From an uncultured Bacteroidales bacterium (lineage in GTDB: Bacteria; Bacteroidota; Bacteroidia; Bacteroidales; JAADJA01): DNA of 64,000 bases. The notes below the pieces were generated by a model that made no database searches, had not been told where the DNA came from, and was given only the letters and a program-made list of their open reading frames with translations. Of this stretch, positions 1 through 64,000 are shown piece after piece. The stretch lies in NCBI GenBank assembly GCA_963840975.1, contig CAWJBC010000021.1:259837-323836 (forward strand). Direction: 5' to 3'. Both the position numbers and the translations under genes were made by a program. How positions within the stretch are numbered: position 1 is the first letter of the stretch; every line of letters begins with the position of its first letter.

Positions 1-1
1 C

Positions 2-401
2 GACGGTGGAATATTGCCTAAACTGCTCCTTCCTTTTAAATATTATTTGGGTGGCCATATGGGAAATGGCGAGCAATGGTTTTCATGGATACACATAACG
101 GATTTGGTGGATGCCATGCTATTTTTATTGAAAAGTAATAATACTGGCAGGAATTTATAATTTGACTTCCCCGGAACCTGTTAAAATGAAAGAATTTTCC
201 AGAATCGCCGGTAAACTGATAAGAAAGCCATCGTGGCTGCATATTCCTGCATTTGTTTTAAGGCTTATAAACCGGGAAATGGCTGAAGATTTATTTCTTA
301 CAAGCCAGCGTATTCTACCTGTCCGGCTGATTGAGGCAGGATTTCAGTTTAAATATGTTACGGCAGAAATGGCCCTTGAAAATCAAATAAAAAAAACGTA
401 G
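2..401 (+). pseudogene. TIGR01777/YfcH-like epimerase-family protein, C-terminal part (5' end outside window); reading frame broken near nt 143
   Basis: Frame of 2-157 reads [31 protein letters not shown] and then stops. Frame of 132-401 continues [18 protein letters not shown]...QRILPVRLIEAGFQFKY. Together they match the conserved YfcH C-terminus. Skipping one base at about 143 gives one ORF. Confidence 0.6.
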
Positions 402-404
402 ATC

Positions 405-1227
405 ATGCACGATTGTGTTGGAGACAAATTTATCATAAATGGCAATGTTTACCCGGTTTCAGATTTTGACGAGCGAATTCTGCAATCCGACCAGGTGGTA
501 TATGAAGTGATAAGGATAGAAGAAGGAATACCTTTATTTATTGAAGATTACCTCAGCCGGCTTGAGCGCACAATTTACCTTTCGGGGTTGAAGATCAGTG
601 TTGAACAGCAAAATATCCGGCAACAGATTCACCAGTTGATTCTGATCAGTAATATCAAACAGGGTCCTTTAAAACTGATGATTTCTGCTGAGCAGGCGAT
701 CGTGTATTTCATGAGAGCCGTACTTGCCTGAACCTCAGGAATATTTGACAGGTGTCAAAACCGTAACTGTCAATGCAGAAAGAAGAAATCCAAACGCCAA
801 AGTCTGGAATCCGGATTTCAGGGAGAAAATAATCAAAGCTTTAAACCAATATTCGGCATATGAAGCCATCCTTGTTGATCAGCATGGCGACATCACCGAA
901 GGAAGCCGGTCGAATGTGTTTTTTGTCAGAGGCAGCGAATTGTTTACTGCTCCCTACTGCAGCCGTTTTGCCTGGTATTACAAGGATGAAGGTGCTTGAT
1001 GTATGCAATTCGGAGGGAATCAAAGTGAATGAAATCACTCTTCATCTGGCTGATATTGGAAGCTACGAGTCTGTTTTTATCACGGGAACATCGCGCAAGG
1101 TTTTGCCTTAAGGCAAATTGACCAGCATATTTTTAAGGTCAATAATCCGCTTGTCGGAAAAATTTCAAAGAAATTTGAGGATTTGGTAGCAGATTATATC
1201 GCAAGTCATCCTGGAGTACACAATTAA
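405..1227 (+). pseudogene. Class IV (BCAT/D-aminotransferase fold) aminotransferase-like gene with three frame breaks
   Basis: Three overlapping ORFs (405-731, 724-999, 860-1111) plus a fourth frame to the stop at 1225-1227 read as one protein: ...FMRAV|LPEPQEYLTGVK...EGSRSNVFFVRGSELFTAP|TAAVLPGITRMKVLD...FITGTSRKVLP|LRQIDQHIF. Breaks are at about 720-724, at the ccc run 952-954 and at the tt run 1108-1109. Confidence 0.6.
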
Positions 1228-1382
1228 AAAAATCAATTTTTGTTTCAGCCGAAACAAGGGATCACTCATTATAGTACCAAACTTTGCACAGCAACAATCA
1301 GCTTACCATTGTTTGACTGAATATCAAACACTTTGGCTAATGATGCGCAAGGAGAATAGTTTTGAATGAATTGGGTTTTAAC

Positions 1383-2847
1383 CTAATTGTATTTGATTAA
1401 TTTTCCCCTTGTCGTGATTGCAGTTTTTTCAGTTAAAGCATATAAATAAACACCTTCAGGAAGAAATGAGAGGTCAAGTGTGGATGATCCCCTGACCTCT
1501 TTTATGTACACAAATTTTCCATAAATATCAAATACTTTCCAATTTCCTTATTCCGCTTTGGGGTATTTCAATGTTTACCCAATGATTGAATGGATTTGGA
1601 TATAATCTGGCATTTTCCTGAATATAATCATCCCGTTGTCCGGTTGTAATGCTGTCCGGATCAAATTTTAGGATGAAAATGTCCTTCTGATATAATTCAC
1701 CGGGAAAATTATAAAAATCCCAGAAGCTGCCCATGATAACAATATTATCGTCACTCAAAACCATAATTATTGTAGGCATATATTCCCCTTTTCCTCCGTA
1801 ATTTGCTGACCATTGTACTCCGTTTAAATTTTGATCAACCTTATACAGCGAAACCCAGGTGTCGGTAGGAGGCACATTAATATTTTTTGAACAGGTTACA
1901 TAGATTGCTCCATCACTGTTTTCACAGGTTTGTGCAATACGGTCGTTGGTATCGGGCACTCCAATGAAGATGGTATCGTATATACCTTCGAGGATATTGG
2001 TTTTGAATAAGCCTATATCCCAGTAGGGTGGCGGATAAGTAGAATACTCCATATATTCGCTGCTGAACAGAATCTCATGATTGGAAAGCAATAAACTTGT
2101 AACATTATTGTAAATACTATCATTGAGCCCAATTACAGTATCAAGATTGAACAGATAATCCATTAGAAATAACTTTTCCTGCTGGACGAACACATACTTT
2201 TGAATTTCAGGAAAATCATAAATATAATTTAATAACCAATAGATGGAAGTATCTGTACTCTCGTTTATTATATTTCCCTGCATATCTATTTCCCTGAAAA
2301 TCCCTACACCCCCTTTAGCCAGCAGGTAACCCTGGTTCATGACTATGTTTCCGTTATGGTTAATAGATATCGCATAGAGTTCCTCACTTATATCCGGTTC
2401 GCCGTAATAACGCTCCTGCACAATTTCCAGTTCCCCGTTAAGCCAGATAATACAGGCATCTTTTAATCCAGTCAGGGTATCCAAAGCATATACTGATACA
2501 ATGATTAAATCGGGATCTGCTTTCAGGATGGTCTTGATAAAAAATTTGTAATGCCCATCCCCATCCAGGTAAATGCTGTCAACCGGAGTAAAAGCAGAAT
2601 CGGTGAGATACAGGATATGATGATAATTATAAAAGGCACTGACAGATGGCGGATAAGGTGGTATTTCCGGATTTTCTCTTACCACATTTAAAAGGAAGTT
2701 ACCTGTTGATTCATTGTATGCACAATCAAATAAATACTCATCCAGGGTGGAATTATTCCATTCAATACAAGTAAATTGGGCCTGGATTATTTCATGGTTA
2801 AGTAGAACTGTTAAAACAATCAAACTATAAATTGCTGATTTTCCCAT
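1383..2847 (-). pseudogene. Secreted protein of unknown function with T9SS type A C-terminal sorting domain; frame break inside the sorting domain
   Basis: Signal peptide MGKSAIYSLIVLTVLLNHEIIQAQ starts at the ATG at 2847. The ORF stops at 1528 in the middle of the sorting domain (LYPNPFNHWVNIEIPQSGIR). The rest of the domain (NWKVFDIYGKFVYIKEVRGSSTLDLSFLPEGVYLYALTEKTAITTRGKLIKYN, stop 1383-1385) is in another frame. The break is at the ttt run 1543-1545. Confidence 0.6.
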
Positions 2848-3063
2848 GGTCCTAATATTGATTAAATTATCACATGGATGTTTTCCACTATAGCACAATA
2901 AACTTTATGTAACGTAATAGGTTCAAAATATCTGGCGTTTGTTAACAGCAAAAATAATAATTATAAATGTCAAGGAAAAATATTTATTTTATTAACATTA
3001 TTGGTTGGCTAACTGATTCAAATAAACACAAAAATATTCTTAAGAAAAAAATAAAGTAGGGCG

Positions 3064-4227
3064 TTAGTTTGCATCCATCAGTCCTTCCACCAGCCAGTTA
3101 GCAACTGCCTGCCGGTTATCAACTACAATAAAACGCTTTTGGTCGGCGTCATTCCGGATATTGCCCAATTCAATGAATACTGAGGTTGGCGTTACTTTGC
3201 GAAGCATGTGCAGGTTTCTTGGTTTTACCGTACCATAATAGCCCCTGTTTTTCTGGTGGTGATTGTATTTTTCCTCTATTTTATCTTTCAATAAATAGGC
3301 TACTTCCTTTCCTTTCGCGTCATTTGGGTAATAGTAGAAAAACATGTCAACGCGCTGACCACTGCTTCGCGAATCAACATGGAGGTTAATGGCTAATTGC
3401 TTCTTTATTCCATTTTTTTTATTTTCTGCATAAAGGTCATTAACAATTTTACATCCAAGATCCAATCGGGCTATCTGGTTCAGCGGCATGGTCTTGTTTT
3501 TATAATAGACTTCGTCCTTATCAGGTTCAAGTATCGCTTTATCACGTATGCCGTCATTCTTATCGCGTGTGATTAAATAAACGGTGGCGCTGTGTTCGAG
3601 CAGGTTTTTTGTCATTCTCAATGCGATATCATAAGCATATTCATCTTCACAAAGGGTGTGTCCGTTGTATTTTCCCATCGCTCCGGGATCAGGACCTCCA
3701 TGACCCGAGATGATATAGTAAACATTCCCTTCCAGTTTTTTATCCTGTATTTGAACGTTTTTATATTTTTCACCCAGCAAGGAATACTCAACGGTAGCAG
3801 GTCCCGATGATTTTGTGCCGGAATCGCAATAAAGGTAGTCATAAGGAACCCAAAGAATATTATCAGCCCTGTAATCCTTTTCTTTGATACCCTTGCTGAC
3901 CATGGCTTCATTGTAGTTTTGTATCTTTTTGGCAAGGTTGTAATCGTTGTTGCCAATGGTAGTGCGGATATTTACGGTGTTGTAGGTATAAACCACTACC
4001 GGAAGCTTATAAATCCGGTCAATCCTCAGCGACAAATCGTCGGGAAGTTTATTGATTTCTTTGAAATGTTCGAGGTTGCATTTGGAAGATGAGATATCAT
4101 ACTTTTTAAAAAGTAAATAAGTCGCATCACCTGATTTTGCCCTGAATTCAACATACTGTAAATCTTCCCCGATAAGAGTTACCGATGCGAACAGAAAAAT
4201 AAATAATATTTTAAATCTTAACGTCAT
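3064..4227 (-). CDS. N-acetylmuramoyl-L-alanine amidase (Amidase_3 family) with N-terminal LysM-like region
   Basis: Motifs GHGGPDPGA, NLHVDS and FIELGNIRN are present. A signal-like start MTLRFKILFIFLFASV sits at the internal ATG 4227. Confidence 0.8.
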   Translation of the reverse strand: MTLRFKILFIFLFASVTLIGEDLQYVEFRAKSGDATYLLFKKYDISSSKCNLEHFKEINKLPDDLSLRIDRIYKLPVVVYTYNTVNIRTTIGNNDYNLAKKIQNYNEAMVSKGIKEKDYRADNILWVPYDYLYCDSGTKSSGPATVEYSLLGEKYKNVQIQDKKLEGNVYYIISGHGGPDPGAMGKYNGHTLCEDEYAYDIALRMTKNLLEHSATVYLITRDKNDGIRDKAILEPDKDEVYYKNKTMPLNQIARLDLGCKIVNDLYAENKKNGIKKQLAINLHVDSRSSGQRVDMFFYYYPNDAKGKEVAYLLKDKIEEKYNHHQKNRGYYGTVKPRNLHMLRKVTPTSVFIELGNIRNDADQKRFIVVDNRQAVANWLVEGLMDAN

Positions 4228-4423
4228 TCTTAAACCCCGGATATCCTTTCTGTAAGCTATATCCATTCCTCTTTAAATCCGTTCAGGGAGATGATGATTT
4301 ATCAATCCTGTCAAATTCAAAATTATCAATATTTGAAAGCCATTCGGAGGGGCCGGATTTTAAATATCAAGAGTTTTATTAACATAAGGACAAGTTAAAA
4401 ACTCAAAGCTCAAAGGAAAAAGT

Positions 4424-5464
4424 TCAAAACTGAAAGGTTTCTGTTTTCTTTTGACCGATTATTTCTATTGCTTTTTCCATAATGTCATCAACGCCATCCA
4501 GTTCGTGCAGCGGATCCATCCAGACTGTAACATCCGGCGGAACTCCGTTTTCCCAGTTCTGACCATCGGGGGTGAGTGTGCGGGAAACTGAAAATCGGTA
4601 AGCCCAACCATTGGGCAGCTCAAACCCGGCTGGCGAACCGAGACCACCGCCGGTTGTGTCGCCTACCTGAACTACATGAGGAAAAGCTTTCATGGCGGTA
4701 GCGAAGAATGAAGTAGCGCTGAAACATCCCCTGTTCGTAAGCAGGATCACCGGTTTTGTGTAATGGTATGAACCAACAGGTTTCATTGTAACTTCTGCCG
4801 CATCACCAAAATCATCATGGCCGGGACCTGTCTTCATTGCAGAGGTAAATATTACCCTTTCCTGATCGGCAAACCGTGAACCGATTTGATAAATGTTTGT
4901 TACGCTTCCACCTCCATTGTTGCGCATGTCTAAAATAATCCCGTTGGTGTGCCACAGGCTACCAATCACAAAATCAATATCAGCACTTTGGACAGGTTGT
5001 GAAAAACTGCCGTAATAAATGTATCCGATCGAAAGGCTGTCTCTTTCAAAAGTTGTATTGATAAGCGAACCGGTTATTCTGTAATCCCAGCCGATGTAAT
5101 GATCCTTTATCAGCCTGAAATCGAAATTCTCAGGAGCATTGTATTTAAATGAATACCTCGAAATATCAAATGGGGCGGTGAGGTTCACATGACCATCATT
5201 CAGCTCATTCAGCATGTCGGCAAGGACATCGAATAACTCATAATTGCTCATGTCGTTGTTCACCTGCGGGCGATAAGTATTGTAAACTTCATTCCAGTCA
5301 ATGCCCTTGTATTCAAAAAAGGAATACTTTTCATCAGCGGATTTCCAGATGTATTCAAAATTCGTCACAGGGTCGTTTGCCGGTTCATCTTCCATGAGGA
5401 TTTTTTCACAAGACGCATTAACTATCGCCAATAGAATTAAATTCAAATAAAACTTATTCAGCAA
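4424..5464 (-). CDS. S41 family (C-terminal processing/tail-specific type) peptidase, probable lipoprotein
   Basis: Motifs DMRNNGGGS and NRGCFSATSFFA...GDTTGGG are present. The TTG at 5464 gives MLNKFYLNLILLAIVNASC, a lipobox-like leader. The longer ORF to 5665 only translates a palindromic repeat. The start is uncertain; ATG 5542 is also possible. Confidence 0.75.
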   Translation of the reverse strand: MLNKFYLNLILLAIVNASCEKILMEDEPANDPVTNFEYIWKSADEKYSFFEYKGIDWNEVYNTYRPQVNNDMSNYELFDVLADMLNELNDGHVNLTAPFDISRYSFKYNAPENFDFRLIKDHYIGWDYRITGSLINTTFERDSLSIGYIYYGSFSQPVQSADIDFVIGSLWHTNGIILDMRNNGGGSVTNIYQIGSRFADQERVIFTSAMKTGPGHDDFGDAAEVTMKPVGSYHYTKPVILLTNRGCFSATSFFATAMKAFPHVVQVGDTTGGGLGSPAGFELPNGWAYRFSVSRTLTPDGQNWENGVPPDVTVWMDPLHELDGVDDIMEKAIEIIGQKKTETFQF

Positions 5465-5530
5465 GGAATGTTGGAATGGTGGAATGAAGGTTTTACCATG
5501 AAATTTAGTTTTTCTAAGCTTTACTATGAA

Positions 5531-5600
5531 TAACAAAGTCATTGCGAGTGAGGCACGAACGAAGCAATCTGCTTTCATAGAGATTGCTTCACTCCATTTC
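5531..5600. repeat. Extragenic palindromic element
   Basis: Perfect 10-bp inverted repeat gaagcaatct (5561-5570) / agattgcttc (5581-5590) with a 10-nt loop. It is flanked by cattgcgag-type sequence. Confidence 0.6.
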
Positions 5601-5661
5601 ATTATGCTTGCAATTACTGGATAGTCAATTTTGGATTTTCTGTTATGGAATTTTATCTTTT

Positions 5662-6570
5662 TCATTTTTCTGGAGTTTTGTTGTTAAACTTGAAAATAAA
5701 CGAAAACTGGATTCCATGGAATGCCGATTGAACCTTGTTGTAACCGGGATTATGATTGTAAAAATTCCAGACATAGCTTAGCTTGAACATATTCTGATTG
5801 TGCAGGATGTAATAAAGTTCGGTTTGCGAACGAAGGTTGAAGGGTATAAATATGCCACCGGTAGTTTGTTCGTCAGTGATCTTTGTCCTGAGATCGGGAT
5901 CAATAAAGTTGGTGATGGTTACATAAGTCGGTCTTATCAGATAACTTAACACAGGTGTAGAAACCTGCCAGCTTAGCCTTAAGTCACGATCGCGGCGGTT
6001 GAAGTTAATCCCAAGGAACTTAAAGGAGTTGCTTTTCCAACTGAAGGGATATTCAAAGCGGGTAGCGACTCCAAGCCCGTAATAATTATCGAAGGTTAAT
6101 GCTGAGTTGCCATATTTATAATTAACCCTGAAATGTCCGTTGATGTTGAACTCCGGTCCTAAATACCAGTTGATCTTTTCGTTGACAATTGGGCGCAGAC
6201 GGTAAAGGATGTTGTACCGGATGGCAAGATAATAACTGGTATTGGGAGCATCGTACCAGGGAGTCTCAATATCCGACTTCAGGTTGCCATAGCTGAAATC
6301 GGTTTCAAGAGTTTTGATTCTTTTGTCAGAATGGGTAAGATAACCCAGCGAAGCAAAAGGGAAGTTGAAGCCTTTGTAGAGCAGGGGAGAGGTTGCCTGA
6401 TCCATCAACTTCACACACGAAAAGCCCAGTCCCAGCCCAAGGTATTTGTCCCGCGCCTTTCGTTCGGCTTTTTTTATTTCTTTTTTTTCTGTGTCGCTTG
6501 CATAGACTGACTGATTCATCAAAATCATCAGAAGCAGTGATAAAAAGAATAATGGAAATTTGTATTTCAT
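5662..6570 (-). CDS. Putative outer-membrane beta-barrel protein, function unknown
   Basis: Signal peptide MKYKFPLFFLSLLLMILMNQSVYAS starts at ATG 6570. The sequence has alternating aromatic/hydrophilic beta-strand-like segments and an aromatic-rich C-terminal strand (FHGIQFSFIFKF) followed by a short NNKTPEK tail. TGA stop at 5662-5664. Confidence 0.45.
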   Translation of the reverse strand: MKYKFPLFFLSLLLMILMNQSVYASDTEKKEIKKAERKARDKYLGLGLGFSCVKLMDQATSPLLYKGFNFPFASLGYLTHSDKRIKTLETDFSYGNLKSDIETPWYDAPNTSYYLAIRYNILYRLRPIVNEKINWYLGPEFNINGHFRVNYKYGNSALTFDNYYGLGVATRFEYPFSWKSNSFKFLGINFNRRDRDLRLSWQVSTPVLSYLIRPTYVTITNFIDPDLRTKITDEQTTGGIFIPFNLRSQTELYYILHNQNMFKLSYVWNFYNHNPGYNKVQSAFHGIQFSFIFKFNNKTPEK

Positions 6571-6728
6571 TATCTGATGTTTATGTTTGCAAAAATAAGT
6601 GGTTTTTGATGAGGTTTTCTTTTGTTTTGAGCCAGAAACTTTATTTTTGCTGCTAATAATTATCTTTGAAAAGTAATACAAGCCTTGAGATATTTACTTT
6701 TTAAACACAAGAGATAATATACGTCCCA

Positions 6729-7619
6729 TTGATGATTAATACATTTAAAAACTTCAAAATGAGAATGATTAACCTTTTATTCATGTTCAGCACAATATCG
6801 TTCATTGTTTCAGCACATGAAGAACCTTCAAAGACATTGAATGAGCAAAATGACAAAGCAAAATCAAGACAACGAATAGTTGAATCCGGTATTTTAAAAT
6901 CCTTTATGTGGAAATATACAGTTTGTGAAGGCAAACTTGCTGATAAAGGTTCCAAAGCAATCATACAAGAATACGACAAAAATGGTAACATGACAGCCAT
7001 TGAAGCATATAATAATGATTCCTTATCCTTGAGGGTTGAATACAGTTTTGACTCGAATAATAATATGCTGACAGATATTGATTATTCTGCTGACAGAAAG
7101 ATACTGGAAAAGAATTCATATAATTATGACAATGGAGGCAGGGTAATCTCAGGCAATACCTATAACGAAGAAGAACAATTATCAGCTTATTTCATAATCA
7201 ACAAAGCAAACGACAAGAAATCCATTATCTTTTTAAAGTATAAGGATAATGACAGCCTCGAATATAAAATTGAATATCTTTATTCATCCAACTATGATCA
7301 ATCCGATTATACTGAAGCAAACAAATATGACCCGAATAATAAATTAATTATGCGTGTGATAAAAAAGTACAATGCATCCAGCCGGCAAACAGAAAAAGAA
7401 ATTTATGGAGGAGATGGTTCATTGTCCTATTCCTTTTACTACGAATATGATAATGGCGGCAATTTAACAGCAATTATAAAAAAGAAATCTGATGGCACAG
7501 TGGAATGGAAAGATTTATATTCCTATGACAAAAGTGGGAATTGCATGGAAATAGATAGCTATGATTCCAATGACGATCTGTCGTCTGTTGTCAAATATAC
7601 TTATGAGTATAACAAATAA
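6729..7619 (+). CDS. Secreted repeat protein (YD-like Y..Y(D/N).(N/G)G repeats), function unknown
   Basis: N-terminal hydrophobic leader. Recurring motifs such as YSFDSNNNM, YNYDNGGRV, YEYDNGGNL and YSYDKSGNC. Confidence 0.4.
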   Translation: MMINTFKNFKMRMINLLFMFSTISFIVSAHEEPSKTLNEQNDKAKSRQRIVESGILKSFMWKYTVCEGKLADKGSKAIIQEYDKNGNMTAIEAYNNDSLSLRVEYSFDSNNNMLTDIDYSADRKILEKNSYNYDNGGRVISGNTYNEEEQLSAYFIINKANDKKSIIFLKYKDNDSLEYKIEYLYSSNYDQSDYTEANKYDPNNKLIMRVIKKYNASSRQTEKEIYGGDGSLSYSFYYEYDNGGNLTAIIKKKSDGTVEWKDLYSYDKSGNCMEIDSYDSNDDLSSVVKYTYEYNK

Positions 7620-7747
7620 AATCAACCGAAGATTGAAAGAGTAAAACAAGACCCACCATAGCTGCTGATATTCAATGCTGCAGGCACCTAAGCAAAAGTC
7701 GTGATCTTTATAATTTAGAGAAGAAACGATTAAAACAGATAAGCAAA

Positions 7748-8929
7748 ATGAAAACATTGGAAAGCGCTTTTACAGAGAAACAATTGGGTCATTCAAATCT
7801 TCTGCTTAAAAACGCCTTTATTAAATCTGCCACCTACGAAGGGATGTTTGATAAAGGAATCCCCACTGACAGTTTGATCAGTCATCACGTAAATATAGCC
7901 AAAGGAAATGCAGCTCTTACAACTGTGTCTTACGGTGCAGTATCGGCGGATGCGAGAACTTTTAGCGATCAGATGTACATCAATGAACGAAGCCTTGAAA
8001 AATTAAAAATACTGACACACGAGGTTCATGAGGCAGGAGGGAAGGTTTCGATTCAACTCACCCATTGCGGCTACTTTTCGAAGAATAAAGAAGTTAAAAA
8101 GCCGTTGGCGCCCAGCAAAGTTTTCAATGAATACGGGTTTATGTCGGGGATCGTGTTTTCCAAAGCAATGACTATATTGGATATGGAAAAAGTGTCGGAT
8201 GATTTTGCAGAAGCTGCATGGCGATGCAGGGATGCCGGTTTCGATGCTGTTGAAATCCACATGGGGCATGGATATTTATTGAGCCAGTTTCTCAGTCCGT
8301 GGACCAATAAGCGAAAAGATAATTATGGCGGTAGCATTGAGAACAGGTCGCGGTTTCCACTTGAAGTATTGCATAAAGTGATTGGACGGGTAGGAAAAGA
8401 ATTTCCAGTACTTGTTAAACTAAATTTAAGCGACGGTTTTCGCGGTGGTTTTTCCCTTGAGGATTGCAAATATTTTTCAAAAGAGCTTGAAAGGAAAGGG
8501 TGTACTGCAATTATTTTAAGCGGCGGATTTACCAGTAAAACTCCTTTTTACATGATGAGGGGGAAAGTCCCATTGGGAGGCATGATAATGAACGGCTCTT
8601 CTCTGGCAGAAAAACTGACTATGGCGCTATTTGGACCTTTCGTAATTAAACGCTATAAATTTTCGGAAAACTTCTTCCTTTCACAAGCGAAAGAAATCCG
8701 CAAAACCGTTCAAATGCCATTGGTTTACCTTGGAGGTGTTCACTCAAAAAATGGCATTGAAGAAATATTGAATGTCGGTTTTGAATTTATCGCCATCGGA
8801 AGGGCATTCATTCATGATCCTGATTTTCTTGTTAAACTAAAAGAAAACAGTATCGAAAAGTCAGAATGCAACCGTTGTAATAAATGTATAGTCGAGATGG
8901 ACAGAGGCGGTGTTAAATGTGTGATTTAA
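7748..8929 (+). CDS. NADH:flavin oxidoreductase, Old Yellow Enzyme family
   Basis: Motif HMGHGYLLSQFLSPWTNKRKDNYGGSIENRSRFPLEV, plus TIM-barrel OYE layout. Confidence 0.85.
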   Translation: MKTLESAFTEKQLGHSNLLLKNAFIKSATYEGMFDKGIPTDSLISHHVNIAKGNAALTTVSYGAVSADARTFSDQMYINERSLEKLKILTHEVHEAGGKVSIQLTHCGYFSKNKEVKKPLAPSKVFNEYGFMSGIVFSKAMTILDMEKVSDDFAEAAWRCRDAGFDAVEIHMGHGYLLSQFLSPWTNKRKDNYGGSIENRSRFPLEVLHKVIGRVGKEFPVLVKLNLSDGFRGGFSLEDCKYFSKELERKGCTAIILSGGFTSKTPFYMMRGKVPLGGMIMNGSSLAEKLTMALFGPFVIKRYKFSENFFLSQAKEIRKTVQMPLVYLGGVHSKNGIEEILNVGFEFIAIGRAFIHDPDFLVKLKENSIEKSECNRCNKCIVEMDRGGVKCVI

Positions 8930-8969
8930 TACATTTTTGATCTGGGGAACTCAAACCCAATAGAAAAAG

Positions 8970-9284
8970 TTATTCTGAAAACGCGCCCGAAAATTTTGCA
9001 ATTAATAAAGCAAGGACAATGGCAAGCAGGATAAAAAACCCTATTTTTCTCCTTATTTGCGTATATTGTTCAAGCCTGTCCTTGTCGAGGTAGTATTTCC
9101 CTGAACCGGATTCAACGATTACACCTTTCCTGACGAGCCTGCGGAAGATCAGGCTGTGACGGATGCCCAGTTCTTCAATTGTCCGGGCTGTGGCGGATGA
9201 ATAAGCTTCGCGGGTTTGAAAACTGCGGACGATCTTCCTGGATTGCGAGGCCATAATGGCTCCGGATGCATTGGGTGGTACCAT
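8970..9284 (-). CDS. Small hypothetical protein with C-terminal transmembrane helix
   Basis: 104-aa ORF with a C-terminal hydrophobic stretch GFFILLAIVLALLIAKF. No family recognised. Confidence 0.35.
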   Translation of the reverse strand: MVPPNASGAIMASQSRKIVRSFQTREAYSSATARTIEELGIRHSLIFRRLVRKGVIVESGSGKYYLDKDRLEQYTQIRRKIGFFILLAIVLALLIAKFSGAFSE

Positions 9285-9387
9285 ATTCGAAATATTTATT
9301 AAAAATCAAAATTAAATCTTTTTTCAGGACGGGTCAGCCTGAAAATCATCTAATTTATAACTACTCTTATGTAACTAAACTGAAAAT

Positions 9388-9548
9388 GGGTAAAGGAATA
9401 GGTAAGGAAATCTGGGTAGTTTAAAGGCTAAGGCTAAGACTAAGGCTAAGTGAGAACTTTACCATAACCTTTTCCAAAAATGACCAGCCTGACAACCTGC
9501 ATGCGTGGCAGGGACGGGCAGGCATCCTTACCCTTGCCTCACTCACTT
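9388..9548 (-). repeat. GC-rich composite intergenic repeat (inverted copy of the family at 14934-15050 and 16560-16750)
   Basis: Contains ggctaaggctaagactaaggctaag, which is the reverse complement of the TTAGCCT tract. It also has a GC-rich palindromic core (cctgcatgcgtggcagggacgggcagg) and ccttaccctt. Confidence 0.55.
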
Positions 9549-9705
9549 TTATCCGTTTATATCGCAAGTTTTAATTCCTGGTGCGGTTTGTTTTAATTGA
9601 ACTGAAGGACTAAATACTATCTAATAAGGACTTTTTCCATATCTTTGAACCTCTGGTTTGGATGACGACAGATGATACTCTTTATCATAGTAAGCCATTA
9701 TAAGA

Positions 9706-10323
9706 ATGCACACAGAAATGAATAAATTATTGATAATTTTGGTTTTCGTTTTACCGACAACATTGCTAGGACAGGAGAAGACAATTCCAATTGATATATC
9801 GTTATTTAACGAGGCGACAGCAATTCCATTTACACGGTTTTTCACAACTCCAATTCATCCTGGTTTACAATTGGGGACTGAATTTAATTATAAGATTAAA
9901 GAACATTCCCGACTGTTTCAGACTGCCAATATTTGCTATTTCTATCATAACTATCTTGCACAAGGGATCGGGCTTAATACAGAGTTGGGGTATGAATACC
10001 GCTTAAAATCAGGATTTGCTGTTGCCGGTCTTTTAGGTGTTGGATATATGCACACCTTTGCAACAACTGAAGAATTTACTTTTTCAAACGGACAATACGA
10101 AAAGAATGCTGACAAAGGCAATGCAAGATTATATCCCTCTTTATCCTTTGATATTGGCTATTATTTAATCAAGGCAGATAACAATAGTCCAAAAATATTT
10201 ATTCGTTATCAATCCTGGGCTGAGTACCCTTATTCGCCTGACTTTATTCCGGTGATGACGCACATTAGCTTACATATTGGGGCAAAATTTTTTATCCACA
10301 CAAAAACCAGGACAAATGACTAA
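9706..10323 (+). CDS. Putative outer-membrane beta-barrel protein, function unknown
   Basis: Leader MNKLLIILVFVLPTTLLGQE and beta-strand-like periodicity. The stop overlaps the next start (ATGACTAA). Confidence 0.4.
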   Translation: MHTEMNKLLIILVFVLPTTLLGQEKTIPIDISLFNEATAIPFTRFFTTPIHPGLQLGTEFNYKIKEHSRLFQTANICYFYHNYLAQGIGLNTELGYEYRLKSGFAVAGLLGVGYMHTFATTEEFTFSNGQYEKNADKGNARLYPSLSFDIGYYLIKADNNSPKIFIRYQSWAEYPYSPDFIPVMTHISLHIGAKFFIHTKTRTND

Positions 10324-11497
10324 AAAAATATATTTTATACTCGCCCTGCTGTCGTTTTTCGCTTGCAGAAAGGGCGAAATCATTGAACCCGATTTTTATT
10401 ATTGCAATTTCAATTTTGCTGACAGTAGTTCAACCAATCCAAACAACAACAAATATCAGTCACTAATAGATGGTATGACTTCAAGCGGTGTAGTTGGCAT
10501 TACAATGTCTGTTTATCACCCACAGACCGGAATGTGGACTGGAGCAAGCGGAAAAGCTGATTTACACAACAATGTTGATATGAAACCTTGCAATATTTCA
10601 CGGGTGGGTTCTACAGTGAAAATGTTTACAGCTACCACAGTATTGTTACTTATGGAAGAAGGGAAATTAAATCTGGATGATAAAATTTCTTCCTATTTGC
10701 AAGGAGATGTTATATCCAAAATTGAAAATGCAGACAAGGCCACTATTCGTCAATTGCTTCAACATTCAAGTGGTATATACAACTACATTCAAAATTTGAA
10801 ATTTCAAACTGCTTCCACCAATGATTTAATCAGAGAATGGCAACCTGACGACCTGTTAAAATACGCATTCAACCAAAAAGCTTACTTTCAGCCTGATGAG
10901 GATGTCCGATACTCAAACACAGGCTATATTTTGCTCGGATTATTAATTGAAAAAATTGAAGGGAAGCCATTTTACAAAGTCTTTGAAGAAAAATTATTTA
11001 ATCCACTGGGTTTAACATTAACAAAATTTGCTGCCGAAGATCCTGTTCCTGATGGAATAGTTAGAGGATATATTGATTTGTACAGCAATCTACAAGTTAT
11101 CGAAAGCACCTACTTTAGTGGCTGGGACTATTATACCGCCGATGGAGGTTTGATTTCAAATCCCTGCGATTTAAGCATTTTCTTTCAGGCATTAATGAAT
11201 GGACAAATAATAAATTCAGCTTCATTAAATAAAATGCTCGTATGGAAAGCGCCCAAAGAGCAATCGGCAGATTTTTTCCCGATCTTCTATGGATTAGGTA
11301 TTTTCAAAATCGAAACCCCCGGAGGAATCGCCTATATGCACAGTGGTGATGCAATTGGCTATTACGCAAATATGTTATATTTCCCGGCAGACAGCACGAC
11401 AATAATTTATGCAGCAAACAGCAATTATGGCAAAATTGACCAATATGTTTCAACAAAAGAAGCCATGGAAAAAATTATTGATGTAACGAAGGAATAA
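10316..11497 (+). CDS. Serine hydrolase, class C beta-lactamase/PBP4-like family, lipoprotein
   Basis: SxxK motif (STVK) and YxN motif (YSN). Leader MTKKIYFILALLSFFAC. Confidence 0.8.
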   Translation: MTKKIYFILALLSFFACRKGEIIEPDFYYCNFNFADSSSTNPNNNKYQSLIDGMTSSGVVGITMSVYHPQTGMWTGASGKADLHNNVDMKPCNISRVGSTVKMFTATTVLLLMEEGKLNLDDKISSYLQGDVISKIENADKATIRQLLQHSSGIYNYIQNLKFQTASTNDLIREWQPDDLLKYAFNQKAYFQPDEDVRYSNTGYILLGLLIEKIEGKPFYKVFEEKLFNPLGLTLTKFAAEDPVPDGIVRGYIDLYSNLQVIESTYFSGWDYYTADGGLISNPCDLSIFFQALMNGQIINSASLNKMLVWKAPKEQSADFFPIFYGLGIFKIETPGGIAYMHSGDAIGYYANMLYFPADSTTIIYAANSNYGKIDQYVSTKEAMEKIIDVTKE

Positions 11498-11658
11498 ATA
11501 GAATAACGGCTTAAAATGTACCAAAAAATTGCCCGGGGCATCCCGGAATAATCAATTTCAAATTTTCCTTGTTTCCTATAAATTGAACGCAAAAAGGAAT
11601 GCAGGTGCAGCCTTGCTGATCTAAGCCCGCGTCAAATGTCCGAAGCGAATTGCCAAAG

Positions 11659-12885
11659 TTAATTCTTCACAAATTTTGAACTTACCACACCGCCATGATG
11701 ATTTACAACCAGGGAATATACCCCTTTTGGGAAATGTTCAATATTCAGGTCATGGTAATTGCCAGGGTTTAGCCTTCCTGTCTCAAGTTTAGCACCATTC
11801 AGGTTGAAAATGCTGTAGATTGTGTTTTGATCCGTGACATCCAGAACAAAATGGATGGCTAAAGCTGAAGGATTGGGTAGGATATTCAAATAATTTTGTC
11901 TGATATTATGTAGATATGTACCCACTGTCAGGTCAGAATGCAGAATTAATCCGAGGCTCACCTTTGTGGCTTCAGCCAGGTATAGGAAATCACAATTCTC
12001 AGCTACGTCATTAATGGTATGGTAATTTGGATTGATGTAATGCTCCATAAAATAGATGCCTTGATAGCCTGCATCAAGGAAAGGCTGAATGTCACCCCCG
12101 ACCTGGTAAACCGGTTGCCATGAATAGGTATTCAGGGAAGTAAAATTCCCGATAATATAAATTGCCATTGAAGTGATAAGCGGTGACATTGTACTGTTGA
12201 ACAAATCAATCGTCCACGATCCATCGTTCCAGGCGATCATATCATTGTTGATTGCCATTGAAATGTCCCTACCTTCCGCCTGTGCCTCAGCAGCATAATG
12301 CTCAGTACCGGCATCTCCATAATTCATCAGTTCTTCGGCGGCTGATGCGAGGAAGATCAGGGTTTGCCCCGGTTGATAGCCCATTTCCATGATGACCCTT
12401 GCACACTCCAGCGTTGCAGCCGTTCCTGAAGCATTGTCATCAGCGCCCGGGGCAACGACCATTGGATCTGCATCCTGCACCACACAGTCGTAATGGCTTA
12501 CCAAAACAATCTCAATTTCCGGGGTCAAATTGCCCTCAATCCTTGCCTCAACATTGTACTGCCAGGTTGTTGTGTCAAATACCAAAAAAGGGGGCCAATT
12601 GATATATGTATTGCAGGGAAATGAATCGAGCCTGACCTCTTCTATACCATACGAAAGGAATTTGTTCATGATCCATGTTGCCACCTCTTTACGGTTCGGT
12701 GATATCATAAACCGCGTACCCATCTCCTGTAAGTCCTGCACATCATTTTGCATCGAGTCAGGGCTGATCAATGCCAGTGCAGCAACAATAAGGGAATCTG
12801 AATTTTGACAATGGGCCTTGTTTTCTAAAACTACACCGGCGACAGAGAACCCAAACAAAATGATAAGTGTAAATGCTTTTTTCAT
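11659..12885 (-). CDS. M28 family metallopeptidase with T9SS C-terminal sorting domain
   Basis: Motifs VSHYD and APGADDNASGTAA. The C-terminus LNILPNPS...FPKGVYSLVV...KFVKN is typical of a type A sorting domain. Confidence 0.8.
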   Translation of the reverse strand: MKKAFTLIILFGFSVAGVVLENKAHCQNSDSLIVAALALISPDSMQNDVQDLQEMGTRFMISPNRKEVATWIMNKFLSYGIEEVRLDSFPCNTYINWPPFLVFDTTTWQYNVEARIEGNLTPEIEIVLVSHYDCVVQDADPMVVAPGADDNASGTAATLECARVIMEMGYQPGQTLIFLASAAEELMNYGDAGTEHYAAEAQAEGRDISMAINNDMIAWNDGSWTIDLFNSTMSPLITSMAIYIIGNFTSLNTYSWQPVYQVGGDIQPFLDAGYQGIYFMEHYINPNYHTINDVAENCDFLYLAEATKVSLGLILHSDLTVGTYLHNIRQNYLNILPNPSALAIHFVLDVTDQNTIYSIFNLNGAKLETGRLNPGNYHDLNIEHFPKGVYSLVVNHHGGVVSSKFVKN

Positions 12886-13012
12886 ACTTTATAATTGTTT
12901 TCACTCTGAAAAGTAATTTTATTGCCGCCAAATTACAAAAACACCAAATCACACCAAAGTTGGGGGGCTGATTATTAAAGTTTTGTGTATTTTAGTGACT
13001 TCGTGTGTTAGT

Positions 13013-13061
13013 GGCATTTTCATTTTTTGATTTTTCGGAGCGGACTCATAATTTATACTTC
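13013..13061. repeat. Short dispersed intergenic repeat, copy 1 (partner at 24948-24990)
   Basis: The core ttgatttttcggagcggactca matches ttgacttttcggagtggactca at 20 of 22 positions (hand count). Both copies have a flanking ggcatttt and a tatttacttc-like tail. Confidence 0.6.
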
Positions 13062-13190
13062 AATGTTATCCTTAACTTCTTACAAAACTACAATCATTTA
13101 CTTTTTCGTCTTAAATTCAGTCAGGCATATTAAAAAACTGGCTGAAATTAGTTCCATTCCGATTGCATTTTTTAGTTTGTCAAAATAAGT

Positions 13191-13229
13191 AAAAAAAAGT
13201 CCGGAAGTCAATAGCAAATCAGTTTCCGG
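13191..13229 (-). terminator. Rho-independent terminator candidate for the 13365-13784 gene
   Basis: On the minus strand, ccggaa(17 nt)ttccgg is followed by ac and a T8 run. Confidence 0.45.
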
Positions 13230-13364
13230 TAGGTATGAATCAGTTTTCGTTGATTTTGTTTGATGTCAGTACCACACTTTCCATGATCGAATTTCATACA
13301 AGTCACCCTTGCTGTTTCTTTTTGGTTGCGGAGGTATATTCTCTTGAGTGATCCTTCAGAGGAT

Positions 13365-13784
13365 CTAATGACCAGAGTTGCTATTGATCAATACAAGGTA
13401 ATATAGCATTGTTTCAGGATCTTCCATATCCGGTTCATTTTGATAATTTTGCAGTAATCCGGGATACGACTCCAACATCTTTTTTAGTACAACCCTGTTC
13501 AGAGGTTTGGCTATACCAAATCTATTGTCGATAACATAAAGAACCTTGGTTTTTAAATTTTTTGCATTTCTATCTATAGCACCAATTGCTCCGCTGTATC
13601 TCCGCGTAGCACTTTGAACGGCTATATCCCCATTGTTAACCGGACCCCAAAAGCCAATATACTTTCCTTCGGTAATAACTTTGGCATACATCTTCTGAGC
13701 TTTCTGAATGAAACAATTCAAATAAAGGGTATCTCCTGTTGAAATTGCATAAATTTTCGCGCATAAACCCTTTTTGCAAATCAA
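13365..13784 (-). CDS. Hypothetical protein
   Basis: 139-aa ORF with a TTG start. No family recognised. Confidence 0.3.
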   Translation of the reverse strand: MICKKGLCAKIYAISTGDTLYLNCFIQKAQKMYAKVITEGKYIGFWGPVNNGDIAVQSATRRYSGAIGAIDRNAKNLKTKVLYVIDNRFGIAKPLNRVVLKKMLESYPGLLQNYQNEPDMEDPETMLYYLVLINSNSGH

Positions 13785-13822
13785 AATTGCCTTGATTTGG
13801 CGTCGAAAAACATAATCTGCAT

Positions 13823-14380
13823 TTAAAGACTGCCGTTGAAATTTACATCAAACTTTATTATTTTGTAATCAAAAGCGTACGCAATACCAATATATCCTCC
13901 GTCATTAGTTTTAATAATATTTCTAATTTCCTTACCATCAATAACTTTTACAATATTAAAAGTGGGGTTGATAGGTTCGTAAGTAGTAAAACTTATTTCA
14001 TTTCCATAAGCAGTTCCCACACTATTGGTTGCATACGCTTTAACAAAATATGTGGTGGCAGGGGTTAAATCAGTAATATGGCTAATATATTCACCTGAAC
14101 CTGTTCCATCTATGGTTTTATTGTCTGAAATGGTAGGATTTTGTAATGTACTCCAACACACACCTCTTGAAGTAATAGCCGAACCTCCGTCAGAAGTAAC
14201 ATTACCTCCACAAATTGAGGAGGTATATGAAATATTACTTATAGGTATCGTAGATAAGACAGGATTTGATAGAATATTGTTGGTATTCGTGTCTTCATCT
14301 TTATTACAACTACTCATAATAATTAATAGAATTTCAAATATTATAAAATAATATGCAAATTCAATTTTCTTTTTGTTCAT
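13823..14380 (-). CDS. Lipoprotein with Fn3-like domain common in Bacteroidota surface proteins
   Basis: Leader ending SSC. Domain GGNVTSDGGSAITSRGVCWS...NPT...TDLTPATTYFVKAYATNSVGTAYG. Confidence 0.5.
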   Translation of the reverse strand: MNKKKIEFAYYFIIFEILLIIMSSCNKDEDTNTNNILSNPVLSTIPISNISYTSSICGGNVTSDGGSAITSRGVCWSTLQNPTISDNKTIDGTGSGEYISHITDLTPATTYFVKAYATNSVGTAYGNEISFTTYEPINPTFNIVKVIDGKEIRNIIKTNDGGYIGIAYAFDYKIIKFDVNFNGSL

Positions 14381-14641
14381 TCAAGTATATTTTTCAGGAT
14401 TTCTAATTTTTTATATAAAATTATTTATGGACTTTTTATTATCATTCAGCTTGATTATAAAATTACGTCTAATAAAATTTTTTTTGGTTATAAAATAATC
14501 TTACCCAAAGTTAAATTATATTGTTTCATTTCTCAATTTTTAAATCGGTTCACCCCAGCAAATATATAAACTTCTTCAATAAACCAAATCAATTACAACT
14601 ATTTTTTATCACTCAGGGATTAACAGGCAGGGAGGAAGTCT

Positions 14642-14830
14642 GCAATAAGCAGTCAGCAGTCGGCAAACGAAACTCAGAACGCAAAACACAAAACAATGAG
14701 CAGTTGGCGATTGGCAAAGCGGAACGCAGAACGCAGAACCCAGAATACAAAACAATTTGCAGTCGGCAATCGGCAATGTGGAACTTAGAACACAAAACAT
14801 TCAGCGGTCTGCAGTCTGCAATATGCAGTA
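14642..14830. repeat. Degenerate tandem repeat, about 3.5 units of 45-58 bp
   Basis: Each unit is built from cagtcggcaa(t/a)cggcaa followed by gaac(g/t)(c/t)agaac and caaaaca. Confidence 0.65.
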
Positions 14831-14933
14831 TATGGGAAATTGGCAAATCAAAATTACTATTTTCGACATCGAAAAACAGGTTCAAAAATAAAAATACCGT
14901 ACACAGACGCAATTGGCGCGGGTTTCAAAAACC

Positions 14934-15050
14934 GATGACTGGATTCCTGACAAATCCTGACGGTTTTTCCCGCCTGAACGAGAAAGTCAGGCAGGTATCC
15001 CGTTATGAGTCTTAGCCTCCGTCTCCGCCTCTGCCTCCGCCTTACCCTTA
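14934..15050 (+). repeat. GC-rich composite intergenic repeat
   Basis: Imperfect palindrome atgactggattcctgac...gtcaggcaggtatcccgttat, followed by a ttagcctccgtctccgcctctgcctccgcc tract. 14987-15039 matches 16696-16748 at 42 of 53 positions without gaps (hand count). Confidence 0.6.
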
Positions 15051-15310
15051 ACCATAACCCAAAGATCACCGGCGAAGCGTTTATTTAAATAAGGATAACC
15101 TGCAAAAAATGGACTGTATTGCTTGATGAAATTAAAATTTAATAAATTTGGCATCAGCAATCACAGGAAATGAAACATCAGGTGAAAACAAACATGGCGA
15201 TTTTATCAGGGAATTAAGTTAGTATCATAACAATTTGCATCCAATTTTCTATAACTTTAATTACGATAAGGAGTGATGAAAAGAAGCAGAGTACTACAAA
15301 TAATAAATAA

Positions 15311-16462
15311 ATGAAAATAATTATTCTGTCAATTATTGGAATAGGATTAATGGGATTTAATAATTACATCAATGCCCAGCAAACTATTGCCGACACGATG
15401 ATGCATGATGGTGAAACAAGAAGTTATATTATTTATATTCCTGCTAATTATACCGGCAATGCTCCTGTCCCATTATTGTTCAACTTTCATGGGCGCACCG
15501 GGACTGCAACGCAGCAAATGAACTGGTGCGATTTCAGACCTATTGCAGATACGGCTGGTTTTATCATCGTGCATCCGCAGGGATTATTATTTAATGGAGT
15601 CACTTGCTGGAATGTGGGCGGTGAAGGCTTTACGCTCGGAATGACTACCGACGATATAGGTTTTACGGAAGCGATGATAGATACAATAGCCGGTCAATAT
15701 AATATTGACCTGACGAGAGTTTATAGCACCGGATATTCAAATGGAGGCTTTTTTAGTTTTGAATTGGCTTGTCAGCTCGGATATAATATTGCTGCAATTG
15801 CATCTGTGGGTGGTTCAATGACTCCCGAAACATTAGCCAATTGCAATCCTCAGCATCCCACGCCTGTTTTACAAATTCATGGTACTGACGATACAATTGT
15901 GCCCTACGACGGTGTGTCCTGGTCCGAGCCTGTAACCACTGCGATATCCTATTGGGTCAATTATAATAACACGGCAAGTATACCCATAGTCACCGTTGTT
16001 CCTGATATCAACACCTCGGATAGCAGTACTGTTGAGCATTACATCTATCAAAATGGGGATAGTTGTACATCTGTTGAACATTATAAAGTTATAGATGGAG
16101 GACATGACTGGCCGGGATCATGGGGAAATATGGATATTAACTCCAGTTCGTTAATATGGAGTTTTGTTTCTCAATATGATATCAACGGTAAAATCGGCAG
16201 TGCACCTATAGGGATGAATGAAAATATCAGCGAATTGATATTGTTCCAGGTTTTCCCCAATCCATCAAACGGACAGTTTACGATTTTTCTTCCTGATGAC
16301 AATACCGAACTTATTATTACGGATATGCTGGGACGGCAAATAATAAATACACGAACTTCTGAAAATACCGTTAATCTTCAAATTGACACCAAAGGAGTTT
16401 ACCTTGTCTACATCAGAACAAAACAAGGAATTACAACACGAAAACTCATTATTAACAAATAG
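15311..16462 (+). CDS. Alpha/beta-hydrolase esterase (PHB depolymerase/CE1-like family) with T9SS C-terminal sorting domain
   Basis: Motifs LLFNFHGR, nucleophile elbow GYSNGG and HGTDD. The C-terminus FPNPSNGQFTIFLPDD...KGVYLVYIRTKQGITTRKLIINK is a sorting domain. Confidence 0.7.
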   Translation: MKIIILSIIGIGLMGFNNYINAQQTIADTMMHDGETRSYIIYIPANYTGNAPVPLLFNFHGRTGTATQQMNWCDFRPIADTAGFIIVHPQGLLFNGVTCWNVGGEGFTLGMTTDDIGFTEAMIDTIAGQYNIDLTRVYSTGYSNGGFFSFELACQLGYNIAAIASVGGSMTPETLANCNPQHPTPVLQIHGTDDTIVPYDGVSWSEPVTTAISYWVNYNNTASIPIVTVVPDINTSDSSTVEHYIYQNGDSCTSVEHYKVIDGGHDWPGSWGNMDINSSSLIWSFVSQYDINGKIGSAPIGMNENISELILFQVFPNPSNGQFTIFLPDDNTELIITDMLGRQIINTRTSENTVNLQIDTKGVYLVYIRTKQGITTRKLIINK

Positions 16463-16559
16463 CAAAAGATAGAGCAATAAAGGATTACAGCGCTTGTAGT
16501 AATTTGGCAGTTCAGTTAGGAGATAGGAATTCCGGATGGGGTTCCTTTTTTGCTGGGTG

Positions 16560-16750
16560 AAGGCGAGGGTAAGGAGGCCGGGGTGATGAGGTGGTTAGTG
16601 TTAGGTGGGAACAGGAAATGCCTTTGTGACGACGAAGCATTCTTACACAAGCCCGCCTGTCCCCCCGTTCCGGAACGGACGGGAATGACGCAGCTGGGCA
16701 GGCAGGAATCCAGTCATGATCCTTAGCCTGCGCCTCAGCCTCCTCCTCCA
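16560..16750 (+). repeat. GC-rich composite intergenic repeat
   Basis: Contains gagggtaaggaggcc, the perfect 14-nt palindrome ccgttccggaacgg, then ggcaggcaggaatccagtcatgatccttagcctgcgcctcagcctcctcc. This aligns with the 14987-15039 copy. Confidence 0.6.
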
Positions 16751-16868
16751 TCAATTCAGGGATCAACTGAATATAACTTGCCTGATTGTGTTAAATTACC
16801 CATATACTTCCAGGCTTTACTTTTATAAATCTTTATAACTATAAATCAAAAATATAAATAGAGAATAT

Positions 16869-16876
16869 TATATTTG
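16869..16876 (+). promoter_or_regulatory. Bacteroidota -7 promoter box candidate (TAnnTTTG)
   Basis: tatatttg ends 17 nt upstream of the ATG at 16893. Confidence 0.3.
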
Positions 16877-16892
16877 TCAGGCAATTTTTTAC

Positions 16893-19439
16893 ATGAGAGT
16901 TTATTGTCATATAATATTTTCCTTTCTTTTAATGTTTGCCGCTCAAGCAGGGTATTCACAATGTGATACCCTCAACCTTGGGAGCGATACGCTATTGTGT
17001 GAAGGGACATTACTGGAGTTGGATGCAGGTGCAGGTTTTGTTTCATATCATTGGAATAACGGATCTACAGATCAATACCTATCAGTAAGCGAGCCGGGAG
17101 TCTACTGGTGTGATGTGGTTTATATTGATTCGACCAACCTTGTTATCAACGGGGATTTTAGCCAGGGGAATACTGGTTTCAGCACCAATTATGTTTTGGG
17201 CGGAGGAGGACCCTGGGGTATTCTTTCTGAGGAGGGAACCTATGTGATTGGCACGAATGCTGCTTTGACACACGTGAATTTTTCACCATGCGTTGACCAC
17301 ACCTCAGGCGACGGATTATACATGATTATTAACGGCGATACCGTGCAGGAAGAATTTGTCTGGTGCCAGACGGTTGATGTTGATCCGAATACAAATTATT
17401 TTTTCTCGGGATGGTTTACTTCTGTGCAGCCTGATAACCCTGCAATACTGAGTTATTTTATCAATGGAAGTATTATTGAAACTGTTCATCTTACAAGCAT
17501 CACCTGTCTTTGGCAAAATTTTATTAAGGACTGGAATTCGGGTACGAGCACTACGGCTGAAATTTGTATTCTCAATCAGAATACAGAACTTTCCGGGAAT
17601 GATTTCGGCATTGATGATATTCATCTTTTAAAATACTGTCCGTCATCCGATACCATTGTTATTGAATATATGCCCGCTCCTGAAGTGGATTTGGGAAACG
17701 ATACCCTTTTGTGCGCAGGGACGCTGATGCCGCTTTCTGCCGGTGAGGGATTTGCCTCTTACCTGTGGAATAACGGATCACCAAATTCTGTCGTGATGGT
17801 TAACCAGGCTGGGATGTACTGGGTGCAGGTAACTTCAGAATCAGGTTGTATCGGGGCTGATACAATATTTGTCGAATATACTGAAGAAATTGATCTAAAT
17901 CTTGGTAACGATACCACAATATGTGAACAAGCAAGCTTATTGCTGAGTGCAGGGGAGGGCTTTGCCGGTTATAACTGGTTCGATGGAAGCTCGGCGTCCA
18001 CCTATCTTGTAACTCAGCCCGGCACTTACTGGGTAAACGTGCTGAATAGTTTTGGTTGTACCGCAACCGATAGCATCAATATCGCGTTTTCAGCCGCTGC
18101 AAATGTCAGTCTGGGTGGCGATACTACGATATGCTCGAACGAAAATTATACCTTGAGTCCCGGTTCCGGGTTTGCAGGTTATTTATGGCAGGACGGCAGC
18201 ACTAATCCCTTTCACCAGGTTTCAGGTTCCGGGTATTATTGGGTGATCGTCACGGATGATAATGGTTGTTTGGGATCGGATACGGTTTCCATTGTTATAA
18301 TCCCTTCGCCGGTGGTAAGTTTGGGCAATGATACGACGCTTTGTACCGGAAGCAGTTTGTTACTGGATCCGGGCAGTCAGTATAGCTCGTATTTATGGCA
18401 GGACAACAGTACTTTGCCTTTTTTTACGGTAACCAGTCCGGGTTATTACAGTGTCACGGTTACCGAATACAATTGCCCGGCATCTGATGACATTTATGTC
18501 AATATTACTTCACCAGTTATTGATCTGGGAAATGATACACTATTGTGTTCCGGCGATACCCTTTACCTCAATCCGGGGCAGGGATACAGCAGTTATCTTT
18601 GGCAGGATAACTCAACAGAACCGGTGTACGAAGTTGTTGAAGGCGGAAACTACTTAGTCGTGGTTACCGATAGCTATAATTGTTCGTCGGAAGATACCGT
18701 GGAAATAACTTCACTTTTTAAGCCTGCTGCGGATTTGGGAGGAGATAAAGGGTTCTGTGAAGGGGGAAGTATTTTATTAGAGACTGCACAAGGCCCATAT
18801 TCCTATACCTGGAATGGTGAACCGGGAGATTATTATTTGGAAGTAGGGCAGGAAGGAACTTATACGGTGGAAGTTTCCAACGAATGCGGAAGTGTCAGTG
18901 ATCAGGTGGTAGTGACGGAATTTCCGGTTCCTTTAGTGAACCTTGGTTCCGATCAGGTGATACAACCCGGCGAAAGTATTCAGTTGGATGCAGGCGGTGG
19001 TTTCGATCAGTACATCTGGCAGGATGGTTCAGGCGGACAATACTTTATGGTTATAGCAGAGCAGATAGATACAGAAGATCCCTATTATTGGGTTGAGGTA
19101 TGGGAAGGTTTTTGCAAAAGCAGCGATACGGCGCGCATCGAAATGTTCAATGTAAAGGTCCCCATTGTGATCACACCGGACGGAGATGGATATAACGATA
19201 TCTTTTCACCTTATAAAGAAAGTTGGAGCGGTATTAACCGGAATCACATCATTATTTTCAACCGCTGGGGCGAAAAGGTTTGGGAATCGGATAACTTTGA
19301 GCAGGGCTGGGATGGAAAGCGTGATGGATACTACGTAGCAGATGGTACTTATTTCTGGATCCTTGACGTTTACTATGGAGAGAATGACCTTTCACAAACC
19401 ATAAAAGGATCTGTAACAGTATTGAATGCTGGCAATTAA
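16893..19439 (+). CDS. Large secreted repeat protein with gliding-motility-associated (type B, CHU_C-like) T9SS C-terminal domain
   Basis: C-terminus VPIVITPDGDGYNDIF...IFNRWGEKVWES...GWDGK..G..VADGTYFW. Eight copies of a roughly 60-aa LG.DT.LC......L.AG.GF.SY.W.DGS unit. A jelly-roll/CBM-like insert (NGDFSQGNTGF...) sits after the first unit. Confidence 0.8.
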   Translation: MRVYCHIIFSFLLMFAAQAGYSQCDTLNLGSDTLLCEGTLLELDAGAGFVSYHWNNGSTDQYLSVSEPGVYWCDVVYIDSTNLVINGDFSQGNTGFSTNYVLGGGGPWGILSEEGTYVIGTNAALTHVNFSPCVDHTSGDGLYMIINGDTVQEEFVWCQTVDVDPNTNYFFSGWFTSVQPDNPAILSYFINGSIIETVHLTSITCLWQNFIKDWNSGTSTTAEICILNQNTELSGNDFGIDDIHLLKYCPSSDTIVIEYMPAPEVDLGNDTLLCAGTLMPLSAGEGFASYLWNNGSPNSVVMVNQAGMYWVQVTSESGCIGADTIFVEYTEEIDLNLGNDTTICEQASLLLSAGEGFAGYNWFDGSSASTYLVTQPGTYWVNVLNSFGCTATDSINIAFSAAANVSLGGDTTICSNENYTLSPGSGFAGYLWQDGSTNPFHQVSGSGYYWVIVTDDNGCLGSDTVSIVIIPSPVVSLGNDTTLCTGSSLLLDPGSQYSSYLWQDNSTLPFFTVTSPGYYSVTVTEYNCPASDDIYVNITSPVIDLGNDTLLCSGDTLYLNPGQGYSSYLWQDNSTEPVYEVVEGGNYLVVVTDSYNCSSEDTVEITSLFKPAADLGGDKGFCEGGSILLETAQGPYSYTWNGEPGDYYLEVGQEGTYTVEVSNECGSVSDQVVVTEFPVPLVNLGSDQVIQPGESIQLDAGGGFDQYIWQDGSGGQYFMVIAEQIDTEDPYYWVEVWEGFCKSSDTARIEMFNVKVPIVITPDGDGYNDIFSPYKESWSGINRNHIIIFNRWGEKVWESDNFEQGWDGKRDGYYVADGTYFWILDVYYGENDLSQTIKGSVTVLNAGN

Positions 19440-19537
19440 TCCGATACTTGCGACATTCCGATATTCATAAGCCCATCAGCGTAAACGGGTTATCTTGTTT
19501 TGTTATTTATTAAACTTTAAATTTTAACTATTAAATC

Positions 19538-20958
19538 ATGAAGGGAGCTTTAATATTCTTATTTCTATGGGTAGCAAATATTTTTCGTCAGTGCACAGCA
19601 ATACAATGATTCTTGGACTTCGCTTGATTCTCGCCCCATTCCTGCCTGGTTTGAAGATGCAAAATTCGGAATATTCATTCACTGGGGAGTGTATTCCGTA
19701 CCTGCCTGGCGAAAGCTGGAACCTGGACTCTATGCATCCTATGCTGAGTGGTACTATGCAAGGGTGATGTACAACGAGAAAAATGGAGGGGCTGACTTTC
19801 ACAATAAAAACTATGGAAAAGATTTTGAATACCGGGATTTTGCTCCGCTATTTAAAGCAGAATTGTTCGACCCGGTTTATTGGGCAGGGTTGTTTAAAAG
19901 TTCTGGCGCTCGGTATGTGGTGCTGACAAGCAAGCATCACGATGGGTTTTGCCTTTGGCCTACTCAAAGCCCATATAAGAAAGACTGGAATGCATTGGAT
20001 ATTGGCCCTAAGCGGGATTTATTGGGAGAACTATCGGCAGCTATGAAAGCGGCAGGACTTAAAATGGGTGTCTATTATTCGCTTGTTGAATGGGAAAGCA
20101 GCCGGACCCATCGCACCCCGTCGGGATATTATTTACCGCAAAGTATCGTTGATAAATATAAAATTCCTGAAAATGTATACGTGGATAAACATGTAATCCT
20201 GCAGCTGAAGGAATTGGTAGAGAACTACAAGCCTTCCCTTATTTTTGCAGATGGTGGAGAATGGGACGGGACAGAGGATTACTGGAAAACCAAATCGTTT
20301 CTATCCTGGTTATACAGCGATTCTCCTGTAAAAGACGAGGTGGTGGTCAATGACCGCTTTGCCAAAGATATGCCAGGTAATCACGGGGATTATTATTCAA
20401 GCGAATATAAAGATATGGATGAGGCGAAAACTCAACCATCCCTGGGAAGAAAGCAGGGGAATTGGCGGATCATACGGATATAACAGGGCAGAAGGAATCG
20501 AAGACTACAACAGTTCTGAAGAACTTATTCATGAATTGATCGACATTGTTAGCCGTGGCGGGAATTTATTACTGAACGTGGGACCCACAGCCGACGGCAG
20601 AATCCCTGTTATTATGCAGGAAAGATTGAAAGATATTGGCCATTGGCTGGAAGTAAATGGCGAGGCGATTTACGAAACCCGGAAATCACCCATTCCCAAA
20701 CAGGAAAGAACAAGCCAGGAAGTATATTTTACAACAAAAGAAAAAGAACTGTTCTGCATTTTCACCCAATGGACAGACTCGATCGAAATTAAATTAGCTG
20801 AAGGTGAAAAGGTAAGGGATATCGCAATGTTGGGCTATGAAGGGATGATAAAATGGGATTTGGCTGAAGGGAATAAGGTAAGAATTCAAATACCGCGGCT
20901 GACAATCAATGAAATCCACTGCCTCTATGCCTGGACTTTGAAAATGGAAATGGAATAA
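19538..20958 (+). pseudogene. GH29 alpha-L-fucosidase with two frame breaks
   Basis: Signal peptide MKGALIFLFLWVANIF is in one frame. The mature start SAQQYNDSWTSLDSRPIPAWFEDAKFGIFIHWGVYSVPAW is in a second frame; the break is at the T5 run 19581-19585. A second break at the A4 run 20427-20430 separates it from ...[21 protein letters not shown]...[17 protein letters not shown]. Confidence 0.8.
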
Positions 20959-21008
20959 GAATATTGAATGGTAAGCTTTTGACTTGCAGCAATAATAAGA
21001 TGCGAAAT

Positions 21009-21043
21009 ATTAGATGTTAGATATTAGACATTAGAAGTTAGAC
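21009..21043. repeat. Short tandem TAGAnnT-type microsatellite
   Basis: attagatgttagatattagacattagaagttagac. Confidence 0.5.
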
Positions 21044-21318
21044 TTGAAACACCAGTAACAAGCAAGGAGCAACCTGAATCATCCCCGGCAACAAGTCGGT
21101 ATCTTCTGGTAATAAGGAATATAATTAGCCCGGGTCATTAAAACTTCCATTTGTTAAAATCTCATAAATAATTTCCAGGCGATTAAACTTTACTATCAGG
21201 GTGTTTGTCTAAATGCCATTGGCATTAAAAAAGAAGTCAATTTTAGCGGCGGTCTGCAGAACATTGGTTTACTTTGCCGGATTAAAAATAGAAGGAGAAA
21301 TAATTGGTCAGAATATAC

Positions 21319-23814
21319 ATGAAACGTTGGCTAACAGGGGTTTTATTGGGGATTATGGCGGTGGCAGGTTATGCACAGCAACCGGGCGGCGGCAAGCCCG
21401 ATTTTCAAAACATGCCGCCCGAAGGCATTATTACCGGTCAGGTTAATGATAAACAATTGAATCAGCCTATGGAGTATGCCAACCTTGTGCTTTTCAGCAT
21501 AAAAGATTCTTCCATTGTGGCTGGTACGGTAACCGGAGTTGACGGTAAGTTCAGACTTGAAAAGGTCCCGTATGGTAGATTCTACATTGTTGCAAACTTT
21601 ATCGGTTACAATAAGACTACCTTGAGCGATATTATGATCACACCAAAAGCAAAGACGCTCGACCTGGGAGTTATCAACCTTGATATGGCTTCGACAAATC
21701 TTGAGGGTGTTGAGATTACAGCCGACAAGCAGCGGATTGAATACAAAATTGATAAAAAGATCGTGAATGTCAGCCAGGATCTGATGGGTTCAGGTAGTTC
21801 CGCAATTGCTGTACTCGAAAATGTTCCTTCGGTAAATGTTGACATCGAAGGAAATGTCAGCCTGAGGGGAAGCTCCAGTTTTACGGTTCTGATTGACGGC
21901 CGCCCCAGTGTATTGAATGGCAATGACGCATTGCAGCAGATTCCTGCCAGCAGCATTGACCATATCGAGATCATTACCAATCCATCTGCCAAATACGACC
22001 CAGATGGAACCGGCGGCATCATCAACGTGATTTTAAAAAAGCAAAAAAATCCCGGCATCAACGGAATTGTTAATCTTTCCATAGGAACCAAAAATAAATA
22101 CAGAGCAGATGTTTTGCTCAATTACCGGACAAAAAATTTCAATGTCTTTGGCGGGATAGATGGCAATTACAACGAATTCAGTATGAAGGGAATTTCAAAT
22201 TATAATACATATTTTGGTGATTCCACAAGTTACAGAGATACCGATATGAAGGGTCAAATGGTCAGAAAAGGATATGGTGTGAAAGCCGGGATGGATTACT
22301 ATATTAATGACCGGTCAACTCTCACCTTTTCGGGCAGGTATGGTGGATATGGATTTAACCGTGATGGAATTTCATCCCGCCATATTTATACTGATCCTGT
22401 CGGTTATGATGAATATTCTCAATCGCAAACAACCTCACAAAGAGGCGGAGATTTTTATGAATTGAATTCAAATTACGTTATAAAATTTGATGATAAGGGT
22501 CACCAGCTCGAAGCTGTGGCGATTTATTCGAGGCGTAACGGCGATGACACGGAGGATCAAAAAGACTACGCTACCGACAGCTACTATAACATTACGGATG
22601 ATCAGCCTACTTCAATACAAACCAATGAGGATGAATTATCAGATGATATTCGCCTGAAACTGGATTACACCAAGCCGATTGGTAAAGATGGTAAAATCGA
22701 AGCCGGTTACCAGAGCCGTTTGGAATATGAAAATCAAACGTTCCTTTTCCTGGATTATGATTATCCCTCGGGAGAATGGGTTGAAAACAGTAACTTCACG
22801 AGTGTAGCTGATTTTAAGGACAATATCCATGGTGTGTATGGGATTTATTCAAATACATGGAAAAATTTGGGTTATCAGTTGGGACTTCGCGGAGAATATA
22901 CCGACCGCGTGATTGACAATGCTGCGTCACCACAGGTTTATACCCTCAACAGGTTCGATTTTTTTCCATCCATTCACTTATCAAAGCAATTTAAAAACGA
23001 TCATCAACTGATAGCCAGTTATAGCCGCAGAGTTGAACGCCCCGATGGGCAGGAGCTTGATCCGTTTCCTCAGTACATTGACGCTTACAGAATCCGGGTC
23101 GGAAACCCTGAACTGGAACCGGAATACATTGGTTCTTTTGAATTAAATTATCAGAAAAGAATCAAATCATCCTTTATCTCACTCGAAGGATATTACCGGA
23201 TAAACACGAATAAAATCACACGGGTACAGTCAAACTATATGGATACAACCATCGTGAATGATTCGGTCATCATTTCAAGTAAAACAATTTATACTTTTCA
23301 AAACCTGAATAAGGATTATTCGCTGGGTGCTGAACTGATGGGTAATGTGGATATCACTAAATGGTTAAATGTAAATGCAAGCATCAACATTTTTGATTAC
23401 CGTCTCGAAGGCAATGTTGAAGGGGAAGACGTGAACAAGAGTTCTACCAACTGGGATGGAAAGCTGAATATTACAATGAAATTCAAAAATGATTTTCGTG
23501 CTCAAATATCGGGAATTTACAGAGGAAAATCAGTCACTGCCCAGGGCACACAGGAAGGCTTTCCCATGCTGAATCTCGCACTGCGCAAAGATTTTCTTGA
23601 TAAGCGACTTTCCACCACATTGTCCGTCAGAGATTTGTTGATGACCGGGAAGCGTGAATCCACCTCATCCGGAGCCGGCTTTTATTCGTTTGATAGTTTT
23701 AAACGTGAAGCGCCCATCCTCACCCTCGATATTAGCTATACCATCAACAATTACAAAAAACAACGTGCCGGCCGCACGGAGGAAGGCGGTCAGGAAATGG
23801 ATATGGAGTTTTAG
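21319..23814 (+). CDS. TonB-dependent outer-membrane receptor with N-terminal carboxypeptidase-regulatory-like domain
   Basis: Leader MKRWLTGVLLGIMAVAGYAQ. CarbopepD_reg-like GIITGQV...DGKFRLEKVPYGRF. A plug-like region, a long beta-barrel and a C-terminal aromatic residue (F). Confidence 0.8.
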   Translation: MKRWLTGVLLGIMAVAGYAQQPGGGKPDFQNMPPEGIITGQVNDKQLNQPMEYANLVLFSIKDSSIVAGTVTGVDGKFRLEKVPYGRFYIVANFIGYNKTTLSDIMITPKAKTLDLGVINLDMASTNLEGVEITADKQRIEYKIDKKIVNVSQDLMGSGSSAIAVLENVPSVNVDIEGNVSLRGSSSFTVLIDGRPSVLNGNDALQQIPASSIDHIEIITNPSAKYDPDGTGGIINVILKKQKNPGINGIVNLSIGTKNKYRADVLLNYRTKNFNVFGGIDGNYNEFSMKGISNYNTYFGDSTSYRDTDMKGQMVRKGYGVKAGMDYYINDRSTLTFSGRYGGYGFNRDGISSRHIYTDPVGYDEYSQSQTTSQRGGDFYELNSNYVIKFDDKGHQLEAVAIYSRRNGDDTEDQKDYATDSYYNITDDQPTSIQTNEDELSDDIRLKLDYTKPIGKDGKIEAGYQSRLEYENQTFLFLDYDYPSGEWVENSNFTSVADFKDNIHGVYGIYSNTWKNLGYQLGLRGEYTDRVIDNAASPQVYTLNRFDFFPSIHLSKQFKNDHQLIASYSRRVERPDGQELDPFPQYIDAYRIRVGNPELEPEYIGSFELNYQKRIKSSFISLEGYYRINTNKITRVQSNYMDTTIVNDSVIISSKTIYTFQNLNKDYSLGAELMGNVDITKWLNVNASINIFDYRLEGNVEGEDVNKSSTNWDGKLNITMKFKNDFRAQISGIYRGKSVTAQGTQEGFPMLNLALRKDFLDKRLSTTLSVRDLLMTGKRESTSSGAGFYSFDSFKREAPILTLDISYTINNYKKQRAGRTEEGGQEMDMEF

Positions 23815-23838
23815 TTCCTAAGCAGGTAATTCCTTTTA

Positions 23839-24420
23839 TTATTCATTTATCAGGTTAAATCCCAGATAAAACTGGAATACACTATTCTGATAAGTTGAAT
23901 TATAAGTGTCAGATCCGGAATTGTTAATATTCATCTTAAAAGGCAGCCCATAACAGTAGCGCATTCCGGCATTCAGTTTTTCGCTGATGTTGAAGCGCGC
24001 TCCGAAATCAAATCCAAAATCAAAACTGTTCAAAACTTCCTCCCCCGAAATCATATAACCTATTTCCGGTCCGAATTCAAATTCAACTATGGTGAAAGGC
24101 TTATAGACCAATAAAAGGGGGATGTTAAGGTAGTTAAGACTTACATTGGTAGTTTCACCATCAATCTCCTCTTTGTATCCTTTATTCGAAAATAAAAGTT
24201 CAGCCTGCCATAACAAATGGTCGCTGAAAGGCTGCTGAAAGTAGCTACCTGCATGGAAGGACGTGCGGGATGAATATAAAGTACGGTCTTGTGTATCTCC
24301 AGATTTTGTCCAGATGATACTTGAAATATTTGCCCCGGCTTTTAATCCGCCTTTCATTTGACCCATCGAACTATATGCCATGCCGGTAAAGATGATCAGA
24401 ATTATAGTGAATCGTTTCAT
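23839..24420 (-). CDS. Small outer-membrane beta-barrel (porin/OmpW-PorT-like) protein
   Basis: Signal peptide MKRFTIILIIFTGMAYSSMGQ. Alternating beta-strand pattern with an aromatic-rich C-terminal strand (VFQFYLGFNLINE). Confidence 0.55.
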   Translation of the reverse strand: MKRFTIILIIFTGMAYSSMGQMKGGLKAGANISSIIWTKSGDTQDRTLYSSRTSFHAGSYFQQPFSDHLLWQAELLFSNKGYKEEIDGETTNVSLNYLNIPLLLVYKPFTIVEFEFGPEIGYMISGEEVLNSFDFGFDFGARFNISEKLNAGMRYCYGLPFKMNINNSGSDTYNSTYQNSVFQFYLGFNLINE

Positions 24421-24607
24421 TTAATTTTAACTTGAGTGCCAAAAATAAAACAAAAACCCGGATGATTTGAGATAAGTAAATGTTAAGGCTTCGTAAATAT
24501 TAATTCAATAGCAAAATGTTTTCGGATAAAACCAAAAAAATAAAAGCAGGAGCTATTGCTTCTCATAAGACAAAAAACACTTCGCCGCAAGGGGTAGAGG
24601 AGATATT

Positions 24608-24823
24608 TTAAGATTTGTCTTCCTTCTTTTCGCAACTGATATGGACAAGCATACCAAAAATTCCAGCCATAAAGAAAAATTGTGCACCCCAGAAAAAATT
24701 CCAGTATTTTTCAACGGAAAGGAAAGGACCGACAAAAAATCCAATGATTCCTCCTAAGAGTAAAAGTGCACCAATGCCACCTGTGAGTAACCCCATGTAC
24801 TTGCAAATCTGACCTATTTTCAT
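24608..24823 (-). CDS. Small two-TM membrane protein, function unknown
   Basis: Two hydrophobic helices (LLTGGIGALLLLGGIIGFFVG and FFWGAQFFFMAGIFGMLV). ATG at 24823. Confidence 0.35.
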   Translation of the reverse strand: MKIGQICKYMGLLTGGIGALLLLGGIIGFFVGPFLSVEKYWNFFWGAQFFFMAGIFGMLVHISCEKKEDKS

Positions 24824-24947
24824 AAAAATATGATTTGATTGAGACCCCAAATGTATAAAATTATTATTACTCTACAATAAACGGGATAAAACCCACAATT
24901 CTTTAACAGGAAATATGGAGAATCCGTTAGGTTCCAGACTGGTCAAA

Positions 24948-24990
24948 GGCATTTTTTTGACTTTTCGGAGTGGACTCAAATATTTACTTC
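24948..24990. repeat. Short dispersed intergenic repeat, copy 2 (partner at 13013-13061)
   Basis: ggcatttttttgacttttcggagtggactcaaatatttacttc. Confidence 0.6.
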
Positions 24991-25089
24991 CCAATGGATT
25001 GCTTTTGCCGTAGCACTTATTTTTCATATATTAAATTCTTTATTTTGCTAAAATAGTCAGTTAACAAACTGATTTGATACAAATTATTA

Positions 25090-27381
25090 TTACTCCACAT
25101 TTATTTGAACAATAAACCGCGGACGGTCAATTGTATATCCTGCATTTCCTCCTTTGGCATTGGTCAAATCGGCAGGCGACCCAAAACTAATCCGTTCAGG
25201 TGCGATTTGTTTTTCTACCTGAAAATAATTCCTGACGTTTTCCTGCCTCATTTCTATAAGCGCTAACACAGCTTCTCTTGCCTTTGATTCACCTATCATA
25301 TAACCGCATTTTTTTTGCACCGGCATATTTTTGTTCTCAAATTGCATGGTCTGGTCAATCCAGTTGATGAAAAGAGAGTCTTTTATGGAAATAGCGTTAA
25401 TTTCATCTAAGGTTTCCTTGTCGAAAACTATCTTTTCAATTTCTGTTTTTCTTATGTTACGTGCATAATAAACCTTTCGCGCTTCAATGGTAGTATAAAA
25501 ATCAATCTCCTTCAGTGTGTCAACCAATTGGATGAATTCAAAATTAAGTTCCTCCTTTTGTTTCAGCACCTGTGATAAAGGTTCGAGTGATTTGATCTGC
25601 ATTTTGGTGATATCTGTTTCCAGGTAATTAAACTGTACCTCTTTCATTTCTTCTTCGGATGATCCAAAAGCGCTGGCTAACAATCGGAACGGAGCGGTGG
25701 CGACTTTCACAACCAGGTTTTTCAGTATGCCCCAAATCACCTTACCCATCCTGAACTCAGGATCATTGAGATTGCCTTCAACCGGGATTTCGAGGTTTAT
25801 ATTTCCATGCACATCCTTTAATATTGCAACAGCAAGTTTTACAGGAACGTCAAGAGCCGTCATACTTCTGGTTTTCGGTCCGAATTTAAACCCGATAATG
25901 TTAATCTTATTAGTGCTTGTGAGGTTTCCATCCTGAATGGTGGTCCGGCTCGAATAATTTAAAATCGCTTTGTTGATGGGATACGAAATATAATAAACTG
26001 AATAAGGTGTTAAGTCAGCAAGGCTGGTTTCATAAAAATCATAATTGACAACCATGTTGTTGAAATTCTGTGGATCAACCATAATCCGTGCGGTTCCTTT
26101 GCTTTTACCGTTGAGTAATACACTCATATCAAACCGGACGGTGTCGGCATGTGAGTTGATATGTTTGGAGCGGATTTTCAAATCGGTTATGGTGTAACTG
26201 AATGTTTCGTGGAGGGTGTAATCGTTGTATTGCAACATGCCTCGATTTACATTGAGGCTGTCGAACTGATAATCAGTAGCAACATAAGTCCGGGCAATGT
26301 CGCGGATGTAATAAGCCATTAATGAAAACACATTGTAGGAGTTAAATTCTTCACTAACCGCGCCGGAAGCCGCTGTCATTGAGTCTGCTCCGCTGTCAGG
26401 AACCAACCGCGACCAGTTATCACCTTCATCATACATTTCAACAAGGACAAAAGGATCGTTGATGTTGATGGATTTGAGTCGGTAGAGGTCGTTTTTAATA
26501 TTGATGGAATCAATTCCGATAGCGAGGTTTTTAAGGGTGAAAATAGTTTGATTGTTATCATCGGCGAGGGCAAAGTTATCAATATCGAATTGCCCTTTCA
26601 CAGCCAGGTCGGTTGTTTCATTCAGGTTGATGAAAAGATCAAGATGATTGGTGAGTTCGCCTTCAAGGGAGGTTATGCTCATAAATTCTTTCAGTGGAAT
26701 GGTCAGGGGTTGAAGGTTGATCTGGTTCATTTCGATAGAGGTGTGCAATTCATTTCTTTTCAGATCGAGCAGGAGTGCAATGATGGCATCTCCGCCTGTT
26801 TTTAGTCCAAACCGTACATCCGAAAACAGGGTATCGTTGTTCCAGGCTAATCCTGGGCTTGATACTTCCAGGTTATTGATTTCCAGGGTGGAGCCTATCA
26901 TTTGGTCAGAATACAAAACAGCGCCCTCATTAATTTTGATATTGCTGATTGACCACATTACTGGTTCGGAGCCTGCGGTATCCACCACTTCAGTTTTTGT
27001 TGAATCGGAGCCGAGATTCATCAGGTCATCAAAATTAAATCTGCCGTCAAAAAGAATGATGTTAGCATAAGGGCGGCTCAATTCAGCAGTTTTGATGGTA
27101 TATTTTGACCGGAATAAGTCCCATATACTGATCCTGGTATAAAAACTTTCAAACCCGACAAACAAGGTGCTGCCATCCTTTTCATAAAGATTAAAATCCC
27201 TGATTGTAATCCCTCCATTGAATGAATTGATCTTGATTTTTCCAATTGTTAACTGTCGTCCAATTAATTTTTCGTCATTGGCTTCAATATATTTTTTTAG
27301 AATGGTTGGCAGTGATAAAAAGAATGTGATGATAAGAAGCGTCATTACTATTGCTGCACCAAGTCTGATTTTTTTAACCAT
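25090..27381 (-). CDS. DUF748/AsmA-like large envelope protein
   Basis: N-terminal anchor followed by IGKIKINSFNGGITIRDFNLYEKDG-type repeats, as I recall for DUF748 proteins. Confidence 0.6.
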   Translation of the reverse strand: MVKKIRLGAAIVMTLLIITFFLSLPTILKKYIEANDEKLIGRQLTIGKIKINSFNGGITIRDFNLYEKDGSTLFVGFESFYTRISIWDLFRSKYTIKTAELSRPYANIILFDGRFNFDDLMNLGSDSTKTEVVDTAGSEPVMWSISNIKINEGAVLYSDQMIGSTLEINNLEVSSPGLAWNNDTLFSDVRFGLKTGGDAIIALLLDLKRNELHTSIEMNQINLQPLTIPLKEFMSITSLEGELTNHLDLFINLNETTDLAVKGQFDIDNFALADDNNQTIFTLKNLAIGIDSINIKNDLYRLKSININDPFVLVEMYDEGDNWSRLVPDSGADSMTAASGAVSEEFNSYNVFSLMAYYIRDIARTYVATDYQFDSLNVNRGMLQYNDYTLHETFSYTITDLKIRSKHINSHADTVRFDMSVLLNGKSKGTARIMVDPQNFNNMVVNYDFYETSLADLTPYSVYYISYPINKAILNYSSRTTIQDGNLTSTNKINIIGFKFGPKTRSMTALDVPVKLAVAILKDVHGNINLEIPVEGNLNDPEFRMGKVIWGILKNLVVKVATAPFRLLASAFGSSEEEMKEVQFNYLETDITKMQIKSLEPLSQVLKQKEELNFEFIQLVDTLKEIDFYTTIEARKVYYARNIRKTEIEKIVFDKETLDEINAISIKDSLFINWIDQTMQFENKNMPVQKKCGYMIGESKAREAVLALIEMRQENVRNYFQVEKQIAPERISFGSPADLTNAKGGNAGYTIDRPRFIVQINVE

Positions 27382-27514
27382 TGTTGACTTTTATTGAGGG
27401 AATAAAAATACCTAATTTTTTTCTGGGAATTAACCGTTGCGTTTTTTTTTGAATTATTAACAAGACAAAATACCCTGTTTTTTGTTATAGCTGAAATTTT
27501 TCACAGATTAATTA

Positions 27515-27522
27515 TATTTTTG
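27515..27522 (+). promoter_or_regulatory. Bacteroidota -7 promoter box candidate (TAnnTTTG)
   Basis: tatttttg ends about 30 nt upstream of the ATG at 27552. Confidence 0.3.
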
Positions 27523-27551
27523 CACGATTCTAACAAATACAATAATTTTAA

Positions 27552-30500
27552 ATGAAAAAGATAAAAAACATTTTATTTTCGATGGAATTAACCGGCATAC
27601 TGTTGATGATGTTTGCCATTGCCATAGGATACGCCACATTTATTGAAAACGATTTCGGAACGACTGCAGCTAAATCAGGGATATACAATGCCACCTGGTT
27701 CGAGATGTTGTTGCTGCTCCTTGCCATAAACATGATAGGGAGCATATTTAAAAACAAAATGGTTTCCAGAAAAAAATGGACCATTTTGCTTTTCCATGTT
27801 TCTTTTTTTGTTATCCTGATTGGAGCTGCCATCACACGATACATAAGCTATGAAGGAATGATGCGCATCCGGGAAGGCGAAATTTCAAACGGTCTAACTT
27901 CAGACAAAACCTATATCCGCGTTTGGGCTGACCAGGGTTCGGTTCCTTATTATAAGGAAAAGGCGATTCTTTCAACTCCCATGTCGGCAGGTAGGTTTAA
28001 AACAGAGTTTTCTTATGGCAACCAATCAGTACAGGTTGAAGCCATAAACTACTATACCAATGCCGGAGAAACTGTTATAGAAGGGGAGGGAGAACCGCTT
28101 TTGTGGCTGGTGGTTTCGGATAAATCGCTTGGCAGACAAAATGTCTATTTGCGAAACGGGGATGTAAAAAGGGTGAGTTCGGCTACCCTTACTTTCAACA
28201 GCGAACCTGTTGTTGGAGCGATCAATATCATTGCAACTGCCGATGGATTAACTTTTACCTGTGCCGATTCGGTGAACTATATGAACATGGCGGCAAATAC
28301 CACACTGGTATTGTCGCCCGATTCTGCTTATCCTTTGCAGCAAATGTCGCTCTATCGCATCGGAGATTTGAGCATAGTCGTAAAATCATTTTACCAAAAA
28401 GCCAGAATAGGGTTGATAAGTACTGAAAAACAGGAAGGAATGAGCGCTATGGATGCTATAGCTATGCGCGTTACTGTTGGTACTGAATCGAAGGATGTTG
28501 ATGTTTTTGGAGGTTCAGGATTTGTGGGTAAAGCTGTTGAAACTACCGTGAATGGTGTAAATATTAAGTTGAGTTTTGGCGCAAAAATCATTGAATTGCC
28601 TTTTTCGTTAAAACTGAATGATTTTGTGCTTGAACGTTACCCGGGATCGAACAGCCCCTCTTCCTATGCCAGCCAGATAACAGTATTGGACGAGTCGAAA
28701 AACCTTGAAATGCCTTACCGCATCTATATGAATCATGTACTGAATTACCGCGGTTACCGCTTTTTCCAGTCATCTTATGATAAAGATGAAAAAGGGACAA
28801 TACTATCAGTGAACCATGATGCTGCCGGCACTATCATAACTTATATCGGATACCTGCTGATGACATTGGGAATGGTGTTTACTCTTTTCAACAGAAATAG
28901 CCGCTTCAGGTCGTTGGCAAGGCTTTCTGCACAATTGCGCAACTCCAGAAAAACAATGGCAACCATTGTATTTCTTGCGGGACTAATGGTTTTTGGTTCT
29001 CTTCCACATCAATCGCTGGCATCTACCGATGAAGCCCGAAACCTTCCGGTAATAGACAAGGATCATGCAACCAAATTCGGTAAATTGCTTGTTCAGGACA
29101 ATGATGGAAGGATGAAACCTGTGAATACACTTAGCTCGGAACTTTTGCGAAAAATTGCACGCAAAACCTCTTTTAATGATATGAATCCTGAACAGGTGTT
29201 TTTGGGAATCCTCGTCTACCCTGATAAATGGATGAGTACGCCTATCATCCGGGTTTCAAATCCCGAACTTGAGGAATATTTAAAACTTGAAGGGAAATAT
29301 GCATCATTCAACCAGATTGTGGATGTTCATAGTGCAGAGGGCTATAAGTTGGGCGATTATGTTGAAAAGGCTTATGCCAAAAAACCCTCCATGCAAAATA
29401 AGTTTGATAAAGAGGTGATGAAAGTGGATGAGCGGCTTAACATACTGTACATGCTTTATTCCGGCACTTTTCTCAATGTTTTTCCTGTTCCCAACGATGA
29501 GAATCATAAGTGGGTAACCACCAAAGATGCCGATACATTTTTTGAGGGTGAAGAAGCCCTCTTTGTAAGCGGTGTATTTTCGATGTATTACGATGAGGTA
29601 AGGAAAGCTGTTGAATCGGGCGACTGGAAAGCAGCCGATGATCACTTGAATTATATTTTGCAGTTTCAGAAAAAATACGGTTCAAAGATCTATCCCTCAG
29701 ACGCAAAGGTCAATATTGAAATTGCATACAATAAATTTGATTTATTTAAGAGATTATCAGGTTATTACGGCTTGATTGGTTTTGTTTTGCTTATTTTCCA
29801 TTTCATCAATATTTTAAAGCCGAAAATCAATTTAAGAAAAGTAATCAGGGTAGCTTCTTTCCTGGTTGTGATTTTGTTTTTTATGTATACAGCCGGTCTT
29901 GCACTTCGCTGGTATATTTCAGGACATGCACCCTGGAGTAACGCTTACGAATCGCTGATCTATATCGGCTGGGCTACGAGTTTGTCGGGTTTGATTTTTG
30001 TAAGACGTTCTGAAATAACCTTAGCCGTAACAGCATTATTAGCAGCGCTTATCCTTTCAGTTGCTGGTATGAGCTGGATGGACCCCGAAATCACCACTCT
30101 GGTTCCGGTTCTGAAATCTTATTGGCTCATCATTCATGTCGCCATTATTACTGCCAGTTATGGGTTTTTTGCACTGGGTGCGATCCTTGGATTTTTCAAT
30201 CTGCTGCTGATGAACATGAAAACGAAGAATAATTTCAGCCGTCTTGAACTGACAGTAACTGAGCTTACCTATATAATCGAAATGACTTTGATTGTTGGTT
30301 TGTTTATGCTTACCATCGGAACTTTCCTCGGTGGCGTTTGGGCAAATGAATCATGGGGGCGTTACTGGGGCTGGGATCCTAAGGAAACCTGGGCTTTGGT
30401 AACCGTGCTGGTTTATTCGTTTGTTGCTCACATGCGTTTTATTCCGGGTTTCAAAGGAAACTTCTCGTATAGCCTTGCAGCCCTCCTGAGTTTTAGCTCT

Positions 30501-30680
30501 GTGCTGATGACTTATTTTGGTGTGAACTATTATCTTTCGGGTCTGCACTCTTATGCAAAGGGCGATCCCGTGCCGGTTCCAAACTTCGTTTATTATACAC
30601 TGATTGTTGTGGCGGTGGTAGGCATCATGGCTTTCATCACCAACCGAAGGTTCAATAACCGGAAACCTGTAGAGCAATAG
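27552..30680 (+). CDS. ccsBA: Fused system II cytochrome c synthase (ResB/CcsB + CcsA)
   Basis: N-terminal ResB-like region with a large periplasmic loop. C-terminal CcsA with the WWD motif WGRYWGWDPKETWALVT and multiple TM helices. Confidence 0.85.
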   Translation: MKKIKNILFSMELTGILLMMFAIAIGYATFIENDFGTTAAKSGIYNATWFEMLLLLLAINMIGSIFKNKMVSRKKWTILLFHVSFFVILIGAAITRYISYEGMMRIREGEISNGLTSDKTYIRVWADQGSVPYYKEKAILSTPMSAGRFKTEFSYGNQSVQVEAINYYTNAGETVIEGEGEPLLWLVVSDKSLGRQNVYLRNGDVKRVSSATLTFNSEPVVGAINIIATADGLTFTCADSVNYMNMAANTTLVLSPDSAYPLQQMSLYRIGDLSIVVKSFYQKARIGLISTEKQEGMSAMDAIAMRVTVGTESKDVDVFGGSGFVGKAVETTVNGVNIKLSFGAKIIELPFSLKLNDFVLERYPGSNSPSSYASQITVLDESKNLEMPYRIYMNHVLNYRGYRFFQSSYDKDEKGTILSVNHDAAGTIITYIGYLLMTLGMVFTLFNRNSRFRSLARLSAQLRNSRKTMATIVFLAGLMVFGSLPHQSLASTDEARNLPVIDKDHATKFGKLLVQDNDGRMKPVNTLSSELLRKIARKTSFNDMNPEQVFLGILVYPDKWMSTPIIRVSNPELEEYLKLEGKYASFNQIVDVHSAEGYKLGDYVEKAYAKKPSMQNKFDKEVMKVDERLNILYMLYSGTFLNVFPVPNDENHKWVTTKDADTFFEGEEALFVSGVFSMYYDEVRKAVESGDWKAADDHLNYILQFQKKYGSKIYPSDAKVNIEIAYNKFDLFKRLSGYYGLIGFVLLIFHFINILKPKINLRKVIRVASFLVVILFFMYTAGLALRWYISGHAPWSNAYESLIYIGWATSLSGLIFVRRSEITLAVTALLAALILSVAGMSWMDPEITTLVPVLKSYWLIIHVAIITASYGFFALGAILGFFNLLLMNMKTKNNFSRLELTVTELTYIIEMTLIVGLFMLTIGTFLGGVWANESWGRYWGWDPKETWALVTVLVYSFVAHMRFIPGFKGNFSYSLAALLSFSSVLMTYFGVNYYLSGLHSYAKGDPVPVPNFVYYTLIVVAVVGIMAFITNRRFNNRKPVEQ

Positions 30681-30801
30681 TTCCGTCATGCTTTTAGGTT
30701 GACTTGTTATCAGTCACCCAAATAAAATAATACAATACATTATTGGTGACTAATCAGTTTGCTGACAATCTTATATTTACTGAATTAAGAATCTTTTAAC
30801 T

Positions 30802-30935
30802 GGTATAGAGGAAATAAAGGTATAAAGGGAATAAGTGTTATGGTTAAAGCAATCTGGTTGGGAAGTATAAATTTTAAATATAAAACTTAAACCCTGTATT
30901 TCCTCTATTCCATTATACCCTTTATACCCCTTTCC
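30802..30935. repeat. Inverted copies of short modules (atagaggaaata and ggtataaaggg)
   Basis: Left copy: 30805-30816 and 30819-30829. Complementary modules tatttcctctat at 30897-30908 and ccctttatacc at 30918-30928. The module order is crossed, not nested. Confidence 0.5.
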
Positions 30936-31069
30936 GTTACTGCGCCAGGTGTAATTACATTGTAAATAGTATACTGATTACTTACCATTATTGCATCAGC
31001 ATTGTTATGCGGCAATGAAGTGTATTGTTTTTCGTTATTGTTTCTCACATCGAAACGTAGCAAGATTTT

Positions 31070-31981
31070 ATGAAGAATTTTAAACAAGCCTTATTTGTTC
31101 TGGCTGCCGGAATCTTTTCACTGCCTTCTTTTTCGCAGGGATGCAGCGATGCTGGCGTTTGTTCTACCGGCAATCTTAATTTTGGTTTTTTCGATAAAAA
31201 GCCCAAATCGAGCCTGGTTGCAAATAATATTTTCGGATTGGGAGAACAAAATACTTTTAATTACACTCTCCAGCTCGAATACAATTATCAAACCGGAAAA
31301 CAGTCTTCTTTACAGTTTAAAGTTCCTTATAGCGCTGTGTTTGGGAATCTGACCAACATCTCCGGATTGGGTGATTTCACGGTAAGTTACAGTCAGAATT
31401 TGCTTCATAATGATTCATCATCACTGGATTTAACACTGGGTGGAAAGATCCCTTCCAACAATTCCGACTTTGATTATCAAAGCCAGCCGTTGCCTATGGC
31501 ATACCAAACTAGCCTGGGAACTTATGATATGATACTGGGATTATCCTATTCGTTCCGCAATTGGTTTTTTGCAACCGGCTATCAGCATCCGTTCAACAGG
31601 AATGACAATGCCTTTTTACATACTGAATGGAGCGGGAATGAAAATGCACAAGCGTACAATGAATCGAACCGGTTGAAGCGGGGCGATGATGCAATGGTGA
31701 GGGTGAACTATGTTTTTGAATTTAAGAAATGGAGCCTAAATGCAGGTTTCCTTCCGATTTATCACCTGCAAAAGGATGAAATTGAAAAAGATGGAGAAAA
31801 CATCAAGGTTGACGGTTCCAGCGGGTTTACTTACAATATAAATTTATCAACGAGCCACAAGGATAAAAAAGGCAATATGTTCAGGTATTCATTGGGTGTG
31901 CCGCTTCATGCCCGCGAGGTCAGAACGGATGGCACCACAAGGACTTTTGTAATTGCTGCAGATTTTACCTTTTATTTTTAA
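31070..31981 (+). CDS. Putative outer-membrane beta-barrel protein, function unknown
   Basis: Signal peptide MKNFKQALFVLAAGIFSLPSFSQ. Beta-strand periodicity. C-terminal FVIAADFTFYF. Confidence 0.4.
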   Translation: MKNFKQALFVLAAGIFSLPSFSQGCSDAGVCSTGNLNFGFFDKKPKSSLVANNIFGLGEQNTFNYTLQLEYNYQTGKQSSLQFKVPYSAVFGNLTNISGLGDFTVSYSQNLLHNDSSSLDLTLGGKIPSNNSDFDYQSQPLPMAYQTSLGTYDMILGLSYSFRNWFFATGYQHPFNRNDNAFLHTEWSGNENAQAYNESNRLKRGDDAMVRVNYVFEFKKWSLNAGFLPIYHLQKDEIEKDGENIKVDGSSGFTYNINLSTSHKDKKGNMFRYSLGVPLHAREVRTDGTTRTFVIAADFTFYF

Positions 31982-32145
31982 CAGGTTTAAGTTTCGGATG
32001 AACCACCCGTCTTAAGGATTAATTATAAACGAGAATCAGGAGTTAACTGACTTATGCCACGAAGCCTCTAAGTAAAGATTCCAAAATAACTTTCCTAATT
32101 CAATAGTTGAATATAGCGTATCTTCTTGCCATCAGGATAATTGCT

Positions 32146-32288
32146 ATTTCGTCCCTGACGAGACATATTCAAATTTTTATATTCCATTCTACCAATATGT
32201 TATCCCTGACGGGATAGTCCGCCAGTGAGCGGACGGAATTTTGGTAGAAAAGTTTGCGACAGGTAATCAAGTCCTGTAGTGACGAAAT
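32146..32288. repeat. Dense nested hairpin/short-repeat cluster (candidate structured RNA or REP-like cluster)
   Basis: Outer 8-bp pairing atttcgtc (32146-53) / gacgaaat (32281-88). Inner 8-bp pairing tctaccaa (32188-95) / ttggtaga (32241-48) encloses two perfect hairpins: tatccc-tgac-gggata (32201-16) and gtccgc-cagtga-gcggac (32217-34). A further hairpin acagg...cctgt lies at 32259-77. Confidence 0.5.
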
Positions 32289-32378
32289 TATTAACACAGA
32301 TTCATTTATTGCTCTAAATTTTTTTCCAATGATTTTAATTAGAGTCTGTCTGTAAAGTCATTATTTCCAGCAGATTTC

Positions 32379-32425
32379 GCAGATGAACGCAGAATTTTTA
32401 TCAGCGAAAATCAGCGTTATCTGCG
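32379..32425. repeat. Imperfect palindrome
   Basis: cgcagatgaacgc ... gcgttatctgcg flank 22 nt. Confidence 0.5.
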
Positions 32426-32603
32426 GGAGAATTCTTTTTGAGATAGATATTATTGACAGGCACTAATCAGAAATGCAAAATATCTGATAGAGTTTCGGGG
32501 AAGTTATTTTGGGTCAGGTCTTTTTTGGTGAATGAAGAATCAGATGGAAATAAAATTGCCCGATGAAGATATGATCTGATTGAAATGATTTACTTTTGAA
32601 AAT

Positions 32604-32684
32604 ATAACCTGAATCTTATCATGGTTATCCAATTACATGTAAGAAGATACCCCTGATAGATTCAGGGATATAAGCGAGTTAGCC
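32604..32684 (+). other. Imperfect palindrome ending in GTTAGCC just upstream of the nuclease ORF (weak attC/attI-like candidate)
   Basis: Stem ctgaatct(t)atca(t)gg at 32609-24 pairs with ccctgatagattcag at 32651-65, with bulged T residues. TAAC (32605-08) and GTTA (32678-81) could pair at the base, but the spacer is 0 by 12 nt. Confidence 0.25.
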
Positions 32685-32709
32685 ATTATTGCAAAAAGAC
32701 CACACAACT

Positions 32710-33666
32710 ATGAATAGTAGACAAAAAGCAAAAGAATGGATTTATCCACGACATACTGAATTTGAATTAGAATTAAGAAACTCATCATCTGAATGGTTTA
32801 TTAAAAATAAATTCCAAGTTCATAGCAAAATGCCATATTGTTTAGACTCTTTAGACAACTGGCGAAAAAATATTATTTTATCGGAAGTTGCTGATTATAT
32901 TGAGAATTTCAAAAATGAGAGTGAAAAGAATAATAAACCATTTCCACTTCACAAGTACGTACATCACGGATTAAGTAGTCAAGCGATGGTCTTTAATTTA
33001 ATTGGACCTTTAATTACTAGAAACGATTTGAATCCATTGACTGCATTACTTGAAGCAAAAGGAATTGTTGACAAATTTGAAAGAGCACAATTTGAATATG
33101 AAGACAGGTCTGTTTTTAATGAAGATACTGGGCAACCAACTTCAATTGACTTAGTTCTTTTTGACACAGATAATAGACCAAGGATTTTTATTGAAAGCAA
33201 ATTAGTCGAAGCTGAATTTGGAGGTTGTTCTGTTTTTACAAAAGGAGATTGCGCTGGAGGAAATCCTATTGATAATTTACAAGAATGTTTTTTACATTTT
33301 ATCGGTAGAAAATATTGGAGTTTAATTGAAAAATACGGCTTCAATGAGAAAATAAAAAATGAAAAGATTTGTATTTTAGTAAATTATTATCAGTTCTTCA
33401 GAGAGATTTTATTGAGTATTGATAAAGACGGTTATTTTGTTCTACTTTCAGACGAACGTAGTCCAGTTTTTAATTATCAAAATGGAGGAAAAGTTCGTGG
33501 AATAATTCCATTATTAACGGAATTCGTTCCCGACAAATACAAGGACAGAATAGTTTTAGTTACTATACAAGAGATTGTTCATTCAATTGAAAGTACCGGT
33601 AGACACAATGATTGGATAAATGAATTTGAATTAAAATATGGATTAAAAAAAGCAACAAATGGCTAA
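32710..33666 (+). CDS. PD-(D/E)XK-type nuclease-like protein (restriction-endonuclease fold), orphan
   Basis: Core SIDLVLFDTDNRPRIFIESKLVEAEFGGC fits D...(D/E)xK. An upstream motif HHGLSSQAMVFNLIGPL is present. No methyltransferase gene is adjacent. The TAA stop lies inside the first bases of the downstream palindrome. Confidence 0.5.
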   Translation: MNSRQKAKEWIYPRHTEFELELRNSSSEWFIKNKFQVHSKMPYCLDSLDNWRKNIILSEVADYIENFKNESEKNNKPFPLHKYVHHGLSSQAMVFNLIGPLITRNDLNPLTALLEAKGIVDKFERAQFEYEDRSVFNEDTGQPTSIDLVLFDTDNRPRIFIESKLVEAEFGGCSVFTKGDCAGGNPIDNLQECFLHFIGRKYWSLIEKYGFNEKIKNEKICILVNYYQFFREILLSIDKDGYFVLLSDERSPVFNYQNGGKVRGIIPLLTEFVPDKYKDRIVLVTIQEIVHSIESTGRHNDWINEFELKYGLKKATNG

Positions 33667-33791
33667 CAAGCGGTATAAAACATTGGGGTTTAGGTAGTTA
33701 TTCAAACATTCTACCACGCATTAAGTTCGGTGTAACTGGACAGGATAGTAGCCCGCAATCCCCAACGATTTCATACCACTGACCGTTAAAT
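33662..33791 (+). other. attC-like imperfect palindrome (candidate cassette recombination site)
   Basis: TAAC (33664-67) pairs with GTTA (33785-88), and the 3' end reads GTTAAAT (GTTRRRY). Internal loop is 4 by 7 nt. Then a 17-position stem (33672-88 with 33760-77) has 15 pairs, 2 mismatches and 1 bulged A. About 71 nt form the terminal part. Confidence 0.35.
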
Positions 33792-33801
33792 AAAAGATAA
33801 A

Positions 33802-33990
33802 ATGACAATAACGAAAAAGTTATATTTGACAATAACGCTAATCATTTTGATTCATTCTCCTGAACTTTGTGCTCAAATAAAGCTGTCTGATACCTTAATT
33901 TATGAATATCAAGGTAAGCGATTTTCGACTTTTTTTGAACTTTATCCAGATTCAACATATTACTATTTTACGAGTTGGCATTCATTGTGA
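33802..33990 (+). CDS. Short ORF with signal-peptide-like start, possibly a gene remnant
   Basis: MTITKKLYLTITLIILIHSPELCAQ..., only 62 aa. No family recognised. Confidence 0.25.
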   Translation: MTITKKLYLTITLIILIHSPELCAQIKLSDTLIYEYQGKRFSTFFELYPDSTYYYFTSWHSL

Positions 33991-34064
33991 AAATCCGGGT
34001 ACAAAAAATAATACAGACTAAAAAAGATTGACTAATTTCGAAATGGACTTTTTAAAATGAAAAA

Positions 34065-34913
34065 ATGACCAAAGAAAATGCAATAAAATTATTTCAAGAC
34101 CAACGTGTTCGGGTTCATTGGGACGATGAAAATGAAAAATGGTATTTCTCCATTATTGATGTCATTGGGGTTTTGACCGAGAGTGAAAACCCTCGAAAAT
34201 ATTGGAGTGTTCTGAAAACCAGACTTAAAAAAGAAGGAAGTGAAGTGGCTACAAATTGTAGCCGTTTGAAATTATTGGCAGTTGATGGCAAAATGAGACT
34301 AACTGATGTCGCAGACACAGAACAATTATTACGATTTATACAATCAATTCCTTCACCAAAAGCAGAACCATTTAAAGTTTGGTTAGCGAAAGTAGGTTAT
34401 GAGCGAATTGAAGAAACCGAAGACCCGGAACTTGCATTTGACCGTGCAATGGAAACATATCTAAAGAAAGGATATTCAAATAACTGGATTAACCAACGGC
34501 TAAAAAGTATTGAAGTCCGAAAAGAACTAACTGATGAATGGGAATTGCGTGGTGTAGAGAAAGGATTGGAATACGCAATTCTTACAAATGAAATTACGAA
34601 AGCATGGTCAGGATTTAACATCAAAGAATACAAAAAATTCAAGAAACTAAAAAAAGAAAACCTGAGAGATAACATGACCAATTTAGAATTGGTTCTTAAT
34701 ATGTTAGCAGAGGCAACAACTAAAGAGATTTCAAAAGAAAAGAAACCTAAAACATTTACAGAAAGCAAAATAATTGCAAAACAAGGAGGAACAATTGCAG
34801 GAAACACCAGAAAAGAAATTGAAGAGAAAACTGGCAAAAAAGTAACTTCACCAAAGAATGCAATAGAATTAGGAAAACGAGATAACGATGAAATAAAAAG
34901 CATTGGAGAATAA
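34065..34913 (+). CDS. Bro-N domain protein with DinD-like C-terminal region (phage/mobile-element associated family)
   Basis: N-terminus FQDQRVRVHWDDENEKWYFSIIDVIGVLTES.NPRKYW...LK and middle SPKAEPFKVWLAKVGYERIEE match my memory of Bro-N/DNA-damage-inducible protein D sequences. Confidence 0.65.
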   Translation: MTKENAIKLFQDQRVRVHWDDENEKWYFSIIDVIGVLTESENPRKYWSVLKTRLKKEGSEVATNCSRLKLLAVDGKMRLTDVADTEQLLRFIQSIPSPKAEPFKVWLAKVGYERIEETEDPELAFDRAMETYLKKGYSNNWINQRLKSIEVRKELTDEWELRGVEKGLEYAILTNEITKAWSGFNIKEYKKFKKLKKENLRDNMTNLELVLNMLAEATTKEISKEKKPKTFTESKIIAKQGGTIAGNTRKEIEEKTGKKVTSPKNAIELGKRDNDEIKSIGE

Positions 34914-34934
34914 ACAATCCCGAACATTATGGAA

Positions 34935-35056
34935 CAACAAAGGCTCATAAGCAATACTGTCATAAGTGGAATTAATGGAAAACAAAAAACATAAAGGTAA
35001 GCTACGAAAAGAATGGTATTAAATCCAGTACTGCTCTTAGCCTGGAAACGTTGACA
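34935..35056 (+). other. attC-like imperfect palindrome (candidate cassette recombination site)
   Basis: CAAC (34935-38) pairs with GTTG (35050-53). Internal loop is 3 by 7 nt. A stem of about 14 bp with bulges follows: ggct/agcc, aag/ctt, caatactg/cagtactg. About 66 nt form the terminal part. A second GTTAAAA at 35060-66 lies 8 nt before the next ATG. Confidence 0.3.
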
Positions 35057-35073
35057 GAAGTTAAAAAAATGCA

Positions 35074-35784
35074 ATGAAAAAAGGAGATAGTGTTAAGGTT
35101 AAGAAAGGCGTTATGTCGCCGGATTATGATGATTTAAAAATTGAAGGTTGGCAAGGACGAATAAAAGAACTTGATTATGATACCGTAATGATAGAATTGG
35201 ACAGTATAACATTAGATTGTTTAAACAAGGATTATATCATTGATAGTATAGTTGAGGGGACTGATTATTCTTGTATAAATTTAGATATAGATGATGTAGA
35301 ACCGGCAAAATCAAGAGATACTCAAAATGACACATTGTTAAAACAAAATGAGATAAATGCAAAATATTCTCAAGACGAGGAAGAAAAACGGATTTCAAGT
35401 ATATTAAATTCTGAAGACTCTTCGGTAAATGAAGATAATAAGAGAATTTACTTTGAATATCTGAGTAAGAGTATTCAAAAGCCTTGTATTATGACAGGCA
35501 TGGAAGACTTTGATTGGGAGGAACCATATTTATTGGGTGGTTGAAGTCAAAAAGAATATGAAAAATTAAAATTGACCAAACCTTCTTATACTGATCAATT
35601 TGAATTGATTGGTTTTGTTGATGAGATTGATGATTGGAAAAGTATTCTTGTAAAAGTCAAGAGATTGTCTGATAATAAAAAGTTTGATTTGCCATTGTGG
35701 GATTTAGTAGCAATAGATGATAAATCGCCTAATTATTTATTGATCTCTGATTATTCATCCTGGATGACAAACTATCAATATTAA
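35074..35784 (+). pseudogene. Acidic protein of unknown function interrupted by an in-frame TGA at 35542-35544
   Basis: ORFs 35074-35544 and 35572-35784 are in the same frame. Reading through gives ...DFDWEEPYLLGG*SQKEYEKLKLTKPSYTDQFELIGF..., which looks like one continuous protein. Confidence 0.45.
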
Positions 35785-35903
35785 TCAAATTCTGCCAATT
35801 AGTAAGGCTCTGTGTGGTTGGGGCACGAGACCTAAGCAATGAAGCCTTCACAGCCGCAAGTTTGTAACTTGTGGCAAAAGAATCTCCAGCCTTTAATTTT
35901 ATT

Positions 35904-36290
35904 TTAAAACTGTGCGGTAGCCACCACCTTTTTTCTCCGGGAAAACTTCTTATCATGCCGTTCCTTTTTGGCTCGTTTGATTTCAACTATGTAAAGAAAC
36001 AACGGAAACGTTCCTGCCATTCCAAACAAAAAGGTCAATAACCAGTAAATCCAAACGTGTTTGATCTTGTATCTTTCAGCTTCGGTAAACGTCCAGACGA
36101 AAAAGACAAAAACTACCACCAGCAGGTCAATAATAAAAGCAGCGGATATTTTATTGGCAAACATGCCCGCAATAGTGGCTGCCGGATGCAACCAAAGCAA
36201 TATATTTCCGGTTTCAACCGAAACCTGATAAACAAGAATATTGGGTACAATAAATCCAATGATGGCAAGGATGAGGTAAAATTTTTTCAT
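35904..36290 (-). CDS. DUF2834-like small membrane protein
   Basis: Four hydrophobic helices. The sequence pattern (ILAIIGFIVPN...WLLTFLFGMAGTFPLFLY) is as I recall for DUF2834. Confidence 0.5.
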   Translation of the reverse strand: MKKFYLILAIIGFIVPNILVYQVSVETGNILLWLHPAATIAGMFANKISAAFIIDLLVVVFVFFVWTFTEAERYKIKHVWIYWLLTFLFGMAGTFPLFLYIVEIKRAKKERHDKKFSRRKKVVATAQF

Positions 36291-36311
36291 ATTAAATGCA
36301 CTGTTTGCTTA

Positions 36312-37592
36312 TTATTTTGATTTTTGATTAAGTTGTAAAAGAATTTCATTGCATATCCTGTCGGCGATCAGATCATAACCCAACTGATTGAAATGACAAC
36401 ATTTGTCGTTATATAGGGTTCGGCTTTCATCCCTGAACATCATGGAAAGATCAATAAAGTTTACACCTTCACGTTTAAGGTTCAAACCCTGCTCACGAAG
36501 AAAAGGATAGCCCATGATTACAGCATCCTTATAGGCAAATGGTCCGCTTTCGCAGGCGATCTGCCTTTCTTCATCATTCAGTATTTTAGATCCGGGGTCG
36601 TATTGGTTAGGCTGAAGGAAATGAAAGTATTCAAAGCCCGCCGGATGGCTCAATTGCTCAACCAATCGGGATGACCTCATCCAAAAAGCCGCTTGTTCCC
36701 TGATAAAGGCGAGGGTGTCGGTAACCGATGTGTAAATACCGGTAGCCTGGTAATCCGCTTCACTGTTATCCAGTGCTGCCCTTAGCTTAATCTCTAAATC
36801 AGCCATAACTGCTTGTTGGTTTTGTTCTTTTAGTTTCCAAATAAATAGAGCAAAGTTGCTGTGCCTGAAAACCGAACCTGCCATGACTAACCTGCTCTGC
36901 GAAATTTGCTCTTTGATAACAGCCTGTTTTCCCATGATCAGCATAACCTTTGAATCTAATTTTTTGCGGGAATAAATATTCCAGTGCCTGGGGTAGGAAG
37001 GAAAAACATGATGAGGCAGGTTATCAGCGTAGGGCAGAACAATTTCATTGAATCCATCAATATTGATCACGATGTCATACTCTGCACCTAAAGCCATAAA
37101 ATAATTTAGTGCAATAAGTTGCTGAGGTTGCTTATATCCGCCCAGAGCAAAAGCCACAAGGTTAATTTCCTTGTTCTTAAATGCGTCCGATTTCTGTAAA
37201 TTCTCTTTGATCCGGTTACCCGTGTGGCTGTATATATCTTTCGCCACAGAACCGCCCATGATAACAATGTTTGCCACACCCGAAGCCTTTTTCGTGATGG
37301 GGTCAATGCCGGGAAGGTTAAAGTTGTTATAACCCTGGCTGGGTACGCTTACAAAACCCAGATACGGATGTAAAATATGATCGCCAAGATAGCCTCCGTC
37401 GTCCCTGGTTACATATTCAATGCTGTCAGCTTGAGGCATTGCTGTCTTTAGTTCCGAGCGGATTTCTGCACGTGAAAAAGATTGGTGAAGAAAAAACCGC
37501 CCAAGCATAAATGGTGATAGTTCCAGGGTAAGAACAATCACCAGCAATGTGATTGCTCCGTTTCTAATCCCTTTTAATGTAAAATTACCCAT
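36312..37592 (-). CDS. Membrane-anchored hypothetical protein, possibly SGNH/DltD-like
   Basis: N-terminal TM. The C-terminal CCHFNQLGYDLIADRI resembles the SGNH block V (D..H.n..G). This is a weak assignment. Confidence 0.35.
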   Translation of the reverse strand: MGNFTLKGIRNGAITLLVIVLTLELSPFMLGRFFLHQSFSRAEIRSELKTAMPQADSIEYVTRDDGGYLGDHILHPYLGFVSVPSQGYNNFNLPGIDPITKKASGVANIVIMGGSVAKDIYSHTGNRIKENLQKSDAFKNKEINLVAFALGGYKQPQQLIALNYFMALGAEYDIVINIDGFNEIVLPYADNLPHHVFPSYPRHWNIYSRKKLDSKVMLIMGKQAVIKEQISQSRLVMAGSVFRHSNFALFIWKLKEQNQQAVMADLEIKLRAALDNSEADYQATGIYTSVTDTLAFIREQAAFWMRSSRLVEQLSHPAGFEYFHFLQPNQYDPGSKILNDEERQIACESGPFAYKDAVIMGYPFLREQGLNLKREGVNFIDLSMMFRDESRTLYNDKCCHFNQLGYDLIADRICNEILLQLNQKSK

Positions 37593-37717
37593 TGTTTAGA
37601 AATCTGTAGTGCGTAAAGATATAACGAATTAATTTTTGTCGAACCAAAAGTTAATACATTCGTTTATTTAAATAATTTTGTCCTTAATGTGTTAGTTTAT
37701 ATTTAACCCCATTCATT

Positions 37718-39424
37718 ATGAAAAAATTAAATTGCAATTGGATTCTGTTAACAGGGATTATTATGGCAGCCCCGATTATTTCCATAAGCCAAAATGAAAA
37801 TTCCGGCAAACTGAACCGTTCGTATATGCATAACGAACAGCCAGATAGTAAATATGTTGTTGATTCACGTGATCAACATCCAACCTCTCCTGCATACACA
37901 TACCAAAGCAGTATTTTCTTTACAACCCAGGTAAATATTGACGAAAACGGTAATAACATCATGTTTGATGCGGCCAACGAACCATCCATTGCTATTGATC
38001 CAACCAACCCTAACAGGATGGTCATTGGGTGGCGTCAATTTGATAATATCAACAATAGCTTCAGGCAGGCTGGTTATGGCTATACCATTGATGGTGGTCA
38101 AACATGGACTTTCCCGGGAGTGATTGATCCCGGTGTTTTCCGTTCCGATCCGGTGTTGGATTGCGATAGTGATGGAATTTTCTATTATAACAGTCTCACT
38201 AAGGACGACAATGATAATTATTGGTGCAATGTTTACCGGAATGATCCCGGAACTTTCGATTGGGATAACGGGCCATTTGCTCAGGGAGGCGACAAACAGT
38301 GGATGGTTATTGACCGTACAGGAGGCATGGGCGAAGGAAATGTATATGCATGCTGGAATGCATCTTATAGCGCATGTTATCCGGGTTCTTTTACCCGGTC
38401 AATAGATGGAGGGGATTCCTATGAAGATTGCGTGACGGTTGACACTGATCCATACTGGGGAACCCTGGCAGTAGGACCTGAGGGAGAGCTATATGAATCA
38501 GGACAAAATTGGGAAGGTATCGTTGTATTAAAATCTACGAATGCTCAGAATGCCGCCAGCATTGTTTCATGGGATTCCTATACAACCGTGGATTTGGATG
38601 GTTATTTATCCGGCTGGAATGAAATTAACCCTGCCGGATTGCTTGGACAGGTTTATGTGTCTGTTGATGTATCAGATGGACCTGGAAGCGGTAATGTGTA
38701 TGTGCTGGCTTCTGTTCAGAGGAATTCGGGCGATCCCGGCGATGTGATGTTTGCCCGTAGCACCGATGGTGGAAATACCTGGAGTCCTCCTTTACGTATT
38801 AACGATGATCTGGGCTGGAACGATTACCAATGGTTCGGTACCATGTCTGTTGCTCCAAATGGCCGTATTGATGTTGCCTGGCTCGATACTCGCGATGATC
38901 CTTCAGGTAATATTTTATCAGCGCTCTATTATTCCTATTCAATGGATCAGGGTTTCACATGGACAGCCAATGAAAAACTTTCAGATAATTTTGATCCGCA
39001 TGTTGGCTGGCCTCAACAGCAAAAAATGGGCGACTATTTCGAGATGGAATCAGATGAAAGCAGCGCACACCTTGCATGGTCCAATACACTTAACGGCGGA
39101 CAGGATGTTTATTATGCCCGCATAACACCCCAACTTACAGGTTTGGTAAAAACTAATGAGAATAATATTCTTTCACTTACCAATTACCCCAATCCATTTA
39201 TGGATCAAACCACCATCCGTTACAATCTGCCTAATTCCGGCGATGTCAGGCTGGTTTTGTTTGATGTTTGCGGCAGGGAGATCAAAACGTTGGTGAACGA
39301 ACGACAATCAGCTGGAACTTACAACATGACAATTTCCTCCGAAAATATTCCGCAGGGAGTTAGCTATTGTAGGCTGGTTTCGGGCGCTTACACTCAGACC
39401 ATAAGCCTAACGAGAATAAAATAG
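37718..39424 (+). CDS. BNR/sialidase-fold (beta-propeller) protein with T9SS C-terminal sorting domain
   Basis: BNR repeats YTIDGGQTWT and RSTDGGNTWS. C-terminus YPNPFMDQTTIRYNLP...FDVCGREI... Confidence 0.7.
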   Translation: MKKLNCNWILLTGIIMAAPIISISQNENSGKLNRSYMHNEQPDSKYVVDSRDQHPTSPAYTYQSSIFFTTQVNIDENGNNIMFDAANEPSIAIDPTNPNRMVIGWRQFDNINNSFRQAGYGYTIDGGQTWTFPGVIDPGVFRSDPVLDCDSDGIFYYNSLTKDDNDNYWCNVYRNDPGTFDWDNGPFAQGGDKQWMVIDRTGGMGEGNVYACWNASYSACYPGSFTRSIDGGDSYEDCVTVDTDPYWGTLAVGPEGELYESGQNWEGIVVLKSTNAQNAASIVSWDSYTTVDLDGYLSGWNEINPAGLLGQVYVSVDVSDGPGSGNVYVLASVQRNSGDPGDVMFARSTDGGNTWSPPLRINDDLGWNDYQWFGTMSVAPNGRIDVAWLDTRDDPSGNILSALYYSYSMDQGFTWTANEKLSDNFDPHVGWPQQQKMGDYFEMESDESSAHLAWSNTLNGGQDVYYARITPQLTGLVKTNENNILSLTNYPNPFMDQTTIRYNLPNSGDVRLVLFDVCGREIKTLVNERQSAGTYNMTISSENIPQGVSYCRLVSGAYTQTISLTRIK

Positions 39425-39459
39425 TAATACTTTCAAAGCTTTTTTTAAATTCCCTGTCT

Positions 39460-39489
39460 TAGCAATTAACCGGGATGATTGCTATTTTG
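39460..39489 (+). terminator. Terminator-like hairpin
   Basis: tagcaat(11 nt)attgcta followed by ttttg, 36 nt after the stop at 39424. Confidence 0.35.
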
Positions 39490-39626
39490 AAAGGAGTGTG
39501 CCAATTAATTCTTGTCGATCTTAATTTTAGTCAATTTAGTCATTATTTTAGGATACCTTATTTGGTCAAAATAATTTTAAAACTTGTTTCATCCTTTAAT
39601 GATTAACCTCTATACGGATAAAACAA

Positions 39627-42600
39627 CTAAACCCACTTGACAAGGTTAAAGTCCATGCGGTGCGGAAGAAACTCTGCTTTGGGGAAAATCCTGAAGGCAA
39701 AATCGAAAACACCTGAAACACGTAAGATAATGGAACAGGAATAAATCGCCTTAACCCCTGAATTACTGACTAATTTCAGTTCTTCTTTGTGAAAGATATT
39801 TTCTACCTTATCTTTTACTTTTTGTCCAATAACAATGTCAATCCCAATATTTTCAGAATGAATTCCATTGTTGTTAAGGGTAATTTCCACATTAAATTCA
39901 TCCCCAAGGTTTAGAGGTCTGGATGTTGAATTGGGTATCCTCACAGAAATTACCTCCACGCCTTCCCATTTCTCCAGAACATCCTGTTTCCATTTCCGAA
40001 TGGTATTTGCCAATGAATATTCATTTTCAGTAAGCGCTTTACCTCTCTTAAAAAGTTTGGAATAGAAATTATTATAGTAATCGTCGAGCATCCGTTTCAT
40101 GGTAAAGTGAGGGGCGATCTCGGAGAAATTATTTTTGATAAAACTAACCCATTTGTGAGAAATGCCATTTCCGTCAACATCAAAATACATTGGCATGATC
40201 TCCTCCTCGATAAGATAATAGATGGTTTCGGCATCCAGTTCATCCTGAAATACCTGGTTTCCGTAAGTCCTGGATTCCTCCAGCGACCAACCAGCATTTT
40301 CCCGGTAACCTTCGGCCCACCAGCCATCAAGAACACTCAAATTGAGGACTCCGTTCATTACCGCCTTTTCACCGCTGGTTCCGGATGCTTCCAAAGGACG
40401 GGTTGGAGTATTGAGCCAAACATCAACACCTGAAACTAATTTACGTGCCACGTGCATATCGTAGTTTTCAATAAAAATTATCTTCCCCAGGAATTGCGGC
40501 ATCCTCGAAATTTCAATCACCCGCTTGATCATGTCTTGTCCGGGTTTGTCGTTTGGATGCGCTTTACCGGCAAATATCAGCCTGAGCGGTTTTTCGGGAT
40601 CATTTAAAAGATTTGCCAGTTTTTCAAGGTTTGTAAAAAGTAAATTCGCCCGCTTATAAGTTGCAAACCGGCGTGCAAATCCTATATACAATGCATTTTC
40701 ATCAATAAGTTCAAGTGTATTGAATATAATCTTTGGATTTTCCTGCCTCCTTGTAAGATCGGTTTGTACTTTCTTCTTTAATAGTTTGATGAATGAAGCT
40801 TTGGCTTTCTGCCTTTGCAGCCAGACTGCCTGATCAGGTATGTTCTGTATTTTTTTCCAGATTTCAGGATTAGCCTGCTCTTTGAAAATATCAATGCCCA
40901 GATTGGATATAAAGAATTTTTGCCAGTTGCGCGAAGCCCAGGTGGGGAGATGAACCCCGTTGGTTACATATCCGATGTGGAGTTCATCAGCGAAATAAGC
41001 CGGATATAAATCGTTAAACATATCGCGAGTTACAATTCCATGAATTTTACTGACTCCATTCATCTCCTGTGAAAATTTTGCAGCCAGTACACTCATTGAA
41101 AACTTCTCATTAATATTTCCTTTGTGAAACCTGCCCAGGTTCATAAAATCTTCCCAACTGATATTTACCCGGTCAGCATAGTGGGGCACGTATGTCCTGA
41201 CCAGATCTTCCGAAAAAGTATCATGTCCGGCAGGGACAGGGGTATGGGTAGTGAAAAGAGTAGTCGCACGGATGACTTCAACTGCGGTATGATATTCGAG
41301 CACTTCATCCTCAATCAACCTTCGCAATCGTTCAAGACAAGCGAATGCAGCATGTCCTTCATTCAAATGGAAAATGTCGGGAGCAAGGTTTAAGGCTTCA
41401 ATCATCCTGATGCCGCCTACGCCAAGCAATAATTCCTGCCGGAACCTGTTTTCCCAGTCACCTCCATATAACTGATGGGTTATTGAGCGATCTTCAATCG
41501 TGTTTTCTTCAATGTCGGCATCCAGCAAATAAAGAGGAATGCGACCAACTTCAATTTTCCAGACTTTAGCCGTCAGGTTTCTACCCGGCAGTGCAAGGTT
41601 AATCATTACCCAATCACCTTTTTCATTCCGCACCGGGATCAAAGGCATTTCTGTGAATTTTTGCGGGATCGCTTCCACAATCTGGTCCCCGAAAATCGAG
41701 AAGTTCTGATTGAAATAACCATACCTGTAAAGAAGTCCGATTCCAAACATGTTTTTGTTTGAATCACTCGCTTCTTTTAAATAGTCACCTGCCAAAACAC
41801 CCAATCCGCCTGAATATATCTTGATGGATTCGTGCAATCCAAACTCCATACTGAAATAGGCAACCTTTTCGTGGGGTTTGTTTGCACTTTCTTTCATGTA
41901 GTTCATGAAATTTTCATGAATCGCTTTCATGTTCTCAATGAATTCAATATCATTTTTGAGTTCTTGAAACTTCCCGTAAGAAAGTCTGAACATCAACGCC
42001 ACCGGGTTATGTCCCACTTCATCCCACAATTTTTCATCTATTCCTTTGAACAGTTTGATGGCTTCATAATTCCACGACCACCAGAGATTCATTGACAAAT
42101 CACGCAAAGGCTCAAGTTCAGCAGGCATCTTAACCTGCACGAAAATCTTTTTCCAGTCTGGTCGCTCAAGTTTGCCATTTCCCATTACAGTATATTCAAC
42201 TGACTGCTTGCTTCTGAAAAGGTCGGAGCGCTTTTCTACCTTATTGTTTGTGAGGGTATAGGCTTCGAAATATTTAGCAGATAATTTTTTCCAGTGCAGT
42301 AGCTGTGATATTTCATAGGCCTCTATCCGGGTCTCTTCATACTGCTCAGGATTGACCTTAATAAAATAACTAATCTCTTTGGCAACTGCTAAAACTACCT
42401 CTGTATAATTGTCATCAGTCCGCTGAACGGCAACGACTGAATGATGTTTTACATCATAATTTAATTTTACCCACATTCCAAAACCCGCAAGGGTAGTTGT
42501 GATCGTTGGTATTCTGAAAGCGATGCTTTCGAGTGGAGTATATCCCCAGGGTTCGTAGTAGGAAGGGAAAATAGTCAGGTCGAAACCGGTAAGGAGCTGG

Positions 42601-43868
42601 TAATAATCAAGGTTGAAGATTCCGTCATAACCATTGAGATAGACCGGAACAAAGATTATTTTTACGTTGCATCCGGTGTCATTGGTCAACTCATTTTCCT
42701 TGATCCGGTTTAATACGGGATCATGAGTCCTGTCGTAGAGTATATGGGTTAAAAAATCGTTTGCAATAGGATGATCGAAGTTGGCTTTGCCAATCTGGTC
42801 GTGAAGGTCTTTTCGGGGTCCTGCATTGCTACCGGGAACTGTAATCAAAGCAATTACCTGTCTTTTCTGTTTTTTATCGGCATTTAGTTTTCCAAGTGCG
42901 TCTATAAAAATATCCAGACCCTTGTTGTGAAATTCATATCTGCCACTGGTAAGAATAAGAAAGGCATCATCATCAATTTTCTGGTTGAGTAAAGCTTCTG
43001 TCACATCAATAATACGCGACCTTGCAACTTTTCTCTGGATGTTGAATTCCTTTTTGTCAGGATGAAAAACATGAGAAAATCCGTTGGGTGTAACAACATC
43101 CACCGATTTGGAAAGTAAATATTTACATTCATTTGCTGTGATGTCGCTGACGGTAGTAAAACAATCGGCTTCATGGGCAGCATGATATTCCAGCGAATAT
43201 TTGGAGGTGATGCCCAGGTTTCTTGCAAAATCTCCCGGATTATATTTTTCAAGATCGCTGTATAGCCGCAGGTTATTACCTGAAATTGACCTGCCAAGTG
43301 CGGTTGCATGAGTGGTAAAGACCGTTCCAATTTGCGGAACATTTTCTTTCAGGTAAAGTACGCCGGAGCCTGTCATCCATTCATGGAAATGACCGATGAT
43401 CTTATCGTTGGCTGAAAGATAAAAATTGTAAAAACTCTCGATAACGATTGCGGCGGCATATCCGAATAATGCCGGTTCAACGTAGTCCCATCCTCCCGAA
43501 AGGGAATCAAGTTTAAATGTTTCCCAGAATTCTGCGAATATCTTATCTTTCTGCATGAAAAATGGTGTGAAATCCACCAAAACCGCTATGGGTTTTCCCG
43601 GTATATTCCAACGGCCGGTTCTAATTCTCAATCCTTCCTTTTCTGCGCTATCCTGCCAGTTTTTAAAGATTGATCTGTCTTCAATAAAATCAGGATTCTC
43701 AACCGTTTCTTTCCAGACATCCGGACCGATAAAAACATATCGGTCACCAAATCCTTCAGAAACAGCAAGGTATTTCGAAGATAAAACCGTATAAATCCCA
43801 CCTACCTTATTACATACTTCCCAACTTACCTCAAACAGATAATCAGGCATTATAATATCATTCGTCAT
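39627..43868 (-). CDS. Fusion protein: GT3 (eukaryote-type) glycogen synthase + DUF3417/GT35 alpha-glucan phosphorylase
   Basis: The N-terminus PDYLFEVSWEVCNKVGGIYTVLSSK is typical of GT3. From about residue 575: NLWWSWNYEAIKLF, AYFSMEFGLHESIKIYSGGLGVLAGDYLKEASD, and the PLP-lysine region EASGTSGEKAVMNG. Confidence 0.85.
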   Translation of the reverse strand: MTNDIIMPDYLFEVSWEVCNKVGGIYTVLSSKYLAVSEGFGDRYVFIGPDVWKETVENPDFIEDRSIFKNWQDSAEKEGLRIRTGRWNIPGKPIAVLVDFTPFFMQKDKIFAEFWETFKLDSLSGGWDYVEPALFGYAAAIVIESFYNFYLSANDKIIGHFHEWMTGSGVLYLKENVPQIGTVFTTHATALGRSISGNNLRLYSDLEKYNPGDFARNLGITSKYSLEYHAAHEADCFTTVSDITANECKYLLSKSVDVVTPNGFSHVFHPDKKEFNIQRKVARSRIIDVTEALLNQKIDDDAFLILTSGRYEFHNKGLDIFIDALGKLNADKKQKRQVIALITVPGSNAGPRKDLHDQIGKANFDHPIANDFLTHILYDRTHDPVLNRIKENELTNDTGCNVKIIFVPVYLNGYDGIFNLDYYQLLTGFDLTIFPSYYEPWGYTPLESIAFRIPTITTTLAGFGMWVKLNYDVKHHSVVAVQRTDDNYTEVVLAVAKEISYFIKVNPEQYEETRIEAYEISQLLHWKKLSAKYFEAYTLTNNKVEKRSDLFRSKQSVEYTVMGNGKLERPDWKKIFVQVKMPAELEPLRDLSMNLWWSWNYEAIKLFKGIDEKLWDEVGHNPVALMFRLSYGKFQELKNDIEFIENMKAIHENFMNYMKESANKPHEKVAYFSMEFGLHESIKIYSGGLGVLAGDYLKEASDSNKNMFGIGLLYRYGYFNQNFSIFGDQIVEAIPQKFTEMPLIPVRNEKGDWVMINLALPGRNLTAKVWKIEVGRIPLYLLDADIEENTIEDRSITHQLYGGDWENRFRQELLLGVGGIRMIEALNLAPDIFHLNEGHAAFACLERLRRLIEDEVLEYHTAVEVIRATTLFTTHTPVPAGHDTFSEDLVRTYVPHYADRVNISWEDFMNLGRFHKGNINEKFSMSVLAAKFSQEMNGVSKIHGIVTRDMFNDLYPAYFADELHIGYVTNGVHLPTWASRNWQKFFISNLGIDIFKEQANPEIWKKIQNIPDQAVWLQRQKAKASFIKLLKKKVQTDLTRRQENPKIIFNTLELIDENALYIGFARRFATYKRANLLFTNLEKLANLLNDPEKPLRLIFAGKAHPNDKPGQDMIKRVIEISRMPQFLGKIIFIENYDMHVARKLVSGVDVWLNTPTRPLEASGTSGEKAVMNGVLNLSVLDGWWAEGYRENAGWSLEESRTYGNQVFQDELDAETIYYLIEEEIMPMYFDVDGNGISHKWVSFIKNNFSEIAPHFTMKRMLDDYYNNFYSKLFKRGKALTENEYSLANTIRKWKQDVLEKWEGVEVISVRIPNSTSRPLNLGDEFNVEITLNNNGIHSENIGIDIVIGQKVKDKVENIFHKEELKLVSNSGVKAIYSCSIILRVSGVFDFAFRIFPKAEFLPHRMDFNLVKWV

Positions 43869-44099
43869 AGTAGTTGTATTGACTAATTATTTTCTTTAAA
43901 AAAAAGGTAAAACAAAAAGGATGCAAATTTATGGCAATAACCCGGTTTACAAAATCATAATTATTAACATTTAATTTCAGTTAACGCAACCAAGTTAATA
44001 TTGGATACATCTACGAGATATATTATAAATCTTGTTTAGCCTATTGAATACCTTTACTACAGTCTAGTAGCACCATTGTTTCATTAAAATACTTTTTAC

Positions 44100-47063
44100 A
44101 TGAAAAATCTAAACGTAATCCATTGGACTTTCGCGATTTTTATGATGATGTCCTTCGTTTCGTTGGGTCAGAATTCGGTTCTGTCAGAAGGTTACTGGTT
44201 TAAATTAGCCATTGATCAATCCGGGATTTATAAAATCAATTACAACGACCTTCTTAGCTATGGTATTTCACCTGCTCAGATTAATCCAAAAAAGATTCAG
44301 ATTTACGGAAATGGAAATGGAATGTTGCCAGAAGCCAATAATGCTTTCCGTTACCACGATTTAAAAGAAAATGCCATTTTTGTTTTTGGTGAAAATGATG
44401 AAGTTTTTGACCAGGGCGATTACATTCTGTTTTATGGTGAAGGGCCAACCGATTGGAAGTTGAATGAAGCCACAGGCTATTTTGATCACCAGGTAAATTA
44501 TTATTCGGATTACACCTATTATTTTATAACGATTGGAACGGAAGTAGGAAAGAGGATAATTAATCAGGCTGAACCACCGGGTAATCCTACTCAAACAATT
44601 CAGATGTTCAATGACTATTTCGAACATGAAGAAGAAAATCATAATCTGATCAGGTCAGGAAAGACCTGGTACGGAGAAATATTTTCAGAAACGACATCCT
44701 ATACCTTCAATCCTAATATTGTGAACCTGTTAACAGATTTTCCTGTTCATCTGAAATCCTCATTTGCTAACCGATCCTTTGTTAATTGCAGCATGGAGAT
44801 TAGCGCTGATGGAGAAGCTGTTTCAACGGTTGTGTTGACATCCATATTTCCTTCAAGTACCAAATATGCCCAGAAAAAAACAGATACAATTTCATTTTTT
44901 GTGAATAATCCTGCATTTGAATTAAATTTCACCTACAATCAACCCAATGATTCGGCAATTGCCTGGCTCGACTATTTTGAACTGAATTTTATAAATGCAC
45001 TCAGTATTAATGGCAATCAATTAAAATTCAGAAGTCTTGCCTCGTTGGGGGCAGGAGAAGTTTCACTTTTTGAAATAACCAATGCCGATGTTTCCACTCA
45101 AGTGTGGAATGTTACAGACCCAATAAATATTTCAGAAATTGACGGTTTACTATTGGGCGATCAACTTGATTTCAAGGTTGCTACGGATAGTTTGCTGGAA
45201 TTTATTGCATTTAGCGGAACGGAATTCGAAAGTCCTGAATTTATCGGGGAGGTTGAAAACCAGAACCTGCATGGATTGAATCCGGTGGATTACATTATTA
45301 TAACTACCGAAGATTTCCTGGAGCCGGCTCAACAGATAGCAGACTTCCATCAAACCCAGGATGGATTAATGTCAGAAGTGGTCATGATAAACCAAATCTA
45401 CAATGAATTTTCATCAGGAGCGCAGGATATTACAGCCATAAGGGATTTCATAAGATACATGTACGATCAGTCCAGCGGGGAAAGTCCTAATTATGTGCTG
45501 TTATTTGGCGATGCCTCCTATGATTTTAAAGACAGGATAGAAAATAACACCAATTTTGTCCCCACTTTTCAAACAACCGAATCTTTAAATACCTCTGCAT
45601 CTGCATCATGGGATGACTATTTTTCATGGTTGGACGAGGAGGAAGGAACAACAGGGACCGCAGATATAGCAGTGAGCAGAATTCCGGTGAAAACTTTCGA
45701 TGAAGCTCAAAGTGCAGTGAATAAAATAATCCATTATTCCCTCAATTCCGAATTTGGTGACTGGAAGAACCGCATCATGTTCATGGCTGATGATGCCGAC
45801 GGTAATTTACATCAGGAACAGGCAGACAGTCTGGCTTTGGTTTTATCTGCAGGATTTGGAGTAATAAACATCAATAAAAACTATCTTGATTTTTACGAAC
45901 TGGTTCAAACCCCTGAAGGACCACGTTATCCTGTTGCCAATGAAAAACTTAACAATGCTATAGATGATGGACTGTTGATCCTTAACTATACCGGACACGG
46001 TGGTGTATTAAGTTGGGCGCATGAACGGGTTTTAACCCTTGAGGATATTCAGGATTGGCAGAATATCAGCCGCTTACCTTTCTTAATTACATCAACCTGC
46101 CAGTTTTCATTATTCGATGATCCTGCGGTGGTTTCAGGAGGAGAAGCTGCGCTCTTAAAGGAGGATGGAGGCTGCATTGCTATTTTTGGACAGTCGCGTT
46201 TGGCTTACAGCCAATCGAACTTTGTTGTGAACAAATATATTTTTGAATATATCGGGAGCGATGATTTTAAGACAAATAAACGATTTGGCGATATCTTCAA
46301 ATATGTTAAACAAAATACGGGTAATCAAATTGCAACCTATGCCAATTCATTCCTTGGCGACCCGGCTTTAAAGATAAATTTTCCGGATAACAAAGTAGTA
46401 ACCAATGCTATCAATGGAATTAATTTACCGGTAGCGCTTGATACAATTCATCCCGGCGATCAAATAACGGTGGAGGGAATCCTCGAAGACGGTCTGGGAA
46501 ATCCATTGAATAATTTTAATGGGAACCTTATGGTTACTGTTTTTGAACGTCCTTATTTGAGGCAAACACTTGGAAATTCAAATACTTCGTACATAACAGA
46601 TATTGAAGTGCAGGATAGTATTATGATTGAGTTGCAGGCAGAAGTTGTTAACGGTCAGTTTGAATATGCTTTTACCGTTCCATCGAATCCCAGCCAGGAA
46701 TATGGGACGATCAAACTGAGTCATTATGCTTTTAATCAGGTGGAAGACGCATCAGGATATTTTTCCGAAATTATGGTTGGCGGCGACCCTAATGCAATCA
46801 ATTCTCATTTTGCAAATAAAAATTTCAGTGTATTTCCGACAATTGCTGATTCCAAACTGACTGTGCTTAACAATGGAAAATCCGAAATATTACAAACCCG
46901 GATAATTGAATTGTCGGGCAAAATATTGATGAGTCAGGATTTCACCGGAATTACCAAAACAAATAGAATTGAACTGAACGTTTCCTCACTGCCTTCTGGT
47001 TTTTATATTCTCAGAGTTGTATCAGGTGATGGAATAGGAGATGTTAAATTCATAAAAAGGTAA
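44100..47063 (+). CDS. C25-family cysteine peptidase, PorU-like (T9SS sortase-like), copy 1, with T9SS C-terminal domain
   Basis: N-terminus W.K.....GIYKI.Y..L...GI....NPK.I.IYGNGNGMLPE. Catalytic-type His in YTGHGG and Cys in TSTCQFSLFDD. C-terminal sorting-domain-like LPSGFYILRVV...KFIKR. Confidence 0.7.
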   Translation: MKNLNVIHWTFAIFMMMSFVSLGQNSVLSEGYWFKLAIDQSGIYKINYNDLLSYGISPAQINPKKIQIYGNGNGMLPEANNAFRYHDLKENAIFVFGENDEVFDQGDYILFYGEGPTDWKLNEATGYFDHQVNYYSDYTYYFITIGTEVGKRIINQAEPPGNPTQTIQMFNDYFEHEEENHNLIRSGKTWYGEIFSETTSYTFNPNIVNLLTDFPVHLKSSFANRSFVNCSMEISADGEAVSTVVLTSIFPSSTKYAQKKTDTISFFVNNPAFELNFTYNQPNDSAIAWLDYFELNFINALSINGNQLKFRSLASLGAGEVSLFEITNADVSTQVWNVTDPINISEIDGLLLGDQLDFKVATDSLLEFIAFSGTEFESPEFIGEVENQNLHGLNPVDYIIITTEDFLEPAQQIADFHQTQDGLMSEVVMINQIYNEFSSGAQDITAIRDFIRYMYDQSSGESPNYVLLFGDASYDFKDRIENNTNFVPTFQTTESLNTSASASWDDYFSWLDEEEGTTGTADIAVSRIPVKTFDEAQSAVNKIIHYSLNSEFGDWKNRIMFMADDADGNLHQEQADSLALVLSAGFGVININKNYLDFYELVQTPEGPRYPVANEKLNNAIDDGLLILNYTGHGGVLSWAHERVLTLEDIQDWQNISRLPFLITSTCQFSLFDDPAVVSGGEAALLKEDGGCIAIFGQSRLAYSQSNFVVNKYIFEYIGSDDFKTNKRFGDIFKYVKQNTGNQIATYANSFLGDPALKINFPDNKVVTNAINGINLPVALDTIHPGDQITVEGILEDGLGNPLNNFNGNLMVTVFERPYLRQTLGNSNTSYITDIEVQDSIMIELQAEVVNGQFEYAFTVPSNPSQEYGTIKLSHYAFNQVEDASGYFSEIMVGGDPNAINSHFANKNFSVFPTIADSKLTVLNNGKSEILQTRIIELSGKILMSQDFTGITKTNRIELNVSSLPSGFYILRVVSGDGIGDVKFIKR

Positions 47064-47174
47064 TCAATCATTTGATGAACTAAAGTAATTGGAAGCCCTT
47101 AAAATCTAAAGTTAAAACTAAAATATCTGGCAAAAATATACCTGCATTTTTTCACTCATTTAAAATTTAAAATT

Positions 47175-50123
47175 ATGAAGAAAAACATCAGGGTTTTAGG
47201 AGTAGCAATGATTCTCCTGTTTGGGTTTACAACAATGTTGGCCCAAAATTCAGTTTTGTCATCCGGCAATTGGTGCAAAATTGCTGTCGAAAACACCGGT
47301 ATCCATAAAATTACTTACGACAATCTGGTGAGTTTTGGAATTGATCCCGGCTCAATCAATCCAAAAAACATTCGGATTTATGGCAATGGGAACGGAATGT
47401 TGCCTGAACCGGTAAATGTATTCAGGTACAATGATCTTCAGGAAAATGCAATTTTTGTTTTTGGTGAAGATGATGAAGTTTTTGATCAGGGCGATTACAT
47501 TCTGTTTTATGGCGAAAGCCCGACTGAATGGAAGCTGGACGATGCAACCGGTTTATTTGAACACAAGGTAAATCTCTATTCCGATTTAACTTATTATTTT
47601 ATCACGGTTGATCTGGGATCCGGCAAACGGATTGAGGAACAATATTCAACCGTGATCCCTCCAACTTTTACTACAACTTCTTTCAATGACTATTACTTTC
47701 ATGAGATGGAACTGGAGAACCTAATTCACACCGGTAGAAATTGGTACGGTGAGCGGTTTGAAGAGATAACCGGTTATAACTTCCAGGTTGATTTCCCAAA
47801 TTTGAAAACCAATTCAGCAATTTATTTTGAGGTTAATGTTATAGCCAGATCCGCCATTACAAGCAATATAGCTGTTTCATTGGAGAATCAGCAATTACTG
47901 TCGTTATCCATACAGCCAAGTAGCTCCAATCCAAATGGTGACTTCGCAAAATCGAGATGGGATACTGCATGGTTTTATTCTACTAACCCGGAATTAAATC
48001 TTACTTTTTTATACGATCAACCTACAGATTCTTCCATCGCGTGGTTGGGTTACTTTACTTTGAATGCCAGGCGCAATCTTGTTTTTGATGCTGGACAAAT
48101 GTGTTTTCGGGATACTCAATCACCCGGTCCTGGAAAAGTTACTCAGTTCCAGGTGCAAACGACCAATGAAAATGTCAACATTTGGAACATCACCGATCCC
48201 CTGAATCCAAAGCACGTCAATCAAAATTACTCGTCCGGAATGATAGATTTTACGTTTGAAACAGACAGTTTACTGGAATTCATTGCTTTTGATGGCTCTC
48301 AATTTTACACTCCTGACTTTGATGAACAATTAGAAAACCAAAACCTACATGGTTTGGAACCTGTTGATCTTGTGGTTGTGACTGGCCAAGATTTTATAAT
48401 TCCTGCTCAACAATTGGCTGATTTCCGCGAATTGCACGATGGGTTGTCATCCGTCGTAGTTACTCCTGACATAATTTATAATGAATTTTCTTCCGGCGCT
48501 CAGGATATTACAGCAATAAGGGATTTTTTGAAAAATATGTATGAGCAATCAAATGGCGAAAACCCAAAATATCTGCTCCTTTTTGGCGATGCCTCTTATG
48601 ACTATAAAGACCGTATCGAAAACAATACGAATTTTGTTCCAGTATGGGAATCATCAGAATCATTAAACCCCGTAGGTTCATTTTGCACGGATGATATATT
48701 TGGAATTTTGGATGATGACAATATGCTTGATATCGGTATCGGAAGGTTACCCGTTAAAACATTTCAGGAAGCGCAGGATATGGTAACAAAGATCATTTAC
48801 TATTCGTCCGATATAAATTCCTATGGCGCTTGGAGAAACGAAATTTGCCTGGTAGCTGATGATGAAGATATGAATCTGCATTTTAATGATTCAGAAAAAT
48901 TAGGTGTACAGGTTGATACGGCTGCTCCCGATTTCAATATTTTTAAAATTTACCTGGATGCTTATGAGCAAATAACAACTGAAGAAGGAAATTTTTATCC
49001 GGATGTAAATCAAGCAATAACAGACAAAATCAATTCAGGGGTAAGCATTATTAATTATGTCGGGCATGGTGGTTACGAAGCGCTGGCACACGAAAAAATC
49101 TTCACAGAAAACGATATTAATAACTGGAATAATATTCAATTCCCGGTGTTTGTTGCAGCCACCTGCGATTTTGGTCTTTTTGATGATCCTGACATCCATT
49201 CACTCACTGAACAATCCTTATTGCTTGCTGATAAAGGAATGATTGCAGTTTGCGCGGCATCCCGTGCAACTTATGCCGGAGGAAATGCTGTTTTTCAAAA
49301 ACATTTTTTCAGGTTTTTATTAGACAAGCCAACTTTACCGCTTGGTCATGTTTTTTCACTTGCAAAAAATAATACTGGATCAAATGATAATACGAGGAAA
49401 CAGATTCTTTTCGGTGATCCGTCAATGAAAATTACAATTCCTGCATTGACAGTTTTAACTGAAGCTATCAATGGTCAAAATATATTAAATCCCATTGATA
49501 CTGTAAACCCCGGCGAACAGGTTATCGTTTCAGGTTATATTGCTGACCCGCAAGGAAACACAGTTTATAATTTCAATGGAAACCTCTATGTGAAAATATT
49601 TGATCGGGCTGATACTGTTTTCACTTTGGGTAATGATAATTCAAGCTTTATTACTGAATTTATCAGGCAGGACAGCATCCTGCTTGAAATGGAAACAGTG
49701 GTGCTCAACGGACAATTCGCTTTTATCTTCAATCTGCCTTACGAAATGGATGAAGCTTATGGAAACCTAAAGTTTAGCTTCTATTCTGTGGACTTTCCAA
49801 ATGACGCCTCCGGTCATTTTTTCGAACTTATAGCCGGAGGTCAGCCCAGCGCCCTTTTTGAATCACCCGTTGAGCAGTTTATTCTAAATTTCTATCCCAC
49901 TATTACTAAAGATTATCTGAATTATTCGGTGCAACAGGATATCCGGAGCCTTGCCATTGATGTATTTGACATAACAGGGAAAAAGGTGATTACTTTTTCT
50001 TCGTCAAATCATTTAAAAGGTGAGCAGAACAGGATTGACCTGACGGAATTGCAGGATGGTTTTTATATTATCAATGCCATAGCTGATGGTCAGCCAATTC
50101 GTTGGAAGGTAATCAAAAAATAG
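47175..50123 (+). CDS. C25-family cysteine peptidase, PorU-like, copy 2 (tandem paralogue)
   Basis: Same architecture as copy 1: YVGHGG, AATCDFGLFDD, and C-terminal LQDGFYIINAI...KVIKK. Confidence 0.7.
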   Translation: MKKNIRVLGVAMILLFGFTTMLAQNSVLSSGNWCKIAVENTGIHKITYDNLVSFGIDPGSINPKNIRIYGNGNGMLPEPVNVFRYNDLQENAIFVFGEDDEVFDQGDYILFYGESPTEWKLDDATGLFEHKVNLYSDLTYYFITVDLGSGKRIEEQYSTVIPPTFTTTSFNDYYFHEMELENLIHTGRNWYGERFEEITGYNFQVDFPNLKTNSAIYFEVNVIARSAITSNIAVSLENQQLLSLSIQPSSSNPNGDFAKSRWDTAWFYSTNPELNLTFLYDQPTDSSIAWLGYFTLNARRNLVFDAGQMCFRDTQSPGPGKVTQFQVQTTNENVNIWNITDPLNPKHVNQNYSSGMIDFTFETDSLLEFIAFDGSQFYTPDFDEQLENQNLHGLEPVDLVVVTGQDFIIPAQQLADFRELHDGLSSVVVTPDIIYNEFSSGAQDITAIRDFLKNMYEQSNGENPKYLLLFGDASYDYKDRIENNTNFVPVWESSESLNPVGSFCTDDIFGILDDDNMLDIGIGRLPVKTFQEAQDMVTKIIYYSSDINSYGAWRNEICLVADDEDMNLHFNDSEKLGVQVDTAAPDFNIFKIYLDAYEQITTEEGNFYPDVNQAITDKINSGVSIINYVGHGGYEALAHEKIFTENDINNWNNIQFPVFVAATCDFGLFDDPDIHSLTEQSLLLADKGMIAVCAASRATYAGGNAVFQKHFFRFLLDKPTLPLGHVFSLAKNNTGSNDNTRKQILFGDPSMKITIPALTVLTEAINGQNILNPIDTVNPGEQVIVSGYIADPQGNTVYNFNGNLYVKIFDRADTVFTLGNDNSSFITEFIRQDSILLEMETVVLNGQFAFIFNLPYEMDEAYGNLKFSFYSVDFPNDASGHFFELIAGGQPSALFESPVEQFILNFYPTITKDYLNYSVQQDIRSLAIDVFDITGKKVITFSSSNHLKGEQNRIDLTELQDGFYIINAIADGQPIRWKVIKK

Positions 50124-50132
50124 GAAACAACG

Positions 50133-50163
50133 GGCTGTCAAATATAGACAGCCTGTTTTTTTT
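50133..50163 (+). terminator. Rho-independent terminator
   Basis: ggctgtc-aaatata-gacagcc followed by tg and a T8 run, 10 nt after the stop at 50123. Confidence 0.7.
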
Positions 50164-50218
50164 ACTTTCCGTCAATATTTTTTTTATCTTCGTTGGATAA
50201 TCATTAAAATAAGAGGTA

Positions 50219-51169
50219 ATGAACATTTCATACAGCGATCCCTTATCGCAAGCATGGAACCGCATGAAAAAAGCCCTTTTCCAGCCCTTCGATATTGGCA
50301 AATGGTTTACGGTTGGATTCACAGCTTTTCTGGCTGTTTTGGTCGAAGGTCCCGGAAATCCGGGAGGTAGTGCAAATTATTCGCGCACCAACCGATTCTC
50401 TGATTTAAGCTGGCAAGAGATTGCTGAATGGCCGAATATTGCCTGGTATTGGCTAATGAATCATCCGGTGTGGTTCGCTTTGATCATTGTCGGGATTGTA
50501 TTTTTGGTTGGCTTGATGATTGTCCTGACCTGGGTTAGTTCAAGAGGAAAATTTATGTTTTTGGATAATGTAGTCTGTGATAAAGCCGAAGTTGTAAAAC
50601 CCTGGAATGAATTCAGCCAACAGGGTAATTCCCTTTTTATGTGGCGGTTGGTTTTTGGCATGATCAGCGCTTTTCTTGTCCTAACTTCATTGTTAATAGC
50701 ATTCGTAGTTATGATCAATGTGTTCACGGGTGATACGAGTCTGGGAACAAAGATTGGTTCGGTGACCGGACTCATATTCGAGTTCCTGATTCTCATCACT
50801 GTTATTTCCTATATCTCCCTTCTTTTAAATAACTTTGTCGTTCCTATTATGTATAAGCACCGAATAGGTGCAACTCAGGCATGGCTTAAGTTTCTGCCTG
50901 TTTTGTTGGGTAATTTCTGGGATTTTATCATTTATGCCTTATTCCTGTTGGTTTTATATGTATTGGTGGTGATTTGCGTTATCTTTTTTGGATTGTTTAC
51001 CTGTTGCATTGGTTTTCTGTTACTCATCATCCCTTACATCGGATCTGTGGTTCTACTCCCGGTTTCTTATACTTTCAGGGCGTTCAGCGTTGCTTTCCTT
51101 GAGCAGTATGGTGATGAATTTACTATTTTCCCCAAGCCGGAAACAATTGATGATAATTTGATAATATAA
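50219..51169 (+). CDS. Polytopic membrane protein, function unknown
   Basis: Six or more hydrophobic helices. The N-terminal SQAWNRMKKALFQPFDIGKWF motif resembles DUF4013-type proteins; this assignment is weak. Confidence 0.4.
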   Translation: MNISYSDPLSQAWNRMKKALFQPFDIGKWFTVGFTAFLAVLVEGPGNPGGSANYSRTNRFSDLSWQEIAEWPNIAWYWLMNHPVWFALIIVGIVFLVGLMIVLTWVSSRGKFMFLDNVVCDKAEVVKPWNEFSQQGNSLFMWRLVFGMISAFLVLTSLLIAFVVMINVFTGDTSLGTKIGSVTGLIFEFLILITVISYISLLLNNFVVPIMYKHRIGATQAWLKFLPVLLGNFWDFIIYALFLLVLYVLVVICVIFFGLFTCCIGFLLLIIPYIGSVVLLPVSYTFRAFSVAFLEQYGDEFTIFPKPETIDDNLII

Positions 51170-51219
51170 CGAAACAGGGTTTTAAGTGACTGTTTAAAAA
51201 TGCTAAACTCTTGATTTGT

Positions 51220-51420
51220 AACACGGAGTTGCACAGAGAAGTCACAGAGCAGCACGGAGGTAAAACTTTAAATTTAAAATAAATCAAATTTTCTCTGTGA
51301 ACCTCAGTGAAACCCTCTGTGGTTCTCAGTGAAATAAAAAGTTATAACACTGAGTTTCACTAAAAAATTATTCATTTTCCGCACTTTGTGTACTCTTCGT
51401 GTCCTGGTGACTTAGTGGCA
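51220..51420. repeat. Cluster of short heptad-like intergenic repeats (cacagag/cactgag/cacggag units in both orientations, plus a cttcgtgtcc...ttagtggca unit)
   Basis: acacggagttgcacagagaagtcacagagcagcacggagg faces ctctgtgaacctcagtgaaaccctctgtggttctcagtgaaat. The unit gtgacttagtggca resembles gtgacttcgtgtgttagtggca at 12996-13017. Confidence 0.55.
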
Positions 51421-51489
51421 AAATGGTAGAGTTAAATTTTTCATTGAATTTTAAACAGACTCTAAAAGTAACCGTATGTAATTTCGGTT

Positions 51490-53022
51490 TTATTCAAATT
51501 CGCCTTCGCTGAAAACGATGGCTTTAAAAGTATATATTTCAGCATCTTTCCATCCATCCCATCCCAAACCGGCTTTATCGCGTGAACAATGTCCCAGAAA
51601 TTCTTCAAGACTCCAGCCTGTTTCGGTTGCCACCTGCGGAAGAAAAGTGCCGGAACGATAGCCTTTTTTGATGTAAATCCCATCAGTTCCCAATACGATT
51701 TCATTTATGTCATTGATTAATTTCATTGGGGTAAGCACCGAAATTTCTATTTCCAATTCCTTCAACTCATTTTGACTAACCGGCGAAAATCTTGAATCCT
51801 TCGTAGCTGAAGCTACCGACATTTGCTGAACTACCATATACAAGGGTTCATTAGCATCAAACCGCCCAATACACCCCCTGAGGCGATGATTTTTCGTAAG
51901 TGTTACAAAAGCTCCGCCATTGGTTTTCAAAGCCCCTGATAGATTTTCTTTTTCCACCTGTTTCATTTTGCCTGATGAAAGATGCTCTTCAAGCGTCAGC
52001 CGGGCAATTTGAAGCAACTCCTTTTTATCATCCATGTTCAGAAAATTTGAATTATCGGCATTTTTGCCTTCAACTAAACATAGAGCAATAGCATTGTATC
52101 CCACTACTTTATCTTTATCTCCATACATGGATTCACCCGAGTTGGAATAGGCGATCTGTTCGTATTTATATTCTGGTTTTCCGCCCGTTAGGTGGAGCAA
52201 GGTAAGCACTGAGGTCCATCCGCAGGCGCGGGTTGCGAGTCCCGCAACTTTTTCATTGGCAGATGAATTTATGACATTGATAAATTGATCGGGATTATTC
52301 AAAAGTATAGCATCTGCAGTATTTTTATCAAGATAATTGGCTTCATCGTACCGGGGATAGTGCGAAAAATCGGAACTGATTACAAAAAGATTCTCTTCAT
52401 TAAAAAACGGAGAAAGAGCTTTTGCAATTAATTTACAGTCTTCGTCCGATTGGGTTCCTATTACAATAGGAATAATCAGGAAATCCTTCTTTAAAATATA
52501 CTGCAAAAAGGGCAATTGAACTTCAATACTATGTTCAGCCGAATGAGCTTCCGGCACATAGCTGAAAATTTTATTTTCACTGATTAACTTTTTAGCAAGG
52601 TCAAGGTTTACCTTAACTTCCCCAAGTGGTGTTTCGCAATTTCCAACAGAATAGATAGAGGCACCTTTAAAATATTCACGGTGACTGGAAGCGATGATGA
52701 ACACATTTTGGTATGACTTCCCGGTATCAATCTGATTGAAAGCAGATGCTGCAATTGTACCTGAAAAAACATAACCGGCATGAGGGGTTATTATTGCAAG
52801 TGTGTTATTCGCTTTTTTTGGTTCAGCTTTCGCAAAAAGATCAGTGAGGGTTTTTCCCAACACTGATTTATCGGCAGGGTAAAATTGCCCTGCAAATACC
52901 GGTTTAAGATTTTGATTTTTTAATTTTCCCGATCCAGTGTTAGTCGCCACCTGCGAATTGCAGCAATCACAAAACACCATAAAAAAAAGTAAGAAATGAC
53001 AGAAAAGTATTTTCTTAACCAT
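51490..53022 (-). CDS. Fusion of AmmeMemoRadiSam system protein B (Memo-like) and protein A (AMMECR1), with N-terminal signal peptide
   Basis: Leader MVKKILFCHFLLFFMVFCDCCNSQ. Memo motifs ITPHAGYVFSG, EHSIEVQLPFL and SSDFSHY. AMMECR1 motifs GAFVTL...LRGCIG, PRF-like SRFSPV, and LPQVATETGWSLEEFL...KAGL. Confidence 0.8.
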   Translation of the reverse strand: MVKKILFCHFLLFFMVFCDCCNSQVATNTGSGKLKNQNLKPVFAGQFYPADKSVLGKTLTDLFAKAEPKKANNTLAIITPHAGYVFSGTIAASAFNQIDTGKSYQNVFIIASSHREYFKGASIYSVGNCETPLGEVKVNLDLAKKLISENKIFSYVPEAHSAEHSIEVQLPFLQYILKKDFLIIPIVIGTQSDEDCKLIAKALSPFFNEENLFVISSDFSHYPRYDEANYLDKNTADAILLNNPDQFINVINSSANEKVAGLATRACGWTSVLTLLHLTGGKPEYKYEQIAYSNSGESMYGDKDKVVGYNAIALCLVEGKNADNSNFLNMDDKKELLQIARLTLEEHLSSGKMKQVEKENLSGALKTNGGAFVTLTKNHRLRGCIGRFDANEPLYMVVQQMSVASATKDSRFSPVSQNELKELEIEISVLTPMKLINDINEIVLGTDGIYIKKGYRSGTFLPQVATETGWSLEEFLGHCSRDKAGLGWDGWKDAEIYTFKAIVFSEGEFE

Positions 53023-53051
53023 TTTTGACTAAATTTGAAAACCTAAAACAA

Positions 53052-55202
53052 ATGTATAAAATGTTGCTGAGATCCGAAAATAGAATTAAAATTTCATTGT
53101 TCATCCTCGGATTTACCTCTATCATAACACAGATTATCCTCCTGAGGGAATTTTTATCAATCTTCAACGGAAATGAGCTTATTACCGGAATCATATTAGC
53201 CAATTGGATGCTTTTAACCGGTTTGGGATCTTATTTAGGAAAGCTATTAGATAAACATATAAATAATTTGAATTTTATTTATGCCGGTCATTTTATGATG
53301 GCTTTTCTGCCTATTATCATTTTATTTTTAGCTTATTATTTCCGAAACAATTTTTATCCTCCCGGTCAGATTATCAATATTGCAGGTGTTTTTTTTAATT
53401 CGTTTTTACTGCTGACACCATTCTGTTTGGTCAGTGGGATTATCTTTCCTGTGCTTGCTTCATTGTTGTCAGAACAATCAAAATCAAATATAATAAATAA
53501 AGCCTATTCCATCGAAGCATTCGGAAGCGTTGCCGGCGGAATTCTTTTCAACTTTTTGATGATTTTCGTTTTAAAAACTTTTTTCAGCCTTACCATTTTG
53601 ATGATGCTAAACTTAGCAGCAGCCATCACAGGCATTTTTTTAAGCGGTAAAAGAATTTTCTCCTATATTTTGACATTATTAACAATGTTGATTACAGTTT
53701 TCATTGCATTTTCGGATATTGATTTGAAAGCCCTTCAGTACTTGTATCCGGGTCAGGAAATTGTCCATTTTGAAGATACGCCTTATAGCAAAATTGTTGT
53801 TACCCGTACCGAAGATCAATACAATTTTTTTGAAAACGGGACTTTTCTTTTTTCGGAGGATAATACCATTATGATGGAAGAAAATGTTCATTATGCAATG
53901 GCACAGCATTCTGCACCTGAAAATGTCCTTTTAATTTCGGGTGGGATATCAGGTAGTATAAATGAAATACTGAAGTACAAAATCAAATCTCTGGATTATA
54001 TTGAACAGAATCCAAAGATCATTGAGATAGGGGAGTTGTACACCAGCAATATCAGTCATGATCGCCGGATAACAATAATTAATCAGGATGCCCGTCTTTT
54101 TTTGAAAACCAATCGCACAAAGAAGTACGATGTTGTTTTGATCAATCTTCCTGATCCTACAAGCGCTCAAATCAATCGTTTTTATACACTGGAATTTTTT
54201 GAGGAATTAAAAATGGATTTGAATGAATCCGCAGTAATTTGTATCAGCCTTACCGCCACATCGAACTACATGGGAGAGCAATCCCGGAAAATTAATTCCT
54301 CGGTTTATATAACCCTAAAACTACTATTTCAGAATGTCATCATTATGCCGGGTGGCTTAAACTATTTTATTGCCTCAGATGGTGTATTATCAAGGTCAAT
54401 AAATGAACTTTTGGAGTTGAAAAGCATAAAAAACATTTATCTTAACACGTACTACCTGAATGATAAAAAAATTGAACAGGAGAGCAAACTATTAGAAGAA
54501 ATGTTGTCGGAAAAAGTGGCGATAAACTATGACTTTAAGCCAGTGGTATATCTTTATCAGTTAGATTATTGGTTAAGCCAATTCGATCTGAATTATCTCA
54601 TCCTTTTTATTATCATTCTATTTCCCGTAACTTATTCATTGCTTAAAATGAATTTTATCAATTATGGCATTTTTGTTACCGGAATTTCGGCTTCAGCCAT
54701 TGAAGTCATTCTTATTATTGCATTTCAGGTTATTTACGGATATACCTATCAAATGATGGGTATTCTCATTACATTTTTCATGGCTGGTCTGTTTGTCGGC
54801 TCTGTATTTGTAATAAAAAAAATTAAGGTATTCATCCGCACATACAGCCTTGTTCAATATTTTATCGGCATTTTTTCTATATTAGTTGCATTGGTTCTTT
54901 ATTTTTTACGATCGGCTTATGTGGATATTTTTATTGTTCATATTACCTTCATATTGCTGATTTTCATTATCGGAATCCTAACAGGGCTGCAATTCTCGCT
55001 GGCTTCAAGATTAAGAACAATGTCAATAATTAAAATCGCAGCTTCCACTTATGCCTCTGATTTATTAGGAGCCGCAATAGGCGCAGTGTTGGTTGCAGCT
55101 TTTTTGATTCCTTATCTGGGTATTATAAAAGTAGCACTCCTAATTTCAGTGTTAAACTTTGTTACAGGATTGTATATATTGTTAAAATTAAAAAAGAGTT
55201 AA
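53052..55202 (+). CDS. Polytopic membrane protein with central spermidine-synthase-like (aminopropyl/methyltransferase fold) domain
   Basis: About 7 N-terminal and 6-7 C-terminal TM helices. The central domain has LLISGGISGS, QDARLFL and VLINLPDPTSAQINRFYTLEFF. Start uncertain (TTG 53025, ATG 53052 or ATG 53061). Confidence 0.7.
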   Translation: MYKMLLRSENRIKISLFILGFTSIITQIILLREFLSIFNGNELITGIILANWMLLTGLGSYLGKLLDKHINNLNFIYAGHFMMAFLPIIILFLAYYFRNNFYPPGQIINIAGVFFNSFLLLTPFCLVSGIIFPVLASLLSEQSKSNIINKAYSIEAFGSVAGGILFNFLMIFVLKTFFSLTILMMLNLAAAITGIFLSGKRIFSYILTLLTMLITVFIAFSDIDLKALQYLYPGQEIVHFEDTPYSKIVVTRTEDQYNFFENGTFLFSEDNTIMMEENVHYAMAQHSAPENVLLISGGISGSINEILKYKIKSLDYIEQNPKIIEIGELYTSNISHDRRITIINQDARLFLKTNRTKKYDVVLINLPDPTSAQINRFYTLEFFEELKMDLNESAVICISLTATSNYMGEQSRKINSSVYITLKLLFQNVIIMPGGLNYFIASDGVLSRSINELLELKSIKNIYLNTYYLNDKKIEQESKLLEEMLSEKVAINYDFKPVVYLYQLDYWLSQFDLNYLILFIIILFPVTYSLLKMNFINYGIFVTGISASAIEVILIIAFQVIYGYTYQMMGILITFFMAGLFVGSVFVIKKIKVFIRTYSLVQYFIGIFSILVALVLYFLRSAYVDIFIVHITFILLIFIIGILTGLQFSLASRLRTMSIIKIAASTYASDLLGAAIGAVLVAAFLIPYLGIIKVALLISVLNFVTGLYILLKLKKS

Positions 55203-55238
55203 CCACTATATTTGAAGTTAATTAATTCATTTTTATTG

Positions 55239-56405
55239 ATGTCTGGGAATCTAATATCGAAAAGAGAATTTTTAAAAACAGGTGCGCTAATCACAGGTGC
55301 ACTGGGATGTAGTTTTTGCGGACTTAACTTACTATCAAAAACTGCAAAAGGAAAGCAAGACGCAAATTTCATTCGTATAAACCCAGGCCCAGATGAGTAT
55401 AAGATTGAAGCAAAATATTACGTTGAAACCCCCAAAGGTTTAAAATGTCTTTTATGTCCGAACGAATGTAAGATGCTGCTGAATGAGGAAAGTGAGTGCC
55501 GGACAAGAGTGAATATTGACAATAAGTTGATGGTTACAGCTTATGGAAATCCGTGTGCTATTCATATTGACCCTATCGAAAAAAAGCCTTTTTATCACTT
55601 TTTACCAACAACTCAGTCTTACTCAATAGCAACAGCTGGTTGTAACCTTGCATGCCTCAATTGCCAGAATTGGGAAATCTCGCAGTCAAGTCCCAGGAAA
55701 ACAAGAAATTATGACCTGCATCCAGAAAAGGTTGTTGAACAAGCCATCAAGAATCAATGTAAGTCAATTGCCTATACTTATTCCGATCCGGTAGCTTATT
55801 ACGAGTATGCGCTTGATACAGCCATCATCGCCAAAGAAAAAAGAATCAAAAATGTCATTGTATCAGCTGGTTATATGAACGAAAAGCCTTTAAGGGAATG
55901 GTGCAAATACGTAGATGCTGCAACAATTGATATTAAATCCTTTTCGAATGAAATTTACGAAATGCTGAATGCAGGAAAATTAGAGCCTGTGTTAAATTCA
56001 TTGAAAATTTATAAAGAAGAAAGGGTTTGGCTGGAAATTTCAAATTTGGTTATTCCATCCTGGACAGATGACCTGGAAATGATAAAGAAAATGTGCGGAT
56101 GGCTTGTTGAGAATGAATTTCAAGATACACCTCTTCATTTTTTAAGGTTTTACCCACAGCACAAATTAGCAAACTTACCTGCCACGCCGGTTAGTGTGCT
56201 AATTAAGGCAAGAGATATTGCCCTTTCATCAGGATTGAACTATGTTTATATCGGGAATACACCGGAATTAAATGCAGAGAATACAAATTGTCCTAAATGC
56301 AAAAAAGTAGTTATAGAAAGGAAAGGCTTTCAAATATTAAACAACTATCTAACCCAGGGAAAATGCAAGAACTGTGGTTCAATTATCAGCGGTATCTGGC
56401 AATAA
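55239..56405 (+). CDS. AmmeMemoRadiSam system radical SAM enzyme with Tat-like leader
   Basis: CX3CX2C motif in ATAGCNLACLNCQNWE. N-terminal Cys cluster CLLCPNEC...C and C-terminal CPKC...CKNC. Leader MSGNLISKREFLKTGALITGALG resembles a twin-arginine signal with KR. Confidence 0.8.
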   Translation: MSGNLISKREFLKTGALITGALGCSFCGLNLLSKTAKGKQDANFIRINPGPDEYKIEAKYYVETPKGLKCLLCPNECKMLLNEESECRTRVNIDNKLMVTAYGNPCAIHIDPIEKKPFYHFLPTTQSYSIATAGCNLACLNCQNWEISQSSPRKTRNYDLHPEKVVEQAIKNQCKSIAYTYSDPVAYYEYALDTAIIAKEKRIKNVIVSAGYMNEKPLREWCKYVDAATIDIKSFSNEIYEMLNAGKLEPVLNSLKIYKEERVWLEISNLVIPSWTDDLEMIKKMCGWLVENEFQDTPLHFLRFYPQHKLANLPATPVSVLIKARDIALSSGLNYVYIGNTPELNAENTNCPKCKKVVIERKGFQILNNYLTQGKCKNCGSIISGIWQ

Positions 56406-56618
56406 TTTAAATGGGTAATTTAATCTTTAATCTTTTCAGACTTTTCAAATCATTATACTCCAATTTACGTTGAAATTTCTAAACTGTCAAAGGGTTGTAA
56501 TGTATTGGTTTATGGCCTTGTGTGCCTGAAAGACTAAGATTAAAATAGACCAGCAAAACCATTCTATATTGCAAATCCAAAAAACTTTATTCCCGATTTC
56601 TCATTTCATAACATAGAT

Positions 56619-56655
56619 AGCAACTCCGGTCACACTTCAAGTTGCTGTTTTTGTT
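56619..56655 (+). terminator. Terminator-like hairpin 1 in the long intergenic region
   Basis: agcaact(14 nt)agttgct followed by gtttttgtt. Confidence 0.4.
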
Positions 56656-56674
56656 AAAATGTCGAATTGCCTGT

Positions 56675-56703
56675 CTTCAGGGCTGCAACTGGAAGTTTTT
56701 TTT
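56675..56703 (+). terminator. Terminator-like hairpin 2
   Basis: cttcag(8 nt)ctggaag with one bulge, followed by a T8 run. Confidence 0.4.
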
Positions 56704-57016
56704 GTCAACATACAAAAACTATTTACAGATTTTTACGTATCAACATATAGCAATAAATGTTTTATATTAAGAATGATATAGCAATTAAAAGCTTAAAGGT
56801 CGCTGTTACTATGTGGATAAGTTGGTCGCTCGTTTTTAATAATAATGCAAACCCAATTTTAGGGTGGCGAAAATTCGATGTTTATGTTGATAAAAAGCAT
56901 ATTTTATGAATCAAAGTAAACATTTTTTTGTCTAATCTTGAACGCAAATGGGAATTAATTACAAGTGACGCAACTAACGGAAAATTAATTACATAATAAA
57001 ATTTAAATACTTTTTT

Positions 57017-57061
57017 TAACCTGAAGGGTAACCTTTGGGTAATTTTAAGAATTAACCTTTG
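57017..57061 (+). promoter_or_regulatory. Repeated TAACCT(TTG) / GGGTAA motifs upstream of the sigma factor gene
   Basis: taacct at 57017-22, gggtaacctttgggtaa at 57026-42, and taacctttg at 57053-61. The GTG start is at 57066. Confidence 0.35.
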
Positions 57062-57065
57062 AAAA

Positions 57066-57638
57066 GTGCAGGAATATAGGGTTGAGGAAATATTAGATGG
57101 GATCCGAAATAGAAACACTGACGTTCTGGAGTTTATCTATAAGAATTACTATCATCAGATCAATGTTTTTATTAATAAAAATGGCGGTTCAGATGAGGAT
57201 ACTAAAGATGTTTATCAGGATGCCATCTTAGTGATTTATCAGAAGATACAGAAGGATAAACTGACACTTACTTGTTCTTTTAATACTTATTTATATTCTG
57301 TTTGCCGGTTACTGTGGCTTAAGGAGCTTGAAAAAAGAAAACTCAATAAAGGTTTGCTTGAGGAATCAGCGAAGTTTTTAGAATTGGATCAGGACATTTT
57401 GACCCTTTACCTGACAAACGAAAGATTCATGTTATACCAGGAACATTTTAACAAGTTGAGTTATAATTGTCAAAAAATCCTGGAACTGTTTTTGGCACAG
57501 ATACAACTAAAGGAAATTGCAAGGATACTTGGGTTTAGAAGTGTTCAATATGTGAAAAAGAGAAAGCATCAGTGCAAGGAAAAGTTAATAGCAAGTATTA
57601 AAAATGATCCGAGATTTAAAGAAATTGTACAACAATAA
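57066..57638 (+). CDS. Sigma-70 family (ECF-like) RNA polymerase sigma factor
   Basis: Region 2-like DVYQDAILVIYQKI...FNTYLYSVCRLLWLKE and region 4-like HTH QLKEIARILGFRSVQYVKKRKHQCKEKL. Confidence 0.7.
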   Translation: MQEYRVEEILDGIRNRNTDVLEFIYKNYYHQINVFINKNGGSDEDTKDVYQDAILVIYQKIQKDKLTLTCSFNTYLYSVCRLLWLKELEKRKLNKGLLEESAKFLELDQDILTLYLTNERFMLYQEHFNKLSYNCQKILELFLAQIQLKEIARILGFRSVQYVKKRKHQCKEKLIASIKNDPRFKEIVQQ

Positions 57639-57657
57639 ATGCTAAAAAGTTATTAAA

Positions 57658-58398
57658 ATGGAAAAGTCATTTAGTCTGTTAGAAGATTTCCTGGATGGCA
57701 ATTTAAGCAGCGATGAATTAAATCAAATGCTTAAAGATTTGGAAAGTAATAAAGATCTTACCAGGGAAATGATGTTAAGGCTTGAGGTAAATCAGGTTAT
57801 TAAGGACAAAGGGTTTTTGGAATTGCAAAATAAACTTGAAATGCAATTAAATAATACCAACAACAATAGCCCTCTCCTTAATCTGGGAAGAGAGTTTCTT
57901 AAAACCTGGCAATTAGCTGCAGCATCCTTTGCTTTGGTTCTTGTTGTTGGTGGTTTATGGTATATTTTATCAAACAAGCCCTATTCAACTGAAAAACTGG
58001 TAACCAAATATTACAAACCGGCGCATCCTTTCCTTCAAATCAGGTCTGCTGAATCTAACAGTGAAAATGCACTTGCTCAGGCTTTCAGCTTTTACAAGGA
58101 TAATGATTATAGCAATGCCTTACAATATTTCAAATCTATCGAAAACCAAACTACTGCTAAATTTTATTGTGGTGTCTGCTACATTGAGTTAGAACAATAT
58201 GATAATGCCATAGAGGCATTCTCATACATTATTAACGATAACGACAATCTGTTTGTAGAACATGCAAATTGGTATCTGGGACTGATATACCTGATGGACA
58301 ATCAAAAGAGTAAAGCGATTGATCAATTTGAAACAATAGCAAGTGAAGATAATTTTTATGCAGCACAGGCTTCTGACATACTCAAATACCTGCAGTAA
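57658..58398 (+). CDS. Anti-sigma-like single-pass membrane protein with extracytoplasmic TPR-like domain
   Basis: N-terminus LLEDFLDGNLSSDE, TM helix AAASFALVLVVGGLWYIL, and C-terminal TPR-like helices. It begins 20 nt after the sigma gene. Confidence 0.45.
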   Translation: MEKSFSLLEDFLDGNLSSDELNQMLKDLESNKDLTREMMLRLEVNQVIKDKGFLELQNKLEMQLNNTNNNSPLLNLGREFLKTWQLAAASFALVLVVGGLWYILSNKPYSTEKLVTKYYKPAHPFLQIRSAESNSENALAQAFSFYKDNDYSNALQYFKSIENQTTAKFYCGVCYIELEQYDNAIEAFSYIINDNDNLFVEHANWYLGLIYLMDNQKSKAIDQFETIASEDNFYAAQASDILKYLQ

Positions 58399-58399
58399 A

Positions 58400-61300
58400 T
58401 TATAACTTTTTTTTTCTGGCCTTGTACCTTATCAAGAAGATTAATAAAATAATCAAGGTCAAAACTATCCCACTGGTGTATGCTATTGCACTTATCCCGG
58501 GTTTATTTGCGACAGGAGCCGTTTTTCCTATTTGCACATAGGCAGCCCAGAAATAAGGGTGGGATTGAAGAGGATCTGAGTGCTCAAGATAAGTAAGTTT
58601 TGCATTTTGTAATGCCTTATCCGTGCCAATGCCTGTTTTCATTTGCTGATAAAACTCTGTCATTATTTCAGCGCCTGCTACATCTTCAACTTCCCACATT
58701 GTCATAACAACGGATGGAATACCAGCGAATAAAAACCCTCTTGCCAAACTCATTATTCCTTCTCCTTTATTCAATTTTCCGGTTCCGGTTTTACAGGCAC
58801 TTAAAACTGCCAGCCTGGCGTTTAATTTTAAATTATATATTTCATAGGCATTTAAAAATCCATCTTCAACTGTATCATTGGTATGGGTAAAAATTAATTT
58901 TGAAGCCATCGGATCATCTTCATCAATCAATGTATGCATGGCAAAATGAAGGATTCCATATTTCTGAGCATTCTTTTTAAAGTTGAGTTCGGTGGCAACT
59001 TCACCAAGAAGTACTTCGCCCTTCATGATTGAAATGATATTGTTGACCTCCTCTTTCGAATGATCCAAAGGCTTCAAATTGCTGAAAATATCATCTGATC
59101 GGTTGAGGGAGGCTTGTGTTTGGTTGAATATTTTTGAATAATCAGGAGCCATTGCCAGTATTTTTCGAGCATATTTGTTCCTGTCAGAATAATTAAATAA
59201 AAGCGTACTCGAAAAAGAATAGGATACGGTATATGACTTTAGAACATATTCGAGTTTGCTAAAGTCAATTCTCTCAGGAACTTTAAAATCTTTAATTAAT
59301 GCTTCAAAGGGAAGATAACCAAGAACATTATCAGGAATAATAATGACCCTTGAATATTTTGTTGAATGTTCTTCTGGTAAGAACAATGTTCTGTATAAAA
59401 AATTGCCCAAATAAATGAACTCAATAAAGTCTTCCTTATCAAATGATTCAATAGGAAACTGGTTGATGGAAGAAACAAAATTTTGAACTTTATCTTTAAA
59501 GTCAGCTTCCAAAATATACTTATGAAGACGAATGCTGTCAGAGGTAATGAAGAAGGTGAGCAAAAGTGAATCAATAATTTTGTATTCTAATAATAGTTCT
59601 CCATTCTTAAGTTTGGATTGGATGTCAGAAATTTTAACTACTTTAAAGTTATACTTTAAGTCATAATATTGAGGATAATCTTTCTCGATAGAACCAATCA
59701 GGCTATCGTAACTCATCGTTTTTTTGAAAATACTTTTCTTCCATTTATCAATTTTATTAGTATCAACAGAAATTTTTTGACTTTCATCGTAAATGAAATT
59801 TTTATAAAGAGCAATATCTCTGCTCAATTCTGTCTCTTTTTGCCTGAGAACCAATGGGATATCTGTAAACTCTATGGCTTCAGATTCCCTGATGGAAGAG
59901 AGAAGTATAGCGGCTTTCCCTTTCTCTGAATATTCAAAGGCGATATTTAAATACTTAGGATCATTGCTTTTACCGTATAAATCGGTTGCAATGAGAACAA
60001 CTAAATTGTAAATATTATATACATATTCATTCGTCTGTAGCTTCGTGCCTTCATCCTTGTAAGAAGCTAAAATCAGCTCAAAAAGCCCGATTGCAAGCTT
60101 ACTGGTTTCAAGGCTCATTTCCAGGTCATGGATACTCCTCGACTTATCAAGATAAATATCATATAATATATATGCCTTCCTGTATAAGATGACGAATTTA
60201 TTGAATTCCGGGTCCAAATCTTTTAACCTTGGATTAACATAAACATTCTCATTGTTAAAATTTTCAGTAGTGGAGATGAGAGCTTTTTGATAGTAAAGCA
60301 GGGCCTTATCAGGGTATCCCATATTATTGTACAAATCACCCAAATAAATTAACGTAATAGAAACGTCTGTATATTTATTTCCGTAATTCTCAACCCATAT
60401 ATTATAAGCTTTAATTAATAACTCTTCAGCCTTTTTATAGTTCTTTTTTGAAATACAAAATTCTCCATAAGCCAGGTAGCTACCTGCAGTTATTGGATGA
60501 TTAATTCCGTAAATAGACTCTGCTTTTGATATTGACAACAAATAATTTTTTTCAGCATCTTTATAGTTACTAAAATTAAAATAACATCTTGCCAGACTTC
60601 TTAATGATTTGATAACAGATTCTGAATTGAAATTATCATTAAGGCTTTCAGTATAGTATTGAATTGCTTTGTTAAAATCACCTTTGGCTTCATAAATTAC
60701 ACCTAGGTTCAGAACTAAATCGGCAATAATGGGATTGTTCCGTGTTGTACTCTTTAAATACAGAGAAAGTGCCCTCTCATGATAATCCAATGCCTTCGTC
60801 AAATCCCTAAGCAAAATATAAAGTGTTCCTTTATTATAATATATTGGTGCTAAACCAAAATAATCCAATCCAAAGTTTGTATTGTAGATTTCTTCAGCTT
60901 TTGAATAATAATCCAAGGCTTGATTTGGATTTCCCATTACATTTAAAAACCTGCCATAATTTATATAGCCAATGGCTAATTGAGGATCAGTTGAACTCAG
61001 AGTCTTTTCCTTTAAAATTATTGATCTGTTCAGGTAAACAAGAGCACTATCGTAATTTCCTGTGGAGGATAGTACTATGCCAATATTTTGGAATAGTGCA
61101 GCCATCATAATTTCTGATGGCTGCTCCCTTGATTCTTCAATTAACAAAGCCTCCCTGTAAAACGCCATTGCAATATCCAAATTCCCACTCGAAAATTGAA
61201 TATTACCTATGGCTCTTTTAACCAAAACCAGCAAACTATCATTTACTCCCTCTTCAAAATATTGTAAAGATGAATTTAATGATTGTATAGCGCTGTCAAA

Positions 61301-61690
61301 TTTAAGAGTTTTACTGTAAGTTGTGCCTCTGAGATAATAAAATGTTCCTAATAAATTATCATCGGTTACATGATATTTATTAATTAAACTATCCGACTGC
61401 TTAATATAGTTAAAAGTCGAATCAAATAATCCCATGATTTGATAGCATTGAACAATTTGAAAATTGATTTTTAACACATCATTCCAATGCTTATGATTAA
61501 TATAATATTCTGAGAGCGTTTTGTAGTAAATTAACGATGTTTCATAATTGGAAGCACTATAAAGTGAATCTGCTTTCGCTAATAGACTTTCTGAATCAAA
61601 ATTGGGAATAACTAAACTGCTACTTTGACAAAAAGCCGAGGAAAAATAGGTAACGAGTACAATTAAAATATGTATTTTAATGTATTTCAA
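58400..61690 (-). CDS. TPR-repeat CHAT-domain (caspase-like) protease with signal peptide and C-terminal TM anchor
   Basis: Leader MKYIKIHILIVLVTYFSSAFCQ and many TPR units. CHAT motifs GILHFAMHT and LAVLSACKTGTGKL. C-terminal anchor IVLTLIILLIFLI followed by RYKARKKK. Confidence 0.8.
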   Translation of the reverse strand: MKYIKIHILIVLVTYFSSAFCQSSSLVIPNFDSESLLAKADSLYSASNYETSLIYYKTLSEYYINHKHWNDVLKINFQIVQCYQIMGLFDSTFNYIKQSDSLINKYHVTDDNLLGTFYYLRGTTYSKTLKFDSAIQSLNSSLQYFEEGVNDSLLVLVKRAIGNIQFSSGNLDIAMAFYREALLIEESREQPSEIMMAALFQNIGIVLSSTGNYDSALVYLNRSIILKEKTLSSTDPQLAIGYINYGRFLNVMGNPNQALDYYSKAEEIYNTNFGLDYFGLAPIYYNKGTLYILLRDLTKALDYHERALSLYLKSTTRNNPIIADLVLNLGVIYEAKGDFNKAIQYYTESLNDNFNSESVIKSLRSLARCYFNFSNYKDAEKNYLLSISKAESIYGINHPITAGSYLAYGEFCISKKNYKKAEELLIKAYNIWVENYGNKYTDVSITLIYLGDLYNNMGYPDKALLYYQKALISTTENFNNENVYVNPRLKDLDPEFNKFVILYRKAYILYDIYLDKSRSIHDLEMSLETSKLAIGLFELILASYKDEGTKLQTNEYVYNIYNLVVLIATDLYGKSNDPKYLNIAFEYSEKGKAAILLSSIRESEAIEFTDIPLVLRQKETELSRDIALYKNFIYDESQKISVDTNKIDKWKKSIFKKTMSYDSLIGSIEKDYPQYYDLKYNFKVVKISDIQSKLKNGELLLEYKIIDSLLLTFFITSDSIRLHKYILEADFKDKVQNFVSSINQFPIESFDKEDFIEFIYLGNFLYRTLFLPEEHSTKYSRVIIIPDNVLGYLPFEALIKDFKVPERIDFSKLEYVLKSYTVSYSFSSTLLFNYSDRNKYARKILAMAPDYSKIFNQTQASLNRSDDIFSNLKPLDHSKEEVNNIISIMKGEVLLGEVATELNFKKNAQKYGILHFAMHTLIDEDDPMASKLIFTHTNDTVEDGFLNAYEIYNLKLNARLAVLSACKTGTGKLNKGEGIMSLARGFLFAGIPSVVMTMWEVEDVAGAEIMTEFYQQMKTGIGTDKALQNAKLTYLEHSDPLQSHPYFWAAYVQIGKTAPVANKPGISAIAYTSGIVLTLIILLIFLIRYKARKKKL

Positions 61691-61822
61691 TGTTTCAAAA
61701 TTCAGTATTGTTTTTATTCCAAAGAATAATTCAATTATACTTGTTTCTTTTCATTAGGTTTTGTTTTGCCATAAAAAGACCTTCATCTATTAAAACTAAC
61801 ATTGATAAAGAATGATCAATTC

Positions 61823-61858
61823 AAAAAAAAAAGAAAGTTTCGATCAGTCAAAACTTTC
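61823..61858 (-). terminator. Rho-independent terminator (minus strand)
   Basis: On the minus strand, gaaagttt(10 nt)aaactttc is followed by a T10 run. Confidence 0.6.
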
Positions 61859-61947
61859 CTCTTCCTATTGTACTTTTCATTTCCAGACTGAGAAAACCTC
61901 ATATTCTCAAAAAGAAAACGGCAGAACATCTAATCCATAAAATAAAC

Positions 61948-61983
61948 AAAGAATAATTTTGAAATGAATCAAAATTATTCTTT
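61948..61983 (-). terminator. AT-rich 13-bp perfect hairpin just downstream of the small ORF
   Basis: aaagaataatttt-gaaatgaatc-aaaattattcttt. Confidence 0.4.
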
Positions 61984-62001
61984 GAGTTTAATTTTAGAAC
62001 A

Positions 62002-62175
62002 TCATTCGGGAACAAAAGTACCATTAACCTCTGATTGAGATATGGCTCTGATGTCTTGTCCTCCTCCTGATCCTGTTGCTTGTCCTGAATTACTTGTATT
62101 GTCAGCGATGACATTTAAAGTAACTCCAAGGAAAAACATTGCCATCAAGATGGCAAAAACACTTCTCTTTTTCAT
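62002..62175 (-). CDS. 57-aa secreted small protein candidate (below the ORF-track length cutoff)
   Basis: ATG at 62175 and TGA at 62002-62004. Translation: MKKRSVFAILMAMFFLGVTLNVIADNTSNSGQATGSGGGQDIRAISQSEVNGTFVPE, a clear signal-peptide-like N-terminus. Confidence 0.35.
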   Translation of the reverse strand: MKKRSVFAILMAMFFLGVTLNVIADNTSNSGQATGSGGGQDIRAISQSEVNGTFVPE

Positions 62176-62317
62176 AAATTCTCAATTTTAAACTAATTGT
62201 TAAATTAGAATAACGGTTCAAAAATAATACTTTTTTCCAAATTGGGAATTTTTTTTTCATATTTTTTCATTTTGAACCAAAATCTTCAGCAATTTAGGTA
62301 TTGGATTCTTTAATTTA

Positions 62318-62330
62318 GGGTAACCTTTTT
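62318..62330 (+). promoter_or_regulatory. GGGTAACCTTT motif upstream of the kinase-like gene (shared with the sigma factor upstream region)
   Basis: gggtaaccttttt lies about 60 nt before the ATG at 62389. A direct repeat aatttagg occurs at 62291-98 and 62312-19. Confidence 0.3.
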
Positions 62331-62388
62331 ATACAGGACGGAATAAAGAGACGGATTCAATATAATTGGGTCTGTAAACTTTTTATTG

Positions 62389-63162
62389 ATGATAAAAAAA
62401 CTTTCTTATAAAGAATTAGAGGAAAAGATTTCAAACATCCAAACAGAGTTGGAAACAAAAGAGAAAGAAATCAATTCCATTTTGGCTTCCTTTCTTTCAA
62501 ATATTTCGCATGATATTAGAAATCCTATGAATGTAATCGTTGGGTTTTCAAATTTATTGAGTTCCCCGAATTTCAGCCAGCAGCAGAAAGATTTCTTTAC
62601 TGAGGAAATCAACAAAAGCAGCGATAAATTGCTGAGGTTAATTGACAACTATATTTTATCAGCCAAGATTGAAACGAATGAATTGAAAATCAACAAAGAA
62701 GAGTTAAATCCTTCTGAAATAATGAATGAAGTTCTTGATTATTTCCATAATAAAAAACAAGATTCATTGCATAATAACATATCTTACCAAGAACTCAAAA
62801 TAAATAAACTCAAGGATTTTAAGATACTTACAGATCGGGGTATTATCAAAAAGGCAATCATTAACCTTGTGGAGCATGCAAAGCCCGATATTAGGACTTC
62901 CATTTCTATTGGCTTTGATATAGAAAATGGAAATAGTATTGTCTTTTTTGTTGGCTTTGTTCCTTTAGTACAAACAGGAAGAGACATGAAGCCCGATGAT
63001 GAGAATAAATTCAAATTCTCAGAGTTTCATGAAGAAAGTGCCATTAGCAGTTTTGCAATTACAGATAAGTTGATTCGAAAATTGGGTAGTAAGTTGCAAA
63101 TTAAAACAAATTTTGGAAAAGAATCAACCTTCAGTTTCAGTTTACCTCTGCTATTGAAATAA
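62389..63162 (+). CDS. Soluble histidine-kinase-like protein with intact H-box but degenerate ATP-binding domain
   Basis: HisKA motif FLSNISHDIRNPMNVIVGFSNLL. The N-box is NLVEHAK (Asn replaced by His). No DxGxG or GxGLGL boxes. The C-terminus ESTFSFSLPL is still kinase-like. Confidence 0.6.
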   Translation: MIKKLSYKELEEKISNIQTELETKEKEINSILASFLSNISHDIRNPMNVIVGFSNLLSSPNFSQQQKDFFTEEINKSSDKLLRLIDNYILSAKIETNELKINKEELNPSEIMNEVLDYFHNKKQDSLHNNISYQELKINKLKDFKILTDRGIIKKAIINLVEHAKPDIRTSISIGFDIENGNSIVFFVGFVPLVQTGRDMKPDDENKFKFSEFHEESAISSFAITDKLIRKLGSKLQIKTNFGKESTFSFSLPLLLK

Positions 63163-63248
63163 AACTCTATCCCCTCTTTTTCAAGAATACAAAGATGTTA
63201 TTAATATCAAATTTAAATCAAATACAGATTTTTTGAAATCAGGGAGAA

Positions 63249-64000
63249 TTATTTTTTCAAATGATTGATCTGATCTTCTATGACCTTAATCTTATTTTCT
63301 GCATCCTCTTTTTTCATAAGCTCTTTGTTAACAACATCAGCAGGTGCTGTATTGACGAACCTTTGGTTCTCCAGCTTCTTATTTACAGAAACAAGGAACC
63401 CCTTAGTATAAGCTAACTCTTCTTCAAGTTTTTTAATTTCTGCTTGATGATCAATTGAACTGCCAACAGGTATGAAAAATTCTGTTGATTTAATTATAAA
63501 TGAAATTGTTCCAGGCTCTTTTTCTTCTACATATTTGATCGTGCTTAAATTGCAAAGCTTTGAAATAACACTGTCGAAAGTACGGTCAGGCGCTTGTTGA
63601 TTATTCTTTTTAATGTGCAATTCAAGTTTTTCCCTCATCGGGATATTTTTTGATTTGCGAAGGTTACGTATAGCAATGATTACCTGTTCTTCCACATCGA
63701 ACATATCAAGAAGGCTCTGATCAACATCCCCTGACTCAGGTATTGAGGACATCATAATACTTTCATTTTCATTCCTGACTTTCAAATGATGCCATATTTC
63801 TTCTGAGATAAAGGGCATAAAAGGATGAATAATCCTCATCAATTGATCGAAGAAAGAAGTTGTTCTATTAAAAGTAACCGGATCAATTGGTTTTTGGTAT
63901 GCCGGTTTGATCATTTCTAAGTACCATGAGCAGAAATCATCCCATACCAATTTATACGCAGCCATCAGGGCATCTGATATCCGGTATTTGGAATAATGAT
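63249..64000 (-). CDS. valS: Valine-tRNA ligase, C-terminal part (5' end outside window)
   Basis: Anticodon-binding region YKLVWDDFCSWYLEMIKP and a C-terminal coiled coil ending ...KIKVIEDQINHLKK. The frame stays open to the window edge. Confidence 0.85.
   Translation of the reverse strand, partial: HYSKYRISDALMAAYKLVWDDFCSWYLEMIKPAYQKPIDPVTFNRTTSFFDQLMRIIHPFMPFISEEIWHHLKVRNENESIMMSSIPESGDVDQSLLDMFDVEEQVIIAIRNLRKSKNIPMREKLELHIKKNNQQAPDRTFDSVISKLCNLSTIKYVEEKEPGTISFIIKSTEFFIPVGSSIDHQAEIKKLEEELAYTKGFLVSVNKKLENQRFVNTAPADVVNKELMKKEDAENKIKVIEDQINHLKK

Follow-up and report, generated by a model that had tools for sequence, protein, structure and literature searches.

A decayed, recombinase-less cassette cluster probably belonging to an integron-like gene-capture system of Bacteroidales

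The stretch from 32.5 to 35.8 kb of the window (the whole 64-kb stretch of DNA analysed here) very probably represents a decayed mini-array of three gene cassettes, without a recombinase of its own, from an integron-like gene-capture system of Bacteroidales. An earlier note, made from the sequence alone, had suggested a possible integron-type cassette cluster with no integrase in view. That suggestion is now supported by the match of its sites to a covariance model (R1), by 46 further sites elsewhere in the genome, by exact breakpoints and by complementary cassette ends. The genome holds 48 sites of this hairpin family in total, including the two in the window and about 28 in a single array headed by a recombinase gene. 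As an example of the system, the cluster is modest and in decay.

The cluster contains four co-directional ORFs and two sites of one structural family. Its GC content is low, as had been noticed (31.7% over 32679–35798 vs 39.4% for the genome), and contig C21 yielded no Xer- or IntI-like match at E ≤ 1e-3, in keeping with the reported lack of intI. The surrounding region is variable among relatives: the 30.7–35.9 kb stretch is missing between the same flanking genes in genomes G014 and G015, and in G004 both flanks lie ~100 bp apart, with the right-hand match beginning only at ~36.36 kb. Different genes flank homologous sites in relatives, with breakpoints exactly at AAC and G|TT, in line with the cassette reading.

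Two hairpin sites of one structural family

attC-like site 1: 33661–33791, bottom (−) strand as predicted folding strand; R'' GGCTAAC, R' GTTAAAT; R1 60.4 bits, E = 1.5e-12, full length
attC-like site 2: 34932–35056, bottom (−) strand as predicted folding strand; R'' GAACAAC, R' GTTGACA; R1 61.2 bits, E = 9.6e-13, full length

Two matching sites with (T/C)AAC...GTT(A/G) ends had been proposed by eye, and R1 recovered both from end to end. The model was trained on 21 other sites, drawn from the array in the same genome and from relatives, with none from the window's two families; its next-best match in the 64-kb window scored 17 bits (E = 0.06). The two sites lie 1.1 kb apart and have their cores at AAC 33665–33667 and GTT 33785–33787 (site 1) and at AAC 34936–34938 and GTT 35050–35052 (site 2). 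Both are ~125 nt long, within the 120–130 nt expected. The nuclease-like (REase-like) ORF ends in the TAA at 33664–33666, within TAAC, placing its stop codon inside site 1 as described, and the following ORFs do begin shortly past the GTT cores, 14 and 21 nt after them. The drawn geometry needed correction in two respects: behind the AAC/GTT R-box, the asymmetric spacer measures 1–2 × 4–5 nt instead of 3–4 by 7 nt, and the stem 18–20 bp instead of 14–17 bp, below a loop of ~60 nt. R-box pairing in the array context amounts to 4 bp only. In site 2 a C bulges from the top strand's 5' arm, and a single bulged base is also found in some other families.

Other genomes of the genus hold 7 alignable homologues of site 1 and 18 of site 2, bounded at AAC/GTT, with compensatory changes in the former and compensatory changes at four pairs in the latter. 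For both sites, similarity to these genomes begins at AAC and ends at GTT; judged from these alignments, the sites are discrete units. Across the 18 stem pairs of the family, 92.5% of cells are paired (60.7% in shuffles and 32–50% when partners are slid), compensatory double changes occur at 16 pairs and the covariation score is 0.746 vs 0.201, which points to a stem structure under selection. The family folds best on its bottom strand, which is the more stable one at 29 of the 48 sites (P = 0.008) and keeps G·T wobbles. Folding of single DNA sequences gave z-scores on the two strands of 0.02/−1.9 (site 1) and 0.1/−0.7 (site 2), no better than shuffled sequences; we discarded it as a test and do not count it against the sites. 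A crude scanner for AAC...GTT duplexes was unspecific below about −20 kcal/mol, yet pointed to arrays. A search of the rest of the window gave no partner for the R'' of either site 2 or the upstream site 3.

A reading of the hairpins as structures in transcribed RNA, whether terminators, stabilisers or small RNAs at gene 3' ends, would fit their position directly after stop codons and their long stem; we consider it extremely unlikely. An Rfam scan of 30–38 kb returned no match, a terminator scan called none and no T-run is present. Moreover, the conserved wobbles are G·T on the strand antisense to the genes and would become A·C mismatches in the sense transcript, and an RNA function leaves both the sharp AAC/GTT boundaries and the complementary cassette ends unexplained.

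Three cassettes with exact boundaries

Cassette 1: 32679–33785, + strand; orphan PD-(D/E)XK nuclease (REase-ARP family; ORF 32710–33666) and attC-like site
Cassette 2: 33786–35050, + strand; 62-aa ORF (33802–33990), Bro-N-domain protein (34065–34913) and attC-like site
Cassette 3: 35051–35799, + strand; CcbP-like acidic protein gene (35074–35784), inactivated; R'' remnant at 35787–35799 (AAATTCTGCCAAT), rest of attC lost
Perfect 10-bp hairpin: 35853–35875, no strand assigned; GCCGCAAGTT-TGT-AACTTGTGGC, in the tail between cassette 3 and a convergent DUF2834 gene

Within the array of the source genome, the 10 nt that follow one GTT and the 10 nt that precede the next AAC are complementary at a mean of 7.4 of 10 positions, vs 3.0 of 10 for non-adjacent pairs. 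Such inverted-complement ends would be the mark of circularisable cassettes, and they are present in cassettes 1 and 3. The 5' end of cassette 1, GTTAGCCATT (32678–32687), is the exact reverse complement of AATGGCTAAC (33658–33667), with 8 of 10 positions complementary outside the core (chance P ~9e-4); its nuclease matches Pfam PF22558 at E = 2e-51. Cassette 3 likewise reaches 8 of 10 (P ~9e-4), and it recurs in another MAG, where DNA homology (locus L075) covers exactly 35051–35798, beginning with the TT of G|TT and ending at R''.

The ends of cassette 2 are not complementary (2/10). This cassette is probably composite, its 62-aa ORF (33802–33990) looking like an N-terminal fragment. The Bro-N gene (Pfam E = 5.6e-9) is multi-copy in the source genome and in relatives, and a scan of four relatives' loci (L010, L011, L013 and L014) gave no R1 site. 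Since Bro-N and CcbP-like genes exist elsewhere without such sites, part of the cargo may come by other routes.

The CcbP-like gene in cassette 3 is interrupted by a TGG-to-TGA nonsense codon at 35542–35544. Its product has 194 homologues at E ≤ 0.001, the full-length ones mostly ~235 aa, and the residue at the position of the window's TGA, W157, is invariant in five aligned homologues. No significant hairpin was detected downstream of this cassette. We rejected a short attC at 35789–35866, as it gave no significant fold and no model match; R'' alone survives there, in agreement with the earlier finding of no convincing site after the last ORF. The 35853–35875 hairpin is probably an ordinary terminator-like stem, not a recombination site; a consensus scan called no terminator at it. 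The cluster thus bears several signs of decay: a recombinase gene that is gone apart from a possible 11-codon stub, mismatched ends in cassette 2, and a nonsense codon and lost hairpin in cassette 3.

An attI-like docking junction at the left end

attI-like docking site: 32604–32687, + strand; hairpin 32606–32664; junction motif GATATAAGCGA|GTTAGCCATT, with the predicted crossover between G32678 and T32679
Possible recombinase 3'-end remnant: 32544–32579, + strand; 11 codons (MEIKLPDEDMI*), resembling the C-termini of array-head recombinases
MITE: 32068–32511, + strand; terminal inverted repeats CCAAAATAACTTTCC / GGGAAGTTATTTTGG, sitting where a recombinase gene would be expected

A weaker third site had been placed at 32604–32684. 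Its hairpin is significant (z = −3.7/−4.3) and it does mark a true cassette boundary, but it is not an attC: R1 does not match it, its 3' spacer is 11 nt, and we re-read it as attI-like. The junction GATATAAGCGA|GTT matches the recombinase-proximal junctions TATAAACGA|GTT (L069, L051) and GATATAACGA|GTT (L068), and in relatives the motif lies just downstream of the recombinase gene. It also precedes single cassettes at two other places in the same genome (C15:25798 and C6:60843). A homologue on contig C1 of G015, 84% identical, aligns from ~32540 to ~32700.

The 11-codon stretch lies 98 nt upstream of the attI-like GTT, as in relatives, and resembles the C-termini KIKSPIDDIEI* (G013) and NIKSPFDDL* (G015). 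It may be a remnant of a recombinase gene, or the likeness may be coincidence; tblastn at lax E-values revealed no recombinase remnant upstream of site 3 beyond these 11 codons. We infer that the cluster derives from an array whose recombinase gene was deleted.

The repeat at 32068–32511 was considered as an ORF-less cassette; its terminal inverted repeats and dispersed copies (~10 in the genome) identify it as a MITE instead. A second small repeat is nested in it at 32344–32463 and is absent from the other copies. The genome is MITE-rich, two MITE families lie directly beside the cluster and the sites themselves are imperfect palindromes at many genome positions, all of which would suit a reading of the hairpins as REP- or MITE-like intergenic repeats that spread by transposition or slippage between accessory genes, with no cassettes involved. 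We regard that as very improbable: such spread gives no reason to expect inverted complementarity between what follows each GTT and what precedes the next AAC, arrays that always run co-directionally from a recombinase gene, or a stem kept by covariation amid diverging sequence.

A recombinase-headed array in the same genome

The source genome encodes no IntI: its best score on TIGR02249 is 97 bits, vs a cut-off of 265. The array of ~28 sites, along 396–424 kb of contig C11, is headed instead by a gene for a 445-aa Xer/XerA-like recombinase that has an N-terminal domain of its own (G000:C11:424410–425783), our candidate enzyme. It aligns contiguously to archaeal XerA (4a8e) and has homologues that are 44–46% identical. 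Array-head recombinases of relatives reach 135–214 bits on TIGR02249, in two stretches, and are gapped in the alignment where true IntI has its insertion. Most of the cargo in the C11 array has no annotation; the annotated part includes two DUF3885 proteins and TPR, SPFH and DUF218 proteins.

The recombinase gene lies directly upstream of arrays, on the same strand, in G000 (C11), G013 (C17), G015 (C4) and G023 (C11), and coordinates indicate a similar arrangement in G008 (C87). In three further families of the order, coordinates also place it just upstream of R1 sites and on their strand. R1 sites occur in 102 of 151 sampled Bacteroidales genera, and the N-terminal domain of the recombinase co-occurs with the sites (33/36 genomes vs 69/115; Fisher P = 2e-4). 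The enzyme for these sites is likely the C11 recombinase, not IntI, and it could act on the window locus in trans.

Two genomes of the genus do carry a bona fide IntI (G006:C40 and G024:C820; 380–381 bits on TIGR02249, with the ALER..KYP insertion), and AAC/GTT cores, a predicted G|TT crossover and, in some cases, perhaps a bulged base are common to these sites and attC. The cluster could on that basis be an integrase-less cluster (CALIN) of the classical integron kind: its sites would be true attC, acted on by a canonical IntI that other strains have or that this lineage once had, and the Xer-like recombinase beside the arrays would be incidental. We judge this unlikely: IntI is missing from the source genome, no site of this hairpin family lies within the 20 kb surrounding the true IntI in G006, the Xer-like recombinase heads same-strand arrays in at least five genomes of the genus and, beyond it, in further families of the order, and a spacer of 1–2 × 4–5 nt is probably unlike canonical attC geometry.

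Relation to known systems

The closest published kin of the locus are integrons and their integrase-less clusters, together with the rAID-1 arrays of Bacteroidales; it is not a canonical IntI integron. The Vibrio cholerae chromosomal integron has VCR-type attC sites of ~125 nt; its integrase, VchIntIA, contacts extrahelical bases through the I2 insertion and is oriented divergently from the cassettes. Shared with that integron are the long, uniform ~125-nt sites, a large sedentary array with duplicated cassettes and cargo mostly of unknown function, whereas the recombinase here is co-directional with the cassettes and has no I2 insertion.

A cluster of attC sites without an integrase is termed a CALIN (Cury et al. 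2016; IntegronFinder 2.0, bioRxiv 10.1101/2022.02.28.482270), and Bacteroidetes have been reported to be almost devoid of integrons (IntegronFinder 2.0, bioRxiv 10.1101/2022.02.28.482270). Like a CALIN, the window has two attC-type sites close together and no integrase nearby, attC likeness being judged by our own model R1. As in integrons and CALINs, an imperfect palindrome whose cores are AAC...GTT stands behind each of the co-directional ORFs, which have no evident promoters of their own, structure is kept more than sequence, the predicted crossover is G|TT with a bottom-strand bias, and cassette ends would rebuild a site on circularisation (in window cassettes 1 and 3, not 2). Unlike in integrons, the array recombinase lies on the cassettes' strand, lacks the IntI-specific insertion, scores below the IntI cut-off and has an extra N-terminal domain, and sites of the window family, uniformly ~125 nt with a 1–2 × 4–5 nt spacer, probably differ from integron attC.

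rAID-1 arrays are defined by a 5' XerD-like recombinase at least 44% identical to BF9343_RS08045 (Ross et al. 2019, bioRxiv 10.1101/471110), followed by at least two co-directional genes with GC ≤ 41%, repetitive intergenic sequences and orphan immunity cargo (bioRxiv 10.1101/471110). The repeats were called 'reminiscent of integrons', and the arrays occur in over half of Bacteroidales genomes (bioRxiv 10.1101/471110; PMC12247911); how they acquire genes was stated to be an open question (PMC12247911). A keyword search of these two papers turned up sequence motifs only, with nothing on folding into hairpins, crossover at G|TT or ends that could circularise. The system described here belongs to the same taxonomic order, Bacteroidales, and likewise places co-directional, short, low-GC genes behind a XerD-family tyrosine recombinase, and the window agrees with rAID-1 in gene number and GC (four co-directional ORFs, 31.7% GC, two sites of one family). 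It differs in having no recombinase gene, possibly an 11-codon stub at most, and hence nothing at the 44% identity threshold. None of the window cargo (REase-ARP, Bro-N, CcbP-like) belongs to a Pfam family that we recognised, using Pfam profiles, as a T6SS immunity family.

Outside integrons, cassettes can also insert into the genome at attG sites (bioRxiv 10.1101/2022.09.11.507474). Such a route away from the main array would fit the window cluster and the single cassettes on C15 and C6; unlike attG insertion, the insertion points here have a specific attI-like motif in common, TATAA[A/G]CGA|GTT, and the likely enzyme is not IntI.

Proposed mechanism and implications

We propose that the sites would fold as single-stranded hairpins, preferentially from the bottom strand, and that the tyrosine recombinase would cut them at G|TT. 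If folding and cleavage proceed in this way, each cassette could be released as a circle and then inserted again, either at the docking junction or into another hairpin. The docking motif is found with cassettes at several recombinase-less chromosomal places (C21, C15 and C6): either the enzyme, acting in trans, would place cassettes at sites that resemble its own, or entire platforms would duplicate and then lose the recombinase.

More broadly, we lean towards the view that Bacteroidales, and probably the wider Bacteroidota, have an integron counterpart of their own, in which a Xer/XerA-like enzyme that lacks the IntI I2 insertion but has a private N-terminal domain would act at G|TT on bottom-strand hairpins of ~125 nt. 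Cassettes would enter at the TATAA(A/G)CGA|GTT docking motif, and rAID-1 arrays would be the gut branch of the system. The locus and the intact array offer concrete parts of it: a hairpin family, a G|TT crossover, a docking motif and a candidate enzyme. Should the C11 enzyme prove functional although it lacks the IntI-specific domain, recombination of folded hairpins would not strictly require that domain. Integron finders that rely on its presence would in that case overlook a gene-capture system with sites, by model R1, in about two thirds of the sampled Bacteroidales genera.

Two attC-like sites from a widespread family

The region 32.0-35.9 kb is AT-rich and holds four co-directional ORFs, as follows, with GC content of 31.7% across 32679-35798 against 39.4% for the genome, bearing out the low GC described in the earlier note.

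Features of the cassette cluster
32604-32684, hairpin (site 3)
32710-33666, PD-(D/E)XK nuclease, REase-ARP family (cassette 1)
33661-33791, attC-like hairpin site (site 1)
33802-33990, 62-aa ORF (cassette 2)
34065-34913, Bro-N protein (cassette 2)
34932-35056, attC-like hairpin site (site 2)
35074-35544 and 35572-35784, acidic protein, split into two in-frame ORFs (cassette 3)

Sites 1 and 2 lie where that note had placed them, with (T/C)AAC and GTT(A/G) ends, and the nuclease stop codon falls inside the TAAC of site 1. Folded singly, neither site was better than shuffled sequence (z 0.1 to -1.9, both strands); only the 32604-32684 hairpin was significant by itself (z -3.7/-4.3). By DNA search, each site is single-copy in its own genome. 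Many genomes of the genus have discrete counterparts of it, 115-128 nt long and 75-92% identical. When 18 copies of the site-2 type and seven of the site-1 type are aligned, similarity starts at AAC and stops at GTT, flanks are unrelated, and compensatory changes preserve the stems.

A covariance model, R1, was built from 21 array sites outside the window, aligned as bottom strands, with neither window family included. RNAalifold gave an 18-pair stem with double compensatory changes in 16 pairs; 92.5% of cells were paired on this structure, compared with 60.7% for column shuffles and 32-50% for slid partners, and the covariation score was 0.746 versus 0.201. At two stem positions a G.T wobble is conserved on the bottom strand, equivalent to an A.C mismatch on the coding strand; of the 48 sites, 29 fold more stably as the bottom strand (p = 0.008). 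Run unfiltered across the whole window, R1 gave full-length minus-strand matches at 34932-35056 (61.2 bits) and 33661-33791 (60.4 bits); the next-best match, within a MITE, scored 17 bits (E 0.06). Genome-wide there are 48 R1 sites: about 28 in an array on contig C11 (396.6-424.0 kb), small clusters on C2, C8 and C12, and ten singletons. R1 sites (E <= 1e-5) occurred in 102 of 151 sampled genomes of the order, about one per genus. Sites 1 and 2 belong to a real family.

Cassette ends and boundaries

Neighbouring sites of the C11 array have complementary ends: the 10 nt that follow one site's GTT match, as inverted complement, the 10 nt leading up to the next site's AAC (mean 7.4/10, against 3.0/10 for non-adjacent pairs), as expected if each cassette can circularise via crossover at G|TT. 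The window shows the same relationship: GTTAGCCATT (32678-32687) complements AATGGCTAAC (33658-33667) exactly, which defines cassette 1, and cassette 3 starts with TTGACAGAAGTT and ends with AAATTCTGCCAAT. Cassettes 1 and 3 are 8/10 complementary outside the core (chance P(>=8) ~9e-4). Cassette 3 is also present in another Bacteroidales MAG, where the exact limits of DNA homology are the TT following G35050 and the AAC/AAT of R'', the AAC-side end, at 35798. The ends of cassette 2 are mismatched (2/10) and its first ORF looks like a gene fragment, from which we infer a probable fusion between two cassettes. The model matches, AAC/GTT boundaries, complementary ends and array elsewhere in the genome together support an integron-type cassette cluster, as first proposed from the sequence.

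In another Bacteroidales MAG (locus L075, 3690-3830 and 4975-5120), a cassette-3 homologue is flanked by two copies of a different ~150-nt intergenic repeat (CGAACAGACTTTTCCGCCAGTAAA...GGAAAGGATTCGACAAGGGCAAAAA), possibly an inter-cassette element of a further class.

An attI-like left end

The hairpin at 32604-32684, previously listed as a weaker third site, stands as a hairpin; its attC-like character does not, as it has no R1 match and its junction is attI-like. Its 3' part, GATATAAGCGA|GTT, matches junctions directly downstream of relatives' recombinase genes (TATAAACGA|GTT, GATATAACGA|GTT), where the sequence after the junction GTT complements the first cassette's R''. The docking motif TATAAACGA|GTT also occurs, ahead of a single cassette with a single attC-like site, at two recombinase-less loci of this genome (C15:25798-26617, motif at 25798; C6:59438-60860, motif at 60843). 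At C15 the complementarity between the cassette start and its attC is perfect over 10 nt. By these junction matches, the left end of the cluster reads as attI-like.

About 98 nt upstream of the site-3 junction is encoded MEIKLPDEDMI*, similar to the C-terminal recombinase sequences KIKSPIDDIEI* and NIKSPFDDL*. A related genome (G015:C1) has a stub 84% identical across the aligned stretch ~32540 to ~32700, and a MITE (32068-32511), with another element nested in it, is found at the break. The peptide may, at most tentatively, be read as a remnant of a deleted recombinase gene; alternatively, the enzyme would use the junction in trans as a look-alike docking site.

That MITE has 15-nt terminal inverted repeats and ~10 genomic copies, and is interrupted at 32344-32463 by a second small repeat (CAGCAGATTTCGCAGATGAACGCAGAA...), also found in many relatives. 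On contig C12 (34788-36578; L070 8788-10578), three tandem 745-bp units, each a copy of this MITE plus a 77-aa ORF, adjoin three attC-like sites. Just after the ccsA-type gene, a MITE-like ~250-nt repeat (30737-30990; ~40 matching pieces genome-wide by BLAST, 72-97% identity) holds a 141-nt AAC...GTT palindrome (30798-30938), whose score on the attC-like model is only 17 bits.

Recombinase-headed arrays and their enzyme

In three relatives (G013:C17, G015:C4, G023:C11), a tyrosine recombinase gene is followed by short co-directional ORFs interspersed with hairpins of the same kinds; in a fourth, G008:C87, coordinates alone place a site-1-type copy ~5 kb downstream of a recombinase, on its strand. 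The latter locus (L053, G008:C87:55001-75000) is a mirror-image palindrome centred near 10 kb that repeats its ORFs in inverted order, recombinase and attC-like site included, probably an assembly artefact or large inverted duplication. In the window's own genome, a 445-aa recombinase (C11:424410-425783) precedes 116-126-nt hairpins between short ORFs on its strand.

The absence of intI, noted earlier for the window, extended to the genome (best TIGR02249 score 97 bits; cut-off 265). Relatives' array-head recombinases reached 135-214 bits, in two stretches, and the full-length ones at L069 and L068 scored about equally on the archaeal XerA model and TIGR02249. An additional domain is the defining feature of IntI; in alignment, the array-head recombinases are without the insertion carried by the genus's two true IntIs. 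The own recombinase, with ~170 extra N-terminal residues, aligned to XerA 4a8e without gaps but to VchIntIA 2a3v in pieces only. Its N-domain was found in 36 of 151 genomes of the order, 33 of which had R1 sites, versus 69 of the 115 others (p = 2e-4). Canonical IntI occurs in two genomes of the genus (L067, G006:C40, 10489-11463; G024:C820:264-1208; 380-381 bits, ALER..KYP insertion). The 20 kb around that of G006 (10 kb each side) held no R1 site, and this IntI may be an In0 or tied to a different site family.

Decay, variability and significance

The recombinase gene is missing from the cluster. Cassette 3 carries an in-frame TGA (35542-35544) where all five aligned homologues, ~235-aa CcbP-like proteins (194 found), have W157, reflecting either a nonsense mutation or a sequencing error; its hairpin has been lost beyond R'', where neither fold nor R1 tests found one. 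G014 and G015 have the flanking ccsA-type and DUF2834 genes side by side, so the entire 30.7-35.9 kb stretch is accessory; in G004 the flanks are ~100 bp apart, the right-hand match beginning only at ~36.36 kb. Inside this variable island, a 303-aa ORF (31070-31981) with a signal-peptide-like start had no Pfam match, no counterpart at this locus in relatives and no family sites at its borders.

We class the cluster as a decayed array of a kind already known, integron-like or rAID-type, whose recombinase is missing. Integrons are almost absent from Bacteroidetes according to IntegronFinder 2.0 (bioRxiv 10.1101/2022.02.28.482270), and how rAIDs arise is an open question according to a preprint of 2025 (PMC12247911). 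Our literature search found no paper on the hairpin, G|TT crossover or docking motif of this system. As an instance the locus is ordinary; the wider system behind it merits experimental work.

Follow-up and report, generated by a model that had tools for sequence, protein, structure and literature searches.

The Memo/AMMECR1/radical SAM trio known as the AmmeMemoRadiSam system is widespread and its function is unsolved, and an exported variant of it would imply radical-SAM chemistry outside the cytoplasm. The locus described here, which is part of a 64-kb stretch of DNA (64,000 nucleotides, hereafter the window), raises the question of whether such a variant exists and what the membrane protein encoded beside it contributes. 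A first-pass annotation, made from the sequence alone, had recognized the three components, leader-like N-termini on two proteins and an adjacent spermidine-synthase-like membrane protein, and had proposed that they form a single functional unit whose site of action is the cytoplasmic membrane or lies beyond it. As a whole, its observation was confirmed in this study and its interpretation was supported, the single unit at the membrane being a strong in-silico inference without experimental proof.

Gene organization and start codons

The three open reading frames listed in the first-pass annotation were confirmed together with their coordinates, and the three components sit together within 4.9 kb of the window (Table 1). 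The longest frames of the membrane protein (53025..55202, +) and the radical SAM protein (55212..56405, +) start with TTG, which would give gaps of 2 nt between the divergent genes and 9 nt between the membrane gene and the radical SAM gene. The probable starts are instead the ATG codons at 53022 (-), 53061 (+) and 55239 (+), and the NCBI/ENA gene calls contain proteins of exactly 510, 713 and 388 aa. Measured from these ATGs, the two gaps become 38 nt and 36 nt, respectively, compared with the approximately 30 nt and the 9-36 nt given initially. A TAnnTTTG box, which we take to be the Bacteroidota -7 promoter element, lies 24-27 nt upstream of each of the three ATGs. With 86 matches in the window and 81 expected by chance, the motif is not enriched, and the positions of the boxes alone are therefore suggestive. 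The box between the membrane gene and the radical SAM gene could possibly act as an internal promoter for the latter.

Table 1. Position of the genes, domains, leaders and putative promoter elements of the locus in the window
Feature	Position	Strand	Basis or remark
Memo-AMMECR1 fusion (AmmeMemoRadiSam proteins B+A), 510 aa	51490..53022	-	TIGR04336, TIGR04335, PF01875, PF01871; called gene in NCBI/ENA
AMMECR1 domain, aa 335-504, with LRGCIG motif	51511..52020	-	TIGR04335, PF01871
Memo domain, aa 40-313	52084..52905	-	TIGR04336, PF01875
Predicted N-terminal signal peptide of the fusion, aa 1-24, MVKKILFCHFLLFFMVFCDCCNSQ	52951..53022	-	Hydrophobic, conserved before the Memo domain
Divergent intergenic region, 38 nt	53023..53060	.	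Two back-to-back TAnnTTTG boxes
TAnnTTTG boxes of the divergent region	53030-53037; 53049-53056	+; -	24 and 27 nt upstream of the two ATGs
Membrane protein, 713 aa, 'fused MFS/spermidine synthase'	53061..55202	+	NF037959, PF01564, AlphaFold2; called gene
N-terminal membrane half, TM1-TM7, aa 5-217	53073..53711	+	AlphaFold2 helices
SpeE-fold (aminopropyltransferase-like) domain, aa 233-481	53757..54503	+	Profile against PDB, Foldseek
C-terminal membrane half, TM8-TM14, aa 510-712	54588..55196	+	AlphaFold2, repeat alignment
TATATTTG box	55207..55214	+	25 nt upstream of the radical SAM ATG; weak, motif common
AmmeMemoRadiSam radical SAM enzyme, 388 aa	55239..56405	+	TIGR04337, PF04055; exact protein is a called gene
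Tat-type leader, aa 1-35: MSGNLISKREFLK, h-region TGALITGALGCSFCGLNLL, basic c-region SKTAKGK	55239..55343	+	Conservation, TIGR01409
CNLACLNC cluster motif (CX3CX2C; C135, C139, C142)	55641..55664	+	Invariant in homologue alignment

The AmmeMemoRadiSam components

All three components are present, each above the cut-off of its family model. The fusion matched TIGR04336 (protein B) with 236.3 bits (cut-off 26) and TIGR04335 (protein A) with 165.7 bits (cut-off 99), as well as the Pfam models for Memo and AMMECR1, and the radical SAM protein matched TIGR04337 with 351.6 bits (cut-off 220) and PF04055 with 62 bits. Among 75 fusion proteins, H81, D218, H221 and C267 of Memo and R382, G383, C384, G386, D409 and R411 of AMMECR1 are invariant, and the radical SAM enzyme possesses, besides its cluster motif, the further invariant cysteine groups C70/C73/C77/C87 and C351/C354/C376/C379.

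In passing these models, in keeping the Memo and AMMECR1 active-site residues and the cysteine clusters, and in having its genes clustered, the locus resembles canonical AmmeMemoRadiSam systems (TIGR04335/TIGR04336/TIGR04337), whereas it differs from them in the export signal predicted on every part and in the extra membrane gene of the unit. Leaderless sets without both features are represented by the tandem pair in L018 and by the L055/L059/L072/L074 clade. The fusion of Memo to AMMECR1 had also been counted as unusual; this part of the claim failed, as the fusion is the usual form in all relatives examined, including the leaderless ones.

By sequence, the nearest characterised radical SAM relatives are the pyruvate formate-lyase activating enzyme and other glycyl-radical activases (TIGR02493 at 46 bits, among other models), and JGI records label several close homologues as 'pyruvate formate lyase activating enzyme'. 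The window enzyme differs from these activases in scoring far under their cut-offs (46 against 232 bits) and in its extra N- and C-terminal cysteine clusters, and no glycyl-radical enzyme gene was found near the radical SAM gene.

Predicted export signals

The N-terminus of the fusion consists of MVKK, then ILFCHFLLFFMVF, followed by C-D-C-C-N-S-Q. A Sec-type signal is predicted, and it may be a lipoprotein signal (Cys18/20/21), the cleavage type in the window protein being unresolved; an L-x-G-C lipobox is clear in many copies from outside the Bacteroidota. In every one of the 41 scorable genome loci whose radical SAM protein has a Tat-like leader, the fusion bears a Sec or lipoprotein-type signal.

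The leader of the radical SAM enzyme in the window reads S-K-R-E-F-L-K, with KR and not RR. The motif [ST]KRxF[IL]K is kept across at least 120 of the closest homologues, and an alignment of 37 homologues shows no exception to R9 or F11 and has K8 in at least 90% of the sequences. Canonical [ST]RRxF[LIV] or [ST]RRxF[LI]K leaders occur in Desulfobacterota, Stahlbacteria and high-GC metagenome forms. The TAT_signal_seq model (TIGR01409) was the sole NCBIfam match of the window leader, with 13.1 bits against a cut-off of 16.7. Four orthologous RR leaders tested with the same model scored 15.3-32.3 bits, two of them exceeding the cut-off (20.8 and 32.3), and it was the sole NCBIfam match of three and the best match of the fourth. 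In hydrophobicity, the h-regions of the Tat-like leaders also fall far short of the partner fusion's Sec signals (mean hydropathy of the best 12 residues 1.79, n = 118, versus 2.78; p = 1e-29).

The conservation of both leaders among homologues is shown and indicates that they are not artefacts of over-long reading frames, while actual export is inferred. The signal-like leader claimed for the fusion held, and the Tat-like leader claimed for the radical SAM protein held as a conserved motif whose KR form in the window is below the TIGR01409 cut-off. Negative leader predictions, or true starts downstream of the leaders, would have refuted export; these possibilities were checked and gave no refutation, given the conserved leaders and the canonical RR forms outside Bacteroidota.

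A twin-arginine-type motif with a weakly hydrophobic h-region is likewise found in Tat-exported Fe-S proteins such as the hydrogenase small subunit, DmsB/NrfC-type ferredoxins and the Rieske protein, and the likeness extends to the need of an Fe-S protein to fold around its clusters before export. In contrast to those proteins, the passenger here is a radical SAM enzyme, for which no exported precedent is known to us, and the Bacteroidota copies have KR. KR is tolerated in natural Tat substrates, for example Salmonella TtrB.

Linkage of the three genes across genomes

In most of the 160 related loci surveyed, these three genes are likewise linked. Among informative genome loci, 59 have a Tat-like leader, and 56 of these contain the membrane gene, which was also found in three of the 10 leaderless loci. 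In the other search direction, 64 of 80 metagenome loci found via the membrane protein carry the Memo-AMMECR1 gene, the radical SAM gene or both. The trio is kept together in Bacteroidota, Ignavibacteriota, Desulfobacterota, Nitrospirota, Omnitrophota and high-GC metagenome lineages, with varying order and orientation and changing surroundings, and no gene beyond these three was conserved across lineages in the neighbourhood comparison of related loci. This two-way linkage is shown, and the possibility that the membrane gene is not a conserved neighbour, which would have refuted the proposed unit, was thereby checked without refutation. No description of a tie between the membrane gene and AmmeMemoRadiSam genes was found in the searchable literature.

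One leaderless Bacteroidales clade, nested among leader-bearing clades, is without the membrane gene, and its fusion mostly lacks a signal peptide too. There are exceptions to this pattern: three leader-bearing loci (L008, L015 and L065) have no membrane gene within 3.3-10 kb, two leaderless loci (L042 and L051) still have a signal peptide on the fusion, and two radical SAM copies (L156 and L158) bear Sec-like leaders. Few independent evolutionary events lie behind the covariation of leader and membrane gene, and Fisher p-values therefore overstate it.

Adjacency might in principle reflect lineage synteny without functional meaning, with the hydrophobic N-termini resulting from mis-called starts. 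In favour of this explanation, ligA, ffh and secA recur around the locus in one Bacteroidales clade, which is real lineage synteny, and the covariation stems from few independent events. It is nevertheless all but excluded by the linkage of the trio across phyla in varying order and orientation while the surroundings change, by leader residues that are invariant at the protein level, and by the presence of a -7 box at the right distance from each annotated ATG.

Fold and topology of the membrane protein

The membrane protein matched PF01564 with 61.5 bits (cut-off 22.9) and barely passed the 'fused MFS/spermidine synthase' model NF037959 (42.3 bits, cut-off 40), the name that NCBI gives to its close homologues. 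The AlphaFold2 model (pLDDT 84.2, pTM 0.85) comprises seven TM helices, a SpeE-fold domain and seven further TM helices; the initial description of 725 aa with about 7 + 6-7 helices around a spermidine-synthase fold thus held, with 713 aa and 7 + 7 helices. A profile of the central domain found Thermus SpeE in the PDB (E 1.4e-26), Foldseek matched it to 1uir (E 1e-11), and an internal duplication was detected in which TM1-6 align with TM9-14 (hhalign probability 95.7%, E 9.6e-9). This fold and this repeat are shown. The top 50 Foldseek matches of the N-terminal half were all MFS-type transporters, with weak E values (0.04-0.3) and TM-scores of 0.35-0.58, and Pfam MFS models matched none of 60 family members. 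The protein is best described as a 6+6 repeat, putatively MFS-like in view of these weak and negative searches, into which TM7, the SpeE-like domain and TM8 have been inserted.

The topology is inferred. Averaged over 60 homologues, lysine and arginine number 17.3 in the loops on the N-terminal side versus 3.8 on the other side, and by the positive-inside rule the SpeE-like domain, located between TM7 and TM8, is predicted from sequence alone to face the periplasm. The conserved residues of the TM domains (R29, N38, E39, Q556 and Y559-Y563) cluster in the putative periplasmic loops.

NF037959 proteins and the membrane-bound PRK03612-type 'polyamine aminopropyltransferases' share the N-terminal 7-TM block followed by a SpeE-fold domain, the PRK03612 alignment spanning residues 13-420. 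The window protein differs from them in the second 7-TM block after the domain, in changed cosubstrate-site residues and in its AmmeMemoRadiSam linkage. Soluble SpeE and putrescine N-methyltransferase, the latter of which evolved from SpeE, have the same fold as the window domain (TM-score to target approximately 0.7); the window domain differs in being an insert within a membrane protein, with a predicted periplasmic orientation.

Cosubstrate site of the SpeE-like domain

The membrane protein fell below the cut-off of every aminopropyltransferase equivalog model searched, scoring 65 against 250 bits with TIGR00417, 90 against 260 with PRK00811 and 191 against 472 with PRK03612, and identity with the PRK03612 equivalog was rejected. 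Of the spermidine synthase models, the domain model PF01564 alone was passed. The acids that bind ribose and adenine are retained (E315 and D343), while I296 occupies the position of the acid that selects dcSAM, the family (n = 60) having Ile in 35, Val in nine, Ala in eight, Tyr in five, Phe in two and Leu in one. In spermidine synthases, replacement of this acid by Ile abolishes aminopropyl transfer, and the changes D103I and V106T turn the enzyme into a SAM-using methyltransferase (PMC3725402). A hydrophobic residue at this position, as in putrescine N-methyltransferase, points to SAM and not to aminopropyl transfer (PMC3725402). The GGG[D/E]G of spermidine synthase is here GG[I/V]SG with Thr or Ser three positions on, matching these two changes; at this V106-equivalent position Thr is the family majority, as in putrescine N-methyltransferase, and the window protein has Ser, and the third switch position (Q79T) has Asn here. 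A preference for SAM over dcSAM is inferred from these residues. In the D-x-x-D-P motif the second Asp is retained, and N362 takes the place of the first, a position at which 52 of the 60 family members have Asn. A catalytic-type acid is found at the amine-binding position (D/E365) in 55 of the 60 members, and the domain may therefore be an enzyme itself and not a device for handing over SAM. E273, E274, H277, N372 and R373 are also conserved.

The initial suggestion for the membrane protein was that it either synthesizes or transports a substrate modified with polyamine. On this explanation it would be a true polyamine enzyme in which a membrane-bound transferase, for aminopropyl or methyl groups, is coupled to a transporter of polyamines or amines. 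The modified amine that it forms, attached to a lipid or glycan of the envelope or to peptidoglycan, would then be processed by the exported AmmeMemoRadiSam proteins. The clear homology of the domain to aminopropyltransferases, the retention of the amine-site acid and the other conserved residues just listed, and the location of conserved TM-domain residues in periplasmic loops, as for an outward-facing active site, speak for it. Against it stand the equivalog scores, the hydrophobic residue in place of the dcSAM-selecting acid, the Asn in place of the first Asp of D-x-x-D-P, the operation of cytoplasmic AmmeMemoRadiSam systems without such a partner, and the continued requirement for SAM outside the cell. 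This explanation is considered unlikely; the suggestion of a polyamine-modified substrate remains undecided, with its aminopropyl half weakened by the hydrophobic residue.

A putative periplasm-facing system

The reading preferred here, with moderate confidence and with export only predicted, is that the locus encodes a periplasm-facing, three-gene variant of the AmmeMemoRadiSam system. In this view the radical SAM enzyme would fold and gain its Fe-S clusters in the cytoplasm and would then be moved in folded form across the inner membrane by the Tat pathway via its SKREFLK leader, by which it perhaps remains anchored. Sec would export the Memo-AMMECR1 fusion, probably as a lipoprotein. The membrane protein would have an MFS-like body of two homologous 6-TM halves whose central loop is swapped for a TM hairpin holding the adenosyl-binding, spermidine-synthase-fold domain on the periplasmic face. 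The catalytic domains would all come together on the periplasmic side of this membrane and act there on a substrate, inferred only, that is anchored in the membrane or belongs to the envelope.

The membrane protein may provide what the system is missing outside the cytoplasm, probably SAM or the substrate. As a best guess, any transport role being inferred, it would carry SAM across the membrane and bind it in the outward-facing domain, from which the SAM may be passed to the radical SAM enzyme or used to alkylate an amine on a shared substrate. Radical SAM enzymes are not known to operate outside the cytoplasm, and to our knowledge neither a periplasmic SAM pool nor a periplasmic low-potential reductant has been described. 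The bolder reading, that this is the first radical SAM system outside the cytoplasm, exported folded by Tat, supplied with SAM by an MFS-type protein and acting on an envelope substrate, is offered tentatively, as one that may well prove wrong. If true, the trio would naturally act on a constituent of the membrane or envelope (lipid, isoprenoid, glycan or protein) and not on RNA, a constraint that would extend to the cytoplasmic and eukaryotic homologues. The evidence for the exported-system reading is entirely computational.

Alternatively, the radical SAM enzyme may be cytoplasmic, its leader being vestigial or re-used, as in cytoplasmic NarG, to tether it to the inner membrane face or to the MFS-like protein; its product would leave through the MFS body, and the SpeE-like domain and the Memo-AMMECR1 lipoprotein would complete it outside. 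Such an arrangement needs no periplasmic SAM or reductant for the enzyme, and it is consistent with the lysine that replaces the first arginine in 46 of 64 leader-bearing genome loci and with the window leader being under the TIGR01409 cut-off. L042 and L051, moreover, pair a leaderless radical SAM protein with a signal-bearing fusion, and the two proteins therefore need not share a compartment. This alternative is nevertheless thought unlikely. The full three-part Tat layout is kept, with complete [ST]RRxF[LI]K motifs outside Bacteroidota and some leaders passing TIGR01409, whereas the remnant motif of NarG has no such h-region. A single N-terminal span with positive charges on its N-side would leave the catalytic domain on the outside, an adenosyl cosubstrate would in any case be required there by the SpeE-like domain, and loss of the leader accompanies loss of the membrane gene.

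Two observations touch on the Tat export postulated in the preferred, periplasm-facing reading. Lysine is fixed in most Bacteroidota and Ignavibacteriota leaders, which would be unexpected if the Tat signal were optimal and counts against such export. When the 64-kb window and the retrieved related loci were scanned for TatA with a regular expression, the window gave no tatA, and tatA was placed near two related loci (L027 and L124). Pfam confirmed the copy at L027 (PF02416, 67 bits), and its location 4 kb upstream of a KR-type locus counts in favour of Tat export.

Gene calls and family assignment

The three open reading frames that a first-pass annotation, made without database searches, had placed at 51490-56405 were recovered at the positions it gave. 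In NCBIfam, residues 40-313 of the Memo-AMMECR1 fusion matched the Memo model TIGR04336 (protein B; 236 bits, cut-off 26) and residues 335-504 the AMMECR1 model TIGR04335 (protein A; 166 bits, cut-off 99). The radical SAM protein matched TIGR04337 (352 bits, cut-off 220), and Pfam was consistent with NCBIfam for both proteins. All models that define the AmmeMemoRadiSam system are satisfied, and the locus counts as a member of it. The membrane protein passed only two models, PF01564, which is a domain model, and NF037959 'fused MFS/spermidine synthase', the latter by a small margin (42.3 bits, cut-off 40), and it fell far under the cut-off of all aminopropyltransferase equivalog models.

The start codons are likely to be the ATGs at 53022 (-), 53061 (+) and 55239 (+). 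NCBI/ENA gene calls give exactly 510, 713 and 388 aa, and the intergenic gaps measured from these ATGs are 38 nt (divergent pair) and 36 nt. A TAnnTTTG box, which we take to be the Bacteroidota -7 promoter element, lies 24-27 nt upstream of each ATG; as this motif occurs at chance frequency window-wide, only the positions of the three boxes are suggestive. A sigma-70 promoter scan of the window gave nothing beyond chance, and no Rfam match to a regulatory RNA was found anywhere in it.

Features of the locus and of the surrounding window
Feature	Position	Strand	Description
Memo-AMMECR1 fusion	51490-53022	-	510 aa; AmmeMemoRadiSam proteins B and A
Membrane protein	53061-55202	+	713 aa; SpeE-like (spermidine-synthase-fold) domain between two 7-TM blocks
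Radical SAM enzyme	55239-56405	+	388 aa; Tat-type SKREFLK leader, predicted export
Two tandem paralogous 980-aa proteins	44100-47063, 47175-50123	+	Gingipain-type (C25) peptidase domain plus a C-terminal sorting domain for type IX secretion
Third protein sharing this type IX secretion tail	37718-39424		BNR repeats
1413-aa single ORF	39627-43868	-	Glycogen synthase N-terminal half, DUF3417, glycogen/starch phosphorylase C-terminal half
DUF7544 protein	50219-51169	+	316-aa multi-pass membrane protein; adjoins the 3' end of the Memo-AMMECR1 gene
Sigma-70, TPR and TPR-CHAT proteins	57066-61690		Directly downstream of the locus; weak sigma-70 region-2 protein (190 aa), TPR protein (246 aa), opposite-strand TPR-CHAT protein

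Linkage of the membrane gene

The first-pass annotation had joined the membrane gene to the system, a claim that would have failed had the gene not been a conserved neighbour in other genomes; it held from both search directions. When related loci were gathered through the radical SAM enzyme, 59 of the genome loci with a Tat-like leader were informative, and 56 of these had the membrane gene. When they were gathered through homologues of the membrane protein (29-53% identity), at least one of its two partner genes, for the fusion and for the radical SAM enzyme, was found in 64 of 80 metagenome loci, and contig ends truncate several of the remainder. The usual order is fusion, membrane gene, radical SAM gene, with the membrane gene directly upstream of the radical SAM gene on the same strand; the fusion is on the opposite strand in the window and in genome locus L001. 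The hosts span Bacteroidota, Ignavibacteriota, Desulfobacterota, Nitrospirota, Omnitrophota, Stahlbacteria and KSB1, with a few bins labelled archaeal. Mangrovibacterium marinum DSM 28823 (locus L014) is a host that is in culture. Complete or partial modules of the predicted exported type, with RR or RK leaders, occur in three loci (L039, L065 and L071) on contigs binned as 'uncultured archaeon', Woesearchaeota and Aenigmatarchaeota, and could represent mis-binning or transfer into archaea.

Clustering of neighbouring ORFs, first across 80 loci and later across 160, revealed no further partner gene or precursor peptide conserved across lineages, only housekeeping synteny confined to one Bacteroidales clade. 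The 660 nt downstream of the radical SAM gene hold short ORFs only, none of them gene-like, conservation being outside this check. The DUF7544 gene, the two C25 peptidase genes and the sigma/TPR/CHAT genes beside the locus were rejected as partners because their adjacency is not conserved: the first is not a conserved neighbour across 160 related loci, and the sigma-70, TPR and TPR-CHAT genes are not conserved beside the system in other genomes.

Leader of the radical SAM enzyme and signal of the fusion

Both leaders proposed in the first-pass annotation held at the sequence level, the Tat-like one as a conserved feature with RR forms in orthologues and the signal peptide of the fusion as a conserved N-terminal signal; export itself is predicted in each case. 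The 120 closest homologues of the radical SAM enzyme (58-100% identity) are almost all 380-392 aa long, with alignments that begin at residue 1. Across 37 aligned sequences, R9 and F11 of the leader never vary and K8 shows at least 90% conservation. Of 80 genome loci retrieved with the radical SAM alignment, 64 have a Tat-like leader, with the motif KR in 46 (47 once L031, scored KK by the script, is corrected to KR), RR in 13 and RK in four. Among the metagenome loci, found independently via the membrane protein, there are high-GC forms with longer leaders and textbook [ST]RRxxhxxG motifs. TIGR01409 (TAT_signal_seq) was the sole NCBIfam match for four of five leaders tested and the top match for the fifth; the window leader scored 13.1 bits, under the cut-off of 16.7, and the orthologous leaders 15.3, 15.7, 20.8 and 32.3 bits.

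A hydrophobic N-terminal signal precedes the Memo domain in all 41 scorable loci whose radical SAM enzyme has a Tat-like leader, and many non-Bacteroidota copies of the fusion have a clear L-x-G-C lipobox. The hydrophobic core is far weaker in the radical SAM leaders than in the fusion signals (mean best 12-residue hydropathy 1.79 vs 2.78; Mann-Whitney p = 1e-29). A weaker core is a known difference of Tat from Sec signals. Across 75 fusions, neither Memo residues H81, D218, H221 and C267 nor the AMMECR1 motif R-G-C-I-G vary, so the predicted-exported fusions look catalytically intact, as far as can be inferred from sequence alone. The fusion itself was rejected as a hallmark of the exported variant, since it also occurs in leaderless loci.

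In KR-type locus L027, a tatA gene (L027:1790-2134; PF02416, 67 bits) precedes the predicted exported module by about 4 kb, and in L124 a sequence-pattern scan placed another (near position 19) at about the same distance upstream, both loci being Ignavibacteriota-like; the L027 tatA is fused to a double zinc-ribbon domain (TatA_B_E 67 bits plus DZR). In two metagenome loci, L156 and L158, the radical SAM enzymes have strongly hydrophobic Sec-like leaders that are not Tat-like.

Fold, topology and cosubstrate site of the membrane protein

An AlphaFold2 model built with 60 homologues (pLDDT 84, pTM 0.85) places seven TM helices on either side of a SpeE-fold domain (residues 233-481). The domain is a clear aminopropyltransferase homologue (Thermus SpeE: profile E 1.4e-26, Foldseek 1e-11). 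Foldseek with the full-length model matched SpeE structures only, and the N-terminal half was therefore modelled (pLDDT 85) and searched separately; its top 50 PDB matches were all MFS-type transporters, with TM-scores of 0.35-0.58 and weak E-values (0.04-0.3). No Pfam MFS model matched the TM regions of any of 60 family members. TM1-6 are homologous to TM9-14 (hhalign 95.7%, E 9.6e-9). The membrane body is inferred to be an MFS-like 6+6 arrangement whose central loop has become a TM hairpin bearing the SpeE-like domain.

Loops on the N-terminal side contain on average 17.3 Lys+Arg vs 3.8 on the other side (60 homologues), which places the termini in the cytoplasm and the SpeE-like domain in the periplasm by prediction. 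Under this topology the conserved residues of the TM part are concentrated in periplasmic loops. Members of one subgroup (P0184, P0185, P0202, P0211 and about 10 other homologues) are 840-864 aa long, with about 130 extra hydrophobic N-terminal residues in which no recognisable domain and no Pfam match was found. This segment probably forms extra TM helices, and an odd number of them would change the side of the N-terminus.

The ribose-binding and adenine-binding acids are present in the SpeE-like domain (E315 and D343). The acid position of GGG[D/E]G aligns with Ile or Val and the position three residues on is Thr or Ser; in D-x-x-D-P the first Asp is replaced by Asn and the second is kept as Asp or Glu. 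In a plant spermidine synthase, D103I, V106T and Q79T together abolished aminopropyl transfer and gave a SAM-using putrescine N-methyltransferase (PMC3725402). Because the family residues resemble these switch positions, its members look like binders of SAM rather than dcSAM, an inference that rests on two of the three positions. By the tests run, the membrane protein does not qualify as a spermidine synthase.

Leaderless loci

Just three of 10 informative leaderless loci have the membrane gene (Fisher p = 1e-5 vs leader-bearing loci). The leaderless Bacteroidales copies form a single clade nested among leader-bearing ones in a neighbour-joining tree, so few independent events are involved and the p value overstates the association. 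The two earliest branches of this clade, L042 and L051, retain the fusion signal peptide, which is gone from six later branches (L055, L059, L063, L070, L072 and L074). In both of these early-branching genome loci a signal-bearing fusion accompanies a leaderless radical SAM enzyme and the membrane gene is absent. Few events support it, but the pattern remains informative and suggests that the system went back to the cytoplasm step by step, losing the membrane gene along with the leader. The subclade offers a natural experiment, leader and membrane gene having been lost together and the signal peptide being absent from most members too.

Cytoplasmic-type and exported-type sets can coexist in one genome, as both lie side by side in locus L018. 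There, genes for a 335-aa radical SAM enzyme and a 296-aa stand-alone Memo protein, neither with a leader, stand in tandem on the same strand (L018:3946-5797), directly upstream of a complete exported-type set (L018:5808-11128).

Possible mode of action

All catalytic domains are predicted to lie on the outer face of the inner membrane, as three independent signals agree: the Tat-type leader, the Sec/lipoprotein signal and the topology of the membrane protein. The main rival explanation is that the radical SAM enzyme stays on the cytoplasmic face with its leader acting as a tether. The fixed KR of the leaders is in agreement with this, as are L042 and L051 with their leaderless enzyme and signal-bearing fusion, but the complete RR signals in other phyla are not, and a tether is considered unlikely.

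If the outer-face placement is correct, the simplest model would have the membrane protein bring either SAM or the substrate to the periplasmic face, since two domains use SAM-type ligands and the sole extra gene is transporter-like. Alternatively, the problem of supplying SAM and reductant might be met by an enzyme exported with SAM bound and using it as a regenerated cofactor. SAM is regenerated as a cofactor in lysine 2,3-aminomutase, and glucose-fructose oxidoreductase of Zymomonas is Tat-exported with NADP bound. An exported radical SAM enzyme would, if real, be surprising, and would imply SAM as a regenerated pre-loaded cofactor or its delivery across the membrane.

Novelty and significance

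Memo and AMMECR1, which are linked to human disease and conserved all the way from bacteria to humans, have an unknown chemistry. For AMMECR1 the literature leans towards RNA modification, the standing proposal being that it modifies RNA bases (PMC4075521). That all three proteins are predicted to be sent to the periplasm in a large cross-phylum clade argues for a substrate also outside the cytoplasm, which is testable. Such a substrate fits the isoprenoid or lipid idea reportedly put forward by Burroughs et al. (2019).

In the literature searched, AmmeMemoRadiSam received incidental mentions only, nothing relevant was found on exported or periplasmic radical SAM enzymes, and 'fused MFS' with 'spermidine synthase' returned nothing. 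Two things appear to be new: the predicted export of the entire system, and a membrane partner that is consistently linked to it. The study of Burroughs et al. (2019; J Biol Chem 294:10211, PMC6664185), which covers Memo-AMMECR1-radical SAM gene contexts and is cited elsewhere for 'Memo-Ammecr1 systems', may overlap, and prior mention there of exported or membrane-linked versions is not excluded. The large uncharacterised 'fused MFS/spermidine synthase' family gains defined partner genes and a working hypothesis.

Other features of the window

The single ORF combining glycogen synthase and phosphorylase halves is inferred to encode a synthase-phosphorylase fusion. The TPR-CHAT protein downstream of the locus is 1096 aa long with a C-terminal TM segment. 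At 32001-36000 the G+C content drops to 0.325-0.331 vs about 0.38-0.42 in the flanks, and both GC and AT skews are strongly positive; this part may be foreign or otherwise atypical DNA.
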